Positions 1 through 64,000 of a stretch of DNA of 64,000 bases are shown here, one piece after another. Source of the DNA: a virus; the IMG/VR virus record IMGVR_UViG_3300040801_004793, positions 32,001 to 96,000 of that record. The stretch is one strand, 5' to 3'. The number at the start of each line of letters is the position of its first letter. The first letter of the stretch is position 1. A program made the translations under genes and the position numbers. The notes below the pieces were generated by a model that ran no database searches, was not told the DNA's origin, and worked only from the letters and a program-made list of their open reading frames with translations.

Positions 1-122
1 ATTGACTCTACGGAGTCCACTGGCAAACAGTCTTTGTAGAGAGGCAATTTAGTTTCTCTACTTAGGGGGCCTATCCTCTTTAGGCCTCGTTCGTGTACAC
101 GTCTAAAACACAAAAACACATC

Positions 123-542
123 ATGTCTAACCAAAACAACAACTCCGCTGTCCAGAACCTCGCTGAAGCTCTGGCTAACCTGATCTCTACTACCGCTCCG
201 GCTAACGGCAATGTTGTGCCTACTGTTGTTCCGCCCACGCCCAGCTACGCGGTGAGCCAAACTGCGGCGGTGGCTCCTGTAGCAACTGTTGTGTTGCAAG
301 GCACCGTTAAGCAGCCATCTCTGAGGACGTTCCAGAGCTGGCAGCATCTAGGCTACACCTTGGGCCGTATCAAGGACGAGACCTTCGGTACGGAAATTCG
401 CGCCGACGAAGCTTCCTTAAGCATCAACGGCCAAGCTCCTCAGCCTCTAAGCCTGACGAGCCTCCTGCCCGAAGCCGTTAACGCGGAGGGTATCACCTCT
501 ATCCGCCTAACCTACAGTGTCACCTCTGGCACCAACGGTTAG
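123..542 (+). CDS. Ubiquitin-like (beta-grasp) modifier with N-terminal low-complexity extension
   Basis: ATG at 123. Ends in an exposed Gly (..TSGTNG*). About 85-aa C-terminal domain after an A/V/P/T-rich linker. First gene before JAB, E2 and E1. Codon usage (AAC/ACC/GCT) is distinct from its neighbours. Confidence 0.7.
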   Translation: MSNQNNNSAVQNLAEALANLISTTAPANGNVVPTVVPPTPSYAVSQTAAVAPVATVVLQGTVKQPSLRTFQSWQHLGYTLGRIKDETFGTEIRADEASLSINGQAPQPLSLTSLLPEAVNAEGITSIRLTYSVTSGTNG

Positions 543-555
543 TAGTTCATAGGGC

Positions 556-585
556 TGGGGCTCCCCTCTAAGAGCCCCACTGTTT
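556..585 (+). terminator. Stem-loop after Ubl gene
   Basis: TGGGGCTC-8nt-GAGCCCCA inverted repeat. Confidence 0.55.
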
Positions 586-609
586 AGGTTACGTCAAAAT
601 TTGACAGTC

Positions 610-642
610 AGGAGGGGCCTCAAAACCCCTCCTTTTCTTTTT
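610..642 (+). terminator. Rho-independent terminator/attenuator
   Basis: AGGAGGGG-CCTCAAAA-CCCCTCCT followed by TTTCTTTTT. Confidence 0.7.
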
Positions 643-670
643 GTCAACAACACTACTCACTAAACTGATA

Positions 671-2038
671 ATGACACAGCAAGAAGAAGCAAAAATCACT
701 CCGAAGATTACATCCTCTGGATCTTTCATTCGAAGAGGCGATGAAATTCAACCCCTGATTCAGTACTTTGGGGGCCGTTACTTTTGTCCAATGCAGCATC
801 CTGTATTTCTGGGCTACACGGAGATGACGGACCAGGATCGCCACATGACTAATGAAGAGTTTTTGACTTTTCAAGATCTCAACTTCTGGAATCTTCAACC
901 AAGTCCAGTAGATCCTTCCAAAGTAATTACTTCTACGGGAACTTTTCAAAAAGTCCCTAAAGAAGATTGGATCAAGACGATCAAATTATTTGCTCACTTT
1001 TGTAGAAATGATGGATTCCCTAATGAGTTAGAAGTGGGCTTAATTTTGGCTCTTCACAATGAGAGTCAGACCTTAAGGCTTCTTGTACCCAAACAGTCTG
1101 TGACAAAAGCCAGTGTTAACTGGACAATTTCCGACATTAAATCTGATACCCAAGTAATGGACTTGGATGGAAACCTCATCGTAATGTCGGATTATACTCC
1201 CGTAGGTGTTTTTCATAGCCATAACACTTTCGGGGCCTTCCCTTCTTCAGTAGATAACACTTGTGAGGTAAAAGACACTGCGGGAAAGATTATTCCCACG
1301 GGTTTCCATATGATTCTGGGAAACTTCAAAAACTACGAAAACTACGAGTTTGATGAACCCACTTTTGATACTTACAGTAGCTTCTCTCATCTGGGAGTTC
1401 GCCACCAAGTAACAAGTGAAAAAACCTTTGAGTTCTTTGTGAGTGATGACTTTTCAGTGGAGGAGTACCAACAGAATACCTTTAGCACAAACATTCTAAC
1501 AATCATCACCAGGTCAACTGTTTGGTCGGGCAAAGTTTATACAGGTAAGTCTTATGCGACGAGGCCTTACTCGGGATCTGCCAATTACGTAAACTACCGC
1601 CCGTTTAGAAATCCTGAGCATGAGCAAGCGTACAACAGGATTAGTAAAAAGCACAGAAAAGCTTCTGCTGCTAATCAAGCCTGGAGAACTTCTACAGTAC
1701 CCGCTCTTATCAGGACGGATGCAAAAGAAGCTCTGATTGAGTACGCTATTAGTTGCATGTATGACATCTACGCCACGCTCGTAGATGACTTGAGTGCCGA
1801 CCCTGTGGACTTAATGAAAGAGTTCGAAGCTTGGCATCAGGAAAGTCTTGGTTCAAACAATTCTCTAGAAATGCTCTCGTCTGAGATGTATACTCCTTTA
1901 CCATCTGAGATGTATACCCCTTTGGCAAGTGATGACCCTCTATCTAATGAAGACTACTGGACATCTTCTATTGATGGAGGAGGTCTGGTAGACAACTCAG
2001 CGGATGTAGACAATCCTTTTTACTATCGAGGAAACTAA
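671..2038 (+). CDS. JAB/MPN+ metallopeptidase (Prok-JAB) with long C-terminal extension
   Basis: Upstream Glu (NELEVG) and the motif HSHNTFGAFPSSVD (HxH-x7-S-x2-D). ATG at 671 preferred over TTG at 641. Confidence 0.85.
   Translation: MTQQEEAKITPKITSSGSFIRRGDEIQPLIQYFGGRYFCPMQHPVFLGYTEMTDQDRHMTNEEFLTFQDLNFWNLQPSPVDPSKVITSTGTFQKVPKEDWIKTIKLFAHFCRNDGFPNELEVGLILALHNESQTLRLLVPKQSVTKASVNWTISDIKSDTQVMDLDGNLIVMSDYTPVGVFHSHNTFGAFPSSVDNTCEVKDTAGKIIPTGFHMILGNFKNYENYEFDEPTFDTYSSFSHLGVRHQVTSEKTFEFFVSDDFSVEEYQQNTFSTNILTIITRSTVWSGKVYTGKSYATRPYSGSANYVNYRPFRNPEHEQAYNRISKKHRKASAANQAWRTSTVPALIRTDAKEALIEYAISCMYDIYATLVDDLSADPVDLMKEFEAWHQESLGSNNSLEMLSSEMYTPLPSEMYTPLASDDPLSNEDYWTSSIDGGGLVDNSADVDNPFYYRGN
1880..1927 (+). 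repeat. 24-bp in-frame tandem duplication (SEMYTPLP/SEMYTPLA)
   Basis: tctgagatgtatactcctttacca / tctgagatgtatacccctttggca. Confidence 0.85.
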
Positions 2039-2039
2039 A

Positions 2040-3065
2040 ATGGCGATTGATGACAGTTACACAGTAACGGTTAACCCAAGACCAGACACAATTAAAGGCC
2101 GATTTTGTTTAAGTCACGCACCTACAGCTATTGGTGTACTTCACAGTATTGGGGAACAAGGAACATTCAGTCTTACTGGAGCCTTTATGCCTAGCTATAT
2201 TAGGTATATGGCTTTCCGAGGAATGATTGCTACAGATCTGTTTTGGCAGTTTTGTACTTCTTGTCCTTTGTACCATCAACAAGCTTGTTCTGGAGGAGCC
2301 CCTTTAATTGCTCGGGGAAGAAACGCCCGTCGCAGGTCGGCCAATTTTGTAAATGCAGAAGGCCGTACTCAAACCTGGGACTACGTTGAAGATAATTGCA
2401 AGATGAATTACACGGCCACAGAGCGGGCGGGAAGAACTAATATTACTATTCCCGACCACTTTGCAGCAATTAACGATGGTAGATTTGCGTGGTTTGCAGC
2501 GGAGTATATTCGAAACGAATTTCGATTTACTCCGCTTCGTATGTTTAATACGTACGAATCGGGAAATGTTTGTTTGGGAGAGAACCGTCTTCGGAGCAAC
2601 GCTTCTCTTCCAGAAGTCTATGAAACGTTTCTTAACGGAACAGTCAACAACGATCTCAGACCACTGGCTGCATCTCGGCACTCAAAGACGACTTTAGAGT
2701 GGTGTCAGACCTTTAATTTAGAAGAGCTCAAAGAGGAGGATGACTATCCAGAGAGAACTATAACACAGTTACCTTGCCTTTCCACGACAAACTCAAGAAG
2801 ATTATTTCACGTTTTGCCGCCAAATGTGGCTTTTGTGACTTATCTTCGACTTTCTTCTCCTAACGAATACGTAGACCTATCTCCAGAAGAAAAACAACCT
2901 CGTATTTACCGTGAAAGGTTGTATGTAGCAATTGCAGCTATGTACGATCCCCTCGGAGAAGACCGAGAAGCATATACCTATGTATATGTTCACAACCCCA
3001 CCAAAATAGTGGAAGATGCAGAGCTTCTTAACCGGGTTCAATACGAAGCTGGTAGATCATCATAA
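2040..3065 (+). CDS. Prokaryotic E2-like (UBC fold) protein
   Basis: PLRMFNTYESGNVCLG..F.N...NNDL resembles the Prok-E2 P..N....G.[IV]C.G catalytic motif. Additional Cys cluster CxxC-x7-C. Lies between JAB and E1. Confidence 0.7.
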   Translation: MAIDDSYTVTVNPRPDTIKGRFCLSHAPTAIGVLHSIGEQGTFSLTGAFMPSYIRYMAFRGMIATDLFWQFCTSCPLYHQQACSGGAPLIARGRNARRRSANFVNAEGRTQTWDYVEDNCKMNYTATERAGRTNITIPDHFAAINDGRFAWFAAEYIRNEFRFTPLRMFNTYESGNVCLGENRLRSNASLPEVYETFLNGTVNNDLRPLAASRHSKTTLEWCQTFNLEELKEEDDYPERTITQLPCLSTTNSRRLFHVLPPNVAFVTYLRLSSPNEYVDLSPEEKQPRIYRERLYVAIAAMYDPLGEDREAYTYVYVHNPTKIVEDAELLNRVQYEAGRSS

Positions 3066-3115
3066 ACCGTCGCCACTCTGAAACCAGTCCATCTAAAACA
3101 TAGCAGAGGTCAAGC

Positions 3116-4054
3116 ATGAAAACTTTCGTTCCTGATGAGATCATCCAAATTGGATGCGGAGGCACAGGCTCCCGTTTAGTAGAAGAACTAAAATTTTGGG
3201 TTCGTGGAAATCTAGTTGATCTGCCCAGGTCTTTTTATTACACCTTGGTAGATTTTGATACTGTCGGAGATAGTAATCTAAATCGACAGCTCTTTTATCC
3301 ATGGGACCTGGGTAAGTCAAAAGCTCACGTCTTTGTGGAGCGTTTACGGAATTTGATTAAAATCAGGCAAATTCCAGAACCAATTAACCAAGATACTGTC
3401 AACTTCATCTTTGACGAGGAGCGGCTAAATAAAAAACTAGTGGTTATTTGCTCGGCGGATAACCCTCTAGTTGTTAAACAGGTCATGTTAAAGTTGCTTG
3501 CCGATGCAAGAAACGACTACCTGTGGATCTTTACTGGGGCCAGTCTAGTTAATCACACCTTACATACTGGGGAGTATCTGGAAACGGGGGTTGGACAGGC
3601 TTATGCGTATGGTGTAGTAAACCAAACACCCCTGTTTCCTGTTCCCCCGAATGAGGCCCTGCTAGACATTATGCGGGCTGTGGGTTATGGTCCCACTTCT
3701 ACGGGTAACAACTGTGGGGTAACAACCTCAGGAGGAGCCCAAACGCCCCTCATGAATCACAGTTGTGTAAATGCTGTGTTACAAATTTTCAATGCTCTCT
3801 TTAAGCATGGTAAGTTTATTCCAGCCATCTACTTTGTGGATGGAGTAAGCACCACCTATGCCGAGGCTATTGATGTGGCTACGTTGATGGGTACAGCATC
3901 ACTAGAGCAGCTTTCTGCTTTAGACTCAATTAGTCGGACTCTTTCTTCTCAATCGGCGTCTGAAAATGATGACTATGACTATGAGGACGAGGACGAAGAG
4001 GATGAGGATGAGGAAGAGGAGTACGATGATTACTTCGACGATGATGAGCACTAA
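3116..4054 (+). CDS. E1/ThiF-family adenylating enzyme
   Basis: IGCGGTGS nucleotide loop, VDFDTV..SNLNRQ, G.SKA, SADN, candidate catalytic Cys (NNCG), acidic tail. Confidence 0.92.
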   Translation: MKTFVPDEIIQIGCGGTGSRLVEELKFWVRGNLVDLPRSFYYTLVDFDTVGDSNLNRQLFYPWDLGKSKAHVFVERLRNLIKIRQIPEPINQDTVNFIFDEERLNKKLVVICSADNPLVVKQVMLKLLADARNDYLWIFTGASLVNHTLHTGEYLETGVGQAYAYGVVNQTPLFPVPPNEALLDIMRAVGYGPTSTGNNCGVTTSGGAQTPLMNHSCVNAVLQIFNALFKHGKFIPAIYFVDGVSTTYAEAIDVATLMGTASLEQLSALDSISRTLSSQSASENDDYDYEDEDEEDEDEEEEYDDYFDDDEH

Positions 4055-4074
4055 CTAGTGTTGACTTCTAGATG

Positions 4075-4098
4075 GTAGGGGTAGTAAAATACCCCTAC
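4075..4098 (+). terminator. Stem-loop after E1
   Basis: GTAGGGGTA-6nt-TACCCCTAC. Confidence 0.5.
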
Positions 4099-4125
4099 TC
4101 GCCTGTAAACCTAAAACAAAAACAA

Positions 4126-4449
4126 ATGAAACTACCACCTGATCTACTGCGAGTGTTACACGAGAATCGGTCCTCTTTACCCCCATCGGTTTTAGAAATG
4201 ATACCGACTCTCTTTGTTAAGGAAGACTTTATTGATCTGGAGGAAGATTCTAGAGAAAAAGTACTAGCACTAATTCGGGATATTTGCTTTATTCTTTTGG
4301 AAGAATTTCCCGAGTCCGATGAGGATAATCCTCAGATGGACAAATTAGCGTCCTTAGAAGATAAGCATCTAATTGCCCTTCTTAAACATTCAATGAAAGC
4401 TGACAGTTTAAAGCTTACAAAGCGAGGCAAAAGAGCTTCCGAAGATTAA
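4126..4449 (+). CDS. Hypothetical protein
   Basis: ORF; ATG at 4126 lies downstream of the hairpin. Confidence 0.6.
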   Translation: MKLPPDLLRVLHENRSSLPPSVLEMIPTLFVKEDFIDLEEDSREKVLALIRDICFILLEEFPESDEDNPQMDKLASLEDKHLIALLKHSMKADSLKLTKRGKRASED

Positions 4450-4457
4450 ACTGAAAT

Positions 4458-4484
4458 AGGGGGAAGGTTGTCCTTCCCCTCCTA
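4458..4484 (+). terminator. Stem-loop terminator
   Basis: GGGGAAGG-TTGT-CCTTCCCC. Confidence 0.55.
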
Positions 4485-4502
4485 CGTCTATTCTTTTTTA
4501 TT

Positions 4503-5081
4503 ATGACTACACCAGTACTAGAATACGTTAAAACAAGTCAGGCTTTACATCCTGTAAAAGCTCACGAAACAGACGCTTGCTATGATATTTTTGTTGATTT
4601 ATCAGAAGCACCTACTCTAAAAAGTAATGCTTTAAAGGGTATGGTATCTCCGAATTCAAATGCTATAGATTTTTCCTTGGAGTCGAAAGAAATTCCTATC
4701 TATCCAGCGTATAACGGAACTTTGTATGTAGATCTTCCCCCTATGTCTGTGACTATTATTCCAACGGGATTATTTTTTAATATTCCGGATGGTTATAGAG
4801 TAGACATTAGAAGCCGTTCTGGAAGGTCTACTACAGGACAATTTTTAGCTAATGGCGTTGGTACTATAGACCAAGACTACCGAGACGAGATTAAAGTTAT
4901 TCTCTTTAACTTTGGTCTAGAGTCTCGTATTCATCAGGGGGATAAGATTGCTCAAATGATGCTCTGCTCTTCAGAGCCCTCTTTGACACAAAGCGTCCTT
5001 TCTGAGTATAATAGAGGAACTTCTCTTCCCTGGCAAAACTCTAACAATAGAGGTGGAGGTCTAGGAAGCACTGGAAACTAA
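4503..5081 (+). CDS. dut: Trimeric dUTPase
   Basis: ACYDI, RSRSG, GTIDQDYR.EI, GDKIAQ, RGGGLGSTG motifs. Confidence 0.95.
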   Translation: MTTPVLEYVKTSQALHPVKAHETDACYDIFVDLSEAPTLKSNALKGMVSPNSNAIDFSLESKEIPIYPAYNGTLYVDLPPMSVTIIPTGLFFNIPDGYRVDIRSRSGRSTTGQFLANGVGTIDQDYRDEIKVILFNFGLESRIHQGDKIAQMMLCSSEPSLTQSVLSEYNRGTSLPWQNSNNRGGGLGSTGN

Positions 5082-5093
5082 CTCTTAAAAACT

Positions 5094-5264
5094 ATGATTC
5101 TTGGGGCTATTACTTTTTTTATCGTGGGGTGCTTTTTTACAAAAAGTATTCTATTTTCTACCCCAAAAAAGAAAAAAGTAAAAAGCCCCCAAGAAATTCA
5201 AGAAGAATTACTAAACCAGTTGTTATTAAATCACTTTGAATATATAAAAAAAGCTAAAAAATAA
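5094..5264 (+). CDS. Small membrane-anchored protein (56 aa), not in the ORF track
   Basis: MILGAITFFIVGCFF...KAKK*. Fills the dut-thyX gap, and its stop abuts the thyX ATG. Confidence 0.65.
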   Translation: MILGAITFFIVGCFFTKSILFSTPKKKKVKSPQEIQEELLNQLLLNHFEYIKKAKK

Positions 5265-7001
5265 ATGGATAAGAATACTGGTATACGGGTAGTAACCTCC
5301 TGTTCTAACCCTCTAACATTAACCTACCTAGCTGCTCATAGGGATTATTCCGAATGTTTATCGGTTATGGATTCTCCTCCCTCTTATTTACCTAAAACAG
5401 AGGAAGAAGCGGGGGAAAAAATTCTTAGAATGCTTCTAAAAAAGAGGCACTTTGGTCCGTTAGAGCACCCTCACGCTACAGTAGAAGTCGTAGGCTTTCC
5501 CCACAGCGTTGCAGTTCAGGCCAGAACTCATAGAATTGCCTTTTGCCTGGATGAAGATACCCGTATTCAATTTTCTCGCAAGCCTCAAAAAAGAGGGAGA
5601 AGAGTACAAAATTATTCTGTTCCATTAAAAGATCTAGCTAATCTATGGTTTAACGGAATCAAAGATCAACGAGATCCCTACTTTGGAAGGCACTATGTTA
5701 GGGATAAAAGACTTCGGTATTTTAATCCCTCCACTAAAAAGATTGAATACACCAACATTACTAATATTTATAATACGGGAGTTAAAACTCTATATAAAGT
5801 TTCTACTGAAGGAAATAATTTCATTCAAGGTTCTGAAGACCATAAAATTCTAACAACCAACTCTGATCTATCTTCTTTTGAGTGGAAAGAGATTAAAAAT
5901 CTTACAACAGAAGATTATGCAATTCGCATGTCTTATAAACCTAATAATCCACCAGTAAAAGAAGATATTACTTTTACTGAAGAACAGTTGGAATCTGAGG
6001 AGTGGCGTCCAGTAGTTGGTTTTGAAAGATACTACCAGGTTAGTAACTTAGGTCGTTTGCGAAGTTTATTTGATTCGGAGCCTAAACTAAAATCTGTTGT
6101 CACAGGCCCAACGGGTTATAAATATGCTTCTCTTCATAGAAAAGAAATCATCTACTTACATACAGAAGTATTAAAAGCTTTTGTAGGACCTCCGCCGGAA
6201 GGAAAAAATAAGGCTTTACATAAAGACGACAATCGTAAGAATAACTGTCTTTCTAACTTATATTGGGGAGATAGCTCTGACAACCAAGCAGATCTAACGA
6301 GAAATGCCGGAGGCAGATCTTTTCAACCCGTACCGGCTAAAATTATTTCTATTGAATGTGTAGGCGAAAAACAGACCTATGACATTGAAGTAAAAAGTAA
6401 ATATAGAAACTTTTTTGCTAATAATCTCGTAGTTCATAATAGCTTTGATGTACAAAGTCAAAGGTATACGGGAAAAAGAGTAGTTGATTTAATAAATATT
6501 TTTCTAGAGTTATTTCCCGATAGAGATCCCAATGGTGAAGGTAGAAGGCTAATAATTTCAAAACTTCTACAGAACGAAGAACTCTCTGAAAAAGAAAGAC
6601 ACTTTGTAGATCAGTTACAAAAAGTTTTTTACGTTAGACCTGCTGGAAAATATCATAATAGGCAAGGGAAAAGATACGAAGTTAGCGAAGAAGAAGTCTT
6701 AAAAAGATACTTCTTTAACAAAATTTCATCCTCTCTTGACTACTATGATCTTGTTGTTACTAAGGGTGTGGCTGAAGAAGATGCCAGGGATGATCTGCCT
6801 CAAGGAATAAGGCAAGGTTTTTTTATGACCTTTAACCTTAGATCTTTGATGCATTTTCTTGATATGAGGTATAAAGCCGATGCCCAGCCGGAAATTATCT
6901 ACTTGGGAGAACTTTTAATAGAATTTTTTAAGGTCTGGGCAGGGCCGGTAGCAGAGTTCTATATCAAAAATAGGGCAAATAAAAACAATGTTGCACCCTA
7001 A
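5265..7001 (+). CDS. thyX: Flavin-dependent thymidylate synthase, intein-containing
   Basis: HFGPLEH, QARTHR...SFDVQSQRY (after splicing), AEEDAR..LPQ, FNLRSLMHFLDMR, AQPEI. Confidence 0.95.
   Translation: MDKNTGIRVVTSCSNPLTLTYLAAHRDYSECLSVMDSPPSYLPKTEEEAGEKILRMLLKKRHFGPLEHPHATVEVVGFPHSVAVQARTHRIAFCLDEDTRIQFSRKPQKRGRRVQNYSVPLKDLANLWFNGIKDQRDPYFGRHYVRDKRLRYFNPSTKKIEYTNITNIYNTGVKTLYKVSTEGNNFIQGSEDHKILTTNSDLSSFEWKEIKNLTTEDYAIRMSYKPNNPPVKEDITFTEEQLESEEWRPVVGFERYYQVSNLGRLRSLFDSEPKLKSVVTGPTGYKYASLHRKEIIYLHTEVLKAFVGPPPEGKNKALHKDDNRKNNCLSNLYWGDSSDNQADLTRNAGGRSFQPVPAKIISIECVGEKQTYDIEVKSKYRNFFANNLVVHNSFDVQSQRYTGKRVVDLINIFLELFPDRDPNGEGRRLIISKLLQNEELSEKERHFVDQLQKVFYVRPAGKYHNRQGKRYEVSEEEVLKRYFFNKISSSLDYYDLVVTKGVAEEDARDDLPQGIRQGFFMTFNLRSLMHFLDMRYKADAQPEIIYLGELLIEFFKVWAGPVAEFYIKNRANKNNVAP
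5544..6440 (+). mobile_element. Intein (299 aa) with NUMOD4 + HNH homing endonuclease
   Basis: Starts at C1 (CLDEDT), has block B (SEDHKIL) and block F (TYDIEV), ends VVHN followed by a +1 Ser. Contains EEWRPVVGFERYYQVSNLGR (NUMOD4) and HKDDNRKNNCLSNL (HNH). Confidence 0.93.
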
Positions 7002-7353
7002 TACCTGTACCGCATATTTTCAAAATCAGCTAGCTCAATTAAGAATAACCGTAAAGATATCAAATACTTTAGACGGCTATTTTTATCCACCCCTTAATTT
7101 TTTAGAAGAGCTAACTGAAGAGAAGTTGTGGAAGCTTGCTTTTAATTTGATAGAGAAACCTCAAGAAAAAAACAATGAAAAAAATTTCTACTTTATATAC
7201 TATGCTTTAAGTAGAAAAAATAGTATACTTAAAAAGTACTGCAACCACCCTGTTTTCTTTGAACCCTATTTACAAAGTTTAAGAGCTTATAGAAATGCGA
7301 CAAAATCGAGATCTTCCCAACATAATTTTCCTGGGTCCGAGTGGCTCAGGTAA
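6988..7353 (+). CDS. Hypothetical protein
   Basis: ORF overlapping both neighbours in the operon. Confidence 0.6.
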   Translation: MLHPNTCTAYFQNQLAQLRITVKISNTLDGYFYPPLNFLEELTEEKLWKLAFNLIEKPQEKNNEKNFYFIYYALSRKNSILKKYCNHPVFFEPYLQSLRAYRNATKSRSSQHNFPGSEWLR

Positions 7354-7882
7354 AAGCGAGTGTTGTTCTTATTTAGAAAAAAAGTATGGCTATAAAAACT
7401 TTCACCCTTATGGTTTTATGAAACGTTTTTATGAGGATCTCTATCTTCTAGAGCCTGGAGACTTAGACGACCCTCAAATTAAAAACTCTAAAGCCGAAGG
7501 AATGAAAGTCTCTTTTCAAGAAATGATGGTGAAAGAATATTTCTTTCGTAGAGAAACAGATCCTTTCTTTGTTTCTAGAAATTATGCAAGAGAACTTTCT
7601 TCGGAGATTCGACCCGTCTGTTTTCAGGGCATTAGAAATATAGAAGAAGTTCAAGCTATAGAAAATCTCCGTACCGGATCTTTTGTTAACGGTTATATTT
7701 TAGTATATCTGGAAAAAGATAATGTGCCAGAAGTAAATAGTGATGAAAACTTATACCCAATTTTAAATAGATTACGAAATAATGGTCTTCTAAAGAGGTT
7801 TATGAAAATTCAAAATGACGGGCCTCTAAAGAAGCTTTTTCATACTATTGATTTACTTATGGTTGAGCAATCTCCCTTTTAA
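7295..7882 (+). CDS. P-loop kinase, probably deoxynucleoside monophosphate kinase
   Basis: GPSGSGKS Walker A, IRN..E motif, nucleotide-metabolism context. Confidence 0.7.
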   Translation: MRQNRDLPNIIFLGPSGSGKSECCSYLEKKYGYKNFHPYGFMKRFYEDLYLLEPGDLDDPQIKNSKAEGMKVSFQEMMVKEYFFRRETDPFFVSRNYARELSSEIRPVCFQGIRNIEEVQAIENLRTGSFVNGYILVYLEKDNVPEVNSDENLYPILNRLRNNGLLKRFMKIQNDGPLKKLFHTIDLLMVEQSPF

Positions 7883-8141
7883 AAGCTCTTTCTAGTACCA
7901 TAATATTAGAAATACTTTTTCTATCATTGGAAAGAAAAGGCGAGTATTTTTCTCTAAATTCTTGATAACTTACTTTGATTAATTTACTTTTTCGTCTATC
8001 ATGTCTAAGTAGACTTAAGAGTACTACCATTGAAGGATTACTGTTGCAAAGAAGAGACCTGCTTTCTATAATATCTTTGAGTTCCCAGGTTTTTCCATCC
8101 AAGTCTAAAAAGTGCTGACCTTTTTTATAGTCTTTCGTCAT
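7857..8141 (-). CDS. Hypothetical protein (lone antisense gene)
   Basis: 94-aa ORF filling a gap with no + strand ORF. Confidence 0.55.
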   Translation of the reverse strand: MTKDYKKGQHFLDLDGKTWELKDIIESRSLLCNSNPSMVVLLSLLRHDRRKSKLIKVSYQEFREKYSPFLSNDRKSISNIMVLERAFKREIAQP

Positions 8142-8155
8142 ATTTTTAAAGATAC

Positions 8156-8184
8156 TTGACGGTATAGAAAAAACACGTTAGTAT
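8156..8184 (+). promoter_or_regulatory. Sigma70-type promoter
   Basis: TTGACG-17 nt-TAGTAT, 25 nt upstream of ATG 8210. Confidence 0.65.
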
Positions 8185-8209
8185 TTAACTAACACTTCTA
8201 TACTTTACT

Positions 8210-8545
8210 ATGATACCAAAAAATATTCTTTTTGCAAATCTAATTCAAAATACCAAGGAGCTTAATTTAACAATTCCTTGGGTGAGATGCAATCTAAAGT
8301 CGGATAAAAAACTCTATGCTAAGGCAGAAATTTCTAACTTTATTCTTTTAGCTGAGTACACCACTGTAAAAGATACTGACTTTTACGGTTTTATGCTTAG
8401 TACAAAACCAAAGAAACTTCAAGTTTTACCTGGTGTTGAAGAAGAAACGGAAATTTTCTTTGAGTGTGGATTTTTTGAGAACCAAAAAAGAGGGCTTTCT
8501 TATTATGCTGAACTCCGAGACACTTTTCAAAGATTTTCTTTCTGA
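8210..8545 (+). CDS. Hypothetical protein
   Basis: ORF downstream of the promoter. Confidence 0.6.
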   Translation: MIPKNILFANLIQNTKELNLTIPWVRCNLKSDKKLYAKAEISNFILLAEYTTVKDTDFYGFMLSTKPKKLQVLPGVEEETEIFFECGFFENQKRGLSYYAELRDTFQRFSF

Positions 8546-9257
8546 TAAAAAGCCTCTTTTTATTGGGGACATTCACTCCCGTTATTTAAATCTTCTAACT
8601 TTATTAGAGTCATTTCCTAAAGAAGAATATTTTTATATCTTTCTAGGAGATATCAATGACTCTAGGCTAGATGATGATCAAGCTAGTTTTAATTTTGTAT
8701 ACCAACTTATTAGAAATCTTTGTGATCAAAATCTTGCAGTACTAGTTCAAAGTAATCATCAGAAAAAAATTATTCGTTTTTTAGAGGGAAAAATAAGCAT
8801 TAACCAAGAGTCCGAAAAAACTCGACCTTTTCTAAAAACAGTAGAAAGTCTAGAAGAAAAAAATCTTATTACGATTCAGAGAGAGGAGGCAACTCTTTAT
8901 GCTAGATCTTCAACTCAAAATGAAGAAGTCTTGAAATGGTTTCAAGACCGCCCTTTTTATTTCAAATGTTTTTATGGAGGGGTAGAGTATGTAGCTGTTC
9001 ATGCGTATTATTCAACAAGCTTAAAAAACCCTCACCTTTTAAACTCTAAAGAAAAGTCTCTTTGTATCTATGGATTGATGCAAAAAGGAGAGAGAGTTAA
9101 ATGGTGGCCTCATTATCAGCAGAAGCCCTTTATAGTCTGCGGACACTACCATACAGTATTTTTATCGAACTATTGTGCGGTAGTTGATTCCGGTTGTGGA
9201 GAAGGAGGAAAATTAAGTGCTTTTAGTCCCTATCACGAAAAAATACTAGCCTTTTAA
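8505..9257 (+). CDS. Calcineurin-like metallophosphoesterase
   Basis: GDIHS, GDIND, SNH, VHA, GHYH, DSGC motifs. Confidence 0.88.
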   Translation: MLNSETLFKDFLSDKKPLFIGDIHSRYLNLLTLLESFPKEEYFYIFLGDINDSRLDDDQASFNFVYQLIRNLCDQNLAVLVQSNHQKKIIRFLEGKISINQESEKTRPFLKTVESLEEKNLITIQREEATLYARSSTQNEEVLKWFQDRPFYFKCFYGGVEYVAVHAYYSTSLKNPHLLNSKEKSLCIYGLMQKGERVKWWPHYQQKPFIVCGHYHTVFLSNYCAVVDSGCGEGGKLSAFSPYHEKILAF

Positions 9258-9260
9258 TCT

Positions 9261-9632
9261 ATGGATCATTTTAACCAGTTTATTGACTCCTATTTTGACC
9301 CCAGGGTTTTTATTTACGAAAGAAAAATAAAACCTAGAGAACAAATCTATGCTCTGAATTTAGACTCTGAGAATAAAATTCGGAGTTTCAGGTTAGATTT
9401 CAATAACCCAGAGAAGTTTAGAGTTTATACAATAGAGTTTGTAGATGAACACTCAATTCGTCTATATCAAATCGGTAATACACAAGATCCTTTAATATTT
9501 CTTAGAAAGGATTATAGGCCAGTGTTATCTTACCGAGGGCCTCACTGGTCTAATTGGAGTGCAGGAGCTTTATTTAATACCCTGCCTCTAACGCCGTTGA
9601 CTGAACAACCTCCTCAAGAACAGGAAGACTAA
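9261..9632 (+). CDS. Hypothetical protein
   Basis: ORF coupled (TAATG) to the next gene. Confidence 0.65.
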   Translation: MDHFNQFIDSYFDPRVFIYERKIKPREQIYALNLDSENKIRSFRLDFNNPEKFRVYTIEFVDEHSIRLYQIGNTQDPLIFLRKDYRPVLSYRGPHWSNWSAGALFNTLPLTPLTEQPPQEQED

Positions 9633-10537
9633 TGCTAACACATCTAACAAGCCTAGAAAGAATCAAAAATCGGGACATTCTAAATAACTACGAGATTTCT
9701 CTAATCTACGAGAACTCGCTGCCCTTTTTCAAATTTCACAGAGAGTTTTCTGCTAGTGGTGAGAGCCTATCTTTCATTATCGACCCAATAACTCCTAGTA
9801 TCTATAACCTGTGGAATATTTTAGAGAGTACCTTTTATCCTGCCTCTCTAAGCATTCTTACAAAGCTCGGTAAAAGTATTCAGAGCTGCTTTGAAAACGA
9901 GCAAGAGATGATTCAGCGTTGTTCTAGTGACGCTTCTTTTTTCCAAGCCACGATGGTGTCGGATGCAATTGTAAATGGATTTCGGTACCGAAATCTTCAG
10001 TTTGTTTCCGATACAGAAACAAGCTATAGTAAATCTCTCAAAATGAGGGGTAAAGTAGGTACCATTCCAATCTACAAAAAGCACATTCTTTTTAGTAGCT
10101 TTTTGACTAAAGTGGCTTTAGGTATCTATGACCAAGACCTCTATGATGCTATGGTAGCTGTGTTTCAAAACGCAGCAAATACTGAGTCAGGAGTTCTAGA
10201 ATATCTAGATTCTCTAATCTATAATCCTGAAACTAACCAGCTTGTACTAGGAGGAGTCTTCTTAGTTGAAGAGGATGGAGGTCTTAGACCCTGTAACCTG
10301 GGTCAGGCTCAAAGTGCCGTCTTCCAAGATAAAAAGGTGCTTCATGGTACGGTGTCTTTTTCGGATCTTATTTCTTCGGGCCAAGAAATGGAAAATTTCT
10401 TGACACCCCTGACTAAAGAAGTTATTATGGGTACAGTACCGAAGGGAGTTCTCTCCCCAGAAGAGCTTCAGCAGAGGATGAGTAATCCTGTAACTGAAGT
10501 AAATCAAACTTTGGTTCTGGACCCCTGCTACGTGTAA
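9632..10537 (+). CDS. Hypothetical protein
   Basis: 301-aa ORF with no recognised motif. Confidence 0.75.
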   Translation: MLTHLTSLERIKNRDILNNYEISLIYENSLPFFKFHREFSASGESLSFIIDPITPSIYNLWNILESTFYPASLSILTKLGKSIQSCFENEQEMIQRCSSDASFFQATMVSDAIVNGFRYRNLQFVSDTETSYSKSLKMRGKVGTIPIYKKHILFSSFLTKVALGIYDQDLYDAMVAVFQNAANTESGVLEYLDSLIYNPETNQLVLGGVFLVEEDGGLRPCNLGQAQSAVFQDKKVLHGTVSFSDLISSGQEMENFLTPLTKEVIMGTVPKGVLSPEELQQRMSNPVTEVNQTLVLDPCYV

Positions 10538-10549
10538 AAAAAGGAGATT

Positions 10550-11470
10550 ATGGCTGCAACCACGAAAAAAGGTAGTTTCTTTAAAACTTTTGCAGTTCAA
10601 GAAGCTACCCGAGTTCAAAAGAAGGTTAAAGCTCTTATCTCTGGTCCCTCCAACGCCGGAAAAACGTTGGGCTCTTTGTTAATTGCAAAGGGCCTAACAA
10701 ACTCCGGTAAAGTTCTAATGGTGGATTCAGAGAGAGGCAGATCTAGTCTTCATGTAAGAGATGAAAATCTAGGAGACTGGTCTTGGGATGCGGCTTATAT
10801 GGCACCTGAAGACTTTTCCCCAGATACTCTAATCTCCGCTATTAATGAAGCTAAAGCATACGACTACCAAGCTATTATCATTGACAGTTTTTCCCATGAA
10901 TGGGACTATATTAAAAACTGGCAAGTTGAATTAGGGGGTAGATACACAGACTGGAAAATACCTAAGGCCGAACACGCAAAATTTGTTCGAGCTATGATTG
11001 GAGCGGACATTCATATAATTATGACGCTCCGGTCTAAAATGGAGTATGTTCAAAGTTACAACGATAAAAATAAAGCTAAAGTAGAAAAGTTGGGGTTATC
11101 CCCTCAAGGTGATCAAAACTTCCTATATGAAGTAGACTTCCATTTTGCAATTAATGAAAATCATATTGCAACTATGGATAAGACAGCACAAGGCTTGTTT
11201 TCTGACCCCTCTCAGTTTAAAATTACTGAAGATGTTGGTCACCAACTAAGAGCCTTTGCTGAAGAAGGAGAAGATCCCGAAACTCGAACAAAGAAAAAGT
11301 ATATTTCTAAAATAAGAACTATACTTTCTGATTATATGAGTTTGGAAGATCGAGAGATTCCAGATATCCCTGGAACTGATTTTAGTTATGAGAGTCTACT
11401 CAGTATGTCTCTCTCAGAGTTAGAAACCGTAGGTAAACAGTTAAAAGAAGGACTACAAAATGCTAGTTAA
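10550..11470 (+). CDS. Sak4-like (AAA_24) ssDNA-annealing ATPase
   Basis: GPSNAGKT, IIIDSFSHEW, YEVD; AGGAG RBS; adjacent to SSB and exonuclease. Confidence 0.85.
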   Translation: MAATTKKGSFFKTFAVQEATRVQKKVKALISGPSNAGKTLGSLLIAKGLTNSGKVLMVDSERGRSSLHVRDENLGDWSWDAAYMAPEDFSPDTLISAINEAKAYDYQAIIIDSFSHEWDYIKNWQVELGGRYTDWKIPKAEHAKFVRAMIGADIHIIMTLRSKMEYVQSYNDKNKAKVEKLGLSPQGDQNFLYEVDFHFAINENHIATMDKTAQGLFSDPSQFKITEDVGHQLRAFAEEGEDPETRTKKKYISKIRTILSDYMSLEDREIPDIPGTDFSYESLLSMSLSELETVGKQLKEGLQNAS

Positions 11471-11909
11471 TGGATTGTTCCGAGTAATGTCTAAGTCTCA
11501 AGGGGAAAACCTACCCCTAGAGCCTTCTACAGTATCCACTAAAAATGGGGAAACTAAAGTTCTTAATCTTCAAGTAGTAGATTACTGGACTCCAGACCAG
11601 TATTCTTCTATGAGAATTAAAGTCGCTGTGTGGGGCGATAGGGCTCAAACTTTTGCAGATGTTCTTCAGCATAATGCCGCACTTTATATTGCCGGAGAAA
11701 TGCACTTTGAAGAATATGAAGGAAGAGTGCCCGATAGTGAGTTGACCGTTAAAAAGTTTTCTCCGATTTTTTCTAGGGTGTTTGAAATTCGTCCCGTTGA
11801 CGTTACGAAGACTTCTACTGGAGGGGAAAGGTCTGAACCTGAAACTTCTATCGCAGAAAAAGCGGCTTCCGCTGCAAGAAAAACAGAGGAAGATGACGTT
11901 CCGTTCTAA
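11460..11909 (+). CDS. ssb: Single-stranded DNA-binding protein
   Basis: OB-fold pattern (VAVWGDRA..YIAGEM) and acidic DDVPF C-terminus. Confidence 0.88.
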   Translation: MLVNGLFRVMSKSQGENLPLEPSTVSTKNGETKVLNLQVVDYWTPDQYSSMRIKVAVWGDRAQTFADVLQHNAALYIAGEMHFEEYEGRVPDSELTVKKFSPIFSRVFEIRPVDVTKTSTGGERSEPETSIAEKAASAARKTEEDDVPF

Positions 11910-11920
11910 GTTCTAATTAC

Positions 11921-11942
11921 AGGGGGAGCTTTGACTCCCCCT
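11921..11942 (+). terminator. Stem-loop after ssb
   Basis: AGGGGGAG-6nt-CTCCCCCT. Confidence 0.55.
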
Positions 11943-11960
11943 ATCACTTAACTTTTAAAA

Positions 11961-12833
11961 ATGAGTATTGTAAGAAAAACTATTGATCACAATCGGGTCT
12001 ATGTAGACGAAACAACAGGAAGAGGTTACCACAGCGTAACCACAATCATCAGCAAACTAGCAACCGACAAAAAAGCCCTTCAAAAGTGGAAGGAAGACGT
12101 TGGTCATGAAGAAGCCGCTCGTATTTCTCAGTCAGCTAGTAGTTTAGGAACTAAGGTTCATACAGTCAACGAGAGGTATCTCAAAAAAGAACCTATTGAA
12201 GAAAAGTATCAAGAACAAAAAGATGTCATGTCTCGACATCAATTGTATTTGCCTTTTCTTGAAGATGTTAAGCCCATGATGATTGAAGAAAAAATTATCT
12301 GGGAGACACTTTTAGACCATGAAACTGGTGAGTATATTGGTTTTGGAGGAACGCCTGACTTAGTAGGCGTATATAACCGGCCAGATAAAATTATTGGTCT
12401 AGAGAAGGAAAAACCCTTCCCTTTTCTTCTGGATTTTAAAAATTGGAGATCCTCTAAAAGTGCAGATAAATTAGTTTCTTACTGCCTACAACTTGCAGCT
12501 TATACAGCAGCCGTAAATAGAACTATCTTACAAGGGCCACGCATTCAAGACGCTTTTATTTTAGGAACAACACCTAAAAAACTTCACATTTACTATCTAA
12601 GCTCCCGAGAGTTAAATTGGTACTGGGTGTGGTTTAACGAAATTCTTCGCAAGTATTATGGTCACTCTTCTCCCTACGAATTAAAAAATCTAATGGAATT
12701 TAGTGTAGGGTATAAATTTGAAGGGAAAAATGAAGAGGGTAAAAACATTTGGGGATCTAGGGAAGAAAACTACCTACCGAAAAAACTCTCTTTTGATTTA
12801 GATTTAGATGAGGAAGAAATAGAAGAATCCTAA
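11961..12833 (+). CDS. PD-(D/E)xK exonuclease
   Basis: YHSVTTII, GTKVH, GGTPD, LDFK, QLAAY. Confidence 0.88.
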   Translation: MSIVRKTIDHNRVYVDETTGRGYHSVTTIISKLATDKKALQKWKEDVGHEEAARISQSASSLGTKVHTVNERYLKKEPIEEKYQEQKDVMSRHQLYLPFLEDVKPMMIEEKIIWETLLDHETGEYIGFGGTPDLVGVYNRPDKIIGLEKEKPFPFLLDFKNWRSSKSADKLVSYCLQLAAYTAAVNRTILQGPRIQDAFILGTTPKKLHIYYLSSRELNWYWVWFNEILRKYYGHSSPYELKNLMEFSVGYKFEGKNEEGKNIWGSREENYLPKKLSFDLDLDEEEIEES

Positions 12834-12874
12834 ACCCATCCGATAAAAATCCCCAAAGTCTCTCTTAAATACGT

Positions 12875-12883
12875 TGGTAGTAT
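12875..12883 (+). promoter_or_regulatory. Extended -10 promoter upstream of primase
   Basis: TG-G-TAGTAT. Confidence 0.4.
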
Positions 12884-12909
12884 AGAAACACTCTTAAAAT
12901 TACCAACCA

Positions 12910-13839
12910 ATGTTTAAAATTCTTAAATACCTGTCTAGACTTAAAATCGTTAAAGAAAGTGATTCTCACTATACGTGTATCTGCCCCGTCTGTGGAGACG
13001 ATAATTTTAAAATCAATAGAAGAGGAAGATACGTAGGAGCTTATAAGTGTTGGTCTAATCTATGTTCTAACACAGAGGTTAAAGATCATTTAGGCTACAA
13101 AGAATTTGCTCCACCACCTCCAAAGCATAACTATATTACTAAACTTAAACCTCTTCCAGTTTCTTTTCGTGGATCTTCTGTTGTTACATGCCCTAATTAT
13201 ATTCCCATTAAATCAGTAATAACTAGATATATCGGTAATTACTGTACGAAAGAAACCATTTATCAGTACTCCAATACTCAAAGAGTTCTAAGAATAGATA
13301 ATCTAGACACTCAAACAAAGTACGTATTTATTCAAACTAGGCAAGAAGACTTTACCTGGTCTTCTGGTATGGGTTCAGAAACGTGGCCTATTTATAAAAG
13401 AGGTCTGGAAAATATAATCTCAGACCCAAATTTTGACACTTTAATTGTGGTAGAAGGAGAAAAAACAGCAGAAGCTTTAAAAGAAAAAGGCCTTGCGGCA
13501 ATTACTTTTGTAGGCCCTTCTTTTCATAGCCCGTTAAACAAAACTCTCCTCGTATTCAAAAGCCTCTACCCTCATATTAAAAACTTTTTATACTGTCCAG
13601 ATTATGATGAGCCGGGAGAAAAGAAAGCTCAAAGACTTAGAGAAGAATGTTGGAGAGTCGGTTTAGCCTGTGACATTCTTGGTATTGAAGAAATAGTTTC
13701 TTCGCCTGAACCTGGAATGGATCTTGCAGACGTAGACGAAAATACTATTAAAACTTTTATACAATATGTTACAGGAAGATATTCAGTTAGTTTTAGAGGA
13801 ATACAAGAGAGACGTACAGAATTATGCGGAACAAACTGA
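12910..13839 (+). CDS. DNA primase (Zn finger + TOPRIM)
   Basis: CPVC...C...C zinc finger; VVEGEKTA; PDYDEPG; G.DLAD. Confidence 0.88.
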   Translation: MFKILKYLSRLKIVKESDSHYTCICPVCGDDNFKINRRGRYVGAYKCWSNLCSNTEVKDHLGYKEFAPPPPKHNYITKLKPLPVSFRGSSVVTCPNYIPIKSVITRYIGNYCTKETIYQYSNTQRVLRIDNLDTQTKYVFIQTRQEDFTWSSGMGSETWPIYKRGLENIISDPNFDTLIVVEGEKTAEALKEKGLAAITFVGPSFHSPLNKTLLVFKSLYPHIKNFLYCPDYDEPGEKKAQRLREECWRVGLACDILGIEEIVSSPEPGMDLADVDENTIKTFIQYVTGRYSVSFRGIQERRTELCGTN

Positions 13840-15352
13840 AAAGATTCGAAGGGATTATATTCTTCAGTACATTTATGATAAGTATAGAGATACTCTAGGA
13901 TTTTTACCCAGTTTAATTAAGTCTCACGCAGCTATTGTTAGTAGCCCGACTTCAGAAGAAGATAACGAAAGAAAAATCTATTCTATTTCTTCTCTAATTG
14001 GCCTTCATCATACCACCCCTCAGTGGCTAGTACCTAATCTTTTAGGAGACGGGGGAGGGTTATATCTTTGTAGTGGTAAACCAAAAACGGGAAAAACTTT
14101 AATTTTTGGTTATCAATTGGCCTATAGTCTAGCCGTTTCCGGTGAGTTTTTGGGTTTACCTTGTAAAAAGGGTAAAGTTCTTTTCTTTGAAGCTGAAGAA
14201 CCAATAACAACAATTATTAAAAGATTTAGAACTAAGGGCTTTAATCCTAAAGTCCCCAATGAGGATGTACAGAAAGCTCTCAGAGAAGATGCTATTCGAA
14301 TAGAAAGACAATTTAAAATAGATGCGGATTTATCTTATTTACGATCTATTGTTGAAGACTTTCAACCGTCTCTTGTTATCTATGATAGTTTGAGAAGAAT
14401 TACCTCTCATATAGATACTTCTGAAAACGATGCTAAATTCGCATCCTTTTTATATACCCTTCAAGCTGTTCACAATTATCTGGAAGTTCCGGGCGTAGTA
14501 ATTCACCACAATAATAAGAGTGGGGAAGGATTAAATAGTGTCTCTGGTAGTGGTGGTATACCAGGGGCAACCGATGGAATTATTTTACTAAATCCCAGTA
14601 CAGAATATTCTGGACATGCTGTAGATATACAAACTGTACCCAGAGAGGGTTTCCCCATTAAAATGACCGTGCAGCGGGGGAAAGACACTTACGGTTTTTG
14701 GCATTATAAAACTATAGAAGTTAAAGGCGTTAGCCCCGATGTATTAAAGTGGGAAAAAAGAATTCTCAGACGATTAGTACTAAGCCCGGAAAGTAAGTTT
14801 ACCTCTGAGCAACTACGTGAGTGCCTACAAATTACAGATGCTAGTTCTGCTCTGTTTAATATTGCATTAGAAAGACTTTCCGACAGTTATCAAATTATGG
14901 AGGATTTTGATGACGAAATTAGGAGAGTTTACTGGGTCTCTGCTTCTAGTGCGTGGGTCTCTTCTACTTTTGCTTCTGCTGCCCTGGCCCAAGAAATTGA
15001 AGATGCTGAAAAATTATTACAATGTCAAACCGCAAGTGATGTACTATCTCTAACTTCAAACTGGAAAGTAAAAGATCCTTCACATAAACAAAAAGTTTGG
15101 GAATTATTAACTCCCACAGAAAGAAACGCGATAAGAAGTCTTCTTAACCCTCCGGCTTTTAATGAAGGTGATTGGGTAAGAAACGTAGAAACTCAAGAAC
15201 CTTTTAAAATTACTGAAAAAAGGTGGCATCCAGATGAAGGTTGGTTCTATGAAGTTGAAGGAAAATCTGAAATTTTTGCTGAAAACTGTTTTGAAAAGCA
15301 CCCCGATTATGAAGACTCTCGCTCTTTATCTTTGATAGAAACAAATTTTTAA
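13766..15352 (+). CDS. RecA-family (AAA_25/RepA-like) replicative helicase
   Basis: GKPKTGKT, IYDSL, IHHNNK, SGSGG; follows the primase. Confidence 0.85.
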   Translation: MLQEDIQLVLEEYKRDVQNYAEQTEKIRRDYILQYIYDKYRDTLGFLPSLIKSHAAIVSSPTSEEDNERKIYSISSLIGLHHTTPQWLVPNLLGDGGGLYLCSGKPKTGKTLIFGYQLAYSLAVSGEFLGLPCKKGKVLFFEAEEPITTIIKRFRTKGFNPKVPNEDVQKALREDAIRIERQFKIDADLSYLRSIVEDFQPSLVIYDSLRRITSHIDTSENDAKFASFLYTLQAVHNYLEVPGVVIHHNNKSGEGLNSVSGSGGIPGATDGIILLNPSTEYSGHAVDIQTVPREGFPIKMTVQRGKDTYGFWHYKTIEVKGVSPDVLKWEKRILRRLVLSPESKFTSEQLRECLQITDASSALFNIALERLSDSYQIMEDFDDEIRRVYWVSASSAWVSSTFASAALAQEIEDAEKLLQCQTASDVLSLTSNWKVKDPSHKQKVWELLTPTERNAIRSLLNPPAFNEGDWVRNVETQEPFKITEKRWHPDEGWFYEVEGKSEIFAENCFEKHPDYEDSRSLSLIETNF

Positions 15353-15358
15353 AAGGTC

Positions 15359-15472
15359 ATGAAAAATAATTCTTCTGATAAAAAATTAACCTTTTTAATT
15401 TTAACTCTCGGCTATCTTTTTATTATGACGATGATTGTTGGTTTATATTTCTGGGGTAGTTACTTATGTTAG
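15359..15472 (+). CDS. 37-aa single-TM protein, not in the ORF track
   Basis: MKNNSSDKKLTFLILTLGYLFIMTMIVGLYFWGSYLC*; fills the gap and overlaps the pol start. Confidence 0.5.
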   Translation: MKNNSSDKKLTFLILTLGYLFIMTMIVGLYFWGSYLC

Positions 15473-17709
15473 TAGTAGACAGCCAATACTTAGAAGAGTG
15501 GGAGAATGCCGAAGACGAAGTAGACGAAGATGACAATTACGAAACCGTTATCTATCAGCCTACTCTTTTTGAGTATTTTGAAGAAGATAATACTTCTATA
15601 GATCCGAATATTATCTTTATTTCAGATTCTAGGTGGTCGAGCGCTTTAGAAGAATTCAGGGCTTGCTCTATTTTTGCTTTTGACATTGAGACTTACGGAG
15701 CAGAGTCCTGGCACCCCTTATTTTTCTATAAAAATAAAATAAGACTTCTTCAAGTAGGTCTTCCTAGTGGAATTTGTCTAATGGCAGATCTAGGAGGTTG
15801 GTTAAATGAAAGTCCCAAGGAAACACTAAAAGAATACTCTGAGTTCCTAGATATTCTAGGTCAGAAACTTTTTGATCCCGCTGTGCCAGTAATAGGTACC
15901 AACCTAAAGTTTGACTTTACTACCGTTAGGGAGCATTTTGGGTTTATCGGTCGTCAGGCAAGAGATCTTATGATTTTGAGTCAAATTCTCTGGGCTGGAG
16001 TAGCCGTAGAGAAAGCAAAAGCTGGTGAGAATAGAGCAGAAAGATGCAAAATCTCACACGGTTTTAAAGCTATTGCTGAAAGACTCGGTTTTGGAGAAGT
16101 GGATAAAACACAGCAGTCCTCTAACTGGGGCTGGAAGCTTTCCAATAAACAATTCAATTACGCAGCAAAAGACGTATTGCTGGCCCTTGAAATCTACAAA
16201 AAGATGAAAGACCTAGTTGTAGCTGAAGGTCTAAAATATACGGCTTTTGTTGAGTGCAACGCGGTTTCTGTTTTTTCAGAGATGGAGTTTAGGGGGGCCC
16301 CGGTAAATATAGAACTTGCTAAAGAACTCTATAAAGACTACGAAAAAGAAAGAGACGAGTGGGTAGTTAAATTTCAAGAACATTTTCCAGAAGTTCTTTG
16401 GACAAGCAACAAACAGGTATTAGAGGCTTTTATAGAAAAAATTCCGGGTTTTTTAGATATCTTTAAAGAGGGAGAAAAACCCTCTGTTTCTGCCGAAGTC
16501 CTAAACCAATTAGATCATCCAGCTTGTGTAGCTCTTCTCTATTCCAGAATGCTCACAACCTCGATGAACAATATTAAGATCTACATAGAAAATTCTTTTC
16601 GTGGATCAATTAGAGGCTTCTATAGACAAATTGCTCCCGGTGGTAGTGGTAGAACGACTTGTTCTGCAAAGCTGACGGTTAATAACAGGAGCTATAAATT
16701 AGGAGCACAACTTCAAAATCCTCCTAATATGATTCGTCAGTTTAAGGGTAAATTAAGACCTGTAAGAGAAATTATCCAAGCTCCAGAGGGGTATGTTTTC
16801 GGCATTTTTGATGGGGCTCAGATGCACATGAGAATTGCTAGTCAACTGAGCCGAGACCCCGTTCTAGTAAAAATCTTTCAGGATGATTTTGATGGTCACA
16901 GCCTTCTGGCCTCTACTCTGGCTAAACAAAGTGGTAAAAACTGGACCCCAGAGTTTATATCTGGAGTATTAGGAAAAGGACCGCGAGATGAAAAGTGGAA
17001 TCTAGATAAGGATAGGGCTAAGCCTTCCGATGAAGAAGAGAGTGCTTGGCTACCTAAAATTGTTGGTACTTGTAAGGATTTTCGAGATAAATCTAAAACA
17101 GTTCTATATAGCTGTCTTAACGGTAGTACGGCAGGAAGAATTACTAGTAGTATGATTTCTGACGGTTTGGAGTGGTTTACCTATGATCATGGTAAAGAGT
17201 TGTTTAGTAACTTTAAAAGAATTTATCCAAATCTAGTAGAGTTTATATCTGGTCGATATGACGCTATTAATAGAACGTCCCATGACTTTTCTGGTTTTAA
17301 AACACACGATGGAAAACCAGTAGAGGGTCTGTGGGGCAGAATGAAAACTCTCACAGGTAGAATAATTTACTACAAAAAGTATCCAAGCCGCTTTAAGAAG
17401 GGGCAATTAGAGGTGTCTTACACAGATGCTACAGCTTCTAATTGGTTGCTTCCTGAAGCCGACATGATTAAGGCTTGGTCTGTAGAAGTCTTTAATCTCT
17501 TCTTGGACAACCCCAAATGGGAAGCATATATTTGCAATTTGGTTCATGATGAGATTAACGTTGTTATCAAGGAGGAGTACGCTTTAGAAGCAGCAATTCA
17601 AATACGAGAAAAAATGAGGCAGGTTTTTGGCCGTTGGTTAACAGTCATTCCTCCTCTAGAAGAAGCCGACCCTAAAAGCTTTATTTGTCAAAATTGGAGT
17701 CAGAAATAA
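15466..17709 (+). CDS. polA: Family A DNA polymerase with 3'-5' exonuclease
   Basis: Exo motifs FDIET, NLKFD, YAAKD; GRTTCS, LQNPP; motif A DGAQMHMR, motif B RDKSKTVLYSCLNG, motif C VHDE. Confidence 0.93.
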   Translation: MLVVDSQYLEEWENAEDEVDEDDNYETVIYQPTLFEYFEEDNTSIDPNIIFISDSRWSSALEEFRACSIFAFDIETYGAESWHPLFFYKNKIRLLQVGLPSGICLMADLGGWLNESPKETLKEYSEFLDILGQKLFDPAVPVIGTNLKFDFTTVREHFGFIGRQARDLMILSQILWAGVAVEKAKAGENRAERCKISHGFKAIAERLGFGEVDKTQQSSNWGWKLSNKQFNYAAKDVLLALEIYKKMKDLVVAEGLKYTAFVECNAVSVFSEMEFRGAPVNIELAKELYKDYEKERDEWVVKFQEHFPEVLWTSNKQVLEAFIEKIPGFLDIFKEGEKPSVSAEVLNQLDHPACVALLYSRMLTTSMNNIKIYIENSFRGSIRGFYRQIAPGGSGRTTCSAKLTVNNRSYKLGAQLQNPPNMIRQFKGKLRPVREIIQAPEGYVFGIFDGAQMHMRIASQLSRDPVLVKIFQDDFDGHSLLASTLAKQSGKNWTPEFISGVLGKGPRDEKWNLDKDRAKPSDEEESAWLPKIVGTCKDFRDKSKTVLYSCLNGSTAGRITSSMISDGLEWFTYDHGKELFSNFKRIYPNLVEFISGRYDAINRTSHDFSGFKTHDGKPVEGLWGRMKTLTGRIIYYKKYPSRFKKGQLEVSYTDATASNWLLPEADMIKAWSVEVFNLFLDNPKWEAYICNLVHDEINVVIKEEYALEAAIQIREKMRQVFGRWLTVIPPLEEADPKSFICQNWSQK

Positions 17710-17711
17710 TC

Positions 17712-17903
17712 ATGGCTAAAACAGTTCAAAGATCTTCCAGTAAATCTGGCACTACTATTTTTAGGTGCCCTACTTGCATTTCTCGTAAGTCACCTGCTGT
17801 AATCTTTCAGTTGGGTCTTCACGGCGGTATTGTACATAATGTACTAAAAAGTGGAAAGAGACGCTGCACTTGTTGTGGAAACGTTTCGGGTTCACCTACT
17901 TAG
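17712..17903 (+). CDS. Small zinc-ribbon protein
   Basis: CPTC ... CTCCG. Confidence 0.6.
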   Translation: MAKTVQRSSSKSGTTIFRCPTCISRKSPAVIFQLGLHGGIVHNVLKSGKRRCTCCGNVSGSPT

Positions 17904-17918
17904 TCTTTTGTCTTAACA

Positions 17919-17941
17919 AAGAGGGGCCTTAAACCCCTCTT
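17919..17941 (+). terminator. Stem-loop terminator
   Basis: AAGAGGGG-CCTTAAA-CCCCTCTT. Confidence 0.6.
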
Positions 17942-17960
17942 AACTATACATCTAAAAATT

Positions 17961-18725
17961 ATGTCCCAGCAAGAAATAGAAAATCTTCTAAATATTCTAG
18001 AGACTTACTCACAAGGCGTTTTGCATTCTTTTGAATCTCGCATAGGATGGGGTTCTTTCCCAACTTCTATAGCAATTCCTTCCTATGCACCCGATGGAAT
18101 GGTTCAGGTGCCTAGTGACTACGCTGAAATGACTGGTGTTGTTTCAGAGTATGCTCGACATCTACATGCCTTAAGAAATGCTGGTGTAGCTTATAATGCT
18201 TTTGCACAAAGCACTGTAGAAACTAATGAAACAGATTTACTGGAAGCTAAACAAACGACTAAGAGTTTATTCGATATTTCTGAAGTAACTTATACTTCCA
18301 ATAACCATAAGATGCTTATTCTTTTTACAAAGAATTTGTTTATTACGGATATTGATCAGGAAGAAGATCTTACAAAAGAACAGATTTTGTTATTTCTAGA
18401 GAATCACCCGCTTTTTAAATTCTTTAGAATATACGAAACTTTTAAAGGTTATAGGGTCTTTTATACTTACGGCCCACTTCCGGTAAATTTGAAATCTCTG
18501 TGTTTACTCGCGGCACTTAAATCTGATTTCAAATATCAGGCGTATGTATCTACGAGCTTTAGATACGCAGCTAGACTCACTTCTAAACATAAAAGAACTG
18601 AGTCTCCGGTATGTAGACTAGTTCATCCGGGATTAATGCCCTCAGACTATGGGTTGCAAATTGTAATTAAAGTACATGATTCATTTACACTTCCTTCTGT
18701 TTATAAGTTTTACCCGGACAAATAG
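17961..18725 (+). CDS. Hypothetical protein, possible AEP/PrimPol-like fold
   Basis: hhhDID, RIYET.KGYRVF, D.KY, ARLT.K pattern. Confidence 0.45.
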   Translation: MSQQEIENLLNILETYSQGVLHSFESRIGWGSFPTSIAIPSYAPDGMVQVPSDYAEMTGVVSEYARHLHALRNAGVAYNAFAQSTVETNETDLLEAKQTTKSLFDISEVTYTSNNHKMLILFTKNLFITDIDQEEDLTKEQILLFLENHPLFKFFRIYETFKGYRVFYTYGPLPVNLKSLCLLAALKSDFKYQAYVSTSFRYAARLTSKHKRTESPVCRLVHPGLMPSDYGLQIVIKVHDSFTLPSVYKFYPDK

Positions 18726-18740
18726 GGTTTTTAATTTCTG

Positions 18741-18749
18741 TGTTACTAT
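18741..18749 (+). promoter_or_regulatory. Extended -10 promoter
   Basis: TG-T-TACTAT, 30 nt upstream of ATG 18779. Confidence 0.45.
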
Positions 18750-18778
18750 AGGGTGAAATTTAAACTACTTTTTCTAAA

Positions 18779-19024
18779 ATGCACAGAATCCTCTTTACAT
18801 ATCCGAGTCAACCTGGTAGGATAGCTTTAGCTAATGTATCCTACCAACACCCTAATAAAGCCATCTGGTCTTTTCAAAAACCGCTTACACCACAACAGCT
18901 AGAAAAAATCTATAAGCTAGCTAGGTCTATGTCTCCAATGCCCATAAAACCTTTGCTAGTGGAGCATCAAATATATCAAAATAATTGTTGGCATACAATC
19001 CTTACCACAAAAATAACAAGATGA
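18779..19024 (+). CDS. Hypothetical protein
   Basis: ORF with ATGA overlap to nrdJ. Confidence 0.6.
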   Translation: MHRILFTYPSQPGRIALANVSYQHPNKAIWSFQKPLTPQQLEKIYKLARSMSPMPIKPLLVEHQIYQNNCWHTILTTKITR

Positions 19025-21651
19025 AACTGAAAACAACTTTTATTCCATCCGAGAAAATTAAAAACTTTGATAAAAAAGGAGAAAAAGATACTCCTTTTGG
19101 CCCTGTAGGACAGCTTGTTGATATTCGAACTTATCGACGCTTTCTTCCTGAGAAACTTAGAAGAGAGACTCTTGGTGAGAGAAACGCTAGAGTTGTTGAC
19201 TACAATATTCAATTAGGTTTGCCTTTTGATAATGTTAGTGATTTATTAAACGATGCTAATCACTTTTACGACTCTTTAGGCACTTTAAAGTATTGGCCCA
19301 GCGGTAGAACAGCCTGGGTAGGAGGCACAAAAACTACAGAACTACATCCCGCAGCAAACTTTAATTGCAGTTTTCTGGCAATTAATAGACTAGAGGCTTT
19401 CATAGATTTAGCCGAGTTACTGATGCTAGGCACGGGAGTGGGATTTCGACTTCATTCCAGAGATTTAGAAAAATTGCCGGATATTAAAAACATTCCATCG
19501 GTACATTTTTCTGAGTATAAGTATATTAAAAATAAAAGCTTCAAAGATACTCAGATTGCTCTAGTACCTTACAATTTAAACCAGGATGCTTTAATTATTG
19601 ATGTTGGTGATAGTAGAAAGGGTTGGCTAGATTCTATTAGAGTGTTGTTAGCTCTAATTTTTCAGAGCGATGAAAGTTTTCCGCATCTAAATCTTTATGA
19701 TGATGCTAAAGAATTTATTCTCTCAAATAAAGAAAATAAAATAGTAGAATTTAACTTTAATTATGTGAGACCAAAGGGCTCTAGAATTAAAGGTTTTGGA
19801 GGAACGGCCTCTGGCCCTCAAGCTCTAAAAGAAATTCTGAGAGATATTTTACAAATTTTAAAAGATAGATTTGATACCGGAACTACAAGAGTTTTATCTA
19901 TTGATGCAATGGATATCGCTTGTGCCTCTGCAAGAGGTATTATTGCCGGAAGTAGCAGTAGATCGGCTCTTATTCCCTTATTTGAACAGGGAGATCTCCT
20001 ATGTAGAAATTCTAAAAAGGGCTTATATACGAATCCAGAGATGGCTTCTAAGTCCTATCGAGCTCAGTCAAATATTACAGAGAACATCGGAGCTGACCCC
20101 GAGAGTCTAGAGAAAATCAGGCAATTTGCAATTAATAACCCTACACTATCTATCCAGGATTTAAAAGTAAGAGAATTTATCAAAACTTTTAGACCGGATA
20201 AAATCGAACTTACTCGCATGTTCGAAACCGTTAGATCAGAGGGGGAGCCTGGGTTTGATAATTGGGCTAGAATGTGTCTTATTCGGTTCTATGCTGCCAT
20301 CCGCAAAAGACCTCAATACACACCAGAACAAATCTGGGAGTATTACTGTGATATCGGTACTAACCCATGCCACGAAATTATTCTTAGTGCGGGATTTCAG
20401 ACTAAAGATCAAGTTAGCTTCTGTAATCTTACGACGATTGCAGTTACGAACCATATTGTTTACATTAATGGTGTTCCAGAGTTAGATGTAGAAAGTCTAA
20501 AAGAAGCTTTTGAGAGAACCGTAAGAATTGCTATTCGACAAACTTGTGTCGATATGCCCTACCCTCACATGGACGAGTGCCAAAAAGAAGAGAGGCTCTT
20601 AGGTGTTTCTTCTACGGGTTGGAGAGATCTTATGGATATTCTAGGCTGGGAAACCAACGGTTCTAAAATTAAAGACCTTCTTCAGAATTGTAAAAAGTGG
20701 GCTAACGAGGAATCGGAAAGGTATAGTAAAAAGCTTGGTATTCCTACTCCTCTACTAGTTACTACTATTAAACCTGAGGGTACGGCTAGTCAGATAATGG
20801 GTACTAGTAGTGGATTGCATTGGGATTGGGCTCCCTACTATTTAAGAAGAATTAGAATGTCTTCTTCGGACGCTCTCGCAAAAACGCTAATTAAGCAAGG
20901 GTTTAATTGGTACCCAGAAATCTATGACCTTGAGACCTGGTACCATACGTATGCAAGATCCCTTTCTACGTATCTAACAGAAATTGGAAAGCATAAACAA
21001 AAGCCCGTTGTCCGAAGTTCCAATGTTCTTCTTGCTTGGTTACAATCCCTGGCATCAATCTTTAGTAGAAAAGACAATTCTTTAGACTCTTTTTATGACT
21101 ACACTACTTTAGAAAAAGAGTGGAGTCGTTTGGATGTAGAGTCTAAACTAAAGGTCTTTTCTAATTTACTTTCGTACGAGAAAGAAGAAATTTTGGATTC
21201 TATTCAATCAGTTGTTTTAGAGTTTCCTGTAAAATCTCCTGCTAAAATTTGCCAGAGCGAAGTTACTGCTCTTGAGCAATTAGAAAATATGCGGAATTTT
21301 ACTCTCTATTACTGTGACCATATGCCTTCTAGTACTATTACGGTAAAAGACGACGAATGGGAGCAAGTGATAGATTGGGTCTATGATAACTGGGATACCT
21401 TTACAACAGCGGCCTTTCTGCCTTACTTTGGAGGTAATTATCCGCTTCTTCCTTTCCAAACGATTGACGAAGAAGATTATAAAAATGCTATTGCTTGTAT
21501 TCCAGACATTTATAAACAGCAGAGAGAGGATGGAAGATGTACCTTTTTAGTAGATCAATTAACTCTGATGGATGAAGAAATTAAATTAGAAGATCCCGAT
21601 GATGTGGATGTTTCTCCGACTTGTTCTACGGGAACTTGTCCTGTAAGATAA
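19021..21651 (+). CDS. nrdJ: Class II (AdoCbl-dependent) ribonucleotide reductase, monomeric RTPR type
   Basis: RTY.R, PSGR..W.GG, NFNC, LM.G.GVG, GTNPCHEI, FCNL, TTIKPEGT, C-terminal CSTGTCPVR; no beta-subunit gene nearby. Confidence 0.93.
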   Translation: MKLKTTFIPSEKIKNFDKKGEKDTPFGPVGQLVDIRTYRRFLPEKLRRETLGERNARVVDYNIQLGLPFDNVSDLLNDANHFYDSLGTLKYWPSGRTAWVGGTKTTELHPAANFNCSFLAINRLEAFIDLAELLMLGTGVGFRLHSRDLEKLPDIKNIPSVHFSEYKYIKNKSFKDTQIALVPYNLNQDALIIDVGDSRKGWLDSIRVLLALIFQSDESFPHLNLYDDAKEFILSNKENKIVEFNFNYVRPKGSRIKGFGGTASGPQALKEILRDILQILKDRFDTGTTRVLSIDAMDIACASARGIIAGSSSRSALIPLFEQGDLLCRNSKKGLYTNPEMASKSYRAQSNITENIGADPESLEKIRQFAINNPTLSIQDLKVREFIKTFRPDKIELTRMFETVRSEGEPGFDNWARMCLIRFYAAIRKRPQYTPEQIWEYYCDIGTNPCHEIILSAGFQTKDQVSFCNLTTIAVTNHIVYINGVPELDVESLKEAFERTVRIAIRQTCVDMPYPHMDECQKEERLLGVSSTGWRDLMDILGWETNGSKIKDLLQNCKKWANEESERYSKKLGIPTPLLVTTIKPEGTASQIMGTSSGLHWDWAPYYLRRIRMSSSDALAKTLIKQGFNWYPEIYDLETWYHTYARSLSTYLTEIGKHKQKPVVRSSNVLLAWLQSLASIFSRKDNSLDSFYDYTTLEKEWSRLDVESKLKVFSNLLSYEKEEILDSIQSVVLEFPVKSPAKICQSEVTALEQLENMRNFTLYYCDHMPSSTITVKDDEWEQVIDWVYDNWDTFTTAAFLPYFGGNYPLLPFQTIDEEDYKNAIACIPDIYKQQREDGRCTFLVDQLTLMDEEIKLEDPDDVDVSPTCSTGTCPVR

Positions 21652-21698
21652 GAATTTCTATCTAGGGGAAAAACGTTAATCTAATTACTATCGACTAT

Positions 21699-22013
21699 AT
21701 GTTAGACCAAATTAACTCTATCAACGACATCCTTGGTACTCAAGGTCTTTTCCTTAGCGAGATTGTAGTACTAATTATTTGTGGCACGTTAGTTTACCAG
21801 CTTAATAAGCTAGCTTCTATTGTTCGTCCGGGTTTATCTAGAACTCTTAAAAATCTAGCTGATGCTAGAGAAAAGGAGGTTGTTGTAATTTTAGAATTTC
21901 TGCTTCGAAAAATTGTCGAAGGAGAAAATTTTAAGTCCCAGGACTTTCTTAGGTATGTAGAACAAAAAGTTCATTCCTACTTGAGTGACAAAGAAGATAG
22001 GGAAGCTAAATAA
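21699..22013 (+). CDS. Membrane protein
   Basis: Hydrophobic segment LFLSEIVVLIICGTLVY. Confidence 0.6.
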   Translation: MLDQINSINDILGTQGLFLSEIVVLIICGTLVYQLNKLASIVRPGLSRTLKNLADAREKEVVVILEFLLRKIVEGENFKSQDFLRYVEQKVHSYLSDKEDREAK

Positions 22014-22035
22014 AATAGCCGAGTAGCCGTTTTTT

Positions 22036-22064
22036 AAGAGGGGGAATACTACTCCCCCTCTTTC
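22036..22064 (+). terminator. Terminator
   Basis: AAGAGGGGGA-7nt-TCCCCCTCTT. Confidence 0.65.
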
Positions 22065-22074
22065 TAAGGGCAGA

Positions 22075-22083
22075 TGTTACAAT
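22075..22083 (+). promoter_or_regulatory. Extended -10 promoter (near-leaderless) for the GGDEF-EAL gene
   Basis: TG-T-TACAAT, 6 nt before ATG 22090. Confidence 0.5.
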
Positions 22084-22089
22084 GTGTAA

Positions 22090-24057
22090 ATGAATTTTAA
22101 AGACTACTTTCATGAATCTATAGGCCTTGCTGTATGTAACTCTTCTTTTGAGTACTTGTGGCACTCTGCTTCGTGGCCTCAATTATTTGGTAAAAAAGAA
22201 AAATCCTACATAGGAGAATCTCATTTTAAATTTTTAGAAACCGTTCCTTATGCTTGGGAAAAAGATTACAATCAAGTATTGAGTACTTCTGGTTATTCCG
22301 TAACTTATAAACCTGAATGGTTTAATAACCAGGCTCTTCTTCATTCTGTTTCAGTGTTAGAAAATAATCTAATTCTGATTCTTTGCTTAAACGTTTCAGA
22401 AGTTACAAGGTTTAAAGAATCTCTCTATAAATTTCAAGATTGCAGTATGACAGGTAAAGCAATCTTTAGAAAAGAAGGAGAAAATTTTAGAATAGTCTAC
22501 TGGAATAAATATGCCGCTACTAAAAATCCGGGAATAAATCTTGAAGGCTCTATCTTATCTAATACTTTTTTTTCGAATGCTAGGTTAGAGTTGGAAGAAG
22601 AAAAAACTTTTATAGATTTTTGTTTCGAAGTTTTAGAAACTCAAACTTCTGATCTTACAGAAATAAAGTTAGAGGCCTTAGAAAAGTATTATCTTATTAC
22701 GCTCTTTCCCATAAGTGAAACAGAATTGGGTTGTGAATGGTTCGATATAAGTTCTAAAATTGAATTTTTTCAAAAAACACAATTTGAATTAATACATGAT
22801 AACTTAACAGGCCTATTTAATAGAAAACTTTTAGGCAGTCAATCAATAGAGTTTGACTACATTCTCTTTTTAGACTTAGATAATTTTAAAAGTGTCAATG
22901 ATTTTTATACCCACTCTGTTGGAGATAAACTTTTACAAATAGTAGCTCAGAGAATTTCTCAAGTTGCTAAAAACCAAGTTGCAGTTAGAGTTTCTGGTGA
23001 TGAGTTTTTCATTCTAGTAAAGGGTAAAACCGAGAAAGAGGTTTTTGAGCTTGCTGTTGAAATCTGTAGTGTCCTAAAACAACCTTATCTAATTCAAAGC
23101 TTTATTATTAAAAATGTGTCTTGTTCTTGTGGTATAGCTAAGTTTTCAAAGGATGTAGATACTACGGTAAGAAAAGCGGATCTTGCTATGTACCAAAGTA
23201 AGGCTTTAGGTAAGTCTGACAAAGAGGCTTCTGGTATTCCTATTTGGTACGAAGAGAGTATGGGAGACTCCCATACTAGACAACATAAACTTTTAAAACT
23301 TCTTTATCAAGCAATTCAAAAAAATGCTTTTGATATAGTTTTACAACCTTTTGTAAATCTTCAAGAATTAAACGAAGAAAATCCTAAAAAAACACCGAAG
23401 GTAGGATACGAAGTTTTAGTTCGTTGGAATACTCCTTCTGGACCTATTCCTCCGTCTGAGTTTATTCCTATAGCTGAAGATCACGGCTATATTACAGCAA
23501 TCACTCTGTTAGTGTTATCTCAAGCCTGTAAAGCCTGTAAAGAAATAAATAGAGTCTCTAAATACCCTCTTTATCTATCTGTAAACGTATCAGGTCAAGA
23601 CTTGTCTAATAAAAGACTCAAAGATAGCATTGATATGTTGCTAGAAGAGTCGGGATTAGACTATAATCTAATTAAGTTTGAGATTACTGAGTCTGTTATT
23701 CCTTCCATACAAGAGGCAGAAAATACAGTTCAGTATTTAAATTCAGAGGGTCTCAAAAGTTTGTTAGATGATTTTGGAACTAAGGGAAGCTCTCTAACTC
23801 TTATGTTTAGTCTTTCTGTAGAAGGAATCAAAATTGATAGAGATTTCATTATTAACTGGACTGATTCCGTACAACATATTATTGGGCTAGGACACAGTAA
23901 AGGACTGTCTGTTGTTTGTGAAGGAGTAGAGAGTTTAGAAATTGCACAAAAGTTAAAACGCGCCAAAGCCGATATTGGACAAGGCTTTTTATTCGGAATG
24001 CCTTTATCTCTGGAAGATACTATTGAGGAATTACTCGAAAATGAAGAAAACAATTAA
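22090..24057 (+). CDS. PAS-like + GGDEF + EAL diguanylate cyclase/phosphodiesterase
   Basis: HDNLTGLFNR, DLDNFKSVND..H..GD, SGDEF, ADLAMY; EVLVRW, P.EFIPIAE, SVNVS, EITES, DDFG, KIDR, EGVE, QGF. Confidence 0.95.
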   Translation: MNFKDYFHESIGLAVCNSSFEYLWHSASWPQLFGKKEKSYIGESHFKFLETVPYAWEKDYNQVLSTSGYSVTYKPEWFNNQALLHSVSVLENNLILILCLNVSEVTRFKESLYKFQDCSMTGKAIFRKEGENFRIVYWNKYAATKNPGINLEGSILSNTFFSNARLELEEEKTFIDFCFEVLETQTSDLTEIKLEALEKYYLITLFPISETELGCEWFDISSKIEFFQKTQFELIHDNLTGLFNRKLLGSQSIEFDYILFLDLDNFKSVNDFYTHSVGDKLLQIVAQRISQVAKNQVAVRVSGDEFFILVKGKTEKEVFELAVEICSVLKQPYLIQSFIIKNVSCSCGIAKFSKDVDTTVRKADLAMYQSKALGKSDKEASGIPIWYEESMGDSHTRQHKLLKLLYQAIQKNAFDIVLQPFVNLQELNEENPKKTPKVGYEVLVRWNTPSGPIPPSEFIPIAEDHGYITAITLLVLSQACKACKEINRVSKYPLYLSVNVSGQDLSNKRLKDSIDMLLEESGLDYNLIKFEITESVIPSIQEAENTVQYLNSEGLKSLLDDFGTKGSSLTLMFSLSVEGIKIDRDFIINWTDSVQHIIGLGHSKGLSVVCEGVESLEIAQKLKRAKADIGQGFLFGMPLSLEDTIEELLENEENN

Positions 24058-24214
24058 CATTTTACTCCTGACTTTGATAGGTCTTATTTTACTTTCTTGT
24101 AATTCTAGTCCTACAAATGAAGTACCTACGGTAGAAGAAACTAAATCTGCCTTAAATAAAGCAGAGATTATTACTTTCGAATTGCCCTCTACAACAAAAG
24201 AAACAAATGAGTGA
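24041..24214 (+). CDS. Small lipoprotein
   Basis: MKKTINILLLTLIGLILLS-C signal peptide with lipobox. Confidence 0.7.
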   Translation: MKKTINILLLTLIGLILLSCNSSPTNEVPTVEETKSALNKAEIITFELPSTTKETNE

Positions 24215-24497
24215 GTCCCAGAATCAGAACTTTGCAGCAGTAGTACACTTGGACAAAATCGGCCAGGTTGTAGTTTGGTGTGACGAGGTAGACGAGCCCG
24301 AAGGTTCTAAACCTGTAATGGTATTTATGTTTAGTCCAAAGGGTCTAGGTGTTTGCACTTTAAAACAAACTCTGATTGATACCGATGAGGCCTGGGAAGA
24401 GGCGAATATGCTTATTCAGGAGAACTCAGAAAAGTTAAAAAGAATGGCAGAAAATTTAATACTCAAAACAACTATAGGAAATTTTTTAAATGTTTAA
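24207..24497 (+). CDS. Hypothetical protein
   Basis: ORF in overlapping operon. Confidence 0.65.
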   Translation: MSESQNQNFAAVVHLDKIGQVVVWCDEVDEPEGSKPVMVFMFSPKGLGVCTLKQTLIDTDEAWEEANMLIQENSEKLKRMAENLILKTTIGNFLNV

Positions 24498-24663
24498 TAT
24501 ATTTAGATGGTTACTTAGTTCCAATTCTTTAGAGGAGACAACAACCCTACAACAACTAACTGAAACTTTACAGGGTGTAGAGCTTGACGGGGAAAAGAAA
24601 GATGCTGTATTATTGGAAGAAGAAGAGTCCTCGTGGTGGATTCCTGAAAATACAGCAGATTAA
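24490..24663 (+). CDS. Hypothetical acidic 57-aa protein, not in the ORF track
   Basis: MFNIFRWLLSSNSLEETTT...WWIPENTAD*; fills the gap before the MTase. Confidence 0.6.
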   Translation: MFNIFRWLLSSNSLEETTTLQQLTETLQGVELDGEKKDAVLLEEEESSWWIPENTAD

Positions 24664-24671
24664 AATTAAAA

Positions 24672-25478
24672 ATGCTCCGAGAAAATGAATTACCTCTTAA
24701 GTATCCCGGATCAAAGAGGTGGCTTTTTAAATACCTTAAAAAATTAAACTTAGACTTAGACGTTGGGTGGGTATCGCCATTCTGCGGTTCCTGTGCTCTA
24801 GAGTTTTTATTCGGTGTAGAAAAAGCCACTCTCTCTGATATCAACAGTCATCTTATAAAATGTCTTCTCTGGCTAAAGTCTGGTCAGGGTTTAACCTATC
24901 CATATCAACCTTCCCGAGAAGAGTTTTATAAACTGAGGTCTTTTTTTAATCAAATTAGAGATACCGAAGACGAAAGAATAGGCCAACTTTTTTGGCTTGT
25001 CCTTTATTCTGCCCACAGAGGCTCTTGTAGAACAAATCTCAAGGGGGAGATTAATAGTTCTTGGGGAGAGTATAAAGGCCTTCCTTCTAAACCTTTCGAT
25101 AAGTACCCCGCTATAATGGAAAAGTGGAGTATTTCTTGTTCCCCCTATGAAACAGCTCTAGCCAACTGCAATAAAGATTCTATTCTTCTTTTAGACCCAC
25201 CGTATTTAAATACAGGTAAAGTTTATGGTCGCCCCTCTTTTAATCTATCTCAAACAGAAAATCTATTAAAACTGACCTTAGATCATCAAGGTCCAATTAT
25301 TGCAACTAATTCATACTGGTCAGAGGGTCTTGAACTCTATGCCGATTTTGGCTATACTATAATGAAAGCGGAGTCCAACCAGAGCTTTCATCACGGAAAA
25401 AATAAAGAAGGTAAAGCTTCAGAGCTTTTAGCCTTTAAAAATGTAAACCTGCCATCACAATTATTAGATAATGTCTAG
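24672..25478 (+). CDS. dam: Dam-like (D12 class) N6-adenine DNA methyltransferase
   Basis: PLKYPGSK, PFCGS, SDIN, DPPY; target sequence not determinable here. Confidence 0.85.
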   Translation: MLRENELPLKYPGSKRWLFKYLKKLNLDLDVGWVSPFCGSCALEFLFGVEKATLSDINSHLIKCLLWLKSGQGLTYPYQPSREEFYKLRSFFNQIRDTEDERIGQLFWLVLYSAHRGSCRTNLKGEINSSWGEYKGLPSKPFDKYPAIMEKWSISCSPYETALANCNKDSILLLDPPYLNTGKVYGRPSFNLSQTENLLKLTLDHQGPIIATNSYWSEGLELYADFGYTIMKAESNQSFHHGKNKEGKASELLAFKNVNLPSQLLDNV

Positions 25479-26121
25479 AATTTCTTCTTCGTACACTGAG
25501 GGTCTTTCCAACGGAGACCTGGGTTTTAGTAATCTTTTAGTGGGAGATACAATTTCTAAGGGCTCTCATTTTAGTTCGGTATATTCTTCTATTGAATGGC
25601 TTCAGCATCGCCTTCAAAATATATCTTATAATGAGCCCTCTTTTGTAGATAATTTTCCAAGAGATGCTGCTTTTATATCCTGGCTCTATGAAGCTCTGTA
25701 TAGTCTAAGTTCCTTTTGTTATCTAAAAGGAATAACTGACGTGAATTATGGACACGTTCCACCTCAAGAATCTATAGAATTTTTAAAAACCCGAATATCT
25801 GAACTAAAAGATTTAGAGGAAAACCTTACAGGAAAGAAGGCTGAATCTGATTTTGTAACTCTATCGGGATCTCTTAACACTATTCGTTTGTCAGTAAGAG
25901 ATGTGGAAAGACACTTTGTAGGCTGGTTTCACAACGAAAGAGTAATAACTCACGAGATTGCAAAGAATCCCGAAATATTAGAAGGTATCTATAGATACGA
26001 AACATTTCTAAATAGACTCAGTAGTTATTTCTACTGGCTATCCCGAGTTTACATTATTAAAAATACTGGCGTTCAGGCTCTTAAGCCTTGGAATGCTAAG
26101 ATCCCACCTTTTAACGTATAA
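25471..26121 (+). CDS. PduO-like ATP:cob(I)alamin adenosyltransferase
   Basis: GD.G.S.L..G..ISK N-terminal ATP motif, R..VR..ER, FLNRLS.YFY.L.R. Confidence 0.7.
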   Translation: MSRISSSYTEGLSNGDLGFSNLLVGDTISKGSHFSSVYSSIEWLQHRLQNISYNEPSFVDNFPRDAAFISWLYEALYSLSSFCYLKGITDVNYGHVPPQESIEFLKTRISELKDLEENLTGKKAESDFVTLSGSLNTIRLSVRDVERHFVGWFHNERVITHEIAKNPEILEGIYRYETFLNRLSSYFYWLSRVYIIKNTGVQALKPWNAKIPPFNV

Positions 26122-26129
26122 AAAATACT

Positions 26130-26711
26130 ATGCTTCCTAAAGAAATTCAGCAATTACTATCTATGCCCGGTACTGTAATCTCTTCCTCGTATCAACCTAT
26201 TGAAATTTACTTAGGCGGGCCTGTAATGTCTCTAATTGCAGAAACTCCTTCGTATGCTCTTCAGTGGAGACAAGTTTTCTTTCCTAAGATGTTGAATACT
26301 TTTTTAGAGGAAGAAAATATTATAGATCCCCCTCTTTTTAAATTTCATAATCCTTGCGAGGGAATGTCTACTAAGGAAAATAGTTTCTCCCTAAATGAGA
26401 GTAATTCTTTTCTCTACAATAGTAAATTTATTTTTGAAAAATGTATTTGGCAAATTGAAAGAAGTTCTATTCTTCTTTTTAATTTTCTAGAAGACGGGGG
26501 CTCTAGTTCTCTAGGTTCTATTTGGGAAGCTGGATTAGGGTACGGGACAGATAAAACAATTATCTATATAATTCCAGAAGAATCTGAGATGAGGTCACAT
26601 CCCATGATTGAACACTCAGCAGATTTTATCTGCCCCGATTTAAAAACAGCTTGTAGAGCTTTACTCTTTTCTGCCCTAAAGATACAAAACTCTAATGAAA
26701 GTTTTATCTAG
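26130..26711 (+). CDS. Nucleoside 2-deoxyribosyltransferase-like protein
   Basis: IYLGGP...W, NP, S.GS..E.G..Y...K. Confidence 0.72.
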   Translation: MLPKEIQQLLSMPGTVISSSYQPIEIYLGGPVMSLIAETPSYALQWRQVFFPKMLNTFLEEENIIDPPLFKFHNPCEGMSTKENSFSLNESNSFLYNSKFIFEKCIWQIERSSILLFNFLEDGGSSSLGSIWEAGLGYGTDKTIIYIIPEESEMRSHPMIEHSADFICPDLKTACRALLFSALKIQNSNESFI

Positions 26712-27789
26712 TGATCTAATTCCCGCTCTAAATACACTTGTTAGTTTTAGTAATACTAAAGATTATTTGTACTTTTTGTATGACTTAAATAATCCGGGTA
26801 CTTTACTTTTGGAGAAAAAAGATAGTTGGGAATTTCCCGGCCACTTTTGCTTTTATATTCCAGTAGAAGAGCGAGAGGGGGAAACTTTTTCAAGTTGTAA
26901 AATAACTTTTGAAAATATCAAACCGATATCTGCTCTTAAAGCTAGTGTGTTGGAAGAACACGTTTATCTATTCTCTCAAAATAACTCTGTTAGAGTGGAG
27001 TCTGCTGTAGTCTATAATATCCCTTCAGAGGCCGCCACAAGCCAACAGACAGCGCCTAGTGTAACCAGTAGCCCGGTAGTAAGTAACGACAAGATTACTG
27101 CTCTCAGTAAGCTTCTAGCCCGCTTTAAGAAAGATAATTTTAAAGGTTGTTTTACTGTTTTACCAAACAGAATATACTGTCCGGGCACCTATCACCTATC
27201 TATTATTGAAGTAGAGGGTCTTTCTAGTACATGGGACGGAGCGTATTCTTGTAATACTACCCAATTTAATAAACTAACTAAGTTGGGTTTTGATCTTTCT
27301 TTTGGAAGTTCTGGTTGTATTTTAGGAGTTCAAGGGGAAACTATTAGGTATGTAATTTCATTACCATCTGTGTCCTCTTCTGTCTTAAATTCTATAGATT
27401 TTATAGATAGCGAAAGAAAACTCAGAGTTTTACATGAAGATAATACGCCTCCTTTAAAGATACAAAACTGTAAAAGATTTACGTCTTTATTGAACTCGGC
27501 TTCTGCTGATACGAAGTATGATTTATGTCAAGTAGAAACAGACCCTAGTTTATCTAGAATAGCTATCAGCTTTTATCAGGGTAAGCAAAAAACAAATTCT
27601 TTTGTCTATGACGAAGTAGAAATCTCACCAAAATATATTTGTTGTTATTTACAAACCAAACAACTTATTGCAGTAAGTCAACTTTGTGAGAAAGGAGATT
27701 TAGTTCTTAAGATTGTTTCCTCTTTCGATCCCGTTGAAGCTCAGACTCTTTACGGCACGACTTATTTGATGCAAGGCCTAGTAAGATAG
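26695..27789 (+). CDS. Putative sliding clamp (DnaN-like), divergent
   Basis: 364 aa, MKV...DL..AL start, C-terminal YLM; based on size and pattern only. Confidence 0.4.
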   Translation: MKVLSSDLIPALNTLVSFSNTKDYLYFLYDLNNPGTLLLEKKDSWEFPGHFCFYIPVEEREGETFSSCKITFENIKPISALKASVLEEHVYLFSQNNSVRVESAVVYNIPSEAATSQQTAPSVTSSPVVSNDKITALSKLLARFKKDNFKGCFTVLPNRIYCPGTYHLSIIEVEGLSSTWDGAYSCNTTQFNKLTKLGFDLSFGSSGCILGVQGETIRYVISLPSVSSSVLNSIDFIDSERKLRVLHEDNTPPLKIQNCKRFTSLLNSASADTKYDLCQVETDPSLSRIAISFYQGKQKTNSFVYDEVEISPKYICCYLQTKQLIAVSQLCEKGDLVLKIVSSFDPVEAQTLYGTTYLMQGLVR

Positions 27790-27820
27790 AGTAGGTTACA
27801 ATATAGTCAGGATTTAAATC

Positions 27821-28306
27821 GTGACTATGAAAATACTAGGCTTTGATGTTGGCTCTAAAAATTTAGGATATTCTATTTGTGAGTTTGAGAAAGAAAGGTG
27901 TAGCTTACTTTTAGCAGGCACTCTTGTTATGACTCACCCTGAAATATCCCAAAGACTTGTAGTAGCAAACAATCTAATAAGTAATCTGATTAAAGACTAT
28001 TCTATAGAAGCTATAGGATATGAGGCTCCGTATATGAACAAAGGGGCTAACGCTATGGGTTTATACTTTGTAGCTGGTTTAATTAACCTTAAGGCAGGTC
28101 AATTTAATTTACCCGTAGTTCCTTTGAGTCCAGCCACCGTAAAAAAAGAAGTTACGGGAAGTGGAAAAGCTGAAAAAGTTCAAGTCGAGAAAAAAGTAAA
28201 AGAATTATTGCAGCCTTTTACTTCAGAAACTATCTCTTTCAATACAGATCACGAAAGTGATGCTGCTGCAATCTGTATAACTACCAGTAAAAAACTATTA
28301 AAATAA
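27821..28306 (+). CDS. ruvC: Holliday junction resolvase RuvC
   Basis: ILGFDVG..NLGY, E, P.TVKK.VTGSGKA.K, DHESDA.AI. Confidence 0.92.
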   Translation: MTMKILGFDVGSKNLGYSICEFEKERCSLLLAGTLVMTHPEISQRLVVANNLISNLIKDYSIEAIGYEAPYMNKGANAMGLYFVAGLINLKAGQFNLPVVPLSPATVKKEVTGSGKAEKVQVEKKVKELLQPFTSETISFNTDHESDAAAICITTSKKLLK

Positions 28307-28310
28307 ATCT

Positions 28311-28559
28311 ATGCCTATTCAATTTCTTATCAACCGCAGTTCTGGAGCTAAATTTAGAATTGAAGCAGTAAATAAAACTGCTTTGGATAAAGGTCTTATC
28401 CCGCCTTTTGTCATTGACGAGAAAGGTCTTATCCAGACTATTAAAAATAGTCAAAACTACCGCTTTGTTACTAAATTTACTTGGAGCTGGCCTACTCCTA
28501 AATTTGAAGTTATTTATAAACCGGGTTCTGAGGAAGAAGTAAACTTAGGAATTTTCTAA
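28311..28559 (+). CDS. Hypothetical protein
   Basis: ORF followed by a terminator. Confidence 0.6.
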   Translation: MPIQFLINRSSGAKFRIEAVNKTALDKGLIPPFVIDEKGLIQTIKNSQNYRFVTKFTWSWPTPKFEVIYKPGSEEEVNLGIF

Positions 28560-28586
28560 TTAAAACCGGAAAAAGAGTTTATTCTG

Positions 28587-28615
28587 GCCCCCTAGATATT
28601 TAGGGGGCTTTATTT
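28587..28615 (+). terminator. Rho-independent terminator
   Basis: GCCCCCTAG-ATAT-TTAGGGGGC followed by TTTATTT. Confidence 0.7.
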
Positions 28616-28635
28616 GTCTTCTATACAAAAAAGTC

Positions 28636-29484
28636 ATGAATCACACCTTTATTCTTAACACTCCCTCAAAAGCACCCGATCTTTACATTGGTGACTTGGT
28701 AGAAAATACAAATGCTTTGAGAGACGATATTGGACCCTTTCTTATAAATCTGGTTAATCAAAAGAAAGCTAGACTTAGAACAGATTTAAATCACTTTTAT
28801 TTCCCTGCGATGAGGGAAACTTTTCTTTATACTGCTAGAAGCACTAGTGTTATTAATCTAGGATCTAGTAGTGTTGTCTATTACCTTTCAGAAGAAGATC
28901 TAGAAAACGATCATCTTCAGTGGCTTTTAAAAGTTTCCGGGAAAAGTGTGTCGGACCTTTTAACAGAACGGCGAACTAATACTACTGAGTATTCATTAGA
29001 GAGGCTGTATAGTTCTAATCCTGGTGCTCAGTATGGCCTTTATTATATACTTAGGAAATTTTATAATTTTTCTAATTTTTATAACGAGGAGCCGGGTCAA
29101 ATTAATTTTCCGCAAAGGGGTTTAAAAGTACTTAGTACTTTGTTTCCATCTTTAAATTTTCAGCGTATCAGTATTACGAATTACTACGGTGTGTATAAAT
29201 TTTTGTCTGCTCTATTTGCACTTATTTCCCCACGAGGAATCTACTACCTTTCTGAAGGCAACTTTTTAGAGGGGAAAAGAGAAATGTCTAACAGCCTCTT
29301 ACTTTTTAGTAAGACGAGGGGCATATCAAAACTAGGTTATGACTTTTCTAAATTAGAATATGACAGCTTTCCAAATAGTCAAAGAGCAGTTGTGACTTTA
29401 GCCCAAAAATTAAAAATACCAGTCTATAACCTCTACTACCCTGTAGATAGAAAACACATTATTCGTAATGTGTTCTATTGCTGA
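28636..29484 (+). CDS. Hypothetical protein (weak SLOG/DprA-like C-terminus)
   Basis: A...A..L.IPVYNL ending; otherwise unrecognised. Confidence 0.55.
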   Translation: MNHTFILNTPSKAPDLYIGDLVENTNALRDDIGPFLINLVNQKKARLRTDLNHFYFPAMRETFLYTARSTSVINLGSSSVVYYLSEEDLENDHLQWLLKVSGKSVSDLLTERRTNTTEYSLERLYSSNPGAQYGLYYILRKFYNFSNFYNEEPGQINFPQRGLKVLSTLFPSLNFQRISITNYYGVYKFLSALFALISPRGIYYLSEGNFLEGKREMSNSLLLFSKTRGISKLGYDFSKLEYDSFPNSQRAVVTLAQKLKIPVYNLYYPVDRKHIIRNVFYC

Positions 29485-30926
29485 TTTTCTTCTGGCACTT
29501 CTGTAGCTTGCGTGTCTACGGCTGAAGGTTCTTGTCCACTAGAATCAGGTGGGGGAGTATAACTAGTGCCTAACATAGGATGTACTCCCTGATAAACCTG
29601 ATTTTCGTAGTAAGACTTAAGAAGTTGTTCTTGGAGATAAGTCTGAGATTCTTCTTTAGTAACTGTAGGAAGTCCAAGACTATCATACAGAGCATTTTGA
29701 ATATTAATATTTTGTGCCGGTAATATTTGACTACTTACTGCACTAATAATATTTTGAACTCTCAAAGAGATCGACTCTTGATCTTCAATTTCGTCCATCT
29801 TAAAGGTGCCAAAGTTTTTGGTAACACCAAAGTTCCAAATAAGAAGGGGTTTTACTATTTTTTCTACTAGTTGATCTCTAATTTGAGCAACTACACTTTC
29901 AATTTGAGCATCTAGTATAGTTTTTTTCTGTCGAGAAAGATTACTAAAAGAGACACCTTCTCTAAAAGTCATTTCTGGAATTCCATAACTTTTCATAATT
30001 CCGTTTTCAAGAATTGTAATATACATCTGCCAAGTAGCTTCTTTGGTTGTAGGGATGAGAGGCATTACTTGGTTTTTATTATCTGTTACAAGAACGGAAT
30101 TATTTTCAAGATTTAAAAGTTGTTGAGCTAGAGCGTGAACGGCGGACTGAACCATTGGAGTGCCGTCAGAGTTAAAACGAGGATTTCCCTGGGAATCAAC
30201 AATTTGTACAGTTTCATTTGAGTCTGCTTTTCCAAGCCACATACCAGAAGCACTATTTTTTGCAGAGATCATCATCTCTGTAAGAATTGCTTGTTTGGCT
30301 TTATAGTATTGATAAGCTGTACCGGATTCAGGATCTCCATAAACCATGTCGTGTTCTCCGATATTCGAAGAAAAACCATTTACGACATGAATAATTTTAG
30401 GGTATGGAATTTTTTTAACTTTTCCAGTAGATTCTCTATAACGAAGAAAAAAGATCTCACCGTTTTTACCTTCAAAAGAGATACGAGTTTGATCTAAAAT
30501 GTTTATATTCTTTAGACGCCACTGACCTAAAATTTCATCTGTAAAAACAATTTCCCCACCAGAAAACCCCAAAGCCATAGCGGAAGCTAAACGACCTACA
30601 ATATGAGTCAGGCTTCCCCTCATTCCATCAAAATTTTCTTGCACCCATCTTTCTATAAAAGCATCTTCATGGCTATATTTCCCCAACATTAAAGCAGCTC
30701 GTAAACACTTTAATTCTATGCAACTTCTAACAAGAGGATCTTTTCTAGCCATCTTGAGATAGTCAATAAGTTTAGGATCATTATTAGAAACTTCTTGTAA
30801 AAAAGTTTGAGTAATAGAATTTAAACTCGAACTGATTTGACCCGAAACAGGAGCCATTAAGCTAGGATTCCAAGTTTTTACTTTGTCTTGTTTTTGTGTG
30901 TATAAATTTTTAAAGTTAGGGGCCAT
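29475..30926 (-). CDS. Portal protein (DUF935/Mu gp29-like)
   Basis: D..V.S.IE.K, A...GFS..EI, YG.PE...AY..YK.K, L...I..Q..E..VKPL..WNFG; 483 aa. Confidence 0.8.
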   Translation of the reverse strand: MAPNFKNLYTQKQDKVKTWNPSLMAPVSGQISSSLNSITQTFLQEVSNNDPKLIDYLKMARKDPLVRSCIELKCLRAALMLGKYSHEDAFIERWVQENFDGMRGSLTHIVGRLASAMALGFSGGEIVFTDEILGQWRLKNINILDQTRISFEGKNGEIFFLRYRESTGKVKKIPYPKIIHVVNGFSSNIGEHDMVYGDPESGTAYQYYKAKQAILTEMMISAKNSASGMWLGKADSNETVQIVDSQGNPRFNSDGTPMVQSAVHALAQQLLNLENNSVLVTDNKNQVMPLIPTTKEATWQMYITILENGIMKSYGIPEMTFREGVSFSNLSRQKKTILDAQIESVVAQIRDQLVEKIVKPLLIWNFGVTKNFGTFKMDEIEDQESISLRVQNIISAVSSQILPAQNINIQNALYDSLGLPTVTKEESQTYLQEQLLKSYYENQVYQGVHPMLGTSYTPPPDSSGQEPSAVDTQATEVPEENQQ

Positions 30927-32913
30927 CGTTAATACTTATTGCTAGTACTTCAATTTTTTCAAATTGGTTTTCGGGTAAGTTATTGAGTGTCTCAAGATTC
31001 GTATCGGGAATTAAATCTATTAAAGCTGGAATACTAACTCTCTTCGTCATGTCAGTATCTAAAGCTAGGTTGTCTGTGTAATTAGTATTGTCTAAATTAC
31101 TAATTGGGTAAAAGCCATATTTTAATTCTACCCCATGAAAGAAGAAGCCTTCTGTTGGTACATCATCGGTTCTCCAATGAAAGAAAGGAAGACTGCTTTC
31201 GTCTGTAAAAATTAGGTGATCTCCTTCTGTACTATAGCCTAAACAGTTTCTTTGCCATGCTCCTCTCACTCTCTGATAAAGGGTAAAAGCTACACTTTTA
31301 GGAGTATTAGGATATTTGTCTACCCAGTTTACTTCATTTTCATAATCATCCGTCATAAAAAGAGATGAAAGAAAATCAAAGGGACCTAGTACTACTTCTG
31401 GGTATATAGCAGCGTCAATTAAAGATGTACTAACATCTGCAATACTTCCAGGAAGTAAATTCCCTTCTACAACTCTATTTCTTTCGTAGACAAGAGTTAC
31501 TCCATTTTCAGAAATTTCGAAGATGCCTATAATCCAAGGTTGATCTAAATCAAAATAAGTCTCAGGATCTTGATTTCTGTCGATATCACCAAAAGATCCC
31601 CCAACGTGAAAAACAACGTAGGCTTTTTCAGAATTGTTAAAAAGTAAAAACTGACCTTCATCTAGAGGACCTTCTCCAGACCAACTAGCTATAAAAGCTT
31701 TTGGAAATTTATGTACTTTTCCTTTCCAAAAAGCATAGTATTCTACAAAGGGTTGGTCCCAGGAGGGATGTATGGGAAGTAAACTTTCGTTTGGAGCTAC
31801 GTAAGGAGAATTTCCATCAAAAACAGTTACAGAAGAAGAGTAGTTGCCACTAGTACTTCCAGGTATAATATTCCCTGTTAATGTTCCCGTAAAAATTATA
31901 TTGCCTCCTGAGTATAAATTTAAGATTGGATCAGGAGAAATAGAACTTGGAGAATCACAGCTTACTGAACTTGAGCTGTTATAGGCCCAAGCTTGAGTGA
32001 GATCGTTGATGTCTTTAGTGTATACTATTCCGGGCCAAACTCTAGTCCAACCATCCGCACTAGAGTCGGGGTTAATTATAGGAGGCCCTTCTGTTATTCC
32101 CCCGGTATACCAAAAAGTCTCTGTATAGTTTACGTACCTATCTCTAGGGGGTTGAGGTGGAGAGACTGCATCGTTATAAGGCAGAGTAATATTTCTAGGG
32201 CCATACTCTCTTAGAGAGCCACAAGTGCAGGATTCTGGAGTACAAGGAGAAGGAATCCAACCTATAGCCTCTGGAGGTGGATTATAAAAAGAGTTGGCTA
32301 AAACATTATCTTCACCAAAAAAGTTATAGCTTCTATTTTCCGCAACTAACCCTGTACTAGGATAGTAAGAATCTAATCTAGGAGAAACACATGCGGGATT
32401 TGGATATCTATCAAAACTTGCATCTGAGGGTCTACTTTCAAGTCTAAAACTTCTCGCACCAAGATAGAGACCTTGAGGATGAGTATAAAAATTTTCACTT
32501 CCGGGCCAATGCTTTCCGGCAGCTAATACTTTCTCTGTGTCGATGTCTCTTGTATTGTAGTCAAAAAACTCTACAACGCTTGGACTTCTTCTATTTGGAT
32601 TTAAATATTCTAGGCTAAAAAGAATACAAACTTGAGTATCTGCTCTTGTTACAGGATTAGGAAGGGGTACCGTTTGTCGATCTAATAAAATAGTTTCGTT
32701 GGTTTCTCTTTCTATTTCTTGCCCTATGGCTATACCATTTGTAAGAAGAACATTCTGTCCAGGAAAAATATTATTTTGACACCGGTACTCTTTACTTAAG
32801 TGGCTAATTACTTGTCCAGGAAGATATTCTTTCGTGGCTCTGTAAAGACTTGCCCCGGAAGTAATATTCAGTAAATTATTTCCAAAAGAATTAAAAAGAT
32901 TTTGACTGCTCAT
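30916..32913 (-). CDS. Virion/tail-associated protein
   Basis: 665 aa, S/P/G-rich, in the tail operon. Confidence 0.5.
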   Translation of the reverse strand: MSSQNLFNSFGNNLLNITSGASLYRATKEYLPGQVISHLSKEYRCQNNIFPGQNVLLTNGIAIGQEIERETNETILLDRQTVPLPNPVTRADTQVCILFSLEYLNPNRRSPSVVEFFDYNTRDIDTEKVLAAGKHWPGSENFYTHPQGLYLGARSFRLESRPSDASFDRYPNPACVSPRLDSYYPSTGLVAENRSYNFFGEDNVLANSFYNPPPEAIGWIPSPCTPESCTCGSLREYGPRNITLPYNDAVSPPQPPRDRYVNYTETFWYTGGITEGPPIINPDSSADGWTRVWPGIVYTKDINDLTQAWAYNSSSSVSCDSPSSISPDPILNLYSGGNIIFTGTLTGNIIPGSTSGNYSSSVTVFDGNSPYVAPNESLLPIHPSWDQPFVEYYAFWKGKVHKFPKAFIASWSGEGPLDEGQFLLFNNSEKAYVVFHVGGSFGDIDRNQDPETYFDLDQPWIIGIFEISENGVTLVYERNRVVEGNLLPGSIADVSTSLIDAAIYPEVVLGPFDFLSSLFMTDDYENEVNWVDKYPNTPKSVAFTLYQRVRGAWQRNCLGYSTEGDHLIFTDESSLPFFHWRTDDVPTEGFFFHGVELKYGFYPISNLDNTNYTDNLALDTDMTKRVSIPALIDLIPDTNLETLNNLPENQFEKIEVLAISINDGP

Positions 32914-32925
32914 TAAAGAATAAAT

Positions 32926-33357
32926 TTAAACTGTCCAAAAATCAAAATAACCCCATCCGTTCATACCTATTGATCCAGATGGATCTATACCGAGATAAAC
33001 TTTATAGCTTTCTTGTTGGGTGTGATAGAAGAGTTTAAGTTCTCCTACTTGTGCTGGTGGACCTGGATCTATATCATTTTCTTCATAGCTAGCTACTGCA
33101 ACACCTCCACCACCGCTGCTTCCAGCAAAAAGAAGTGCTCTACCACCAGAAGTAATTTCTACTACGTCAGGTAAAGATTCTGCCTCTACACTGTTCTCGT
33201 CAAAAATATACCAAGCCGCTTGTCCACTGCCATCACTTAAATCAGAATTGTCTTTAACATAGATAGGTTGACCTGGTAAAAGATTTGTTCTAGCTTTTAA
33301 TGTAGTAAAGTTAGTGGAAGAATAAATTTGGCTGAATGCTGTGGTTAGACTGCTCAT
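32926..33357 (-). CDS. Small tail fibre/adaptor protein
   Basis: DG.G...WY.FD..S......V.....GR motif shared with repeats in the 1140-aa tail protein. Confidence 0.5.
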   Translation of the reverse strand: MSSLTTAFSQIYSSTNFTTLKARTNLLPGQPIYVKDNSDLSDGSGQAAWYIFDENSVEAESLPDVVEITSGGRALLFAGSSGGGGVAVASYEENDIDPGPPAQVGELKLFYHTQQESYKVYLGIDPSGSIGMNGWGYFDFWTV

Positions 33358-33376
33358 AATTTTTTTGTGTTAGTTA

Positions 33377-34243
33377 TTAATAGTCTGAATAAGTAGAATT
33401 ACCTGATACAATACCATTTGTACTTCCAGGAATTTTATAAATGGTTCGATCTCGTACACTACAATTTTGGTCTAGGTTAACTCTTGGTCCTGAAGCACTT
33501 CCCGTTATAGTTACTCCTAGACCCGCGAAATCTGCTATAGATCCTAATCTACCTAAAATAAAACAGGTACCCCAGACGGGATTTCCTACAAGAGTTAAAG
33601 TTCGGGTTTCTTCATTAGGCACAAAGTAATCTAAAACACTACCATACCCAAGATTAAAAAAGTATGAAAAGTTACCCTCAATAGTAATTCCAGAAATAAT
33701 TTTACAGATTGCTTGGTTGTGAGCCTGTATTCCAGTAGGACCTACAGGAGTAGAGGGGTCTAGTACAAAAGATAGATTATCAATTTGTACGAAAGAGTTG
33801 TCTATAAATATTCTTCCTAGGTTAATTACTCTGACTTTAAAATCTTTCAGTACTATTTTTTTTACTCTTTCACCTTTAAAAAGATATCTTGAACCATCAT
33901 TTTGAAAAGTACTATCAGAAGCAGTAGAGCTAAAACCTTGTATGGTAACTAGACCAGATCCAACGGGGTCTTTTAATTCTATAGTATTTGCTCCTAAATC
34001 CCAAGTTTCCGCTAGACCTGCTTTAATAGTAACATTATATACACCTAAATCTAAACTAGAAACATAATCTATAGCTGCTTGCCAAGTAGCAAAAGCTCCT
34101 TCTGCACTATTTGAGGTTCCAGAATTTAAATCATTGCCATCAGACCGGACATAATAAATTTTATCTTCCGTAAGAAGAGTCCGTCCAACTTTAACTCCTT
34201 CAGTTCCAGATTTATTATTATATAGACTTTGTAGTGTACTCAT
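33377..34243 (-). CDS. Tail fibre/receptor-binding protein (beta-helix-like)
   Basis: YYVRSDGND.NSG......AFATWQAAID motif; N-terminal LQSLYNN peptide. Confidence 0.65.
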   Translation of the reverse strand: MSTLQSLYNNKSGTEGVKVGRTLLTEDKIYYVRSDGNDLNSGTSNSAEGAFATWQAAIDYVSSLDLGVYNVTIKAGLAETWDLGANTIELKDPVGSGLVTIQGFSSTASDSTFQNDGSRYLFKGERVKKIVLKDFKVRVINLGRIFIDNSFVQIDNLSFVLDPSTPVGPTGIQAHNQAICKIISGITIEGNFSYFFNLGYGSVLDYFVPNEETRTLTLVGNPVWGTCFILGRLGSIADFAGLGVTITGSASGPRVNLDQNCSVRDRTIYKIPGSTNGIVSGNSTYSDY

Positions 34244-34244
34244 T

Positions 34245-34646
34245 TTAAGTTAGATTGTAGTTTGTTAAAGCTTCTAAAAGAGTTTGTAAGTTGTAATAAT
34301 TTAAAGCTTGTATTATTTCTAATTCTAGTTGTTCAGATATAGATCCCAATGTTTTGAGTTCATTCCAGACTAAACTGGCACTATTAAAATCTCCCTTGTC
34401 GATATCGGACTCTAGAGCCATAACCAGCCCCGGTTCAGTCCGAAGAAGATTCCGGTAAGCAGAATTGCCCCGCCGCCACTGGCGAAACCCAGCCCAGTCT
34501 GGGGGAGTAGGTTGCCACTGGGGGAAATCGGCAGGGGTGATCTGTACCCGGCTAATTTCATTCCCTGCTGAATCTAGCGTTATGCCCCAATTGGTAAGGG
34601 TGCCACCAATGGCGCGATCGTCAACAATGCAAATTTTTTTTCTCAT
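34245..34646 (-). CDS. Tail fibre assembly/chaperone-like protein, paralog 2
   Basis: TAATG-coupled to the upstream fibre gene; PDWAGFRQWRR domain shared with 35460..35873. Confidence 0.6.
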   Translation of the reverse strand: MRKKICIVDDRAIGGTLTNWGITLDSAGNEISRVQITPADFPQWQPTPPDWAGFRQWRRGNSAYRNLLRTEPGLVMALESDIDKGDFNSASLVWNELKTLGSISEQLELEIIQALNYYNLQTLLEALTNYNLT

Positions 34647-35717
34647 TAGAACGCTCCCAAAACTCTGATATTCCAATCAGCCGCCAGTACTGTTGCAGAA
34701 GCGCCACCATTGGCGGGAATGACAATTGGACCGTATCTGGCGATATTTATATTAACGTAAGTCGCGTCTGAACTGGATTGGAATCCATAGTCTGTGTATG
34801 CGACGCCTGTTGTGTTTATCTCTTTCCCCACAGACCAGCCGTGATTGCTAGGACCATTTTTGCAAACAAGCCGGACCTCAATTAATTTTGCAGCCTCCCC
34901 CTGCCCATGAGCGATCTGGATATCTCCCCCCGCTACCCATGATGTGATCGTTGTATCTAAATTCCAGTTAATGATCCCATTAGCACCAGGCAGACCGGCG
35001 GGGCCTTGTAGGTCTACCGGGCTCGTATCAGAAAGGCCGTTCCCCGTCAGGTCAAAGCTTAGGGATGTTCCGTCCCAGATTGGTGTGGGGGTAAAACTTA
35101 AATTATCAACAAAACTATTAGCTGAGACGAGAATCCAGATTCCACTAGAATAAACTAACTCTAAATAAGCAAAATCACTATTTAAAGTAAAAGTTGTATT
35201 CACCTCATCTATAATAGTGTTTGTCCCGCTTCTTTCAATAATTAAATTGTTAGTAGAAAAGTTGCCTTTTTTATCCGTGAATTTAATTCTAGACCCCTCT
35301 AGTGGGCTATTTGGAAGAGTAGCTGTTATAGCTCCCGTTGTAGTATCTACTAGATAGACAGTATTTACTAAAGCAGTAAAAGAAGTACTTTGAGAAACAA
35401 TCCTGTCTACCCAAGTAATTCCTTGTCTATTATTATAGAGATTTTGAATAAGTGTCATTTTAAGAAGCGTTATAGTTTGTTAGAGCTTCGGCTAACTCGT
35501 TTAAGTTGAAGTTCAGTAAAGCTTGGCTTATTTCTATTTCTAATATATCAGATATAGCGCCTAAATTTTTTAGTTCACCCCAAAGAAGAGATGCACTAAT
35601 AAGGTCTTTCTGTTCTATATCATTTTCTAAGGCCATAACCAACCCTGGTTCAGCCCGCAGAAGATCGCGATAGCTGGCATTAGATCGTCGCCACTGGCGA
35701 AACCCAGCCCAGTCTGG
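34474..35717. repeat. Direct repeat between chaperone paralogs (29-bp exact core)
   Basis: cgccactggcgaaacccagcccagtctgg at 34474-34502 and 35689-35717, within a longer imperfect repeat. Confidence 0.9.
34646..35458 (-). CDS. Short tail fibre (adaptor domain + variable tip)
   Basis: YLVDTT...ITATLPNSP..GSRI domain duplicated from the 1494-aa fibre; collagen-like GPAGLPGANG; GC-rich tip. Confidence 0.7.
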   Translation of the reverse strand: MTLIQNLYNNRQGITWVDRIVSQSTSFTALVNTVYLVDTTTGAITATLPNSPLEGSRIKFTDKKGNFSTNNLIIERSGTNTIIDEVNTTFTLNSDFAYLELVYSSGIWILVSANSFVDNLSFTPTPIWDGTSLSFDLTGNGLSDTSPVDLQGPAGLPGANGIINWNLDTTITSWVAGGDIQIAHGQGEAAKLIEVRLVCKNGPSNHGWSVGKEINTTGVAYTDYGFQSSSDATYVNINIARYGPIVIPANGGASATVLAADWNIRVLGAF

Positions 35718-35873
35718 TAGTGCGGGTGGATCTGCCCACGCCACAAACGCGCCATCCTCATCCAGTACCGCATGGCTAGCGCCGGGGGGCGGTGTGTTAG
35801 GGGCGGCAAAGTCGTTAGTTCCAAAACGCAAATCGCCACCGTAAATCTCGCCTGTCGCGGCATCAATCCACAT
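35460..35873 (-). CDS. Tail fibre assembly/chaperone-like protein, paralog 1
   Basis: Directly after the long fibre; PDWAGFRQWRR...EALTNYN. Confidence 0.6.
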   Translation of the reverse strand: MWIDAATGEIYGGDLRFGTNDFAAPNTPPPGASHAVLDEDGAFVAWADPPALPDWAGFRQWRRSNASYRDLLRAEPGLVMALENDIEQKDLISASLLWGELKNLGAISDILEIEISQALLNFNLNELAEALTNYNAS

Positions 35874-38800
35874 TTAGAAAAACCTCCAAGCTACGGCGTA
35901 GCAATCTACGCCAGAATTAACCTCACTTGTGGTCGTTGTTCCGCCCGCGCCATTTACCCCAGCGCCAGCTTCGTTCCAACCTAAAATTACGTGGTTAGAT
36001 CCGGTCCTAAACCGGATCACCCCAGGGATCCCTGAATACCCTGCGGACAATCCAGCCCGAACAAACGCCGAGCCTGCTGCGGCTTGCTCAGCGTGTCCGC
36101 CTGAGAGCAACACCCAAGCAACAGCCCCTGGCTGTCTGGCGAATACTTGCATGCCTGCCTCTGGGACACCTAGATGAGCGTTCAGGGAATATAGGGTGTT
36201 GGCATTAATTGAAATCACCCCGCTTTGATAGCGCCCGTTGTACGCATACTGCACTACAGCAGTGACCCCGCTGCCGTCCGTGGTTGCCTGCCCCACGTAT
36301 ACCCGAGGGGCATCAACCCATGCCGCCCCATCCCAGGAAAACCCTTTGTAATTAACGGTGTCGAACCACCATTGCCCTGAAGCTGGAGATGTAGGGGCAG
36401 TGGCACCATAGGCAGGCTCCAGGGTGCTGTGCCCGGTGGTGACGGTGGTGCCATCCCACTCCACCCACAGGTAGCAGATATCGCTGGCGGTGAGCGAACC
36501 CCAGGACGTAGCGCTGGGGATTTCAAAAATATCGTCGATCGCCCCTGCCCCGCCCCAACCTTTAGCAATTGTGGCGATCGCACTGCCACTTGAAACCACC
36601 TGTAAGCCCGTCCCTACCGTCAGCCAAGACGGTGGGCCATTTAATACCACTTGCCTTACTCCCCCGGTGGCTGCCCCCGATGGTCCTCGCAGATTCACCG
36701 GGGCGATATCTGCTGATCCATCTCCAGTAGTATCCCAACCAAGACTGCTACCATCCCACACGGGATTAGGAGTAAGGCCTTTATTGTCTAGAAAAGAGTT
36801 ACCTCCTGCAAGACTCCAAATACCATCAAAGTAGGCTAATTCTATGTTAGCAAAATCGCTATTCAACTCTAAAGAGGTTAATGTTCCATCCGTAAGAGTG
36901 TTTGTACCACTTCTATTAATGGTTAGAGAGTTTGTTCCAAAGCTTCCCACTTTATCCACAAATCTAATTCTACTTCCGTTAGTAGGACTGTTAGGTAGAG
37001 TTGCTGTAATAGAAGTCGCAGTCGTATCTACTAAATAGAGGTTTTCTGGTTCAGCGGTAAAAGAAATGTTTGTACTTTGAATAGTAAGACTACTTCCTCC
37101 TTCACTAGAGCCAACAGAAATAGATGTATTTTCTATTCGAGAAATTTGGAAAAAACTTTCTACTCTGTAAGTATTAGCCTCAAAGCAAACTACTTTAATC
37201 TGGTCTCCTGAAGAAAGACTTACAATTTTTGTAAAATTAGCAGATGAGGCTCCAGTCGTTTCTGAAAAAGGGTGGTCTATAGTAGCCTCTCTAACACCGT
37301 TGATTTCTAGACCAAAAACAATTCTGCTATTAGTATTTTGTCTAACGTGGACACTGATCAAAACGCTTTCATCTTGAGGAGCTGTATAAACACCTCCCAC
37401 TAAGTTGGTGTTATTTAGACTGTCTGTATCCCAAGTTACAGTGTCCGAACTAGCAAATGCTGTATCTACACTTAAACTAGCATCTACTAAAGGAACTAAC
37501 TGCTTAACACTTGTTGTGCCAACATTGGCGGGATTTACAGTAATTTCTTTATACCCTAAAACTTCCCAGCTAGAACCCGCAATAAAGTTATCACCTTGAG
37601 TTATCTCAATACTCTGTATCGCTTCGGTGTTTTTCCAAATAATATTCCCGAGTCTAAGACTATCATCTACGTTTGTAGAGTCTCTAGGTACTACTCCATA
37701 GACTTCAAGATTTTTATACTTAGAAGTACTTCCGGGATCTAAAACTTTGATAAAAAGGCTACCAAACGTATATATTTCAGAATTAGATCCTGGTATCGGA
37801 AAACCAACATTACTCCCCACTCCCTCTAATAAAGCGGGTGTACTGTCAAGGTTTAATAAGTACTTATCGTAGTTAGAGACATTTGAATCTCCGTTAATTC
37901 TGATTTCTGGGAAAGTTCTTGTAGCAGAATCCGAGCGAAGACTATAATTAAGTTCTAATTTTTCATAAGAATTGGCATCTAAATTAGAGGCCAAAAGGCT
38001 ATTACTTGAAGAAGAAAGCGTACCCCCCGCTACTTTAATAGCCGTATAAATAGTATTCGAACCAAAACTTCCCCCCACGGTATTTTTTCGCCACCCTAAC
38101 AACGAAAAGAATCCTCTTCCAGCATGAAAGTTAATTACCGTATTAGGAAGACCAGACCCCTGATGAGCTAGGATTCTAATTCTTTCTCCCGCAACTAAAG
38201 AGAGGTTTGAAGAAATTACAGGTATAGTTTCAGCGTCACTATATGTTCCTCTAGCTACTTCAGACCTTCCTACTTCTATATAGGTAGAGTCTAATAGCTT
38301 TTTTTCTAGAATGATAATACATCTCCCACTTACTGGAGTATTATCTTCATTATCAAAGTGAATGGCAGCAGAAACCTGAAGGTAGCAATCCTCTTGAGCT
38401 TCCCATTCATTGTTTACAGGGTCCCAGGCGACCTCGGTATCGCTTGTAGGTGTGTCCCAATCAACAAGGACGTTTGATCCAGAAGCTATCGTCTGACCAC
38501 CATCCTTAGTAGCATAGAAGTGAATGCTTTGAAAAGAAGTGCCTCCAGTCCCACCAGATCCAATTTCTGTTTCTACTCCACCACTATTACGGTAGTACAG
38601 TTTTCCATCGGTACCAGCATATACAGTAGTATTTGTACCTCCAGGATCAGCGACACTTCCAGGAACTTGTTGAACTAGATTGAGTGTATCTGAACTACCT
38701 CCTCCCGCAGGAGGATCACCGTAGACTAAATTACTACCAACCTTCTTTAATACCTGCCCTTCAGTAGCCGCATCAAAACCGGAGACTATTGAGGAAAGTT

Positions 38801-40358
38801 TAGAAGAATAAGGCTGAACTTCAGTACCGGGCCGTAAAGAGAGTGTGGCTTGCATAGCAGCTACATCAACGCCAGATAAAAGAGTTCTACCTAAAGCTGA
38901 TATCGTACTACTCGCAAAGGTAGTAGCTCCAGTACTGTAAATAATTTGATTCGCAGACAGAGTAAGGCTTGATAGAGATTCAAGAATAGTACTGAAACTT
39001 TGAATGGTCGAACCTATATCTGATGCTTGTAAACTAGAGTCTGCTAAAGCTAAAGAAGCTAAAGTAGCAGCGGTTAAAGAAATCGTGATATTTGTAGAAA
39101 GAGCTCCTCCTCCTTCTAACCCAAGTTCGGTAGAAACTGTTCTACTAGGAGGAACACTTTCAGCAATGTCTATTACAGTTTGATTTAAAATATCATCATC
39201 TGTAATTGTAACTCCACCACCAGTAAAATTTAAAGCACTTCTATAAGTTTGAGAAATCCCCTGAAAAAGAATACCTCTATTAACTTGAGAGCCTTCTTGA
39301 ATACTATCTAGTTTAATCTTAAGAGCAGAAGACATTAATCCAGCTAAAGTGTTTGTAACACTACCTATGGATATATTTTGTCCTCCAGTATTATTAATCT
39401 CTAAATTTGTGTCGGTGTGATTAATTACACTTAAATCTACACTGGCACTACCACTCGGTCCCTGTGGTCCTCGGGATGCGAAAGAAAAAGTAATATTACC
39501 AGATAGAGTTCCATTACTTCCAAGATGAGCAACGGTAAGGTCTCTATAATTTACATTGTCTACAACAGAGTCTAAACGATAAAAAGAATACGAAGTAGAA
39601 TCACTTTCATCAATTAGCATTAGAATGCTACCTAAAGTTAGCTCATCTAAAACTAAATCTGTAGCATTGCCATTTCGATCTATCTCAGAAATATAAATAT
39701 TTGTAGCAAGAGAAGGAGTAGCGTTATTTAATCTAATTTCACCAGCAGCCGGAGAAGTACTAGTAGAAGTACTAAATGTATGTCTTAATCCAAACCCCGT
39801 TATACCATTAACTCCGGGATTACCCTGTTCTCCTTGAATACCCTGAGGCCCTCTTACAGAAGCCCCAAGTGTAGTATTTCCTGCAATAGTGCCGTTTCCA
39901 TAAAGATGGGTTACGTTATAAGTTCTATCCGTACCGTTATCAACTTGACTATTTAACGAAAAGAAGTGGTAATTAGAAGTGTCTGACTCGTCTACTACGG
40001 CTAGAACAGAATTTAACTGAATAAAATCTAAGAGACCAGAAGTATTTGCTGCATTCCTATCTGTTTCTGAAACGTAAATTTCTGTGGCTAGAGAAAGATT
40101 AGAGTTATTTAATCTTATTTCTCCGTTAGCTGGAGAACTCGTAGTTGTGGGACTAAAAATATACTTAGCCCCAAAAACAACGGCATCCCCGGATACAATA
40201 GAAACTGTAACCTCCTGACCCGTACCCGTAGCAGTTACGCTGGCCCCTTCAATATTAATAGAGTTTATATTCGAACCTAAAGATACGCCCTCATCTTTTA
40301 CAGTCAAAGCTCCGGCGTCTTTAATTAGTTGTACAGCTTTATCGCTAGAAACGGGCAT
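35874..40358 (-). CDS. Long tail fibre protein
   Basis: 1494 aa; duplicated P..GEIRLNN domain, Gly-X-Y stretches, C1q-like segments, GC-rich C-terminal tip. Confidence 0.8.
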   Translation of the reverse strand: MPVSSDKAVQLIKDAGALTVKDEGVSLGSNINSINIEGASVTATGTGQEVTVSIVSGDAVVFGAKYIFSPTTTSSPANGEIRLNNSNLSLATEIYVSETDRNAANTSGLLDFIQLNSVLAVVDESDTSNYHFFSLNSQVDNGTDRTYNVTHLYGNGTIAGNTTLGASVRGPQGIQGEQGNPGVNGITGFGLRHTFSTSTSTSPAAGEIRLNNATPSLATNIYISEIDRNGNATDLVLDELTLGSILMLIDESDSTSYSFYRLDSVVDNVNYRDLTVAHLGSNGTLSGNITFSFASRGPQGPSGSASVDLSVINHTDTNLEINNTGGQNISIGSVTNTLAGLMSSALKIKLDSIQEGSQVNRGILFQGISQTYRSALNFTGGGVTITDDDILNQTVIDIAESVPPSRTVSTELGLEGGGALSTNITISLTAATLASLALADSSLQASDIGSTIQSFSTILESLSSLTLSANQIIYSTGATTFASSTISALGRTLLSGVDVAAMQATLSLRPGTEVQPYSSKLSSIVSGFDAATEGQVLKKVGSNLVYGDPPAGGGSSDTLNLVQQVPGSVADPGGTNTTVYAGTDGKLYYRNSGGVETEIGSGGTGGTSFQSIHFYATKDGGQTIASGSNVLVDWDTPTSDTEVAWDPVNNEWEAQEDCYLQVSAAIHFDNEDNTPVSGRCIIILEKKLLDSTYIEVGRSEVARGTYSDAETIPVISSNLSLVAGERIRILAHQGSGLPNTVINFHAGRGFFSLLGWRKNTVGGSFGSNTIYTAIKVAGGTLSSSSNSLLASNLDANSYEKLELNYSLRSDSATRTFPEIRINGDSNVSNYDKYLLNLDSTPALLEGVGSNVGFPIPGSNSEIYTFGSLFIKVLDPGSTSKYKNLEVYGVVPRDSTNVDDSLRLGNIIWKNTEAIQSIEITQGDNFIAGSSWEVLGYKEITVNPANVGTTSVKQLVPLVDASLSVDTAFASSDTVTWDTDSLNNTNLVGGVYTAPQDESVLISVHVRQNTNSRIVFGLEINGVREATIDHPFSETTGASSANFTKIVSLSSGDQIKVVCFEANTYRVESFFQISRIENTSISVGSSEGGSSLTIQSTNISFTAEPENLYLVDTTATSITATLPNSPTNGSRIRFVDKVGSFGTNSLTINRSGTNTLTDGTLTSLELNSDFANIELAYFDGIWSLAGGNSFLDNKGLTPNPVWDGSSLGWDTTGDGSADIAPVNLRGPSGAATGGVRQVVLNGPPSWLTVGTGLQVVSSGSAIATIAKGWGGAGAIDDIFEIPSATSWGSLTASDICYLWVEWDGTTVTTGHSTLEPAYGATAPTSPASGQWWFDTVNYKGFSWDGAAWVDAPRVYVGQATTDGSGVTAVVQYAYNGRYQSGVISINANTLYSLNAHLGVPEAGMQVFARQPGAVAWVLLSGGHAEQAAAGSAFVRAGLSAGYSGIPGVIRFRTGSNHVILGWNEAGAGVNGAGGTTTTSEVNSGVDCYAVAWRFF

Positions 40359-40361
40359 TTC

Positions 40362-43300
40362 TTATAATAATCTCCAGGTTGTTGTATCCCACATGACTAA
40401 GGCTTGTTCTCCAGGATTTAGTACAGATAGGGATACACTACTCTCATTTACTACATCTAAAGTATTAGTGGTTGAGGTGTTAATAATAAAGTGATGTTGA
40501 AATTGACTACCTCCATTATACAGGTTTACCAAATAGTCGCTAGCCGTATCAAAAACACAATAGTAGGGGTCAGAAGCATCTAGTGTACGATTACCCAGAA
40601 GAGTTTCTTTCGTACCTTTTGACTTTAAATTTGCATGAATTGTGTTTCCTATATCATCGTAGCTAAAAACGATGTCTCCTAGAGTACCATCATCTAAAAT
40701 TCCACCTACGGCGTCTTGAGCTTGTTCTACTGTAAAACCAGGAATCTCAATTTGAGTATCGGGATTTGCATCCGTAACTGTTACACCACCGCCAACAAAA
40801 TTTAGACTACTTCTAGTTGTAAGGGTAGAACCTTCATCTTTAATAGAATGACCACTACTTCCTCCACCAAAAAAGCCTCCTAAAATAGTGGTGCCGTCTG
40901 GAGAATATAAATATATAGTTGATTCCCAGCTATTAGCTACACCCCCAAAAGAAGGAATTCCATTTTCCCATCCCACTGAGACCGGCCAACCTGCAATAGT
41001 TCTTCCCCCTGTAGCATCCTGTAAAACATAGACGGTAGCTTGAGAGCCAGCAACAAAATTCGTGAGATTAATAGTTGTGATATTCTCTGTCAGGGTAAGA
41101 ATATAGTAATTTTGGTTGGGAGCATCAATAGTAATAGCCCCAGTGCTGATAGGTAAATTAGAAGGGGCTGTACTTCCTCCCCCCGATGGGAAATTAATAA
41201 CTACTTCATCGCCAGAAACAGTAATAGCTCCAGAACCTTTAAAATTTAATCTCCCAACATTTTCCGAAACGACAATATCATCATCGGCTACAGATAGCCT
41301 ATCGTCTACAGGAATTTCAATAGTCTCGGGAGTAGGTTCATTTACATAAACAACGTGTCCGTTGTGAGTCAGAACATTTCCATTATGAGTAACAATTCTT
41401 TCTGGTTCAAAAGTAACGTTTAACCAGTCGTCTGGAGAAATAGTATCTTTAGAGAGATATACAAAATTTGAGAGAGTATCAGAGTAAAGAGTTCCGGCTG
41501 CCAATGGGGTCGTAGACGGAGGGGTAGTTTGAAATTCTACATTTACAGTTCCTCCACCACCGCTACCTCCACTTTTTAACCATCTGCCCGGATTTTCAAT
41601 TAAAATATCATCTGGTCTTAAAGTTATATTAGTCGTGTTGTCTGTACTCAATGCGTCAAAAACCCAGATCTCAGGGGGACGATTCTCTAGTACTAAACGA
41701 GTTTCAAAGTTTTGAATGCTAGCTGAAGGTATAGCTGTAAGGGCTGCATACGTGTCTATTGAAGAAGACCAAATACCCCCTTCAAAACGAATCCATCTTC
41801 CCGGATCTACGCTTGTTATAGAGGCAGGCTTAATCGAATTGCTGCTGTTGTTAGTAGAAGCTTCAAACCAAGTCCAAAGGCAAAGGTTTTCATTTTCGAA
41901 AGTAAATCTTGTTTCATAGTTAATTAAATTTGCTGGTACTAAAGTTTCCAGACTGCTTCGATTAGAAATAGGATACTGCCAAATTTGAGTACTCTCTGCA
42001 ATATCCGCTAAATTTCTGGTAAGTTCTATAATACAGCCATCGTTAACAGAATGACTAATATCGGTTACGGCGTTACCGAGATACCTAAAAGAAACGCAAA
42101 CTTCATAAACGTCGGTTCCCGTAGTCGTGGGAACAACAGAGCTCGGAGCTAGGGGAGTCCATAATCCAAAATAATCCGTATTTAAATTTGGAGTTACGGC
42201 CCCTTCAGCCCAAACAGCCGTAAAGGTATCACTCGTAGTATTCGTGGGTATAAAACCTAAAAACTTTCTAATCTCTACTCCGTTTTTACGAATAAAGAAA
42301 ATAATTTCATCTACGTTAAAAACACCTCTGGAACTTCCAGCGATAACATCTGGATAATTTGACCGGATGCTGGAAGGGTAAGGAACTTGAATTGTAAAGT
42401 TTGGTGAAACATCAGCAGTTACAGAAGCCGCAAAAGCTCCACAGTGACTCTCTCCTGATACTGTACTAACTAAAGCTCTTTGAGCTTCGAAATCTTGAAC
42501 GATATCAGAGGTATAAACATCTCCGCTATTATTAATAATTACTTTTTGATTCGCTGTGTCTACATCTAAATTTAAAATATTGACTGAAGCTTTATCTTTA
42601 AAAAAGTAACCATTAACAGTACCACTTCCTTCATCTACTAGTACCTCCAAAAGGGAAGAGGGATATACTCTTCGAAGTCCTGTAGGGTAAGGTAAAATTA
42701 CATCTCCTACAATAGCGCTAGCGTCATTATACGTACCCGATTCTGCAAAGATGAAAGGGTAAATACTGATATCACTTAGATATGCTGGAAGGCTTTTTAG
42801 TTGGTAGCTATGAAACTCTGGAAAAACTCTACACTGCCAGCAGTAATTAGGCTGAATATCTTTAGCTATTACTATATCGCTAGCTTCAAAAGTATATGGT
42901 TTTTCTACCCCAATATCTTTTTGTGGGCTAACTTCATCTTCAGCCACTATATCTAACAGACCAGTAGCGGGGTTACTTATTCCTTCATAGACAATTTTTA
43001 GTAAACTTTCAAAGTCTTCCGAAGCAGGAACACCATTTACTGTAATTACAAAACCAACTCTTTCTCCTTTAGAAATAGGTTCAGAACTATTTTGATTTAA
43101 TATCCAAAGCCTTCTATATTTACCCTGACTTCCATCTAAGGCATATTTGTAAGGAAGAAGTTTGGAAGTGTCGGTAATTTCAAGTAAGGCCATATCAGCC
43201 CCATTTACAGTATTTGTGGTGTCAGTAATTGAATTATTAAATTCATCTAAATACTTCAACCATCTTCCTGTAGAAGCCCCTATAACCTCTACTCCATCTA

Positions 43301-43784
43301 CAGTATCCGAGCTATTAGGATGATAACGATAAATATTTCCGTTAGCGTTGTACAGCCGTATCATTCCTTCTGTTAGATTTGCTCCAGAAGGAAAGGTGCT
43401 GACTCCTTCTCTAGAAAGATCTAGATGACTATCTTCTGTAATAGTTATTGTCTTAGGTAGCGTAATAGGTTCTTGTGTGCTGGCAATTACAGCATCAATT
43501 ACGCAAATTACAGTAGAGGTAGAGTGGTCGTTTTCAGTTCCCGCAGAAATTACAAACTGCTGCCAGTTCTCCCCAGACCTATAACAATCGGCGGGAATCG
43601 TAATAGATATACCCTGTCCCGCAGTAACACTTACACTAGATACAATAGAAGGCAAATTAAAACCAATATCGTTTCTACCTTGAATCCAAAAATAGTATGT
43701 TTGGGGTACAGTAAGATTGCCTGATGTTGTAGATACATTCAGGGCCGTAATTTGTGTTCTTCCACTAGCGTATTGTACTTTCAT
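40362..43784 (-). CDS. Tail tip/fibre-anchoring protein
   Basis: 1140 aa; three ..S.......GRW repeats; QDATGGRT motif; Gly linkers. Confidence 0.65.
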   Translation of the reverse strand: MKVQYASGRTQITALNVSTTSGNLTVPQTYYFWIQGRNDIGFNLPSIVSSVSVTAGQGISITIPADCYRSGENWQQFVISAGTENDHSTSTVICVIDAVIASTQEPITLPKTITITEDSHLDLSREGVSTFPSGANLTEGMIRLYNANGNIYRYHPNSSDTVDGVEVIGASTGRWLKYLDEFNNSITDTTNTVNGADMALLEITDTSKLLPYKYALDGSQGKYRRLWILNQNSSEPISKGERVGFVITVNGVPASEDFESLLKIVYEGISNPATGLLDIVAEDEVSPQKDIGVEKPYTFEASDIVIAKDIQPNYCWQCRVFPEFHSYQLKSLPAYLSDISIYPFIFAESGTYNDASAIVGDVILPYPTGLRRVYPSSLLEVLVDEGSGTVNGYFFKDKASVNILNLDVDTANQKVIINNSGDVYTSDIVQDFEAQRALVSTVSGESHCGAFAASVTADVSPNFTIQVPYPSSIRSNYPDVIAGSSRGVFNVDEIIFFIRKNGVEIRKFLGFIPTNTTSDTFTAVWAEGAVTPNLNTDYFGLWTPLAPSSVVPTTTGTDVYEVCVSFRYLGNAVTDISHSVNDGCIIELTRNLADIAESTQIWQYPISNRSSLETLVPANLINYETRFTFENENLCLWTWFEASTNNSSNSIKPASITSVDPGRWIRFEGGIWSSSIDTYAALTAIPSASIQNFETRLVLENRPPEIWVFDALSTDNTTNITLRPDDILIENPGRWLKSGGSGGGGTVNVEFQTTPPSTTPLAAGTLYSDTLSNFVYLSKDTISPDDWLNVTFEPERIVTHNGNVLTHNGHVVYVNEPTPETIEIPVDDRLSVADDDIVVSENVGRLNFKGSGAITVSGDEVVINFPSGGGSTAPSNLPISTGAITIDAPNQNYYILTLTENITTINLTNFVAGSQATVYVLQDATGGRTIAGWPVSVGWENGIPSFGGVANSWESTIYLYSPDGTTILGGFFGGGSSGHSIKDEGSTLTTRSSLNFVGGGVTVTDANPDTQIEIPGFTVEQAQDAVGGILDDGTLGDIVFSYDDIGNTIHANLKSKGTKETLLGNRTLDASDPYYCVFDTASDYLVNLYNGGSQFQHHFIINTSTTNTLDVVNESSVSLSVLNPGEQALVMWDTTTWRLL

Positions 43785-43975
43785 TATCTATTTAATAGTT
43801 CTCTGGAGGATCTTTCATAGCTGGGTCTAGACTTAAAAGTATAAGCTTCATTATTTATAGTAAGTTCGACCTCATGAGAACTTACTTGTTTAGCTGACAG
43901 CTTTTTACTATTTACGTATTGCAAAAATTTGTCTACTAATACTCTTTTCTGTTGGTAATCAAAAACTCTTTTCAT
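43784..43975 (-). CDS. Hypothetical protein
   Basis: ATG at 43975 avoids overlap with the upstream gene; TAATG-coupled to the next gene. Confidence 0.55.
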   Translation of the reverse strand: MKRVFDYQQKRVLVDKFLQYVNSKKLSAKQVSSHEVELTINNEAYTFKSRPSYERSSRELLNR

Positions 43976-43979
43976 TCTA

Positions 43980-46505
43980 TTATACGGGTATAGGGTTAGG
44001 GCTGTTAGGATCTGCTCTGTTACGTCTCGTACGCACGTTTGCAAAGACATTTTTAGTGCCAAGATTACTGCTACTTGAGTTATACGTAGCTGCCATATCT
44101 AGGCCATCTAATTGCTTTTCAAACTTTTTATTTATCTTAATATCTGATCTACTCGGAATGTTCCACACTCCCAAACTTACAGACGTACCATCACAAGTGA
44201 CTAACAACTCACCGTCTACAAAACCCTGGTAGTTTAAGGTAAAGCTAACATTCTTTGCTCTTTTAGGGTGTTTATTAAAAGTATCAACTGTAGTTACAAA
44301 ATCCCCCGGTGTAAGTTCGGGATAAAACCAAGCTAGAGTAATACTCTCTTCGCTAGCTTGCAGAAAATTTTGAACCGCTAATTGATACCTAGCTGAGTCA
44401 ATAGCAGTATCTAATAAACTTGTATTTACAGAAATACTGTCTAGAGTGTTATAAAACTTAGAAGTGTCTTTCCCCGAAATGTAATAACTAGTTAAAGTAT
44501 TTACGTACCTACTATTTAATCCGAAGGGTGTTCTTACTCTATTAAGTTCACTTCTTCTAGCGTATCTATCTTGTAATACGTCGGGAGAAGATGGCCTGCC
44601 TAAATTTTCACTAAATTTTATCTTCTGCAAACTATGTTGGAATTTATAATCCTGGCTGCTTGCGGAAGAAGAATACTCCATAAAGCTATCTTCTTCAATG
44701 TCTCTATTTCTTTCTACTTTTTTTCTAGTCCAACGAGAAGGTTGAACTTCTCTTTTTACGAAAGAATAAGTATCCTCCCCCGTACTAAGGTCTTCTTGCA
44801 ATCTAAGAAGTCTAAGTTCTTCAGCTTTTTGCTCGTCTGTTAGATTGGGATTTTCAGATATTTTCTTTCGTTCATCACGAATAATAATGTTTTCGGGATT
44901 ATCCATGCTATTAAAAGCATGAGTCTGATTTACTTCAGATATTACCATCATTGGGTAAATATAAGTTCTTGAAGGAGTTGCTACGATTACTTCTTGTTTT
45001 CCGTCAAGACCAATATCTTGAAGAGTGGCTTTTTGAGTTTCAAAAGGAACATCTTCACTAGGATCATAATAATCTAGCGGATCTTCTAGATAACTAAGTT
45101 TTTGTTCTTTAAGCGGCATTTTTCTAAATTGAATTGCCTCCCAGAGTCTTTCAAAATACTCAAGATCAATGCCAGTGTTTTCTCCACTATCTATCTCTTC
45201 TCTCAGTATTCGACTATCTGTATTACCATCGTTTAATTGTTCCTGACTAAATCTTCCCAATTTCCAACCTGTAGTTAGTACTTCAACTAGGTACTTATTT
45301 TTAAAAGTTGTACTAATAGGTCTTCCTACCTCGTCTCTATAAACTACAGTAAAAACTTTCTTTGTCTTTTTATCTCTCACGAGTAAACGTGCAGAAGCTT
45401 CGAGCTTTTTATAGATATATTTAGTTTTTCTGTATTCAATTAAAGTCCAGAAAGATTGTGGATTTTGGCTTAAAAGAGGAGGAGTGTCAGTGGGAGCATC
45501 TGGTAGTTCAGCTAGAGGGTTGTGAATTTCCACAGCTAGGTAGGCCAGGCCATATTGAAAACTCTCTTCTTCAATTAACTTATTGTTTATATACTTAGTT
45601 CTTCTAAAACTTTTTCTCGGTCCACTACTGTCAAAGTTTAAGTCTAGTGTTGTAATAGTTCTAAGATCTCTGGGAACAATAGTGGGATTGTCATCACCTT
45701 CTATTAGAGTTCTTTTAAGAGGTGGTCTCTTAATAACCGGGTCATTTCCGAAAAAGTTTTTTCTGCGAAGAGATCTTACCGCAGCCTCACTTTCCCCGAT
45801 AACGCCGCCTTTTCCTTCCAGTCTAGTATTTAAAAATTGAGATGGTTTTTGTACACTACTTTGAATACTATCTAATATTTCATTTGTGGTAAACTTAAAT
45901 GTTTTACCTTGATCTAAATCTTTTAGACGAATAGTTTTACCACTGTAGTCTATAAATTTTTTATCTTCTCTCAAAGTCTTACCTAGTTCTCCAGAAACAG
46001 TTAAAGCAAACTCTGTTCCTTGATCACTAGGAATTGTAATTTCTCGATCATTACCTGCGTAACTAATACCACCTCTTTCTGCAAGGTTTTTGAGACTAAT
46101 AGTACTCGCTAGAGAAATTCTATTTAAATCGTTTTCATCATAACGTTTTACATAGACTGGTTTTTCTAGAGCCGTAACATTATAACCTTCTAGATTTACA
46201 GAAACAGAGTAAGTCGTAAGAGCGGTTTGCAGACCAGGACCCTCTAGAGTATCTCTTGTTTCTGCATAGTTCGAGATTCTAAACCAATAATCGTAAATTC
46301 TTAATTCTCTACCGAGGTTATTAAGTTCTTTTCGATACAGATTAATTTCGGATTCTGGTATTGCTGTAATACTAATAGAGCCCGAAGGATGCTGTTCAAA
46401 TCCACACTCGACATTAACTGAACCTTCTATAATGGGAACGGGAAGTTCAGGTAGATTAGTTACTCTATTAGAAATAGGTGTGTAAACTCGGGCTAGTGCA
46501 GGCAT
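43980..46505 (-). CDS. Putative baseplate hub/Tal-like tail protein
   Basis: 841 aa; third gene after the tape measure; C-terminal P.L.PGD.V hub-like pattern. Confidence 0.5.
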   Translation of the reverse strand: MPALARVYTPISNRVTNLPELPVPIIEGSVNVECGFEQHPSGSISITAIPESEINLYRKELNNLGRELRIYDYWFRISNYAETRDTLEGPGLQTALTTYSVSVNLEGYNVTALEKPVYVKRYDENDLNRISLASTISLKNLAERGGISYAGNDREITIPSDQGTEFALTVSGELGKTLREDKKFIDYSGKTIRLKDLDQGKTFKFTTNEILDSIQSSVQKPSQFLNTRLEGKGGVIGESEAAVRSLRRKNFFGNDPVIKRPPLKRTLIEGDDNPTIVPRDLRTITTLDLNFDSSGPRKSFRRTKYINNKLIEEESFQYGLAYLAVEIHNPLAELPDAPTDTPPLLSQNPQSFWTLIEYRKTKYIYKKLEASARLLVRDKKTKKVFTVVYRDEVGRPISTTFKNKYLVEVLTTGWKLGRFSQEQLNDGNTDSRILREEIDSGENTGIDLEYFERLWEAIQFRKMPLKEQKLSYLEDPLDYYDPSEDVPFETQKATLQDIGLDGKQEVIVATPSRTYIYPMMVISEVNQTHAFNSMDNPENIIIRDERKKISENPNLTDEQKAEELRLLRLQEDLSTGEDTYSFVKREVQPSRWTRKKVERNRDIEEDSFMEYSSSASSQDYKFQHSLQKIKFSENLGRPSSPDVLQDRYARRSELNRVRTPFGLNSRYVNTLTSYYISGKDTSKFYNTLDSISVNTSLLDTAIDSARYQLAVQNFLQASEESITLAWFYPELTPGDFVTTVDTFNKHPKRAKNVSFTLNYQGFVDGELLVTCDGTSVSLGVWNIPSRSDIKINKKFEKQLDGLDMAATYNSSSSNLGTKNVFANVRTRRNRADPNSPNPIPV

Positions 46506-47284
46506 AGGGCTATTTTACTAAGTCTATTAAATAAGAGACTTCCTGAAGTTATAGAAGTAGACGAATAAAAAGACTTATTTGAATACTGCAAATAATCTAT
46601 AAAATCAATATTTAGATCTGAAGGGTAGGTAAAAGACCACACATCAAATCTTTCTGCATACGATGTAAAGTCTATATCTAATTTTAACAGTAAGCTTTGA
46701 TTTTCCGTAGCTCCGAAAGCATAAGATGATTGAATAGTGAGGTTTTTTGAATTAACATCATAATAAAACTCACTATCTCCAAGAGCTTCTGAGTTCTGTT
46801 TGCTAAAAGCAAAACCACCAGATTCTACTGAACTTATATCACTAAAAGAATAAATAGAATCTACGAAAGAAAAAGTTAAATTAAAGTAGTCGTCCTCTAA
46901 AACTTCTACAAATTCAGAATAATTGTACTCTAAATCCAAAGTACCCAAAAAACTTGTTTCTGTCTTATCTACAACTAAATAAGTAAAATTTGTGAGAAGA
47001 TCTATAAAGTAACAATTTTTTTCTAGATAGAAAAGACTCGTTTTCTCCGTCAGTGTGGGAAATCTAACTGCTCCCTTAAAAATGTATAAGTATAAATTTT
47101 CTGGTATGGGATCTTCAATAAGCGCAGACTGATAAGGTAAAGGTGCAGAACTACTACTCTTCGCCTGAGGGTCAGCTTTAAAAAAGAAAGTGGGGTTTTC
47201 TCCCGATACGAAAAGATTGACTCCTTTAGAAGAGAGCCGAGTATAACTTTCTAAGGGTAAAGCAGAACTTTCTAATTTAAACAT
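46493..47284 (-). CDS. Tail-region hypothetical protein
   Basis: Position in the operon. Confidence 0.55.
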   Translation of the reverse strand: MFKLESSALPLESYTRLSSKGVNLFVSGENPTFFFKADPQAKSSSSAPLPYQSALIEDPIPENLYLYIFKGAVRFPTLTEKTSLFYLEKNCYFIDLLTNFTYLVVDKTETSFLGTLDLEYNYSEFVEVLEDDYFNLTFSFVDSIYSFSDISSVESGGFAFSKQNSEALGDSEFYYDVNSKNLTIQSSYAFGATENQSLLLKLDIDFTSYAERFDVWSFTYPSDLNIDFIDYLQYSNKSFYSSTSITSGSLLFNRLSKIALCLH

Positions 47285-47707
47285 CTAAAACCACTTTAAG
47301 CTATTTGCATATATTTCAATTACGACTTCTTCGAAATACTCAGTTTCATCTGTATCAATATAACTACCTGCCGGGGTGTCAATCATTTTAATAACTCCAC
47401 CTTGAATGGTATGGCCTGCTAAATTTAAATTTATACCACCATCAAAAGTGTTGTAATACTCATTGAGTCTTTGAGTAGCAAAATCAACAATACTTTCGTA
47501 AACGCTTCTTTCTACTTGAGTTAGTGTAACGGAGTACTTAAGCCTCACGGATGTAATGTTGTCTACAAAAGTTCCAATTTTAACTGATATTCTTTTATCT
47601 CCCCCTTCTTTAGAGACTTTTACGTCATCTGGACTTAGGGGGAAATTGCCGATTCCCGGAATAGTGAGAGCATTACTATAAGCGTGTCCGCAGTCTGTAG
47701 CAGGCAT
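47285..47707 (-). CDS. Putative distal tail (Dit-like) protein
   Basis: 140 aa, immediately after the tape measure. Confidence 0.45.
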   Translation of the reverse strand: MPATDCGHAYSNALTIPGIGNFPLSPDDVKVSKEGGDKRISVKIGTFVDNITSVRLKYSVTLTQVERSVYESIVDFATQRLNEYYNTFDGGINLNLAGHTIQGGVIKMIDTPAGSYIDTDETEYFEEVVIEIYANSLKWF

Positions 47708-50700
47708 TTAGGTTCCTCCTCTTCTTCTAACTTCATCGAGAAACTCATTCCATCCTTGATAAGTAGACGTTCTAATTTCTTCCTGTAGTTGTCTAATATC
47801 TACGTTGTCTGTATTGCCCTCAATACTAACATTAATGTTTAAGTTGCCTTCAAAGGCTGACGGAATACGATTAATTGGTTCCACAGCAGGGGCAAATGAG
47901 TTCACAGCGGCTCTATTTGGATTAGTGATAGTAGGACTCGTAAAACCACTTGTGGCCGCTGGAGAGCTCTGTAGGCCTCTTAAAAAGCTTTCTCCTAGAA
48001 CTTCGAATTCTTCCTGTCCTTGTCGGGCTCTTAATAAAGCTCTATCTGCAATTTCCCTATCATCACTGCTTCTTCTCGTAGTTTGAGCCACAGCAAATTC
48101 AGCTTGTAAAAGATCATTTCCTTGTTGTTCTCTAAACTGGAGGTCTCTTAGGCCAGCAAACCTTTGTTGATTTTCTCTTTGCCTCCCCAAACCTACAAGT
48201 TGAGCTTCATTTGCTGCTAAAGAAGCTTCTGCTGCTGTAATTTGAAGAAGTGCGGCTTCTTTTTGTTCTTGCGTGGATGTTTTATCTGCAAGTACTTTGC
48301 TAGCTTCGGCTTCTGCTATAGCAATATTAGCTTTAGCTTGCTCTCTTGCAGCGTTAAGTTCTATCTCCCTAATTTCTAGAGACAGTTCTTTTTGCAACTC
48401 ATTAATTTTAAAGATCTCGTACTCAATTTTTTGTTGAGTTTCAAGAGCTTTTAATTTAGCCCTGGCAGCTTCTTCCTCAATTCTTCTTCTTCTCAATTCA
48501 TTTCTTTGGCCGCTAGCAGCTAAAGAGTAGTTTTGTTGAGATAGGTCAGAAGCTTTCTGAATTAGTTTCTGCTGCTCTTCTAGAATACTAGTTTGACTTT
48601 CCATAATAGAAGTGGCCGTATCAAGTCCTACTTTGCGAACTTGATTTGTAACTTCTACCTCTTTGGCCTGTAGTTTAATCTTCTCTATCTGCTTATCGTA
48701 AGAAGCTAGAATTTCTCTATTTCTAGCAAGTTCTAGTTCTACTTCAGCAGTTTCTCTTCTAGCTCTGCTTTGAGCATCGAGAGCTTCGAGTTGCTCTTGA
48801 TTTAGAACTTCTTGCTTTTCACCAAACTCAATTAGCTGTTCCCCGGTGTTTCTTAGAAGGTCAACCTGTTGATTGAGAGAAACATTTTGAGCTTCTAAAG
48901 CCTCCATCTCTTCTTTAGTGAGGTTTAACTTATCTGCTTGAGCTAGCCTAGAGTTATTTTCCGCAACTTGAGCTTCTGTTTCAGCAGTGCGAATTCTCAA
49001 CTCAATTTGCTCTCTCTCCATAGCTAGAGCATTAAGCTCTTGTTGAAAGAGAATATTCTGCTTCTCAAATTCAATCTCTCTTTCTGTAATTTCTAATCTC
49101 TGCTCTGCAAGTTCAACTTCAATTTGAGCTCTTTCTTCAACGTCCCCCGTTAGTTTGAGTTTATTTTGAAGAGCATTCTGTTCGTAGTCTGCAATAGCCT
49201 TAGTAAGACTTTGCTTACTACCCATGGCTTTTTGCTCAAACTGAGCAGCTTTCTCAATAAGCTGCATTTCGTTTAGCGTCTCTTGATTAGAGTTACGAAT
49301 TAAAGCAACCTCGTTATCAAGTCGTTGTTTTAAAAGATTGAGATTACTTTCAACAATCTTCCTTCTTCCATTAACTACTCGAAGTTCTGATTCTAATTCA
49401 AACTGTTCTATTTCTCTTCTAACAGATTGAGCTGCTGCACTCTCTTGCCCTTTTAAATCAATGACATTTTGAAGACGCCTCTTCATGCCCGCTAGTTGTT
49501 CATCATCAATTTCTCTTTGAGCGTCTGCTGCTATTTCAGCTTCTTCTACAATATTGATTCGATTTAATTGTTGAAGTGTAGAGACTTGCTCTAGAGCTCT
49601 TTTTTGAGCTTTCGTTCTTTGTTCTACTTCTTGATTAATTAGTTCTGTTTGTAACTCTAACAACTCTTCTATCTGTTTAGCTGTAAGAGCGTCTTTTACT
49701 TGACCACTAAAAAATTCAGAATCAATTTCCGTATCAAGCATGTTTTTAATTAACTCATTACCTGCTTCTGCGTAAGTAGGATCTTCCTCAATACCTTTTC
49801 TTACAGCTTCAATAGCAGTAAATAAATTCTGGGCTATAATATCCTGAGTAATTTTAGCGTCGGGATTTGGAATCTCTGCAATAGTATTTGAGAGATTCTC
49901 CATAGTTGCGTTAATAGCTGCTTGAGCCCTTCTTCCCGCTTGAGAAGCTTGATTTACCGTATTTTCAGAGATAAACTCGATCTCTCCGTTTTCTTGGACT
50001 TCCTCTCGAATACCCATGATATTGCTAAAAATATCGTAGGTCCTATCTCCTTCAGCTTGAGCTTCTTTTAAAGACTCGACTGTACTTTGAAAAGCATCGT
50101 TAGCAGCCTCCTGACTTTGAGCTGCTTGATTATTTGCGATAGTAGAAGCTATAGCATTTTGATTGCGAAGAAAATCGGTTTGTAATTGAATACCTCTTTC
50201 AAGCTCACTTGTTTGTTCTTGAAGTAATTCTAGTTCTCTTTGTAAAGCTTCTTTGGATTGTGGATCTTTAGTTTTTTCAATTTTTTCTTCTAAACTTGCA
50301 ATTACATCGTTGTTAGCTTGCAACTGAAGCCTAGCTGCCCCGGTCTCAGCAGCAATAGTTTCTTCTAGTTCACTTCCTGTAAGAGCCCTTCTTTGTTCTT
50401 CTGCTTGACGAATAAGCTCTTCACCTCTCTCGGTAATCATTTTGCCCTGTTGTTGAGCAATAGTAATTTTTTTACCTTCAAGCCAAAGCTGTCCTAGCAG
50501 CTCTGTAGTTTGTTGAACTTCTTCTCTTACGCCTGCGGCTAAAAAGTCTTGAGTAGTGCGTTTAACATTATTGACAAAACCTCTTTGGCCTTCACTCACA
50601 CCAAAGAAAAAGTCATCTATTAATTCTCGGGCTTTTCCTACTTGGTTTGCTATAAATTTAAAAGGAGCTCCAATAATAGGAATTTTGGAAAGTAAGTCAT

Positions 50701-53700
50701 TGATGCCTTGAGTAATTCTAAGAGGTAGGTCAATTATAAATTTAATTACATTCCTACCAGTCATTACCATTGCATCTAAAACATTAATAATTCCTCCAAT
50801 TACACCCTGAGTATATTCTAATTCATCAAGTTTTTTTATTTCCTCGTCTACTTCTCCTAAAGCATCAGCAGCTTCTAAAGCGCTTTCTTTCATATCTTTG
50901 AAAGTTCGCTGAGCTCCATCTTCATCTTTAAAACTATCAACGTCTTCTCGGTATTGCTGTACCAGACCAATAGTAACAGAGAGTTCTTTGTTTGTTTCCC
51001 CTAGACTATAAGCTAATTTTCTATTGCCGTCTGCAAACTGACTTGAAGCTGGAATTAGTTGCTGGAATAATCTTACTAGAACAAAACCTGCCGCAGCAAC
51101 AGCCGCACCAAGAGCAATAAAAGGTGCAGCAGCAGTTATAAAACTTCCTATTACGGTACCCGCTGTTCCCACGGCTCCACTTAAAGCAGCAAAACCCGCC
51201 CCGGCTTTAGCGCTTAGTACACCTAGAGTGGTACTAGCACCACCGGCTTTAATGGCCGCTAAAGAGTAAGTTTTAGCTCCTTTAGATCCTAGTGTTATAT
51301 TTGCATTTAATAGTTGTTGAATTCCAGCTAACTTACCCTGTTCTTTAGCTGTAGTAGAGGCAATTCTTCCAGTTTGTCCTAGGGTAGCGTTAAACTTTTC
51401 AGTGGTTTGAGTAATGACTCTTTGACTTTCTGACAGCTTGCCTGTATTTTTAGACATAGAGCTAAAGACTTCACTCGCTCCTTCAGACAGTTCTCTAGAA
51501 CTATAGAAGAACCTTGTGACTCCATCAAGTGCAGAAGCCGCAGCAGGATTTATCCCATATAATAGACCGCTTAAACCATCTAATGAGTTTGCAATTCCAT
51601 TTACAGCCTTTTGACCTGAAGTAGATATCTTAGAAGCTTTTTTATCTAAACCTACAGCCGTGTCATTTATTTGACTACTGATGATATTTAAATTAGTTCT
51701 TACTCTATCAGCGGTTTCTTTATCCCCAATTTTGCTGAGCTCTCTATTTGCTACCTCTTGGGCTCTTTCAAATTGTCTTCTAAAGTCTTCATAAAGAATA
51801 TCTCCATTAATAAAAGATCTCAAAGAGTTATTTAAATCATCCGATAACTCTTGTAAATTACCTTTGATCTCCGCAGATAATTTTTCATCTCCCAGAATAC
51901 CTTTGAAAGCAGCAAGAACTTTTTGTTTTTTCTTTCCTAGCGTGGTAGATAACTTTTCACCAAAAGTTTCTACCGCTTGAGGTAATTCATTACTAGCTTT
52001 TTCTATACTCTGCACTCCCCTTCTAAGACCTAAAGCTGTTGCCATAACTGCATCAGAAATAGAGTCTCTTCCTTCTAAAGGAGCTTCTAGAGTTTTAGTA
52101 AGTTCTTGAATTGCTACTTTAATGGAACCTGCCTGAACCCGAATGTCCTTAGGAACATCCTTAAACATATTTGCAAAAGCTACATTAAACTCTGCAATTC
52201 TTTTTTGTATGTTTCCTCTTGAACTGTCTAATAGTTTGTTTACTTCTTTAGCAAGAGGATTCCTATATTTTCTAACACTGTCGGGCATTGCGGCAAAAGT
52301 CTCATCAAAGATTTTACCTAATGCTACTTTTCTAGTTGATAAATCAGATTCTAAATCTAGTAGTCCACTTTTATTTCGTTGAATAGCCTCAGCGTACGCC
52401 TCTTTTACAGAAGCAGGCATCTGACTAAGAATCGAAGAGTTCATACTAGTGAGAAGTTTCTCAAACTTTTCTGATTGTTTAGAAATTCTTCCCATACCAC
52501 TTAGAATCTCTTTTTCAACATCTCCTAAGTATCCTCTTATAGAGGGGCTAGCTTTTGCTCTTAACTGATCAAAAGTACTACCAATTCTACCAACCTTTTC
52601 TTCTACGGTTAGATTTAAATTGGTTAAAGTATCTCCGAATAAACCTTCAATTTCTTTTTGAAGCATAGCAGAGTCACCTCTTACTAGCTGAGGACTCACC
52701 ATGCCTTTAACAAGATTTTTAAAGGTATTTATTTTTTCTTTTGCTGAGAGATTAGATTCAGATAGAGCTTTGTCTATCGTAATCTTAATATCCTTTAGTG
52801 CCTGAACTCTAGCTACTTTAAGTTGTGAGATGGCTATATTAACCGACTTCATAGCCGCTTTAATACTATCCATTTCTCTCTTAAATCCTTCGGGATCTAC
52901 TAATTTGAGAGGCGATTTATCTAGCTCTTCTTTTTTCTTTTTTAGTTTTTCTAGAGCTTTATTAAAATTGTGAATTGTAGCGTCTTCAAAGTTAATACTC
53001 TCACCTTGTTTTTTAAGTTCTTCTAGAGCTACTTTAGTGCTGTTCATGGAGCGACTTAGTTGAACAGAACTTGTACTTAATTTTTCATTTAATCCTAAAA
53101 GTCTAGAAATGCCTCCGGCCCAGTCTTTTTCTACGAAAATAAGTTGTTTAAGAACTTCCAGCTCTACACCTAGCTGTCCACTTAAAGCTTTACCAGCAAG
53201 TCTCATCAAAGCGTAACTTACTAGTAACTGACCTATAGAAGCTACAACCGATAGAACAGCTCCTCCGATATTACTAAAAGCTGTTTGAGCTATGACAATT
53301 GTGCCTATAACATTTTTAAGGGGTTCTGGTAACTGCTGTAAAGTTTCTAGAATGTTTCTAAGAATATCAATACCGGGCTGTAGCATTGGAAGAGTTCTTC
53401 TACCAAAGTCTACCATCACCTCATTAAAACCATTAGCGATAGCCGTAAATTGTTTAATTGTGGATTGATTACCTGCTCCAAACACCCTTTCTAAGTTTGT
53501 TCCGTCTGCAATCTCTCCCATGTTTTGCAGAGTTCCTTGAACAGAGGTAGCGGCTGCTCCGGTAAGAGCAAGTGCGGTACGGAAGGCTAATTGGTCAGGA
53601 AGAATCTTTTTAAGAGTCTCTTGGTTTCCTCCGGTAGCTTCCATTAATTCTTTTAGAGAAGCATTTAAACCTTTGGCTCTAACAGAGTTAGCGTCAAATC

Positions 53701-55609
53701 GAATACCCAGAGAAGCAATCTCTTCTTTAGCTTGAGCTCCTTGACCTGCAATCGCCGACAACAGAGAGGCTACACCAGTAGTAGCTTCTGCGGTACTCGG
53801 GCTCACTTTCGTATAACCAGCAACAGTAGCAAGAATTTCATCTAGCTCAATACCTAAAGACTGAGCTTGCGGAATTACATCCGGTAAGCTAGAAGCTAGT
53901 TCGCCAAATGTAGTCACACCCTCTTCTACAACCTGATTTAATTTAGAAGCTGTAGTAGCTGCCTCAGATGCAGATAGTTTATAAATTGTAGTTGTTTTTG
54001 ATAGGAGGTTTAGTGTTTCAGCTGCATTAGCTCCTGTACCAGAAGATAATTTAAGAGAAGATTCTAGAAACTTTTGCTGCGAAGCTAAATCAGAAGTGCC
54101 ATCAATAGCAACACCAATACCGGCAGAAAGTGTTTGGTACATAGCTTCTGCTGCTTGTACGCTAGTAACTGTGTTATTAAGCTCGTTTGCTAATTGGGAT
54201 GTAAAAGCGGCTACGGATTCTGTACCGGCTGCTAACCCTTCCATCTGAGTTCTAGCACCTACTCCGAGTGTTGTTACAAAGGCGGCAGCATCTTCTGTTT
54301 GAGCAAAAGCTGTTACAGCCTGTTTTCCAAATTCTTTAGCAGCTTCCGCACTAAAAAGGAGTTTTTCTCCCATAATGCCAAACTGAAAAGCCATCTCCGC
54401 AGCAGAGGTGTCAATTCCAAGAGCCTGCATCTGGGCAAATACATCCGAAAGACCCGTAGCTTGAATAACTGCTTGATGTAATGTAGAAACTAATTTTTTG
54501 AAGCTTTCAAGAGTAGCTACTAAAGCAGTGTATTTAGTAAGAGTAAGAGCGGCTGTCTTAGCTAACTGACTTCCAGTAACAGTAGCTACTCCTTTTAAGG
54601 AGGACTGTATTAGGGACATCTTCTGGGAGACCAAAAGAGCTCTACCATTAGTCTTTTCTAAAACAGTGTTACCTAAAGTAAAGGTTTCTTCAAAAGATTC
54701 TTTAGTATCTTCAACTCTCTGCTTTAAATTAACAAAAGCTAAAACAGAGCTACCGATTAAACCTCCTAAAGCTACCTTTTTACCTAAGCCGTCGAAAGTC
54801 TTGGAAAGACCATTAAAGGTCTTACTCATTTTTTCTCCAGCACTATCGACTCTTTCTAATTTTTTAGGATCTAGATTATCACCAAACTCTTTTGCAGCTT
54901 GTGAACCACTTTGAAGACCCGAGCTAAGATTTCTCATAGAGTTACCAACTTTTTCACTGATAACTCCAATTTGAACTAGTTTTTGAGCAAGAAAATCAAA
55001 AACTTTTCCTAAAGTATCTACTGCTTTAACTACTAAGTTAATGCCTGTTTTTGCAAGTCCGACTAAAACAAATTCTAGATTTTTAAAAAAGTTAGAAACT
55101 TTTTGTAACTTGTCTTCTACAAAACCGAGGGCTACGCTTAAAGGCTTAGCTACTTTACTTAGAATTACAAGACCTTTTCCGGCTACACCACTAGCATCAG
55201 AAATATCACGAAATAAAGAAGCAGGTCCATCTAAAGCCGTCTCTAAAAACGTGCTTTGTTTGTGTAGGCCTAGAAATCGAATACCCAAGCCCGAGATGCC
55301 TTTATTAGTTTCATATAAAGCGTCATTAAGCTTTACTGCGTTAGAAGCTGAACCTAAGAAAAAATTTGTGGTATTTTTAGTTTTACGGCCAAAGAGTTGT
55401 AGCCCTTCTACCGTATCGCTAATTCCCTTAGCCATGTTTTTAAAGTTTGTTGCGGAATCTTTAGTATGTTTATTTAAAGATTCCGCCGCTTCACTACCTT
55501 TTTTGGTAGAGACACCAAACTCTTTAACAGACTTGTTGAGTTTTTCTAATATTTTTCCTAGATTTCCGCCACCTTCAAAGGAAATTGAGGCTCGGGTATT
55601 CTTTTCCAT
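47708..55609 (-). CDS. Tape measure protein
   Basis: 2633 aa, Ala/Gly/Leu helical; PhageMin_Tail-like core (G.TTFGELASSL..V.P.A..LGI..DE..A); hydrophobic segments and coiled coils. Confidence 0.92.
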   Translation of the reverse strand: MEKNTRASISFEGGGNLGKILEKLNKSVKEFGVSTKKGSEAAESLNKHTKDSATNFKNMAKGISDTVEGLQLFGRKTKNTTNFFLGSASNAVKLNDALYETNKGISGLGIRFLGLHKQSTFLETALDGPASLFRDISDASGVAGKGLVILSKVAKPLSVALGFVEDKLQKVSNFFKNLEFVLVGLAKTGINLVVKAVDTLGKVFDFLAQKLVQIGVISEKVGNSMRNLSSGLQSGSQAAKEFGDNLDPKKLERVDSAGEKMSKTFNGLSKTFDGLGKKVALGGLIGSSVLAFVNLKQRVEDTKESFEETFTLGNTVLEKTNGRALLVSQKMSLIQSSLKGVATVTGSQLAKTAALTLTKYTALVATLESFKKLVSTLHQAVIQATGLSDVFAQMQALGIDTSAAEMAFQFGIMGEKLLFSAEAAKEFGKQAVTAFAQTEDAAAFVTTLGVGARTQMEGLAAGTESVAAFTSQLANELNNTVTSVQAAEAMYQTLSAGIGVAIDGTSDLASQQKFLESSLKLSSGTGANAAETLNLLSKTTTIYKLSASEAATTASKLNQVVEEGVTTFGELASSLPDVIPQAQSLGIELDEILATVAGYTKVSPSTAEATTGVASLLSAIAGQGAQAKEEIASLGIRFDANSVRAKGLNASLKELMEATGGNQETLKKILPDQLAFRTALALTGAAATSVQGTLQNMGEIADGTNLERVFGAGNQSTIKQFTAIANGFNEVMVDFGRRTLPMLQPGIDILRNILETLQQLPEPLKNVIGTIVIAQTAFSNIGGAVLSVVASIGQLLVSYALMRLAGKALSGQLGVELEVLKQLIFVEKDWAGGISRLLGLNEKLSTSSVQLSRSMNSTKVALEELKKQGESINFEDATIHNFNKALEKLKKKKEELDKSPLKLVDPEGFKREMDSIKAAMKSVNIAISQLKVARVQALKDIKITIDKALSESNLSAKEKINTFKNLVKGMVSPQLVRGDSAMLQKEIEGLFGDTLTNLNLTVEEKVGRIGSTFDQLRAKASPSIRGYLGDVEKEILSGMGRISKQSEKFEKLLTSMNSSILSQMPASVKEAYAEAIQRNKSGLLDLESDLSTRKVALGKIFDETFAAMPDSVRKYRNPLAKEVNKLLDSSRGNIQKRIAEFNVAFANMFKDVPKDIRVQAGSIKVAIQELTKTLEAPLEGRDSISDAVMATALGLRRGVQSIEKASNELPQAVETFGEKLSTTLGKKKQKVLAAFKGILGDEKLSAEIKGNLQELSDDLNNSLRSFINGDILYEDFRRQFERAQEVANRELSKIGDKETADRVRTNLNIISSQINDTAVGLDKKASKISTSGQKAVNGIANSLDGLSGLLYGINPAAASALDGVTRFFYSSRELSEGASEVFSSMSKNTGKLSESQRVITQTTEKFNATLGQTGRIASTTAKEQGKLAGIQQLLNANITLGSKGAKTYSLAAIKAGGASTTLGVLSAKAGAGFAALSGAVGTAGTVIGSFITAAAPFIALGAAVAAAGFVLVRLFQQLIPASSQFADGNRKLAYSLGETNKELSVTIGLVQQYREDVDSFKDEDGAQRTFKDMKESALEAADALGEVDEEIKKLDELEYTQGVIGGIINVLDAMVMTGRNVIKFIIDLPLRITQGINDLLSKIPIIGAPFKFIANQVGKARELIDDFFFGVSEGQRGFVNNVKRTTQDFLAAGVREEVQQTTELLGQLWLEGKKITIAQQQGKMITERGEELIRQAEEQRRALTGSELEETIAAETGAARLQLQANNDVIASLEEKIEKTKDPQSKEALQRELELLQEQTSELERGIQLQTDFLRNQNAIASTIANNQAAQSQEAANDAFQSTVESLKEAQAEGDRTYDIFSNIMGIREEVQENGEIEFISENTVNQASQAGRRAQAAINATMENLSNTIAEIPNPDAKITQDIIAQNLFTAIEAVRKGIEEDPTYAEAGNELIKNMLDTEIDSEFFSGQVKDALTAKQIEELLELQTELINQEVEQRTKAQKRALEQVSTLQQLNRINIVEEAEIAADAQREIDDEQLAGMKRRLQNVIDLKGQESAAAQSVRREIEQFELESELRVVNGRRKIVESNLNLLKQRLDNEVALIRNSNQETLNEMQLIEKAAQFEQKAMGSKQSLTKAIADYEQNALQNKLKLTGDVEERAQIEVELAEQRLEITEREIEFEKQNILFQQELNALAMEREQIELRIRTAETEAQVAENNSRLAQADKLNLTKEEMEALEAQNVSLNQQVDLLRNTGEQLIEFGEKQEVLNQEQLEALDAQSRARRETAEVELELARNREILASYDKQIEKIKLQAKEVEVTNQVRKVGLDTATSIMESQTSILEEQQKLIQKASDLSQQNYSLAASGQRNELRRRRIEEEAARAKLKALETQQKIEYEIFKINELQKELSLEIREIELNAAREQAKANIAIAEAEASKVLADKTSTQEQKEAALLQITAAEASLAANEAQLVGLGRQRENQQRFAGLRDLQFREQQGNDLLQAEFAVAQTTRRSSDDREIADRALLRARQGQEEFEVLGESFLRGLQSSPAATSGFTSPTITNPNRAAVNSFAPAVEPINRIPSAFEGNLNINVSIEGNTDNVDIRQLQEEIRTSTYQGWNEFLDEVRRRGGT

Positions 55610-55616
55610 AGGTTAT

Positions 55617-56126
55617 TTATCCACCAAAAGTGTCTTCAAAAAGACGATTAAAACATTGAACAAAAGCGTCGTTCGTTAGATATGCAATTTTTAGATCAGG
55701 AAAACAAATTTTCATGACAGGTAGAAGATAGCGAATTGCAGCTTCACTACTAAAAGCCGCGCTTAGAGTTTCTTGAGCTTTCTGTAACTCAGGACTTTCT
55801 GGATTAGTGGTATCTAAATTGGCAGTAGTACTACTTACAAATTCAAGAACGGAGGTAAAAACTTCATTTCTATTTTTTGTAGCTAGTTCTTCTGGAGAAA
55901 ATAGAAGGTCTTTAAACCCATCAATAATAAAACTAATGATAAAGCTTACTTGAGGCAAAGCTGGTTTAATATACCGAACTTTTTTCTCAAGAATCTCTAC
56001 TGGTTGAATAATACGGTGTAAGCCTCTAATATCTTCATCGTACATTTCATGAGAATTTTCAAACTCATGATCTGTTAGAGGACTAAATACTGGAGGTGTA
56101 GTTTTTCTAGTAGTTTGTCGAGGCAT
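55617..56126 (-). CDS. Hypothetical (possible additional tail chaperone)
   Basis: Immediately upstream of the TMP. Confidence 0.55.
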   Translation of the reverse strand: MPRQTTRKTTPPVFSPLTDHEFENSHEMYDEDIRGLHRIIQPVEILEKKVRYIKPALPQVSFIISFIIDGFKDLLFSPEELATKNRNEVFTSVLEFVSSTTANLDTTNPESPELQKAQETLSAAFSSEAAIRYLLPVMKICFPDLKIAYLTNDAFVQCFNRLFEDTFGG

Positions 56127-56140
56127 AATGTGTATTGTGA

Positions 56141-56551
56141 TTAGGAGTTTCTTTTTAATAATCCAGAGAAACGTTCCATAGCAGCTTTAGTTTCAGCGTC
56201 TATTTCAGTTTCACCATTATTATTTTCCATTGTAGCACTAAATAGTTGTTGTCGTGCTTTCTCTGCCGCCGCATCCGCTTCTTTTCTCATTCTCTTCTCT
56301 CTTTCTTCAGTGGGAAGAGTGATTTCTACCCAAAAAGAATAAATTTTCTCTATCTTCGCAAGAGGGAATTCTTCCATAAGTTGTAGAACCCCTTGAACAT
56401 TGCCATTTGATTTTTCAAATAACATTGCTAAAAAGTCAGCTTCAGCATCTCCTGACGAAACAAGTTTAGTTTTGATATCAACGAAGTACTCTATATCCTT
56501 CTTTTCGTTGACTACGCTAGACTCTCTTTCACTTCCATCAGGAGACGAATA
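56141..56551 (-). CDS. Tail assembly chaperone C-terminal extension (gpT-like), -1 frame
   Basis: Frame is open from 56578 through the slippery site to the stop at 56141; first ATG only at 56425. Confidence 0.7.
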   Translation of the reverse strand, partial: YSSPDGSERESSVVNEKKDIEYFVDIKTKLVSSGDAEADFLAMLFEKSNGNVQGVLQLMEEFPLAKIEKIYSFWVEITLPTEEREKRMRKEADAAAEKARQQLFSATMENNNGETEIDAETKAAMERFSGLLKRNS

Positions 56552-56961
56552 AAATTTATACCATTTATCTTTGAAATTCTAGAGGGTCTAAGATAACCCA
56601 ATGTAGGTTCAGGAATTATAAAACCCGTATTTTCATCTCTCTGCTTTGTAGTAGTTACAAAAATCTCTAAAATCTCGTTCATATCTTCAATTCTATCAAT
56701 GTCAATACCTTTTTCTTCGGTACCTACAAGAGGCATTAAATCAGCTAGCTTTCTAGCACTATCCCAAAAGTCTTTATTCTTAGGAGATAATAGATCTCCA
56801 GGACTTCCAGCTTTAGATGCACAATTTTGAAGAATTTGAAATTGAAGAATCTGAACGTCATCAAGATATTTCCAGCTTACGGGTTTAACAATATCCTTAC
56901 TCCCATCAGAATATGTTAAATCAAAAGTCTGAAAACCTAATTTTGTTGTGTCAATAGTCAT
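56512..56961 (-). CDS. Tail assembly chaperone (gpG-like)
   Basis: Between tail tube and TMP; carries the slippery site. Confidence 0.7.
   Translation of the reverse strand: MTIDTTKLGFQTFDLTYSDGSKDIVKPVSWKYLDDVQILQFQILQNCASKAGSPGDLLSPKNKDFWDSARKLADLMPLVGTEEKGIDIDRIEDMNEILEIFVTTTKQRDENTGFIIPEPTLGYLRPSRISKINGINFIRLLMEVKESLA
56551..56557 (-). promoter_or_regulatory. -1 programmed frameshift heptamer A-AAT-TTT
   Basis: X XXY YYZ in the correct phase, 12 codons before the gpG-like stop. Confidence 0.75.
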
Positions 56962-57001
56962 GGAGCGTGTTTAGTGTAGAATAGGTATATAAATATCTTC
57001 G

Positions 57002-57010
57002 ATTATAACA
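57002..57010 (-). promoter_or_regulatory. Consensus extended -10 promoter for the chaperone-TMP-tail-portal operon
   Basis: TG-T-TATAAT on the - strand, 40 nt upstream of ATG 56961 and downstream of a terminator. Confidence 0.65.
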
Positions 57011-57013
57011 CTA

Positions 57014-57231
57014 ATGAGTAATTAGGAACTGGGGGCAAAAGCAGCTACCATATTGATGCGGGTCAAGGAGTTGGTGTTGCAGCTAAAACTGGTGCTAGAG
57101 CCGTTGTTAAACCAGTAAAAAATAAATTAGAAAGAGATAGAGGAAAAACCGGAAGACTAATTCTTTCTGAGAGAGAAAAGAAAATTCTAAATGGAATTAA
57201 AGGCAAATTTTCTAGGAAAAAAGGTGCTTAA
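57014..57231 (+). pseudogene. Start-less 69-codon frame encoding a basic G/A/K/R-rich peptide
   Basis: LGTGG...GVGVAAKTGARAVVKPVK...KFSRKKGA* at 57022-57231; ATG 57014 is out of frame by 1 nt. Confidence 0.45.
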
Positions 57232-57247
57232 TTAATTTTAGTTATAT

Positions 57248-57280
57248 AAAAAAAGAGGGGTTTTTAGACCCCTCTTTTTA
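57248..57280. terminator. Bidirectional terminator
   Basis: AAAAAAGAGGGG-8nt-CCCCTCTTTTTA. Confidence 0.8.
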
Positions 57281-57297
57281 TTTAACTACTTTTTAAC

Positions 57298-57924
57298 TTA
57301 AACAGATCTAGCGCTTCTTTGATTGGATAAAAATGTATCTGTACTTACACTAAAGCTACGATCTAAAATAGCATTTCCATAATCAGTATAAACAGATTCA
57401 TCTGCCCCATCTCCGTTAGAATCAATATTTTTGGTGCCATCACTCAAAAACACTCTCACTCTAACTGTTAGAGTTCCTTCACTTTGAGTATAGTTTTTAA
57501 CGATAGAAAATAACTTAGCATCATACGTGGGTGGCGTAATTACTAAGTCATTAATTGTTCCCGTTGCAGTGCTTACTACATCTAGAGTAAGCTGAGTTGG
57601 GCTATCAATAGAAGCTACTTTAGCACCGACCCCGATACCTGTACCGGCTACAGAGTCTCCGACTCTAACATCATAATCTCCATTAGTACTACCAAACTTA
57701 AAGGTAGCACCTGTAATTGTAATTACCGCAGAGGCATTTGTAGTGTCAATATTTTCTGTAATAGAGATGGATGCGGGAGAGGGAGCTACTCCTTCCATTG
57801 TTACGTATTCTACTGTCTGGTCTGTAGTATCGTTATGAACGGGAGCTACGGAACCCAAATTAACGTTAAGTACGTTTTTTGTTTCCGCTTTTGGTCTACT
57901 TCCTGTAAGTGTAATATCCGGCAT
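57298..57924 (-). CDS. Virion structural protein (beta-rich)
   Basis: VGD.V.GTGI..GAKV.SIDS.TQLTL module; GGAG RBS. Confidence 0.6.
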   Translation of the reverse strand: MPDITLTGSRPKAETKNVLNVNLGSVAPVHNDTTDQTVEYVTMEGVAPSPASISITENIDTTNASAVITITGATFKFGSTNGDYDVRVGDSVAGTGIGVGAKVASIDSPTQLTLDVVSTATGTINDLVITPPTYDAKLFSIVKNYTQSEGTLTVRVRVFLSDGTKNIDSNGDGADESVYTDYGNAILDRSFSVSTDTFLSNQRSARSV

Positions 57925-57935
57925 ATAATGTCTCC

Positions 57936-58241
57936 TTATTCCTTATAAGCTTTTGGTTTGGGTCCGTACCCTCGAAGTTTGTTTATATCGTAACCTTTTG
58001 GTCTAGCTCTAACCCATTTACCTTTTTTAGCTAGATCTTCTTCTTTGGAAGAGAGATTTCTTGTTTGAATAACTTTATCTCCACCCCGTCTTTTCAACTT
58101 TCTAGCTTTAGAGATAGCTTCACTTCTAGATTCCGCGTTTACTAAGATAGGCGTTCTTCGACCTTCAAAAAAGACTGCTTTACCCCTTTTTTTACGGGGC
58201 TTTAGGTCTCTACTTCCTTTCTTTCTAGCGAAATTTATCAT
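57936..58241 (-). CDS. Basic protein, FARK-motif family
   Basis: MINFARKKGSRDLKPRKKR; ATG at 58241 lies downstream of a terminator. Confidence 0.8.
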   Translation of the reverse strand: MINFARKKGSRDLKPRKKRGKAVFFEGRRTPILVNAESRSEAISKARKLKRRGGDKVIQTRNLSSKEEDLAKKGKWVRARPKGYDINKLRGYGPKPKAYKE

Positions 58242-58245
58242 AATT

Positions 58246-58277
58246 AAAAAAGGGGGTAAATATACACTTACCCCCTT
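58246..58277 (-). terminator. Terminator after the major tail gene
   Basis: AAGGGGGTAA-8nt-TTACCCCCTT followed by a T-tract on the - strand. Confidence 0.75.
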
Positions 58278-58310
58278 CCTCACCTAACCTACACACTATT
58301 CAAAATGAAA

Positions 58311-59105
58311 TTAAATACAAGCAACTTTCAAAGGTGTAGCATAGACATTCCAAGCGCTACATTCACCAGGAAGGTTGTTCAGGAATAGAGACATCTCTAG
58401 ACCTTCTCCACCAAAGTCAATAGACTTACCTTCAACGTTAGGTGTAACGTTTCTAGCTTCGAAAATCGTAATTTGGTTTAGCGTATCCACCATGAGAGCG
58501 TAGACTTCGTGTGGTCCTACAAGAACATCACTCAGGGTAATACCTGTAACATTGTGGGGAATTAGCAAAGAAACTAGTTCATTTGCTGCCACTAGGTTGT
58601 TAGAGTACTTGAGAGCACCGTCAGCGCCTAAAGCAAAACTGTCATCTGTAGTAGGATCAAAAGTATCGTAGTCTTGTCTAGTCAAAGCTGTGGACAACAG
58701 ATTACGAGTCACAGAAGCAGAAACTCTAGCATCGTTAGCTACTACACCTTGCATAAGATATCCCGCAGCGTCTCCAGCAACTTCATTGCTAGAAACTTCC
58801 ATCAACAGGGGAATATAAGTATCGAAGGTACCAGCAGCTTGCTCGTTACCTACGTTGAAGCTTAACATTTCCGGTTGAATATAGTTGTACGAAATAGAAA
58901 GTTCTGGTGTAGTGCCAGCAACGTAAGATCCAGTTCTTACTTTACGGCCCTGTTTGTTTCTACCCATTTGAACTCTTTGTTCAATATTAGTTGCCAGAGT
59001 AAAGTTATCGGGGGTAGGCCAGTTTAACACTACGCCATCGCTCTTTCTTTTCATCTGGAGTGTACTAATACCAACATAGGTCCGTTGGTTAATACTAATA
59101 GTCAT
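58311..59105 (-). CDS. Major tail (tube) protein
   Basis: 264 aa, beta-rich; upstream of chaperone and TMP; own terminator; GAGGAG RBS. Confidence 0.65.
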   Translation of the reverse strand: MTISINQRTYVGISTLQMKRKSDGVVLNWPTPDNFTLATNIEQRVQMGRNKQGRKVRTGSYVAGTTPELSISYNYIQPEMLSFNVGNEQAAGTFDTYIPLLMEVSSNEVAGDAAGYLMQGVVANDARVSASVTRNLLSTALTRQDYDTFDPTTDDSFALGADGALKYSNNLVAANELVSLLIPHNVTGITLSDVLVGPHEVYALMVDTLNQITIFEARNVTPNVEGKSIDFGGEGLEMSLFLNNLPGECSAWNVYATPLKVACI

Positions 59106-59109
59106 TTAT

Positions 59110-59400
59110 TTACTCCTCGTTATTAGTTTCGGTTTGTTCTTCTACTTTCCTTCTTTTTCTAGGTTTAGCAGCAGAAGTAGTTGTTTCGATATTTGTTGGT
59201 TCGGTTTTGGTAATTTCTATTACGCTAGAGTCAACATCATATTCAAATTTAATTGTTCCTAATCTAGCTAAGTAATTAATCTCTTCAACTAAAAAATCAT
59301 CTTTTAAGTATATCCCTGGAGTTATTACTCTTCTAGCTGTAACTCCGGGAGGGGCTGTATAACAATTTTGAATTACTCTAATTTTTTGTTTTAATTTCAT
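59110..59400 (-). CDS. Hypothetical virion-associated protein
   Basis: ORF in the structural operon. Confidence 0.6.
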   Translation of the reverse strand: MKLKQKIRVIQNCYTAPPGVTARRVITPGIYLKDDFLVEEINYLARLGTIKFEYDVDSSVIEITKTEPTNIETTTSAAKPRKRRKVEEQTETNNEE

Positions 59401-59663
59401 AATTTTCTTCTAGGTATTCTATTTCTATTTCTATTTTTATAAGAAATACGATTTTTTAAACCTGTAATTCTATTTCTAATTTTGTTTATTTCAGCCCCTT
59501 TTCTAATTGTAGCATCTGAGTTTTTAGCTGCAACTAAACCAGATCTAGCTTTTTGTTTCATCCCCTGTAACATCCCTGAAATTGTAGTAAAGCCTTGTTG
59601 ACCTCGACCTCTCCGAAGTTTTGATCGCATGGCTCTTTTCATTTTTGTTATAGGGGAATCCAT
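59397..59663 (-). CDS. Small highly basic protein
   Basis: R/K-rich, almost no acidic residues. Confidence 0.7.
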   Translation of the reverse strand: MDSPITKMKRAMRSKLRRGRGQQGFTTISGMLQGMKQKARSGLVAAKNSDATIRKGAEINKIRNRITGLKNRISYKNRNRNRIPRRKL

Positions 59664-59694
59664 TTATATAACTAACCTTTTTTACTTCAGTCTC

Positions 59695-60162
59695 TTATTT
59701 TTTCCTGCGGAATCTATTTCTTAAATCCGAAGTAGCGCCTTGAAGTCTAGCAGTATTTCTACCTAGACTCGAAGCTGCACTATTGAGAACTCCTTGTTTT
59801 CTAATATTAGAGATTCTCTGACGAGTGTTACCGACAAAACGACCTGCTCTAGTCGCTCCAGAAAGAGCCGCGTTGTTAGCAGAACGTCCGAGGCTTGACG
59901 CTCCTCTCCTAACTCTTGCAATTGGATCTCTTCTCACGGATGCACTCAAAGCAGAGGTCGGCATTGGAATACCTCCGTTTACTCTTTTAGGACCTTTTTT
60001 TCTTCCTCTAGCTGCCAAAGCAGCTCCTCCTAAACCGGCGGCTCCAGCAATAGCCCCCGCTGCAGCAAGCCCTCTTTTATTAACACTCACAGAACGTCTT
60101 CTTTTTTTTCTTCGACCTTTATCTCTAGATCCTTTCTTTCTTGCAAATTCGTAATAACTCAT
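59695..60162 (-). CDS. Basic protein, FARK-motif family
   Basis: MSYYEFARKKGSRDKGRRKKRRR followed by a Gly/Ala hydrophobic segment; AGGAG RBS. Confidence 0.85.
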   Translation of the reverse strand: MSYYEFARKKGSRDKGRRKKRRRSVSVNKRGLAAAGAIAGAAGLGGAALAARGRKKGPKRVNGGIPMPTSALSASVRRDPIARVRRGASSLGRSANNAALSGATRAGRFVGNTRQRISNIRKQGVLNSAASSLGRNTARLQGATSDLRNRFRRKK

Positions 60163-60209
60163 TTTTATCTCCTTTTTTTATTACTTTATTTTTTAGTTTG
60201 TACTAAACG

Positions 60210-60554
60210 TTAAACAAAGTTAACTTTGTTTTTTTGGACTCTTCTAGCTCCGCTAGCAATTTTAGAATTTACAGCAAAAGGAGTAGCTCTTGCTAAACCT
60301 CTAGCTTGATTAGAAACACCCCGAGCGTAGTATTTCGCTCGTCTTCTTTTGCTACCAGATACATCTTCTCTAGCTGCTCTTCTTTGGCCTTTCCCATAAC
60401 CATATTGTGCTATACCTCTTAAAGCTCCAGGAGCCTGTCTAGATGCAGCCCTTGTTCGGTTGCGGTTAACTTTTTTAGCCACCCCTTTAATTCCACTGTT
60501 AGCTCTATTTGCTAAACTCACTAGTCCATTCTTTTTTTTCTTTCTATTAAACAT
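60210..60554 (-). CDS. Small highly basic protein
   Basis: R/K/A/G-rich; ends KVNFV. Confidence 0.7.
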   Translation of the reverse strand: MFNRKKKKNGLVSLANRANSGIKGVAKKVNRNRTRAASRQAPGALRGIAQYGYGKGQRRAAREDVSGSKRRRAKYYARGVSNQARGLARATPFAVNSKIASGARRVQKNKVNFV

Positions 60555-60558
60555 AGTA

Positions 60559-61056
60559 TTAATTTAAATCCTTAAATTGAAATTGAATACGAAGGAAAGG
60601 GTATACTACTTGCATTTGTTCATTTGCGGTTAACAGATAATTTACTGTGTAATCTCTGTTTTCTTGAGGAGGGGGCTGTAAATTTAAATCTCTTCTAGAA
60701 TAACTATGAAGTCCTATATTTAATTTTCTACCTATCCAATATAAAAGATCTGGAAGTTTATCTAGGTCAGGATACACTACAGAATAAGTTATTGCCCCTG
60801 TAGTAAAATCAGTAGTTTCGGTAGCTCTTTTAAAAGTATCTGTGAGTCTGTATACCTTTAGTATTGGAAACTCTGAAAGAGGTATGTTGACAGCATCATA
60901 ATTTCTAATATTTCTAATAACTAAACCATCTTTCAATTCAGGTCGAGTTTCTCGTAATTTAACGTATTCGTTGTTTACAAAGTCTCTCAAAAAACGAGCT
61001 AATTTTAAACAGTACTCGTTTTCTCCTATTAAGTAAATGGGGCTAGTATCACTCAT
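60559..61056 (-). CDS. Putative tail terminator/completion protein
   Basis: 165 aa; FP.L.VYR pattern; lies between neck genes and tail tube. Confidence 0.5.
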   Translation of the reverse strand: MSDTSPIYLIGENEYCLKLARFLRDFVNNEYVKLRETRPELKDGLVIRNIRNYDAVNIPLSEFPILKVYRLTDTFKRATETTDFTTGAITYSVVYPDLDKLPDLLYWIGRKLNIGLHSYSRRDLNLQPPPQENRDYTVNYLLTANEQMQVVYPFLRIQFQFKDLN

Positions 61057-61093
61057 ATAAACTATTATACTTTATTCAAACTTTTTAATAACT

Positions 61094-61438
61094 CTAGCTT
61101 CTCTTTTTTCTTTGTTTCATTCGAGCTCTCTCTAAAAACTTTTTACTCCAGTATTTTTGACTACCGGGGTGAGCTTGTAAACCAGGAGCTCTATCTATCT
61201 CACTACCAAAACCTGTTACAAACCCGTCTAGTGGGGGAGCTTCTGTTCTCGGCTCTCTTTTTTTTACTTCTTTTCTAGCTTCTACTGTTTTTGCTAATTT
61301 TCTAGCAGCAAGACCAGTAAGACCTATACCAGTTAGTCCTATACCTACTTTTAGAGCAGTTTTCTTTTGAGAGATTCTTTTTTTACGCCTCTTTTTATCT
61401 CGGCTTCCTCTTTTTCTTGCAAATTCGTAATAACTCAT
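61094..61438 (-). CDS. Basic protein, FARK-motif family
   Basis: MSYYEFARKRGSRDKKRRKKR followed by VGIGLTGIGLTGLAA. Confidence 0.85.
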   Translation of the reverse strand: MSYYEFARKRGSRDKKRRKKRISQKKTALKVGIGLTGIGLTGLAARKLAKTVEARKEVKKREPRTEAPPLDGFVTGFGSEIDRAPGLQAHPGSQKYWSKKFLERARMKQRKKRS

Positions 61439-61448
61439 TTTTTCTTGT

Positions 61449-61865
61449 TTAAAATATGTCGTCAGCTAGCTGACCCTTAGTTTTCCTTTTTCCTCGTCTC
61501 CTGTTAACGGTGATGCTAGGAGGTCCACCTCTTTGAGCATCTATTTCTTTAATAGCCTTGGAAACAAAATTGCCCGGTAAAACAAAATTGCCCGGAGGTC
61601 TAGATGTTTTTATTTCTGATATTGTATCGTTAGTTCTTTTTGCTTTTTGTTCAAAGGCCTGTTTAGACTTCTCTCTTCTTTTTTTAGCGATAGTTTTAAT
61701 TCTGTTTCCAATTTTATCGTGATTTGCAGTTAACCAAGCAGCCCCAGCTAAAGCTCCGGTTGCGGCAAGTCCTTTAAAATATTTTTTAGTTTTTTTAGGT
61801 ATAGGTCTTCTTTTTTTCCTAGGTTTTTTATCCCTACTGCCTCTTTTTCTAGCAAATTCGTACAT
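61449..61865 (-). CDS. Basic protein, FARK-motif family
   Basis: MYEFARKRGSRDKKPRKKRR followed by GLAATGALAGAAWL. Confidence 0.85.
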   Translation of the reverse strand: MYEFARKRGSRDKKPRKKRRPIPKKTKKYFKGLAATGALAGAAWLTANHDKIGNRIKTIAKKRREKSKQAFEQKAKRTNDTISEIKTSRPPGNFVLPGNFVSKAIKEIDAQRGGPPSITVNRRRGKRKTKGQLADDIF

Positions 61866-62230
61866 TACGTTTACCTAACTTTTTTTCTTTTTTTTGAATT
61901 TCCGTGTCCAAGTTCCTTAGATCTACTAACATAATACCCTGCAGCTCCCGTACCTAAAGCAGTTCCAACTATCCCAGGCATGTCCCTCTTTAGACCTGCT
62001 TTCAGCCTTCTAGGGAAATTTGTTTTAAGGGAATATCCTAAAGATCCTCCTATACTTTTTCCTGCTCTTCTACCTGCCCAGAAACCATCGCCAAGCTCCT
62101 CAAGAGCTGTACGAGAGATTTGTGCGCCAGCTCCAATCCCTAACCCTGCTGCAGCTCCTCTTAATCTATTTTTACTAGAAATATTTTTTTTCCTAGGTTT
62201 TTTATCCCTACTGCCTCTTTTTCTAGCAAA
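61811..62230. repeat. 46-bp exact direct repeat encoding FARKRGSRDKKPRKK
   Basis: tttttttcctaggttttttatccctactgcctctttttctagcaaa at 61811-61856 and 62185-62230. Confidence 0.92.
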
Positions 62231-62263
62231 ATTTAAATTGCTAGTTTGTCCTATAAATTTCAT
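61871..62263 (-). CDS. Basic protein, FARK-motif family
   Basis: LNFARKRGSRDKKPRKK followed by two Gly/Ala-rich hydrophobic segments. Confidence 0.85.
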   Translation of the reverse strand: MKFIGQTSNLNFARKRGSRDKKPRKKNISSKNRLRGAAAGLGIGAGAQISRTALEELGDGFWAGRRAGKSIGGSLGYSLKTNFPRRLKAGLKRDMPGIVGTALGTGAAGYYVSRSKELGHGNSKKRKKVR

Positions 62264-62772
62264 TTTTTATCTTCTATCTTTAATTTATTATTTTCGGGTA
62301 CCTCTAAGGCCCATTCTAAAAAAGTTTCTGATAGCTCTTCTAATAACTCATCGTGTAAAAATACAAGACTTCGCATTGAATCAAGTTTATCGGCATAGGC
62401 CACTCTAGTACCAAAATTAAAGGTCATGCCCTCTTCAAAGTTCGCTATTAATTCAGGAGAATTTATATCAAAACTTCGCATTAGATTTCCCGTATCTATA
62501 TATATTCTACCTTGAACTCTATCCGGCCTACCTGCTAAGTAAGACTCGCTTAAAGCTTTCCACTGTACGTTTCCATGTACCATACCTCCTGAAGTGGTTG
62601 GTGGGCTGCTACCAAATCTTTTTTCCATGTCTTTTGACATAACTTTAGTAAGCTCTTCTCTCAACTTTTCTTTTTGAGGTTCAGTAGCTTTATTAAACTT
62701 AGCTTGAATGGATTCCACCCAATTCTCAAGCTCCTTAATGTTTTCTAAAGTTATTTTTAAATCTAAAGACAT
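62260..62772 (-). CDS. Virion morphogenesis/neck protein (Mu gpG-like)
   Basis: RF......W..LS..Y........DTG.L..S.....GT.V.YA pattern. Confidence 0.7.
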   Translation of the reverse strand: MSLDLKITLENIKELENWVESIQAKFNKATEPQKEKLREELTKVMSKDMEKRFGSSPPTTSGGMVHGNVQWKALSESYLAGRPDRVQGRIYIDTGNLMRSFDINSPELIANFEEGMTFNFGTRVAYADKLDSMRSLVFLHDELLEELSETFLEWALEVPENNKLKIEDKK

Positions 62773-62778
62773 ACGGTA

Positions 62779-63417
62779 TTACCAATCCCCTGTAAAAGGA
62801 TACCTTCTAGGTTCAAATCCAGCCGTAGAATCACTTTCCCCAAAATAGTGTTTTCCCGGTAGTTTAGTTTTATTTTGTACTACAGTAGTGTTTTTAGTTA
62901 CGTTATCAGGAATCTGATCTCTACCTAGTAATCTCTCACCTGGTAGTCTAAGAGGCTGTCTTTCTCCATGTAGAGTTTTATGGTCTACTGGAGGACTAAC
63001 TGCAATATAAATGTTAGAACCGGCAGTAATTTGTTGAAGCAATGACTTAGCATGAACATCTAAATTCATAGCTGTCTGACTAATATCCGAAGCTTGCATA
63101 ATAGGGTTGCTGCCTTCAAAGTGAATCTGAATTAATCCAGCGATGGATAAAGATTCACTAATATCTGCCAGAATATTTCTAGTTACTTCATGACTCAAAC
63201 GAAGAGGAGTTACGTATATTTGAGAAAGAATTAAATCAATATAACCTTCTTTTCGTTCAGCTACGAGAGTAATAGTTTCCGGGTCAACAACATTTCCCGC
63301 TACTACGTTTCCATAACCTAGCGCCTGAGTGAGAGCCGTATCAATGGGAGGAGTTTCTTCTATATTAAGTCTCCCCCGAAGTCTTCTAGCTATGTTCTCG
63401 ACAGTAGTGTATTTCAT
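62779..63417 (-). CDS. Head-tail adaptor (Mu gp36-like)
   Basis: MKYTTVE.I..RL start; ID..L...Y.TPL. Confidence 0.6.
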   Translation of the reverse strand: MKYTTVENIARRLRGRLNIEETPPIDTALTQALGYGNVVAGNVVDPETITLVAERKEGYIDLILSQIYVTPLRLSHEVTRNILADISESLSIAGLIQIHFEGSNPIMQASDISQTAMNLDVHAKSLLQQITAGSNIYIAVSPPVDHKTLHGERQPLRLPGERLLGRDQIPDNVTKNTTVVQNKTKLPGKHYFGESDSTAGFEPRRYPFTGDW

Positions 63418-64000
63418 TATCTTTTTCTAGATCTCCTAGATTTTCTTTTAGACCTCACAGAAGAAGACTTTTTCTTTCTAGTAAAGGGTTTTACTTTTTT
63501 ACCATTACGAATATAACCTTTTACTCTTACAGTTCCACCCTCTTTGTTTTCAGCTTCTTTCATTGCAAGCTGTCTTTCTTTAAGGTCTAACTGTCTTTTA
63601 ATAAGGGGTCTTTTTCCTTTACTTTGGTCAATAGATTTTTCCCACAAGTCAGTACGTCTTGCGGTTTCTGCTAATTCAGCTTTTTTAGCTTCTAGCTTAC
63701 TTTTATCGTAGTCTAATCTTTTTCCTTCTGTTTTAATACCGGATATAGTTTTAGCTACGGCAGCTCCCCCTCTAGCAGCTTTGGTTCCCGTATGTACTAC
63801 GTTTGCAATTTTTCCCGCAGTAGAAATAGCTCTATCTAACCTTTTAGCTCCAGTTTGACGTTTTTGATAGACCCCTTGACCTATAGAAGCTGCACCCGCA
63901 AGCTGTCTCAAAGCTTTTGTAGCTGGAACTGATCTAGCTAGAAATACGTCTAGTTCACTACGCTTTGCATAGTTGATAGTACTATTATTATATAAAAAAT
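63417..64000 (-). CDS. Basic protein, 5'-truncated by the window edge
   Basis: Frame is open to the window end (FLYNNSTINYAKRSELD...); C-terminal VRVKGYIRNGKKVKPFTR and an Arg/Ser tail. Confidence 0.75.
   Translation of the reverse strand, partial: FLYNNSTINYAKRSELDVFLARSVPATKALRQLAGAASIGQGVYQKRQTGAKRLDRAISTAGKIANVVHTGTKAARGGAAVAKTISGIKTEGKRLDYDKSKLEAKKAELAETARRTDLWEKSIDQSKGKRPLIKRQLDLKERQLAMKEAENKEGGTVRVKGYIRNGKKVKPFTRKKKSSSVRSKRKSRRSRKR

Follow-up and report, generated by a model that had tools for sequence, protein, structure and literature searches.

Operon type 6d, in the description of Iyer, Burroughs and Aravind 2006 (PMC1779556), corresponds to the PRTRC cassette (NCBIfam TIGR03735-03742). 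PRTRC-type cassettes are present in GenBank genomes of the phages Arash, Vibrio D69, and BgVeeders33, and one in a Burkholderia prophage has already been noted in print (PMC13366799). The analysis found no experimental study of a PRTRC-type cassette, so conjugation is a predicted step for the whole class. Among comparable four-part sets of bacteria, Bil alone has been shown to take part in defence against phages. In CBASS Cap2/Cap3 and Bub, E1 is fused to E2, JAB to E1, or Ubl to E2, with a CD-NTase or a DUF6527 protease alongside (bioRxiv 10.1101/2024.11.21.623966).

The locus analysed here lies in a 64,000-nucleotide window (positions 32,001 to 96,000) of a 121,016-bp uncultured virus (IMG/VR record IMGVR_UViG_3300040801_004793), which has direct terminal repeats, is rated 100% complete, and encodes a Mu-like portal and a 2633-aa tape measure. 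Four tightly spaced genes, all on the plus strand, occupy positions 123-542, 671-2038, 2040-3065, and 3116-4054 of the window, with gaps of 1 and 50 bases among the last three. The initial annotation had read them as a complete phage-borne ubiquitin-like (Ubl) conjugation operon in the order Ubl, JAB, E2, and E1. The four frames were found where it had placed them, the motifs that it named are present in the translations, and the phage setting was confirmed, as were the E1, the JAB with an intact active site, and the E2. Upstream starts extend the first two frames (93/123..542 and 641/671..2038); alignment with the syntenic relative (L005) favoured initiation at ATG (123 and 671) over the upstream GTG and TTG. 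As had also been noted, the cassette stands just upstream of nucleotide and replication genes (dUTPase, ThyX, DnaB-like helicase, PolA, and RNR), and gene order and position suggest that it is expressed alongside the early/middle replication genes.

Comparison of sequences makes it highly probable that the E1, the E2, and the JAB are homologues of their PRTRC-type counterparts. The E1 (3116..4054, plus strand; 312 aa) scored over the cut-off of Pfam ThiF (E 1.6e-9, 37.7 bits; cut-off, 28.1 bits). Its best NCBIfam match was PRTRC_ThiF (TIGR03736; E 4.3e-17, profile positions 13-231 of 245), at a sub-threshold 62.2 bits against a curated cut-off of 144.75. GCGGTGS and D-x-D...SNLNRQ, the nucleotide-binding and Arg-finger motifs, were invariant in 11/11 relatives; the 10 E1 relatives recovered were 49-62% identical. 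Cys200 and Cys217 are invariant across the family, and Cys200 aligned with a Cys of one canonical PRTRC ThiF. The best PDB matches of the E1 profile were the adenylation domains of UBA6 and SAE2, and weak matches were obtained to CBASS E1-E2 fusion models of PADLOC (E 3.7e-5 and weaker) and to 6A-MBL cap2_3 (E 4.5e-5). The C-terminal tail of the protein (about residues 275-312) is acidic.

The JAB/JAMM metallopeptidase (671..2038, plus strand; 455 aa, or 465 aa from the TTG at 641) matched Pfam Prok-JAB with an E value of 9.1e-5 and 22.8 bits, below the 25-bit cut-off, and its homologue in the relative matched with an E value of 2.1e-3. Profile comparison with the JABs of PRTRC_A, D69, and Arash was stronger (hhalign 97.4%, E 1.2e-11, 90 columns). 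The E/HxH/S/D active site is intact (NELEVG ... HSH-x7-S-x2-D), with the H, H, S, and D invariant in 4/4 aligned JABs. The catalytic core spans about residues 90-200 and is accompanied by a long C-terminal extension that ends in ...DNPFYYRGN.

The E2-like protein (2040..3065, plus strand; 341 aa) carries FNTYESGNVCLGEN. An exhaustive HMMER search recovered 11 homologues, and across the resulting family of 12 there is almost no variation at N170, G175, C178, and G180. The UBC-like core, with a catalytic-type Cys178 (FNT..G.VC.G), is split at about residues 61-128 by a family-specific insert of ~70 residues with four conserved cysteines (C72, C75, C83, and C120). No curated model matched the protein itself; 4/12 family members matched Prok-E2_D (PF14460), all below threshold (best E 3e-4), and two relatives matched PRTRC_B weakly. 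The family profile aligned with Prok-E2_D proteins, catalytic Cys included (hhalign 88.4%, E 2.8e-6), and a language-model lead also indicated Prok-E2_D. The UBC fold that the initial annotation had predicted was reflected in weak matches of an AF2 model (pLDDT 65): UBC E2 chains made up 18 of the best 50 VIA structural matches listed, covering 93-127 residues at Z 3.8-5.1, where Z 4-5 is a range that the search tool itself terms common. Foldseek searches of the model against PDB and BFVD returned nothing at E<=1e-3 and no UBC match. Taken together, the alignments and the model give good support to 2040..3065 as a putative divergent Prok-E2_D enzyme.

The candidate modifier, ORF1 (123..542, plus strand), is 139 aa long, or 149 aa if read from the GTG at 93. 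Its N-terminal helix is followed by a linker rich in Ala, Pro, and Val and by a C-terminal domain of ~85 aa, whose Gly-rich tail ...SVTSGTNG stops at the Gly. The helix and linker (~55 residues) are unusual and were counted against a Ubl reading. Neither sequence nor profile searches linked ORF1 to Prok_Ub (hhalign 0.1%), to ThiS, or to a family in Pfam, PHROG, or NCBIfam, and PDB sequences gave no match either. The missing Pfam match is weak counter-evidence, because 2/2 control phage Ubl candidates (that of Arash and one D69 repeat), both GTKG-ended, failed Pfam as well. The genome held no other Prok_Ub or ThiS candidate. ORF1 occupies the 5' position, as does the Ubl in BgVeeders33, Arash, and D69, and a homologue with 33% identity, M1 aligned, and the G-x-N-G tail kept stands at the equivalent position in the relative. 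On balance, we lean toward ORF1 as the modifier of the three enzymes. The E1, JAB, and E2 identities were supported, but with ORF1 as a putative beta-grasp Ubl the description of the operon as complete is provisional. The initial annotation had further argued that a Ubl needing no maturation would leave the JAB as a deconjugase. ORF1 does end at Gly, but its homologue in the relative has two additional residues (..NGLG) after the aligned NG, so trimming of the modifier by the JAB may still occur in the family.

Directly 3' of ORF1 is an intrinsic-terminator-like hairpin followed by a T-run (610..643, plus strand), found by hairpin scan and folding, with an 8-bp GC-rich stem at 610-633; a second 8-bp hairpin lies near 556-579. 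The relative has a hairpin and T-run of different sequence in the matching place, and a conserved terminator would yield modifier in excess of the enzymes. The same terminator, standing between ORF1 and the enzymes, also fits a less probable reading, in which the E1-E2-JAB module is real and ORF1 is not its modifier. ORF1 would then be a separate abundant small alpha/beta protein, possibly a tail-terminator-like sandwich, or a target or decoy, and the substrate of the E1 would be a ThiS/MoaD-like protein of the host or a phage protein that has escaped recognition; use of endogenous ThiS/MoaD by such mobile operons was considered by Iyer et al. (PMC1779556). The absence of Ubl similarity is in keeping with this reading, as is codon usage sharply unlike that of the enzymes (GC3 of 0.636, versus 0.35-0.43 in the enzyme genes and 0.23-0.43 across other genes). 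The sole model of ORF1 (AF2, single-sequence) was not beta-grasp-like in appearance, and no beta-grasp protein was among its 50 listed structural matches; phage tail-terminator/neck proteins headed that list and took up about 23 places in it (Z 4.7-7.8, 100-118 residues). However, a pLDDT of 47.8 is too low for the model to be relied on, and Z 7.8 is, by the structural tool's own note, a typical top score for unmatched models. Furthermore, ORF1 matched no PHROG or Pfam tail protein, the virion module is remote and on the opposite strand (29.5-64 kb), the linkage to the cassette and the Gly-ended tail are conserved, and a small Gly-ended protein opens all related phage cassettes.

With ORF1 as the modifier, a scheme can be proposed, each step of which is drawn from knowledge of the families. 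A separate, terminated transcript would supply ORF1 in excess. The ThiF-type E1 would adenylate the C-terminal glycine of ORF1, probably take ORF1 onto Cys200, and pass it to the Prok-E2_D-type E2, where Cys178 would carry it as a thioester before it is joined to lysines of target proteins. The four-Cys insert of the E2, probably zinc-binding, may serve in place of an E3 as a module that docks targets or the E1. The JAMM peptidase would undo the conjugates and, in relatives with the two-residue extension, might trim the modifier. The proteins tagged may belong to the phage or to the host. Covalent protein tagging is an evenly balanced prediction for the output of the cassette.

The identical four-gene set, in identical order and with matching flanking genes, was found at one relative locus (L005/L006), with gaps of 1-2 bases. 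Two genes, X (204 aa; L002 10747-11361) and Y (221 aa; L002 11374-12039), precede the cassette in both phages; the 3' end of Y falls in the window (1..39, plus strand), and Y is 28% identical to its homologue in the relative. The X/Y stretch had no PRTRC_F-type similarity (hhalign 0.1%) and no match in family searches. A conserved 125-aa ORF lies immediately downstream of the E1 (4072..4449, plus strand), with no family match apart from weak PADLOC noise; at the equivalent place in L006 is a 115-aa ORF, the two being compared by size and position. This ORF and the upstream genes are taken as genomic context of the cassette.

Several 129-141-kb contigs carry E1 homologues, among them one of 141,365 bp; an E2 homologue is also listed on a 141,365-bp contig, probably the same one. 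In the best explanation, which as a whole is slightly favoured, the cassette is a fixed backbone feature of one group of uncultured phages ~120-140 kb in size. Its fixed position and conserved flanks look like those of a core gene set rather than of a variable defence islet. These same features, together with the spread of the E1 homologues, speak against a role of the proposed mechanism in inter-virus conflict, either as a Bil-like defence disabling the structural proteins of competitors or as a counter to conjugation-based host immunity. Such a role would accord with the higher GC of the cassette relative to its flanks, with the antiviral activity of the characterised bacterial Ubl operons (Bil), and with the protection from invasive replicons that Iyer et al. 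(PMC1779556) proposed for these mobile operons. It is nevertheless improbable; no PADLOC model was matched except weakly, by the E1, those of CBASS type.

JAB, Ubl, and E1 sets occur in sulfur metabolism and the E1 matches ThiF/MoeB equivalogs (E 3e-10 to 1e-2), but a non-conjugating adenylation or sulfur-carrier pathway (ThiF/ThiS, MoeB/MoaD, or CysO-Mec type) yielding a cofactor or thiocarboxylate is very improbable, since those scores are all far under cut-offs (40 versus 159 bits and lower), there is no rhodanese domain, the neighbours lack thiamine/Moco genes, as initially noted, no ThiS-like frame was found in the whole 121-kb genome, and an E2 with a conserved Cys has no sulfur-transfer role.

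The initial annotation had named both PRTRC-type and Bil/Bub-type systems; the affinities of the E1 (TIGR03736), E2 (Prok-E2_D/PRTRC_B), and JAB (PRTRC_A-type) are specifically with operon type 6d/PRTRC and not with Bil/Bub. The cassette shares E1, E2, and JAB chemistry with CBASS Cap2/Cap3 and Bub, in addition to the weak E1 matches, but its four genes are separate and neither a CD-NTase nor a DUF6527 protease is among the neighbours. Separate genes for the four functional parts are also found in Bil (BilA, Ubl; BilB, E2; BilC, JAB; BilD, E1), as presented in bioRxiv 10.1101/2024.11.21.623966. In contrast, the Ubl candidate, JAB, and E2 described here match no PADLOC model, the sequence affinity of the cassette is to Prok-E2_D/PRTRC rather than to Bil, and the cassette is part of a phage backbone, whereas Bil is located in a bacterial defence island.

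Phage-borne sets of Ubl, E2_D, JAB, and E1 are likewise carried by Salmonella phage Arash (OQ632216) and Vibrio phages D69, D181, and D148 (OZ195729 etc.), which are cultured and lytic and whose cassettes are annotated merely as hypothetical or "structural". With PRTRC-type cassettes already in deposited phage genomes, the novelty initially implied by carriage of the machinery on a phage was overstated. The Arash and D69-group E2s share F-N-x-D-L after the catalytic Cys with the E2 family described here, and the Arash Ubl stops exactly at Gly, as does ORF1. However, these phages keep the PRTRC order, with a large helical protein between Ubl and E2; their Ubls have TGTKG as the C-terminus, align with PRTRC_C, and in D69 are present as three tandem copies; their E1s are just about 39-44% identical to this E1 over the first ~70 residues; and tblastn with this E2 recovered none of their cassettes.

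Compared with the PRTRC cassette, exemplified by Burkholderia phage BgVeeders33, the gene order is Ubl(?)-JAB-E2-E1 rather than E-C-F-B(E2)-A(JAB)-ThiF. The ParB, E, and F components are absent, searches of the JAB revealed no DUF2016 domain, and the E2 has its four-Cys insert. In hhalign comparison, the His stretch C-terminal to the Cys of PRTRC_B (FTHPN) aligns with VNNDL here. The candidate modifier is N-terminally extended and bears no sequence relation to Prok_Ub, and in this comparison with PRTRC all scores are under curated cut-offs. In common with PRTRC, the locus has a ThiF-type E1 with PRTRC_ThiF as best model, a Prok-E2_D/PRTRC_B-type E2 without the classical E2 His (FNT replacing HPN), a Prok-JAB peptidase, a first gene for a small protein with a terminal Gly, the E1 as last gene, and carriage on a mobile element. 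We consider it somewhat probable that the cassette derives from operon type 6d/PRTRC by lineage-specific reordering, trimming, and strong divergence.

The four plus-strand open reading frames reported in the initial annotation are present at 93/123-542 (ORF1, the candidate modifier), 641/671-2038 (JAB), 2040-3065 (E2) and 3116-4054 (E1), with all of the motifs quoted for them, and alignment with a syntenic relative favored translation from the ATG codons at positions 123 and 671. The proposal that these genes form a complete Ubl-JAB-E2-E1 conjugation operon held for the E1, JAB and E2, which could be identified by homology, but was not shown for the Ubl, as ORF1 lacked similarity to Prok_Ub proteins (hhalign, 0.1%). 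Judged from sequence comparison, the cassette belongs to the known operon type 6d/PRTRC kind, of which it represents a new variant that has diverged strongly.

The gene order is the same in this phage and on L005 and L006, two small metagenome contigs that apparently come from one related phage: X and Y (conserved genes upstream of the cassette), the ORF1 homologue, JAB, E2, E1, a small ORF, dUTPase and ThyX with an intein. The small ORF encodes 115 amino acids in the relative versus 125 here (orf125, 4072..4449), and the JAB-E2-E1 junctions of the relative have gaps of 1 to 2 bases. Because order and flanks are retained in this relative, the cassette is considered part of the phage backbone rather than a variable islet. 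DNA of relatives was obtained from this one locus only, by metagenome profile search; no further relatives' DNA was found in IMG/VR viral contigs or in a metagenome search with the E2 set, and a search of reference genome contigs with the E1 alignment yielded no relative. For one E1 homologue and one E2 homologue, the source contig has the same length, 141,365 bp. The GC content of the first 4 kb (0.44 to 0.46) is higher than that of most of the window (0.33 to 0.40), and the GC3 of ORF1 (0.636) exceeds that of the three enzyme genes (0.35 to 0.43) and of neighboring genes (0.23 to 0.34). Recent horizontal acquisition might account for such values but was rejected, as the cassette and its flanks are kept in the relative at only 33 to 50% protein identity.

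The E1 matched Pfam ThiF above the cut-off (E = 1.6e-9), and its top NCBIfam model was PRTRC_ThiF (TIGR03736; E = 4.3e-17, profile positions 13 to 231 of 245), with a score of 62.2 bits that falls short of the curated cut-off of 144.75 bits; the canonical protein of Burkholderia phage BgVeeders33 scores 288.6. Ten relatives of this E1 were found at 49 to 62% identity, several on contigs of 129 to 141 kb. All members of the 11-sequence alignment share the glycine-rich loop, D-x-D, N-x-x-R-Q, the ADN motif, Cys200 and Cys217; the nucleotide-binding and Arg-finger motifs of a generic E1 adenylation domain are present in 11/11 sequences. Cys200 aligns with a Cys in the PRTRC ThiF of BgVeeders33. 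Among PDB sequences, the E1 profile matched UBA6 (E = 7e-6) and SAE2 best, in each case at the active adenylation domain. A ThiF/ThiS or MoeB/MoaD sulfur-carrier pathway is very unlikely: the ThiF and MoeB equivalogs all scored below PRTRC_ThiF (the best ThiF equivalog reached 40 bits, far from its cut-off of 159), no ThiS was detected in the genome, and, as initially described, there are no thiamine or Moco genes nearby.

The E1 family has acidic C-terminal tails, which end in Pro-Phe in 6/11 members (associated with relatives P0015, P0017, P0018, P0020, P0023 and P0024) and in Val-Trp in 1/11. The tail in this phage (3940-4054) is acidic and ends in DDDEH, not Pro-Phe. Bacterial SSB has an acidic C-terminal tip ending in Pro-Phe, which the family tails with this ending resemble.

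The JAB scored just under the cut-off of Pfam Prok-JAB (22.8 versus 25 bits), as did that of the relative. Its JAMM site, E...HSH-x7-S-x2-D, is intact, with no variation at the H, H, S and D positions among the four aligned JABs. A profile of two family members matched a profile of three PRTRC_A-type JABs (hhalign, 97.4%; E = 1.2e-11); the 90 aligned columns take in both the Glu and the metal site. Neither a DUF2016 N-terminal domain (Pfam) nor a match to TIGR03735 (NCBIfam) was found, and nothing relevant was recovered from PDB sequences with the JAB profile. The C-terminal ~250 residues are family specific. D-x-P-F-Y is located a few residues from the C-terminal end of both JABs, here and in the relative.

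The E2 itself matched no curated family in Pfam, PHROGs, NCBIfam or PADLOC; a word-indexed homologue search returned only the query, tblastn found no match in 50,697 phage records, and its profile had no match among PDB sequences. When 1.84 billion representatives were searched exhaustively with HMMER, 11 homologues were recovered, including 9 at E ≤ 1e-10. In the resulting 12-member alignment the motif F-N-T-x-x-S-G-x-x-C-x-G, followed by Y-E-x-F...N-x-D-L-x-P...W, is nearly invariant. Four of the 12 members matched Prok-E2_D (PF14460) at E values of 3e-4 to 0.04, below the cut-off, and two relatives weakly matched PRTRC_B (TIGR03737; E = 0.0025 and 0.062). Comparison of the family profile with three Prok-E2_D proteins (BgVeeders33 PRTRC_B and those of Vibrio phage D69 and Salmonella phage Arash) gave a match of 88.4% (hhalign; E = 2.8e-6) that placed Cys178 opposite the conserved Cys of the Prok-E2_D profile.

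For the UBC fold expected of the E2, structure prediction gave weaker evidence than profile comparison. The AlphaFold model from 12 sequences (mean pLDDT, 65; pTM, 0.67) is well predicted in the core (residues 130 to 260) and poorly at 61 to 128. Foldseek searches of PDB and BFVD with this model gave nothing at E ≤ 1e-3. With VIA, a structure aligner independent of Foldseek, 18 UBC E2 chains were among the best 50 rows (Z, 3.8 to 5.1), in alignments of 93 to 127 residues covering model residues ~9 to 230; four unrelated small-domain rows ranked above them (Z, 5.2 to 5.4). Because Z values in this range are common according to the tool, the UBC matches are regarded as supporting evidence only. 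Four cysteines are conserved within the poorly modeled insert (61 to 128), C72, C75 and C83 almost without exception and C120 in 10 of the 11 members whose sequence extends over it, which points to a putative zinc site.

The assignment of ORF1 (123-542) is less straightforward. ORF1 had no match in Pfam, PHROGs, NCBIfam or PADLOC, and its homologue in the relative was likewise without a family match. No homologue was found by word-indexed search, there was no usable ESM Atlas match and no PDB sequence match, and BLASTP against the D69 poly-Ubl and PRTRC_C gave nothing significant. The homologue in the related phage is 137 amino acids long, occupies the same position and is 33% identical over its full length; an N-terminal L-A-N-L helix, a P-S-Y motif, a K-Q-P-x-L-x-T block and the G-x-N-G tail are kept, with the homologue extending two residues beyond the tail (..NGLG) and, like ORF1, having Gly as its last residue. 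A GC-rich hairpin plus T-run (610-643 in this phage), different in sequence, lies directly 3′ of both genes. The syntenic homologue and the shared hairpin arrangement indicate that ORF1 is a real and conserved gene. It is set off from the enzymes physically and probably also at the level of transcription, an arrangement that would give the modifier in excess.

Some results speak against ORF1 as a Ubl. The two ORF1 sequences were compared with five Prok_Ub-type sequences (PRTRC_C, the 66-amino-acid ORF of Arash and three D69 repeats), and hhalign gave 0.1% both at full length and with C-terminal domains only. The silence of Pfam says little, because the Arash ORF and one D69 repeat, although TGTKG-ended and aligning with PRTRC_C, also failed to match any Pfam family. 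Searches for Prok_Ub (six frames) and ThiS revealed no other candidate in the whole genome. Viewed by eye, the last ~45 residues resemble ThiS/MoaD in having a hydrophobic-x-hydrophobic-N/D-G turn and, after it, a last strand with the Gly tail, a likeness that no tool supported. The single-sequence AF2 model was unusable (pLDDT, 47.8). With that model, about 23 of the best 50 VIA rows were phage tail-terminator/neck proteins (Z, 4.7 to 7.8, the upper value being typical for unmatched models according to the tool), and no beta-grasp, ubiquitin, ThiS or MoaD chain was among these 50, an absence that model quality makes uninformative. The tail-terminator-like matches are nevertheless counted against a Ubl, though the model is not trusted. 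In a complex prediction of E1 (alignment A3, residues 1 to 262) with the C-terminal domain of ORF1 (alignment A4, residues 50 to 139), the scores were 0.00 and 0.29, below a mark of 0.32, and speak neither for nor against an interaction. The beta-grasp fold initially anticipated for this protein did not emerge, and its assignment as the modifier, based on context, tail and conservation, is favored by a small degree.

The source virus record is 121,016 bp long with direct terminal repeats, and its completeness is rated 100%. Fourteen of 45 larger ORFs scanned had Pfam matches at E ≤ 1e-5, identifying a Mu-like portal, a 2,633-amino-acid tape measure, PolA with an exonuclease domain, a DnaB-like helicase, a class II RNR, ThyX, RuvC and a Dam methylase; the portal, the tape measure and other matches indicate a tailed phage. 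The PolA matched 10 phage records at ~25% identity, 9 of which were Nodularia siphoviruses (weak matches), and the ORF at 30916-32913 had no match among phages. Sequencing runs from the same sample are labeled microbial mat. An intein that bears a homing endonuclease of the NUMOD4/HNH type splits the ThyX gene (5265-7001, plus strand), an arrangement also present in the related phage (L006, 1792-3519). Genes for a B12-dependent class II ribonucleotide reductase (18985-21651) and a cobalamin adenosyltransferase (25471-26121) occur together on the plus strand. A 655-amino-acid GGDEF plus EAL protein (22090-24057, plus strand; Pfam E = 1e-26 and 4.6e-44), a cyclic-di-GMP turnover enzyme, is encoded inside the replication/metabolism module and had no close relative in reference genomes. 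The tape-measure-type protein (47708-55609, minus strand) has a PhageMin_Tail domain and is followed by ORFs of 841, 1,140 and 1,494 amino acids without family matches. Upstream of the window (L002, 9337-10509; genome positions 29337-30509), four tandem paralogues of 96 to 98 amino acids share the motifs Y-x-P-K and F-K-K-D-A, and eight tRNA genes are scattered over the 17-kb stretch that holds them.

Comparable cassettes exist in other phages, as revealed by tblastn with the E1 against 50,697 phage records. Five records matched, and PRTRC-type cassettes are present in BgVeeders33, in Vibrio phages D69, D181 and D148, and in Arash. The Vibrio phage cassette consists of a three-repeat Ubl, a 233-amino-acid protein, E2_D, JAB and E1. 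The D69 protein of 263 amino acids (L004, the locus in OZ195729; 1388-2179) has three tandem ~60-residue repeats, each TGTKG-ended and the last one preceded by an acidic spacer, and is a predicted polyubiquitin-like precursor of the PRTRC_C type. In the D69 E1 region (4975-5945), the N-terminal Rossmann part (tblastn, 5001-5201) lies outside the annotated CDS (5190-5945) in another frame, and a small minus-strand CDS is annotated over it; this discrepancy, identical in three phages, may reflect a frameshift, a mistake in sequencing or misannotation. The Arash cassette comprises an unannotated 66-amino-acid ORF ending in RRTGTKG-stop, a 320-amino-acid protein, E2_D, JAB and E1. This ORF (L007, 107-307) is probably the cassette's Ubl; in its place the Arash record (OQ632216) gives gp251c (102-320), which overlaps it and is read in a different frame. 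According to PMC10585845, LC-MS of Arash particle preparations detected 116 proteins, Gp246, Gp247, Gp248, Gp249 and Gp251 among them; RNA polymerase and RNR were also present in these preparations. This is evidence of expression at most, and gene numbering may differ between paper and record.

A kinship with host defense systems of the Bil/CBASS type was also considered. PADLOC 2.0.0 should include Bil/ISG15-like models, and in a PADLOC scan CBASS-type E1-E2 models matched the E1 only, with none for the Ubl, JAB or E2. The operon compositions of Bil and Bub were drawn from bioRxiv 10.1101/2024.11.21.623966. The cassette here belongs to the backbone of large, lytic-looking phages and adjoins their replication genes, which favors a role in the infection cycle of the phage itself over one in host defense.

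A broader scheme, speculative and on balance improbable as a whole, would make ORF1 a new kind of modifier, either non-beta-grasp or extremely diverged, with an N-terminal helix and flexible linker. Made in excess, it would be conjugated through its terminal Gly by the PRTRC-derived E1 and the zinc-insert E2 without an E3. The acidic E1 tails, SSB-tip-like with a Pro-Phe end in 6/11, would bring the machinery to the replication/repair hub, and the phage would tag proteins of DNA metabolism, its own or the host's, while its genome is being replicated. If true, this would open the 6d/PRTRC class as a whole to functional study for the first time. The cassette is of interest mainly as a minimal, rearranged and backbone-fixed form with an unexplained modifier. 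This uncultured phage is a poor experimental system; Arash, the Vibrio D69-group phages or heterologous expression would be more tractable.

Operons of the 6d/PRTRC type are widespread on plasmids, ICEs and phages and have been catalogued since 2006. Among the matches listed, papers mentioning PRTRC were by title genome or transcriptome reports, and no paper was found that tests PRTRC-type or phage-encoded PRTRC-type systems. A PRTRC cassette is described in a Burkholderia gladioli prophage and BgVeeders33 in a 2026 paper, which states that its function has so far not been studied (PMC13366799). The partition function implied by its label there, 'ParB/ThiF partitioning cassette', was rejected for the phage studied here, which has no ParB. 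PRTRC protein B of a Phocaeicola prophage is reported as a variation hotspot in a 2026 preprint (10.64898/2026.10.01.756045). Operon type 6d, as outlined by Iyer et al. in 2006 (PMC1779556), comprises a Ubl, a JAB, an E1, an E2 without the classical His and an alpha-helical protein, with Table 1 of that paper giving, in row 6d, a conserved His on the C-terminal side of the catalytic Cys of the E2.

The canonical PRTRC cassette of BgVeeders33 consists of E, C (Prok_Ub), F, B (Prok-E2_D), A (DUF2016 plus Prok-JAB) and ThiF, all above cut-offs. Here, in contrast, the places of the JAB and E2 are swapped, ParB, E and F are absent (ParB_N was detected nowhere in the genome), and DUF2016 was not detected. 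No PRTRC model matched X, Y or orf125, and comparison of Y with the F-type set gave 0.1% (hhalign). The candidate modifier is longer than PRTRC_C and unrelated to it in sequence, the E1 has an acidic tail, and the E2 a four-Cys insert, both unlike PRTRC. The FTHPN of PRTRC_B, with its His C-terminal to the Cys, lies opposite VNNDL in this E2 (hhalign; family consensus, N-x-D-L), so that the conserved His of type 6d is missing; the Arash and D69 E2s have F-N-x-D-L in the corresponding region. With ParB, E and F absent, gene order swapped, a four-Cys module built into the E2 and the modifier replaced or unrecognizable, this lineage shows how far such a cassette can be stripped and rearranged while E1, E2 and JAB are kept, which narrows the minimal working core.
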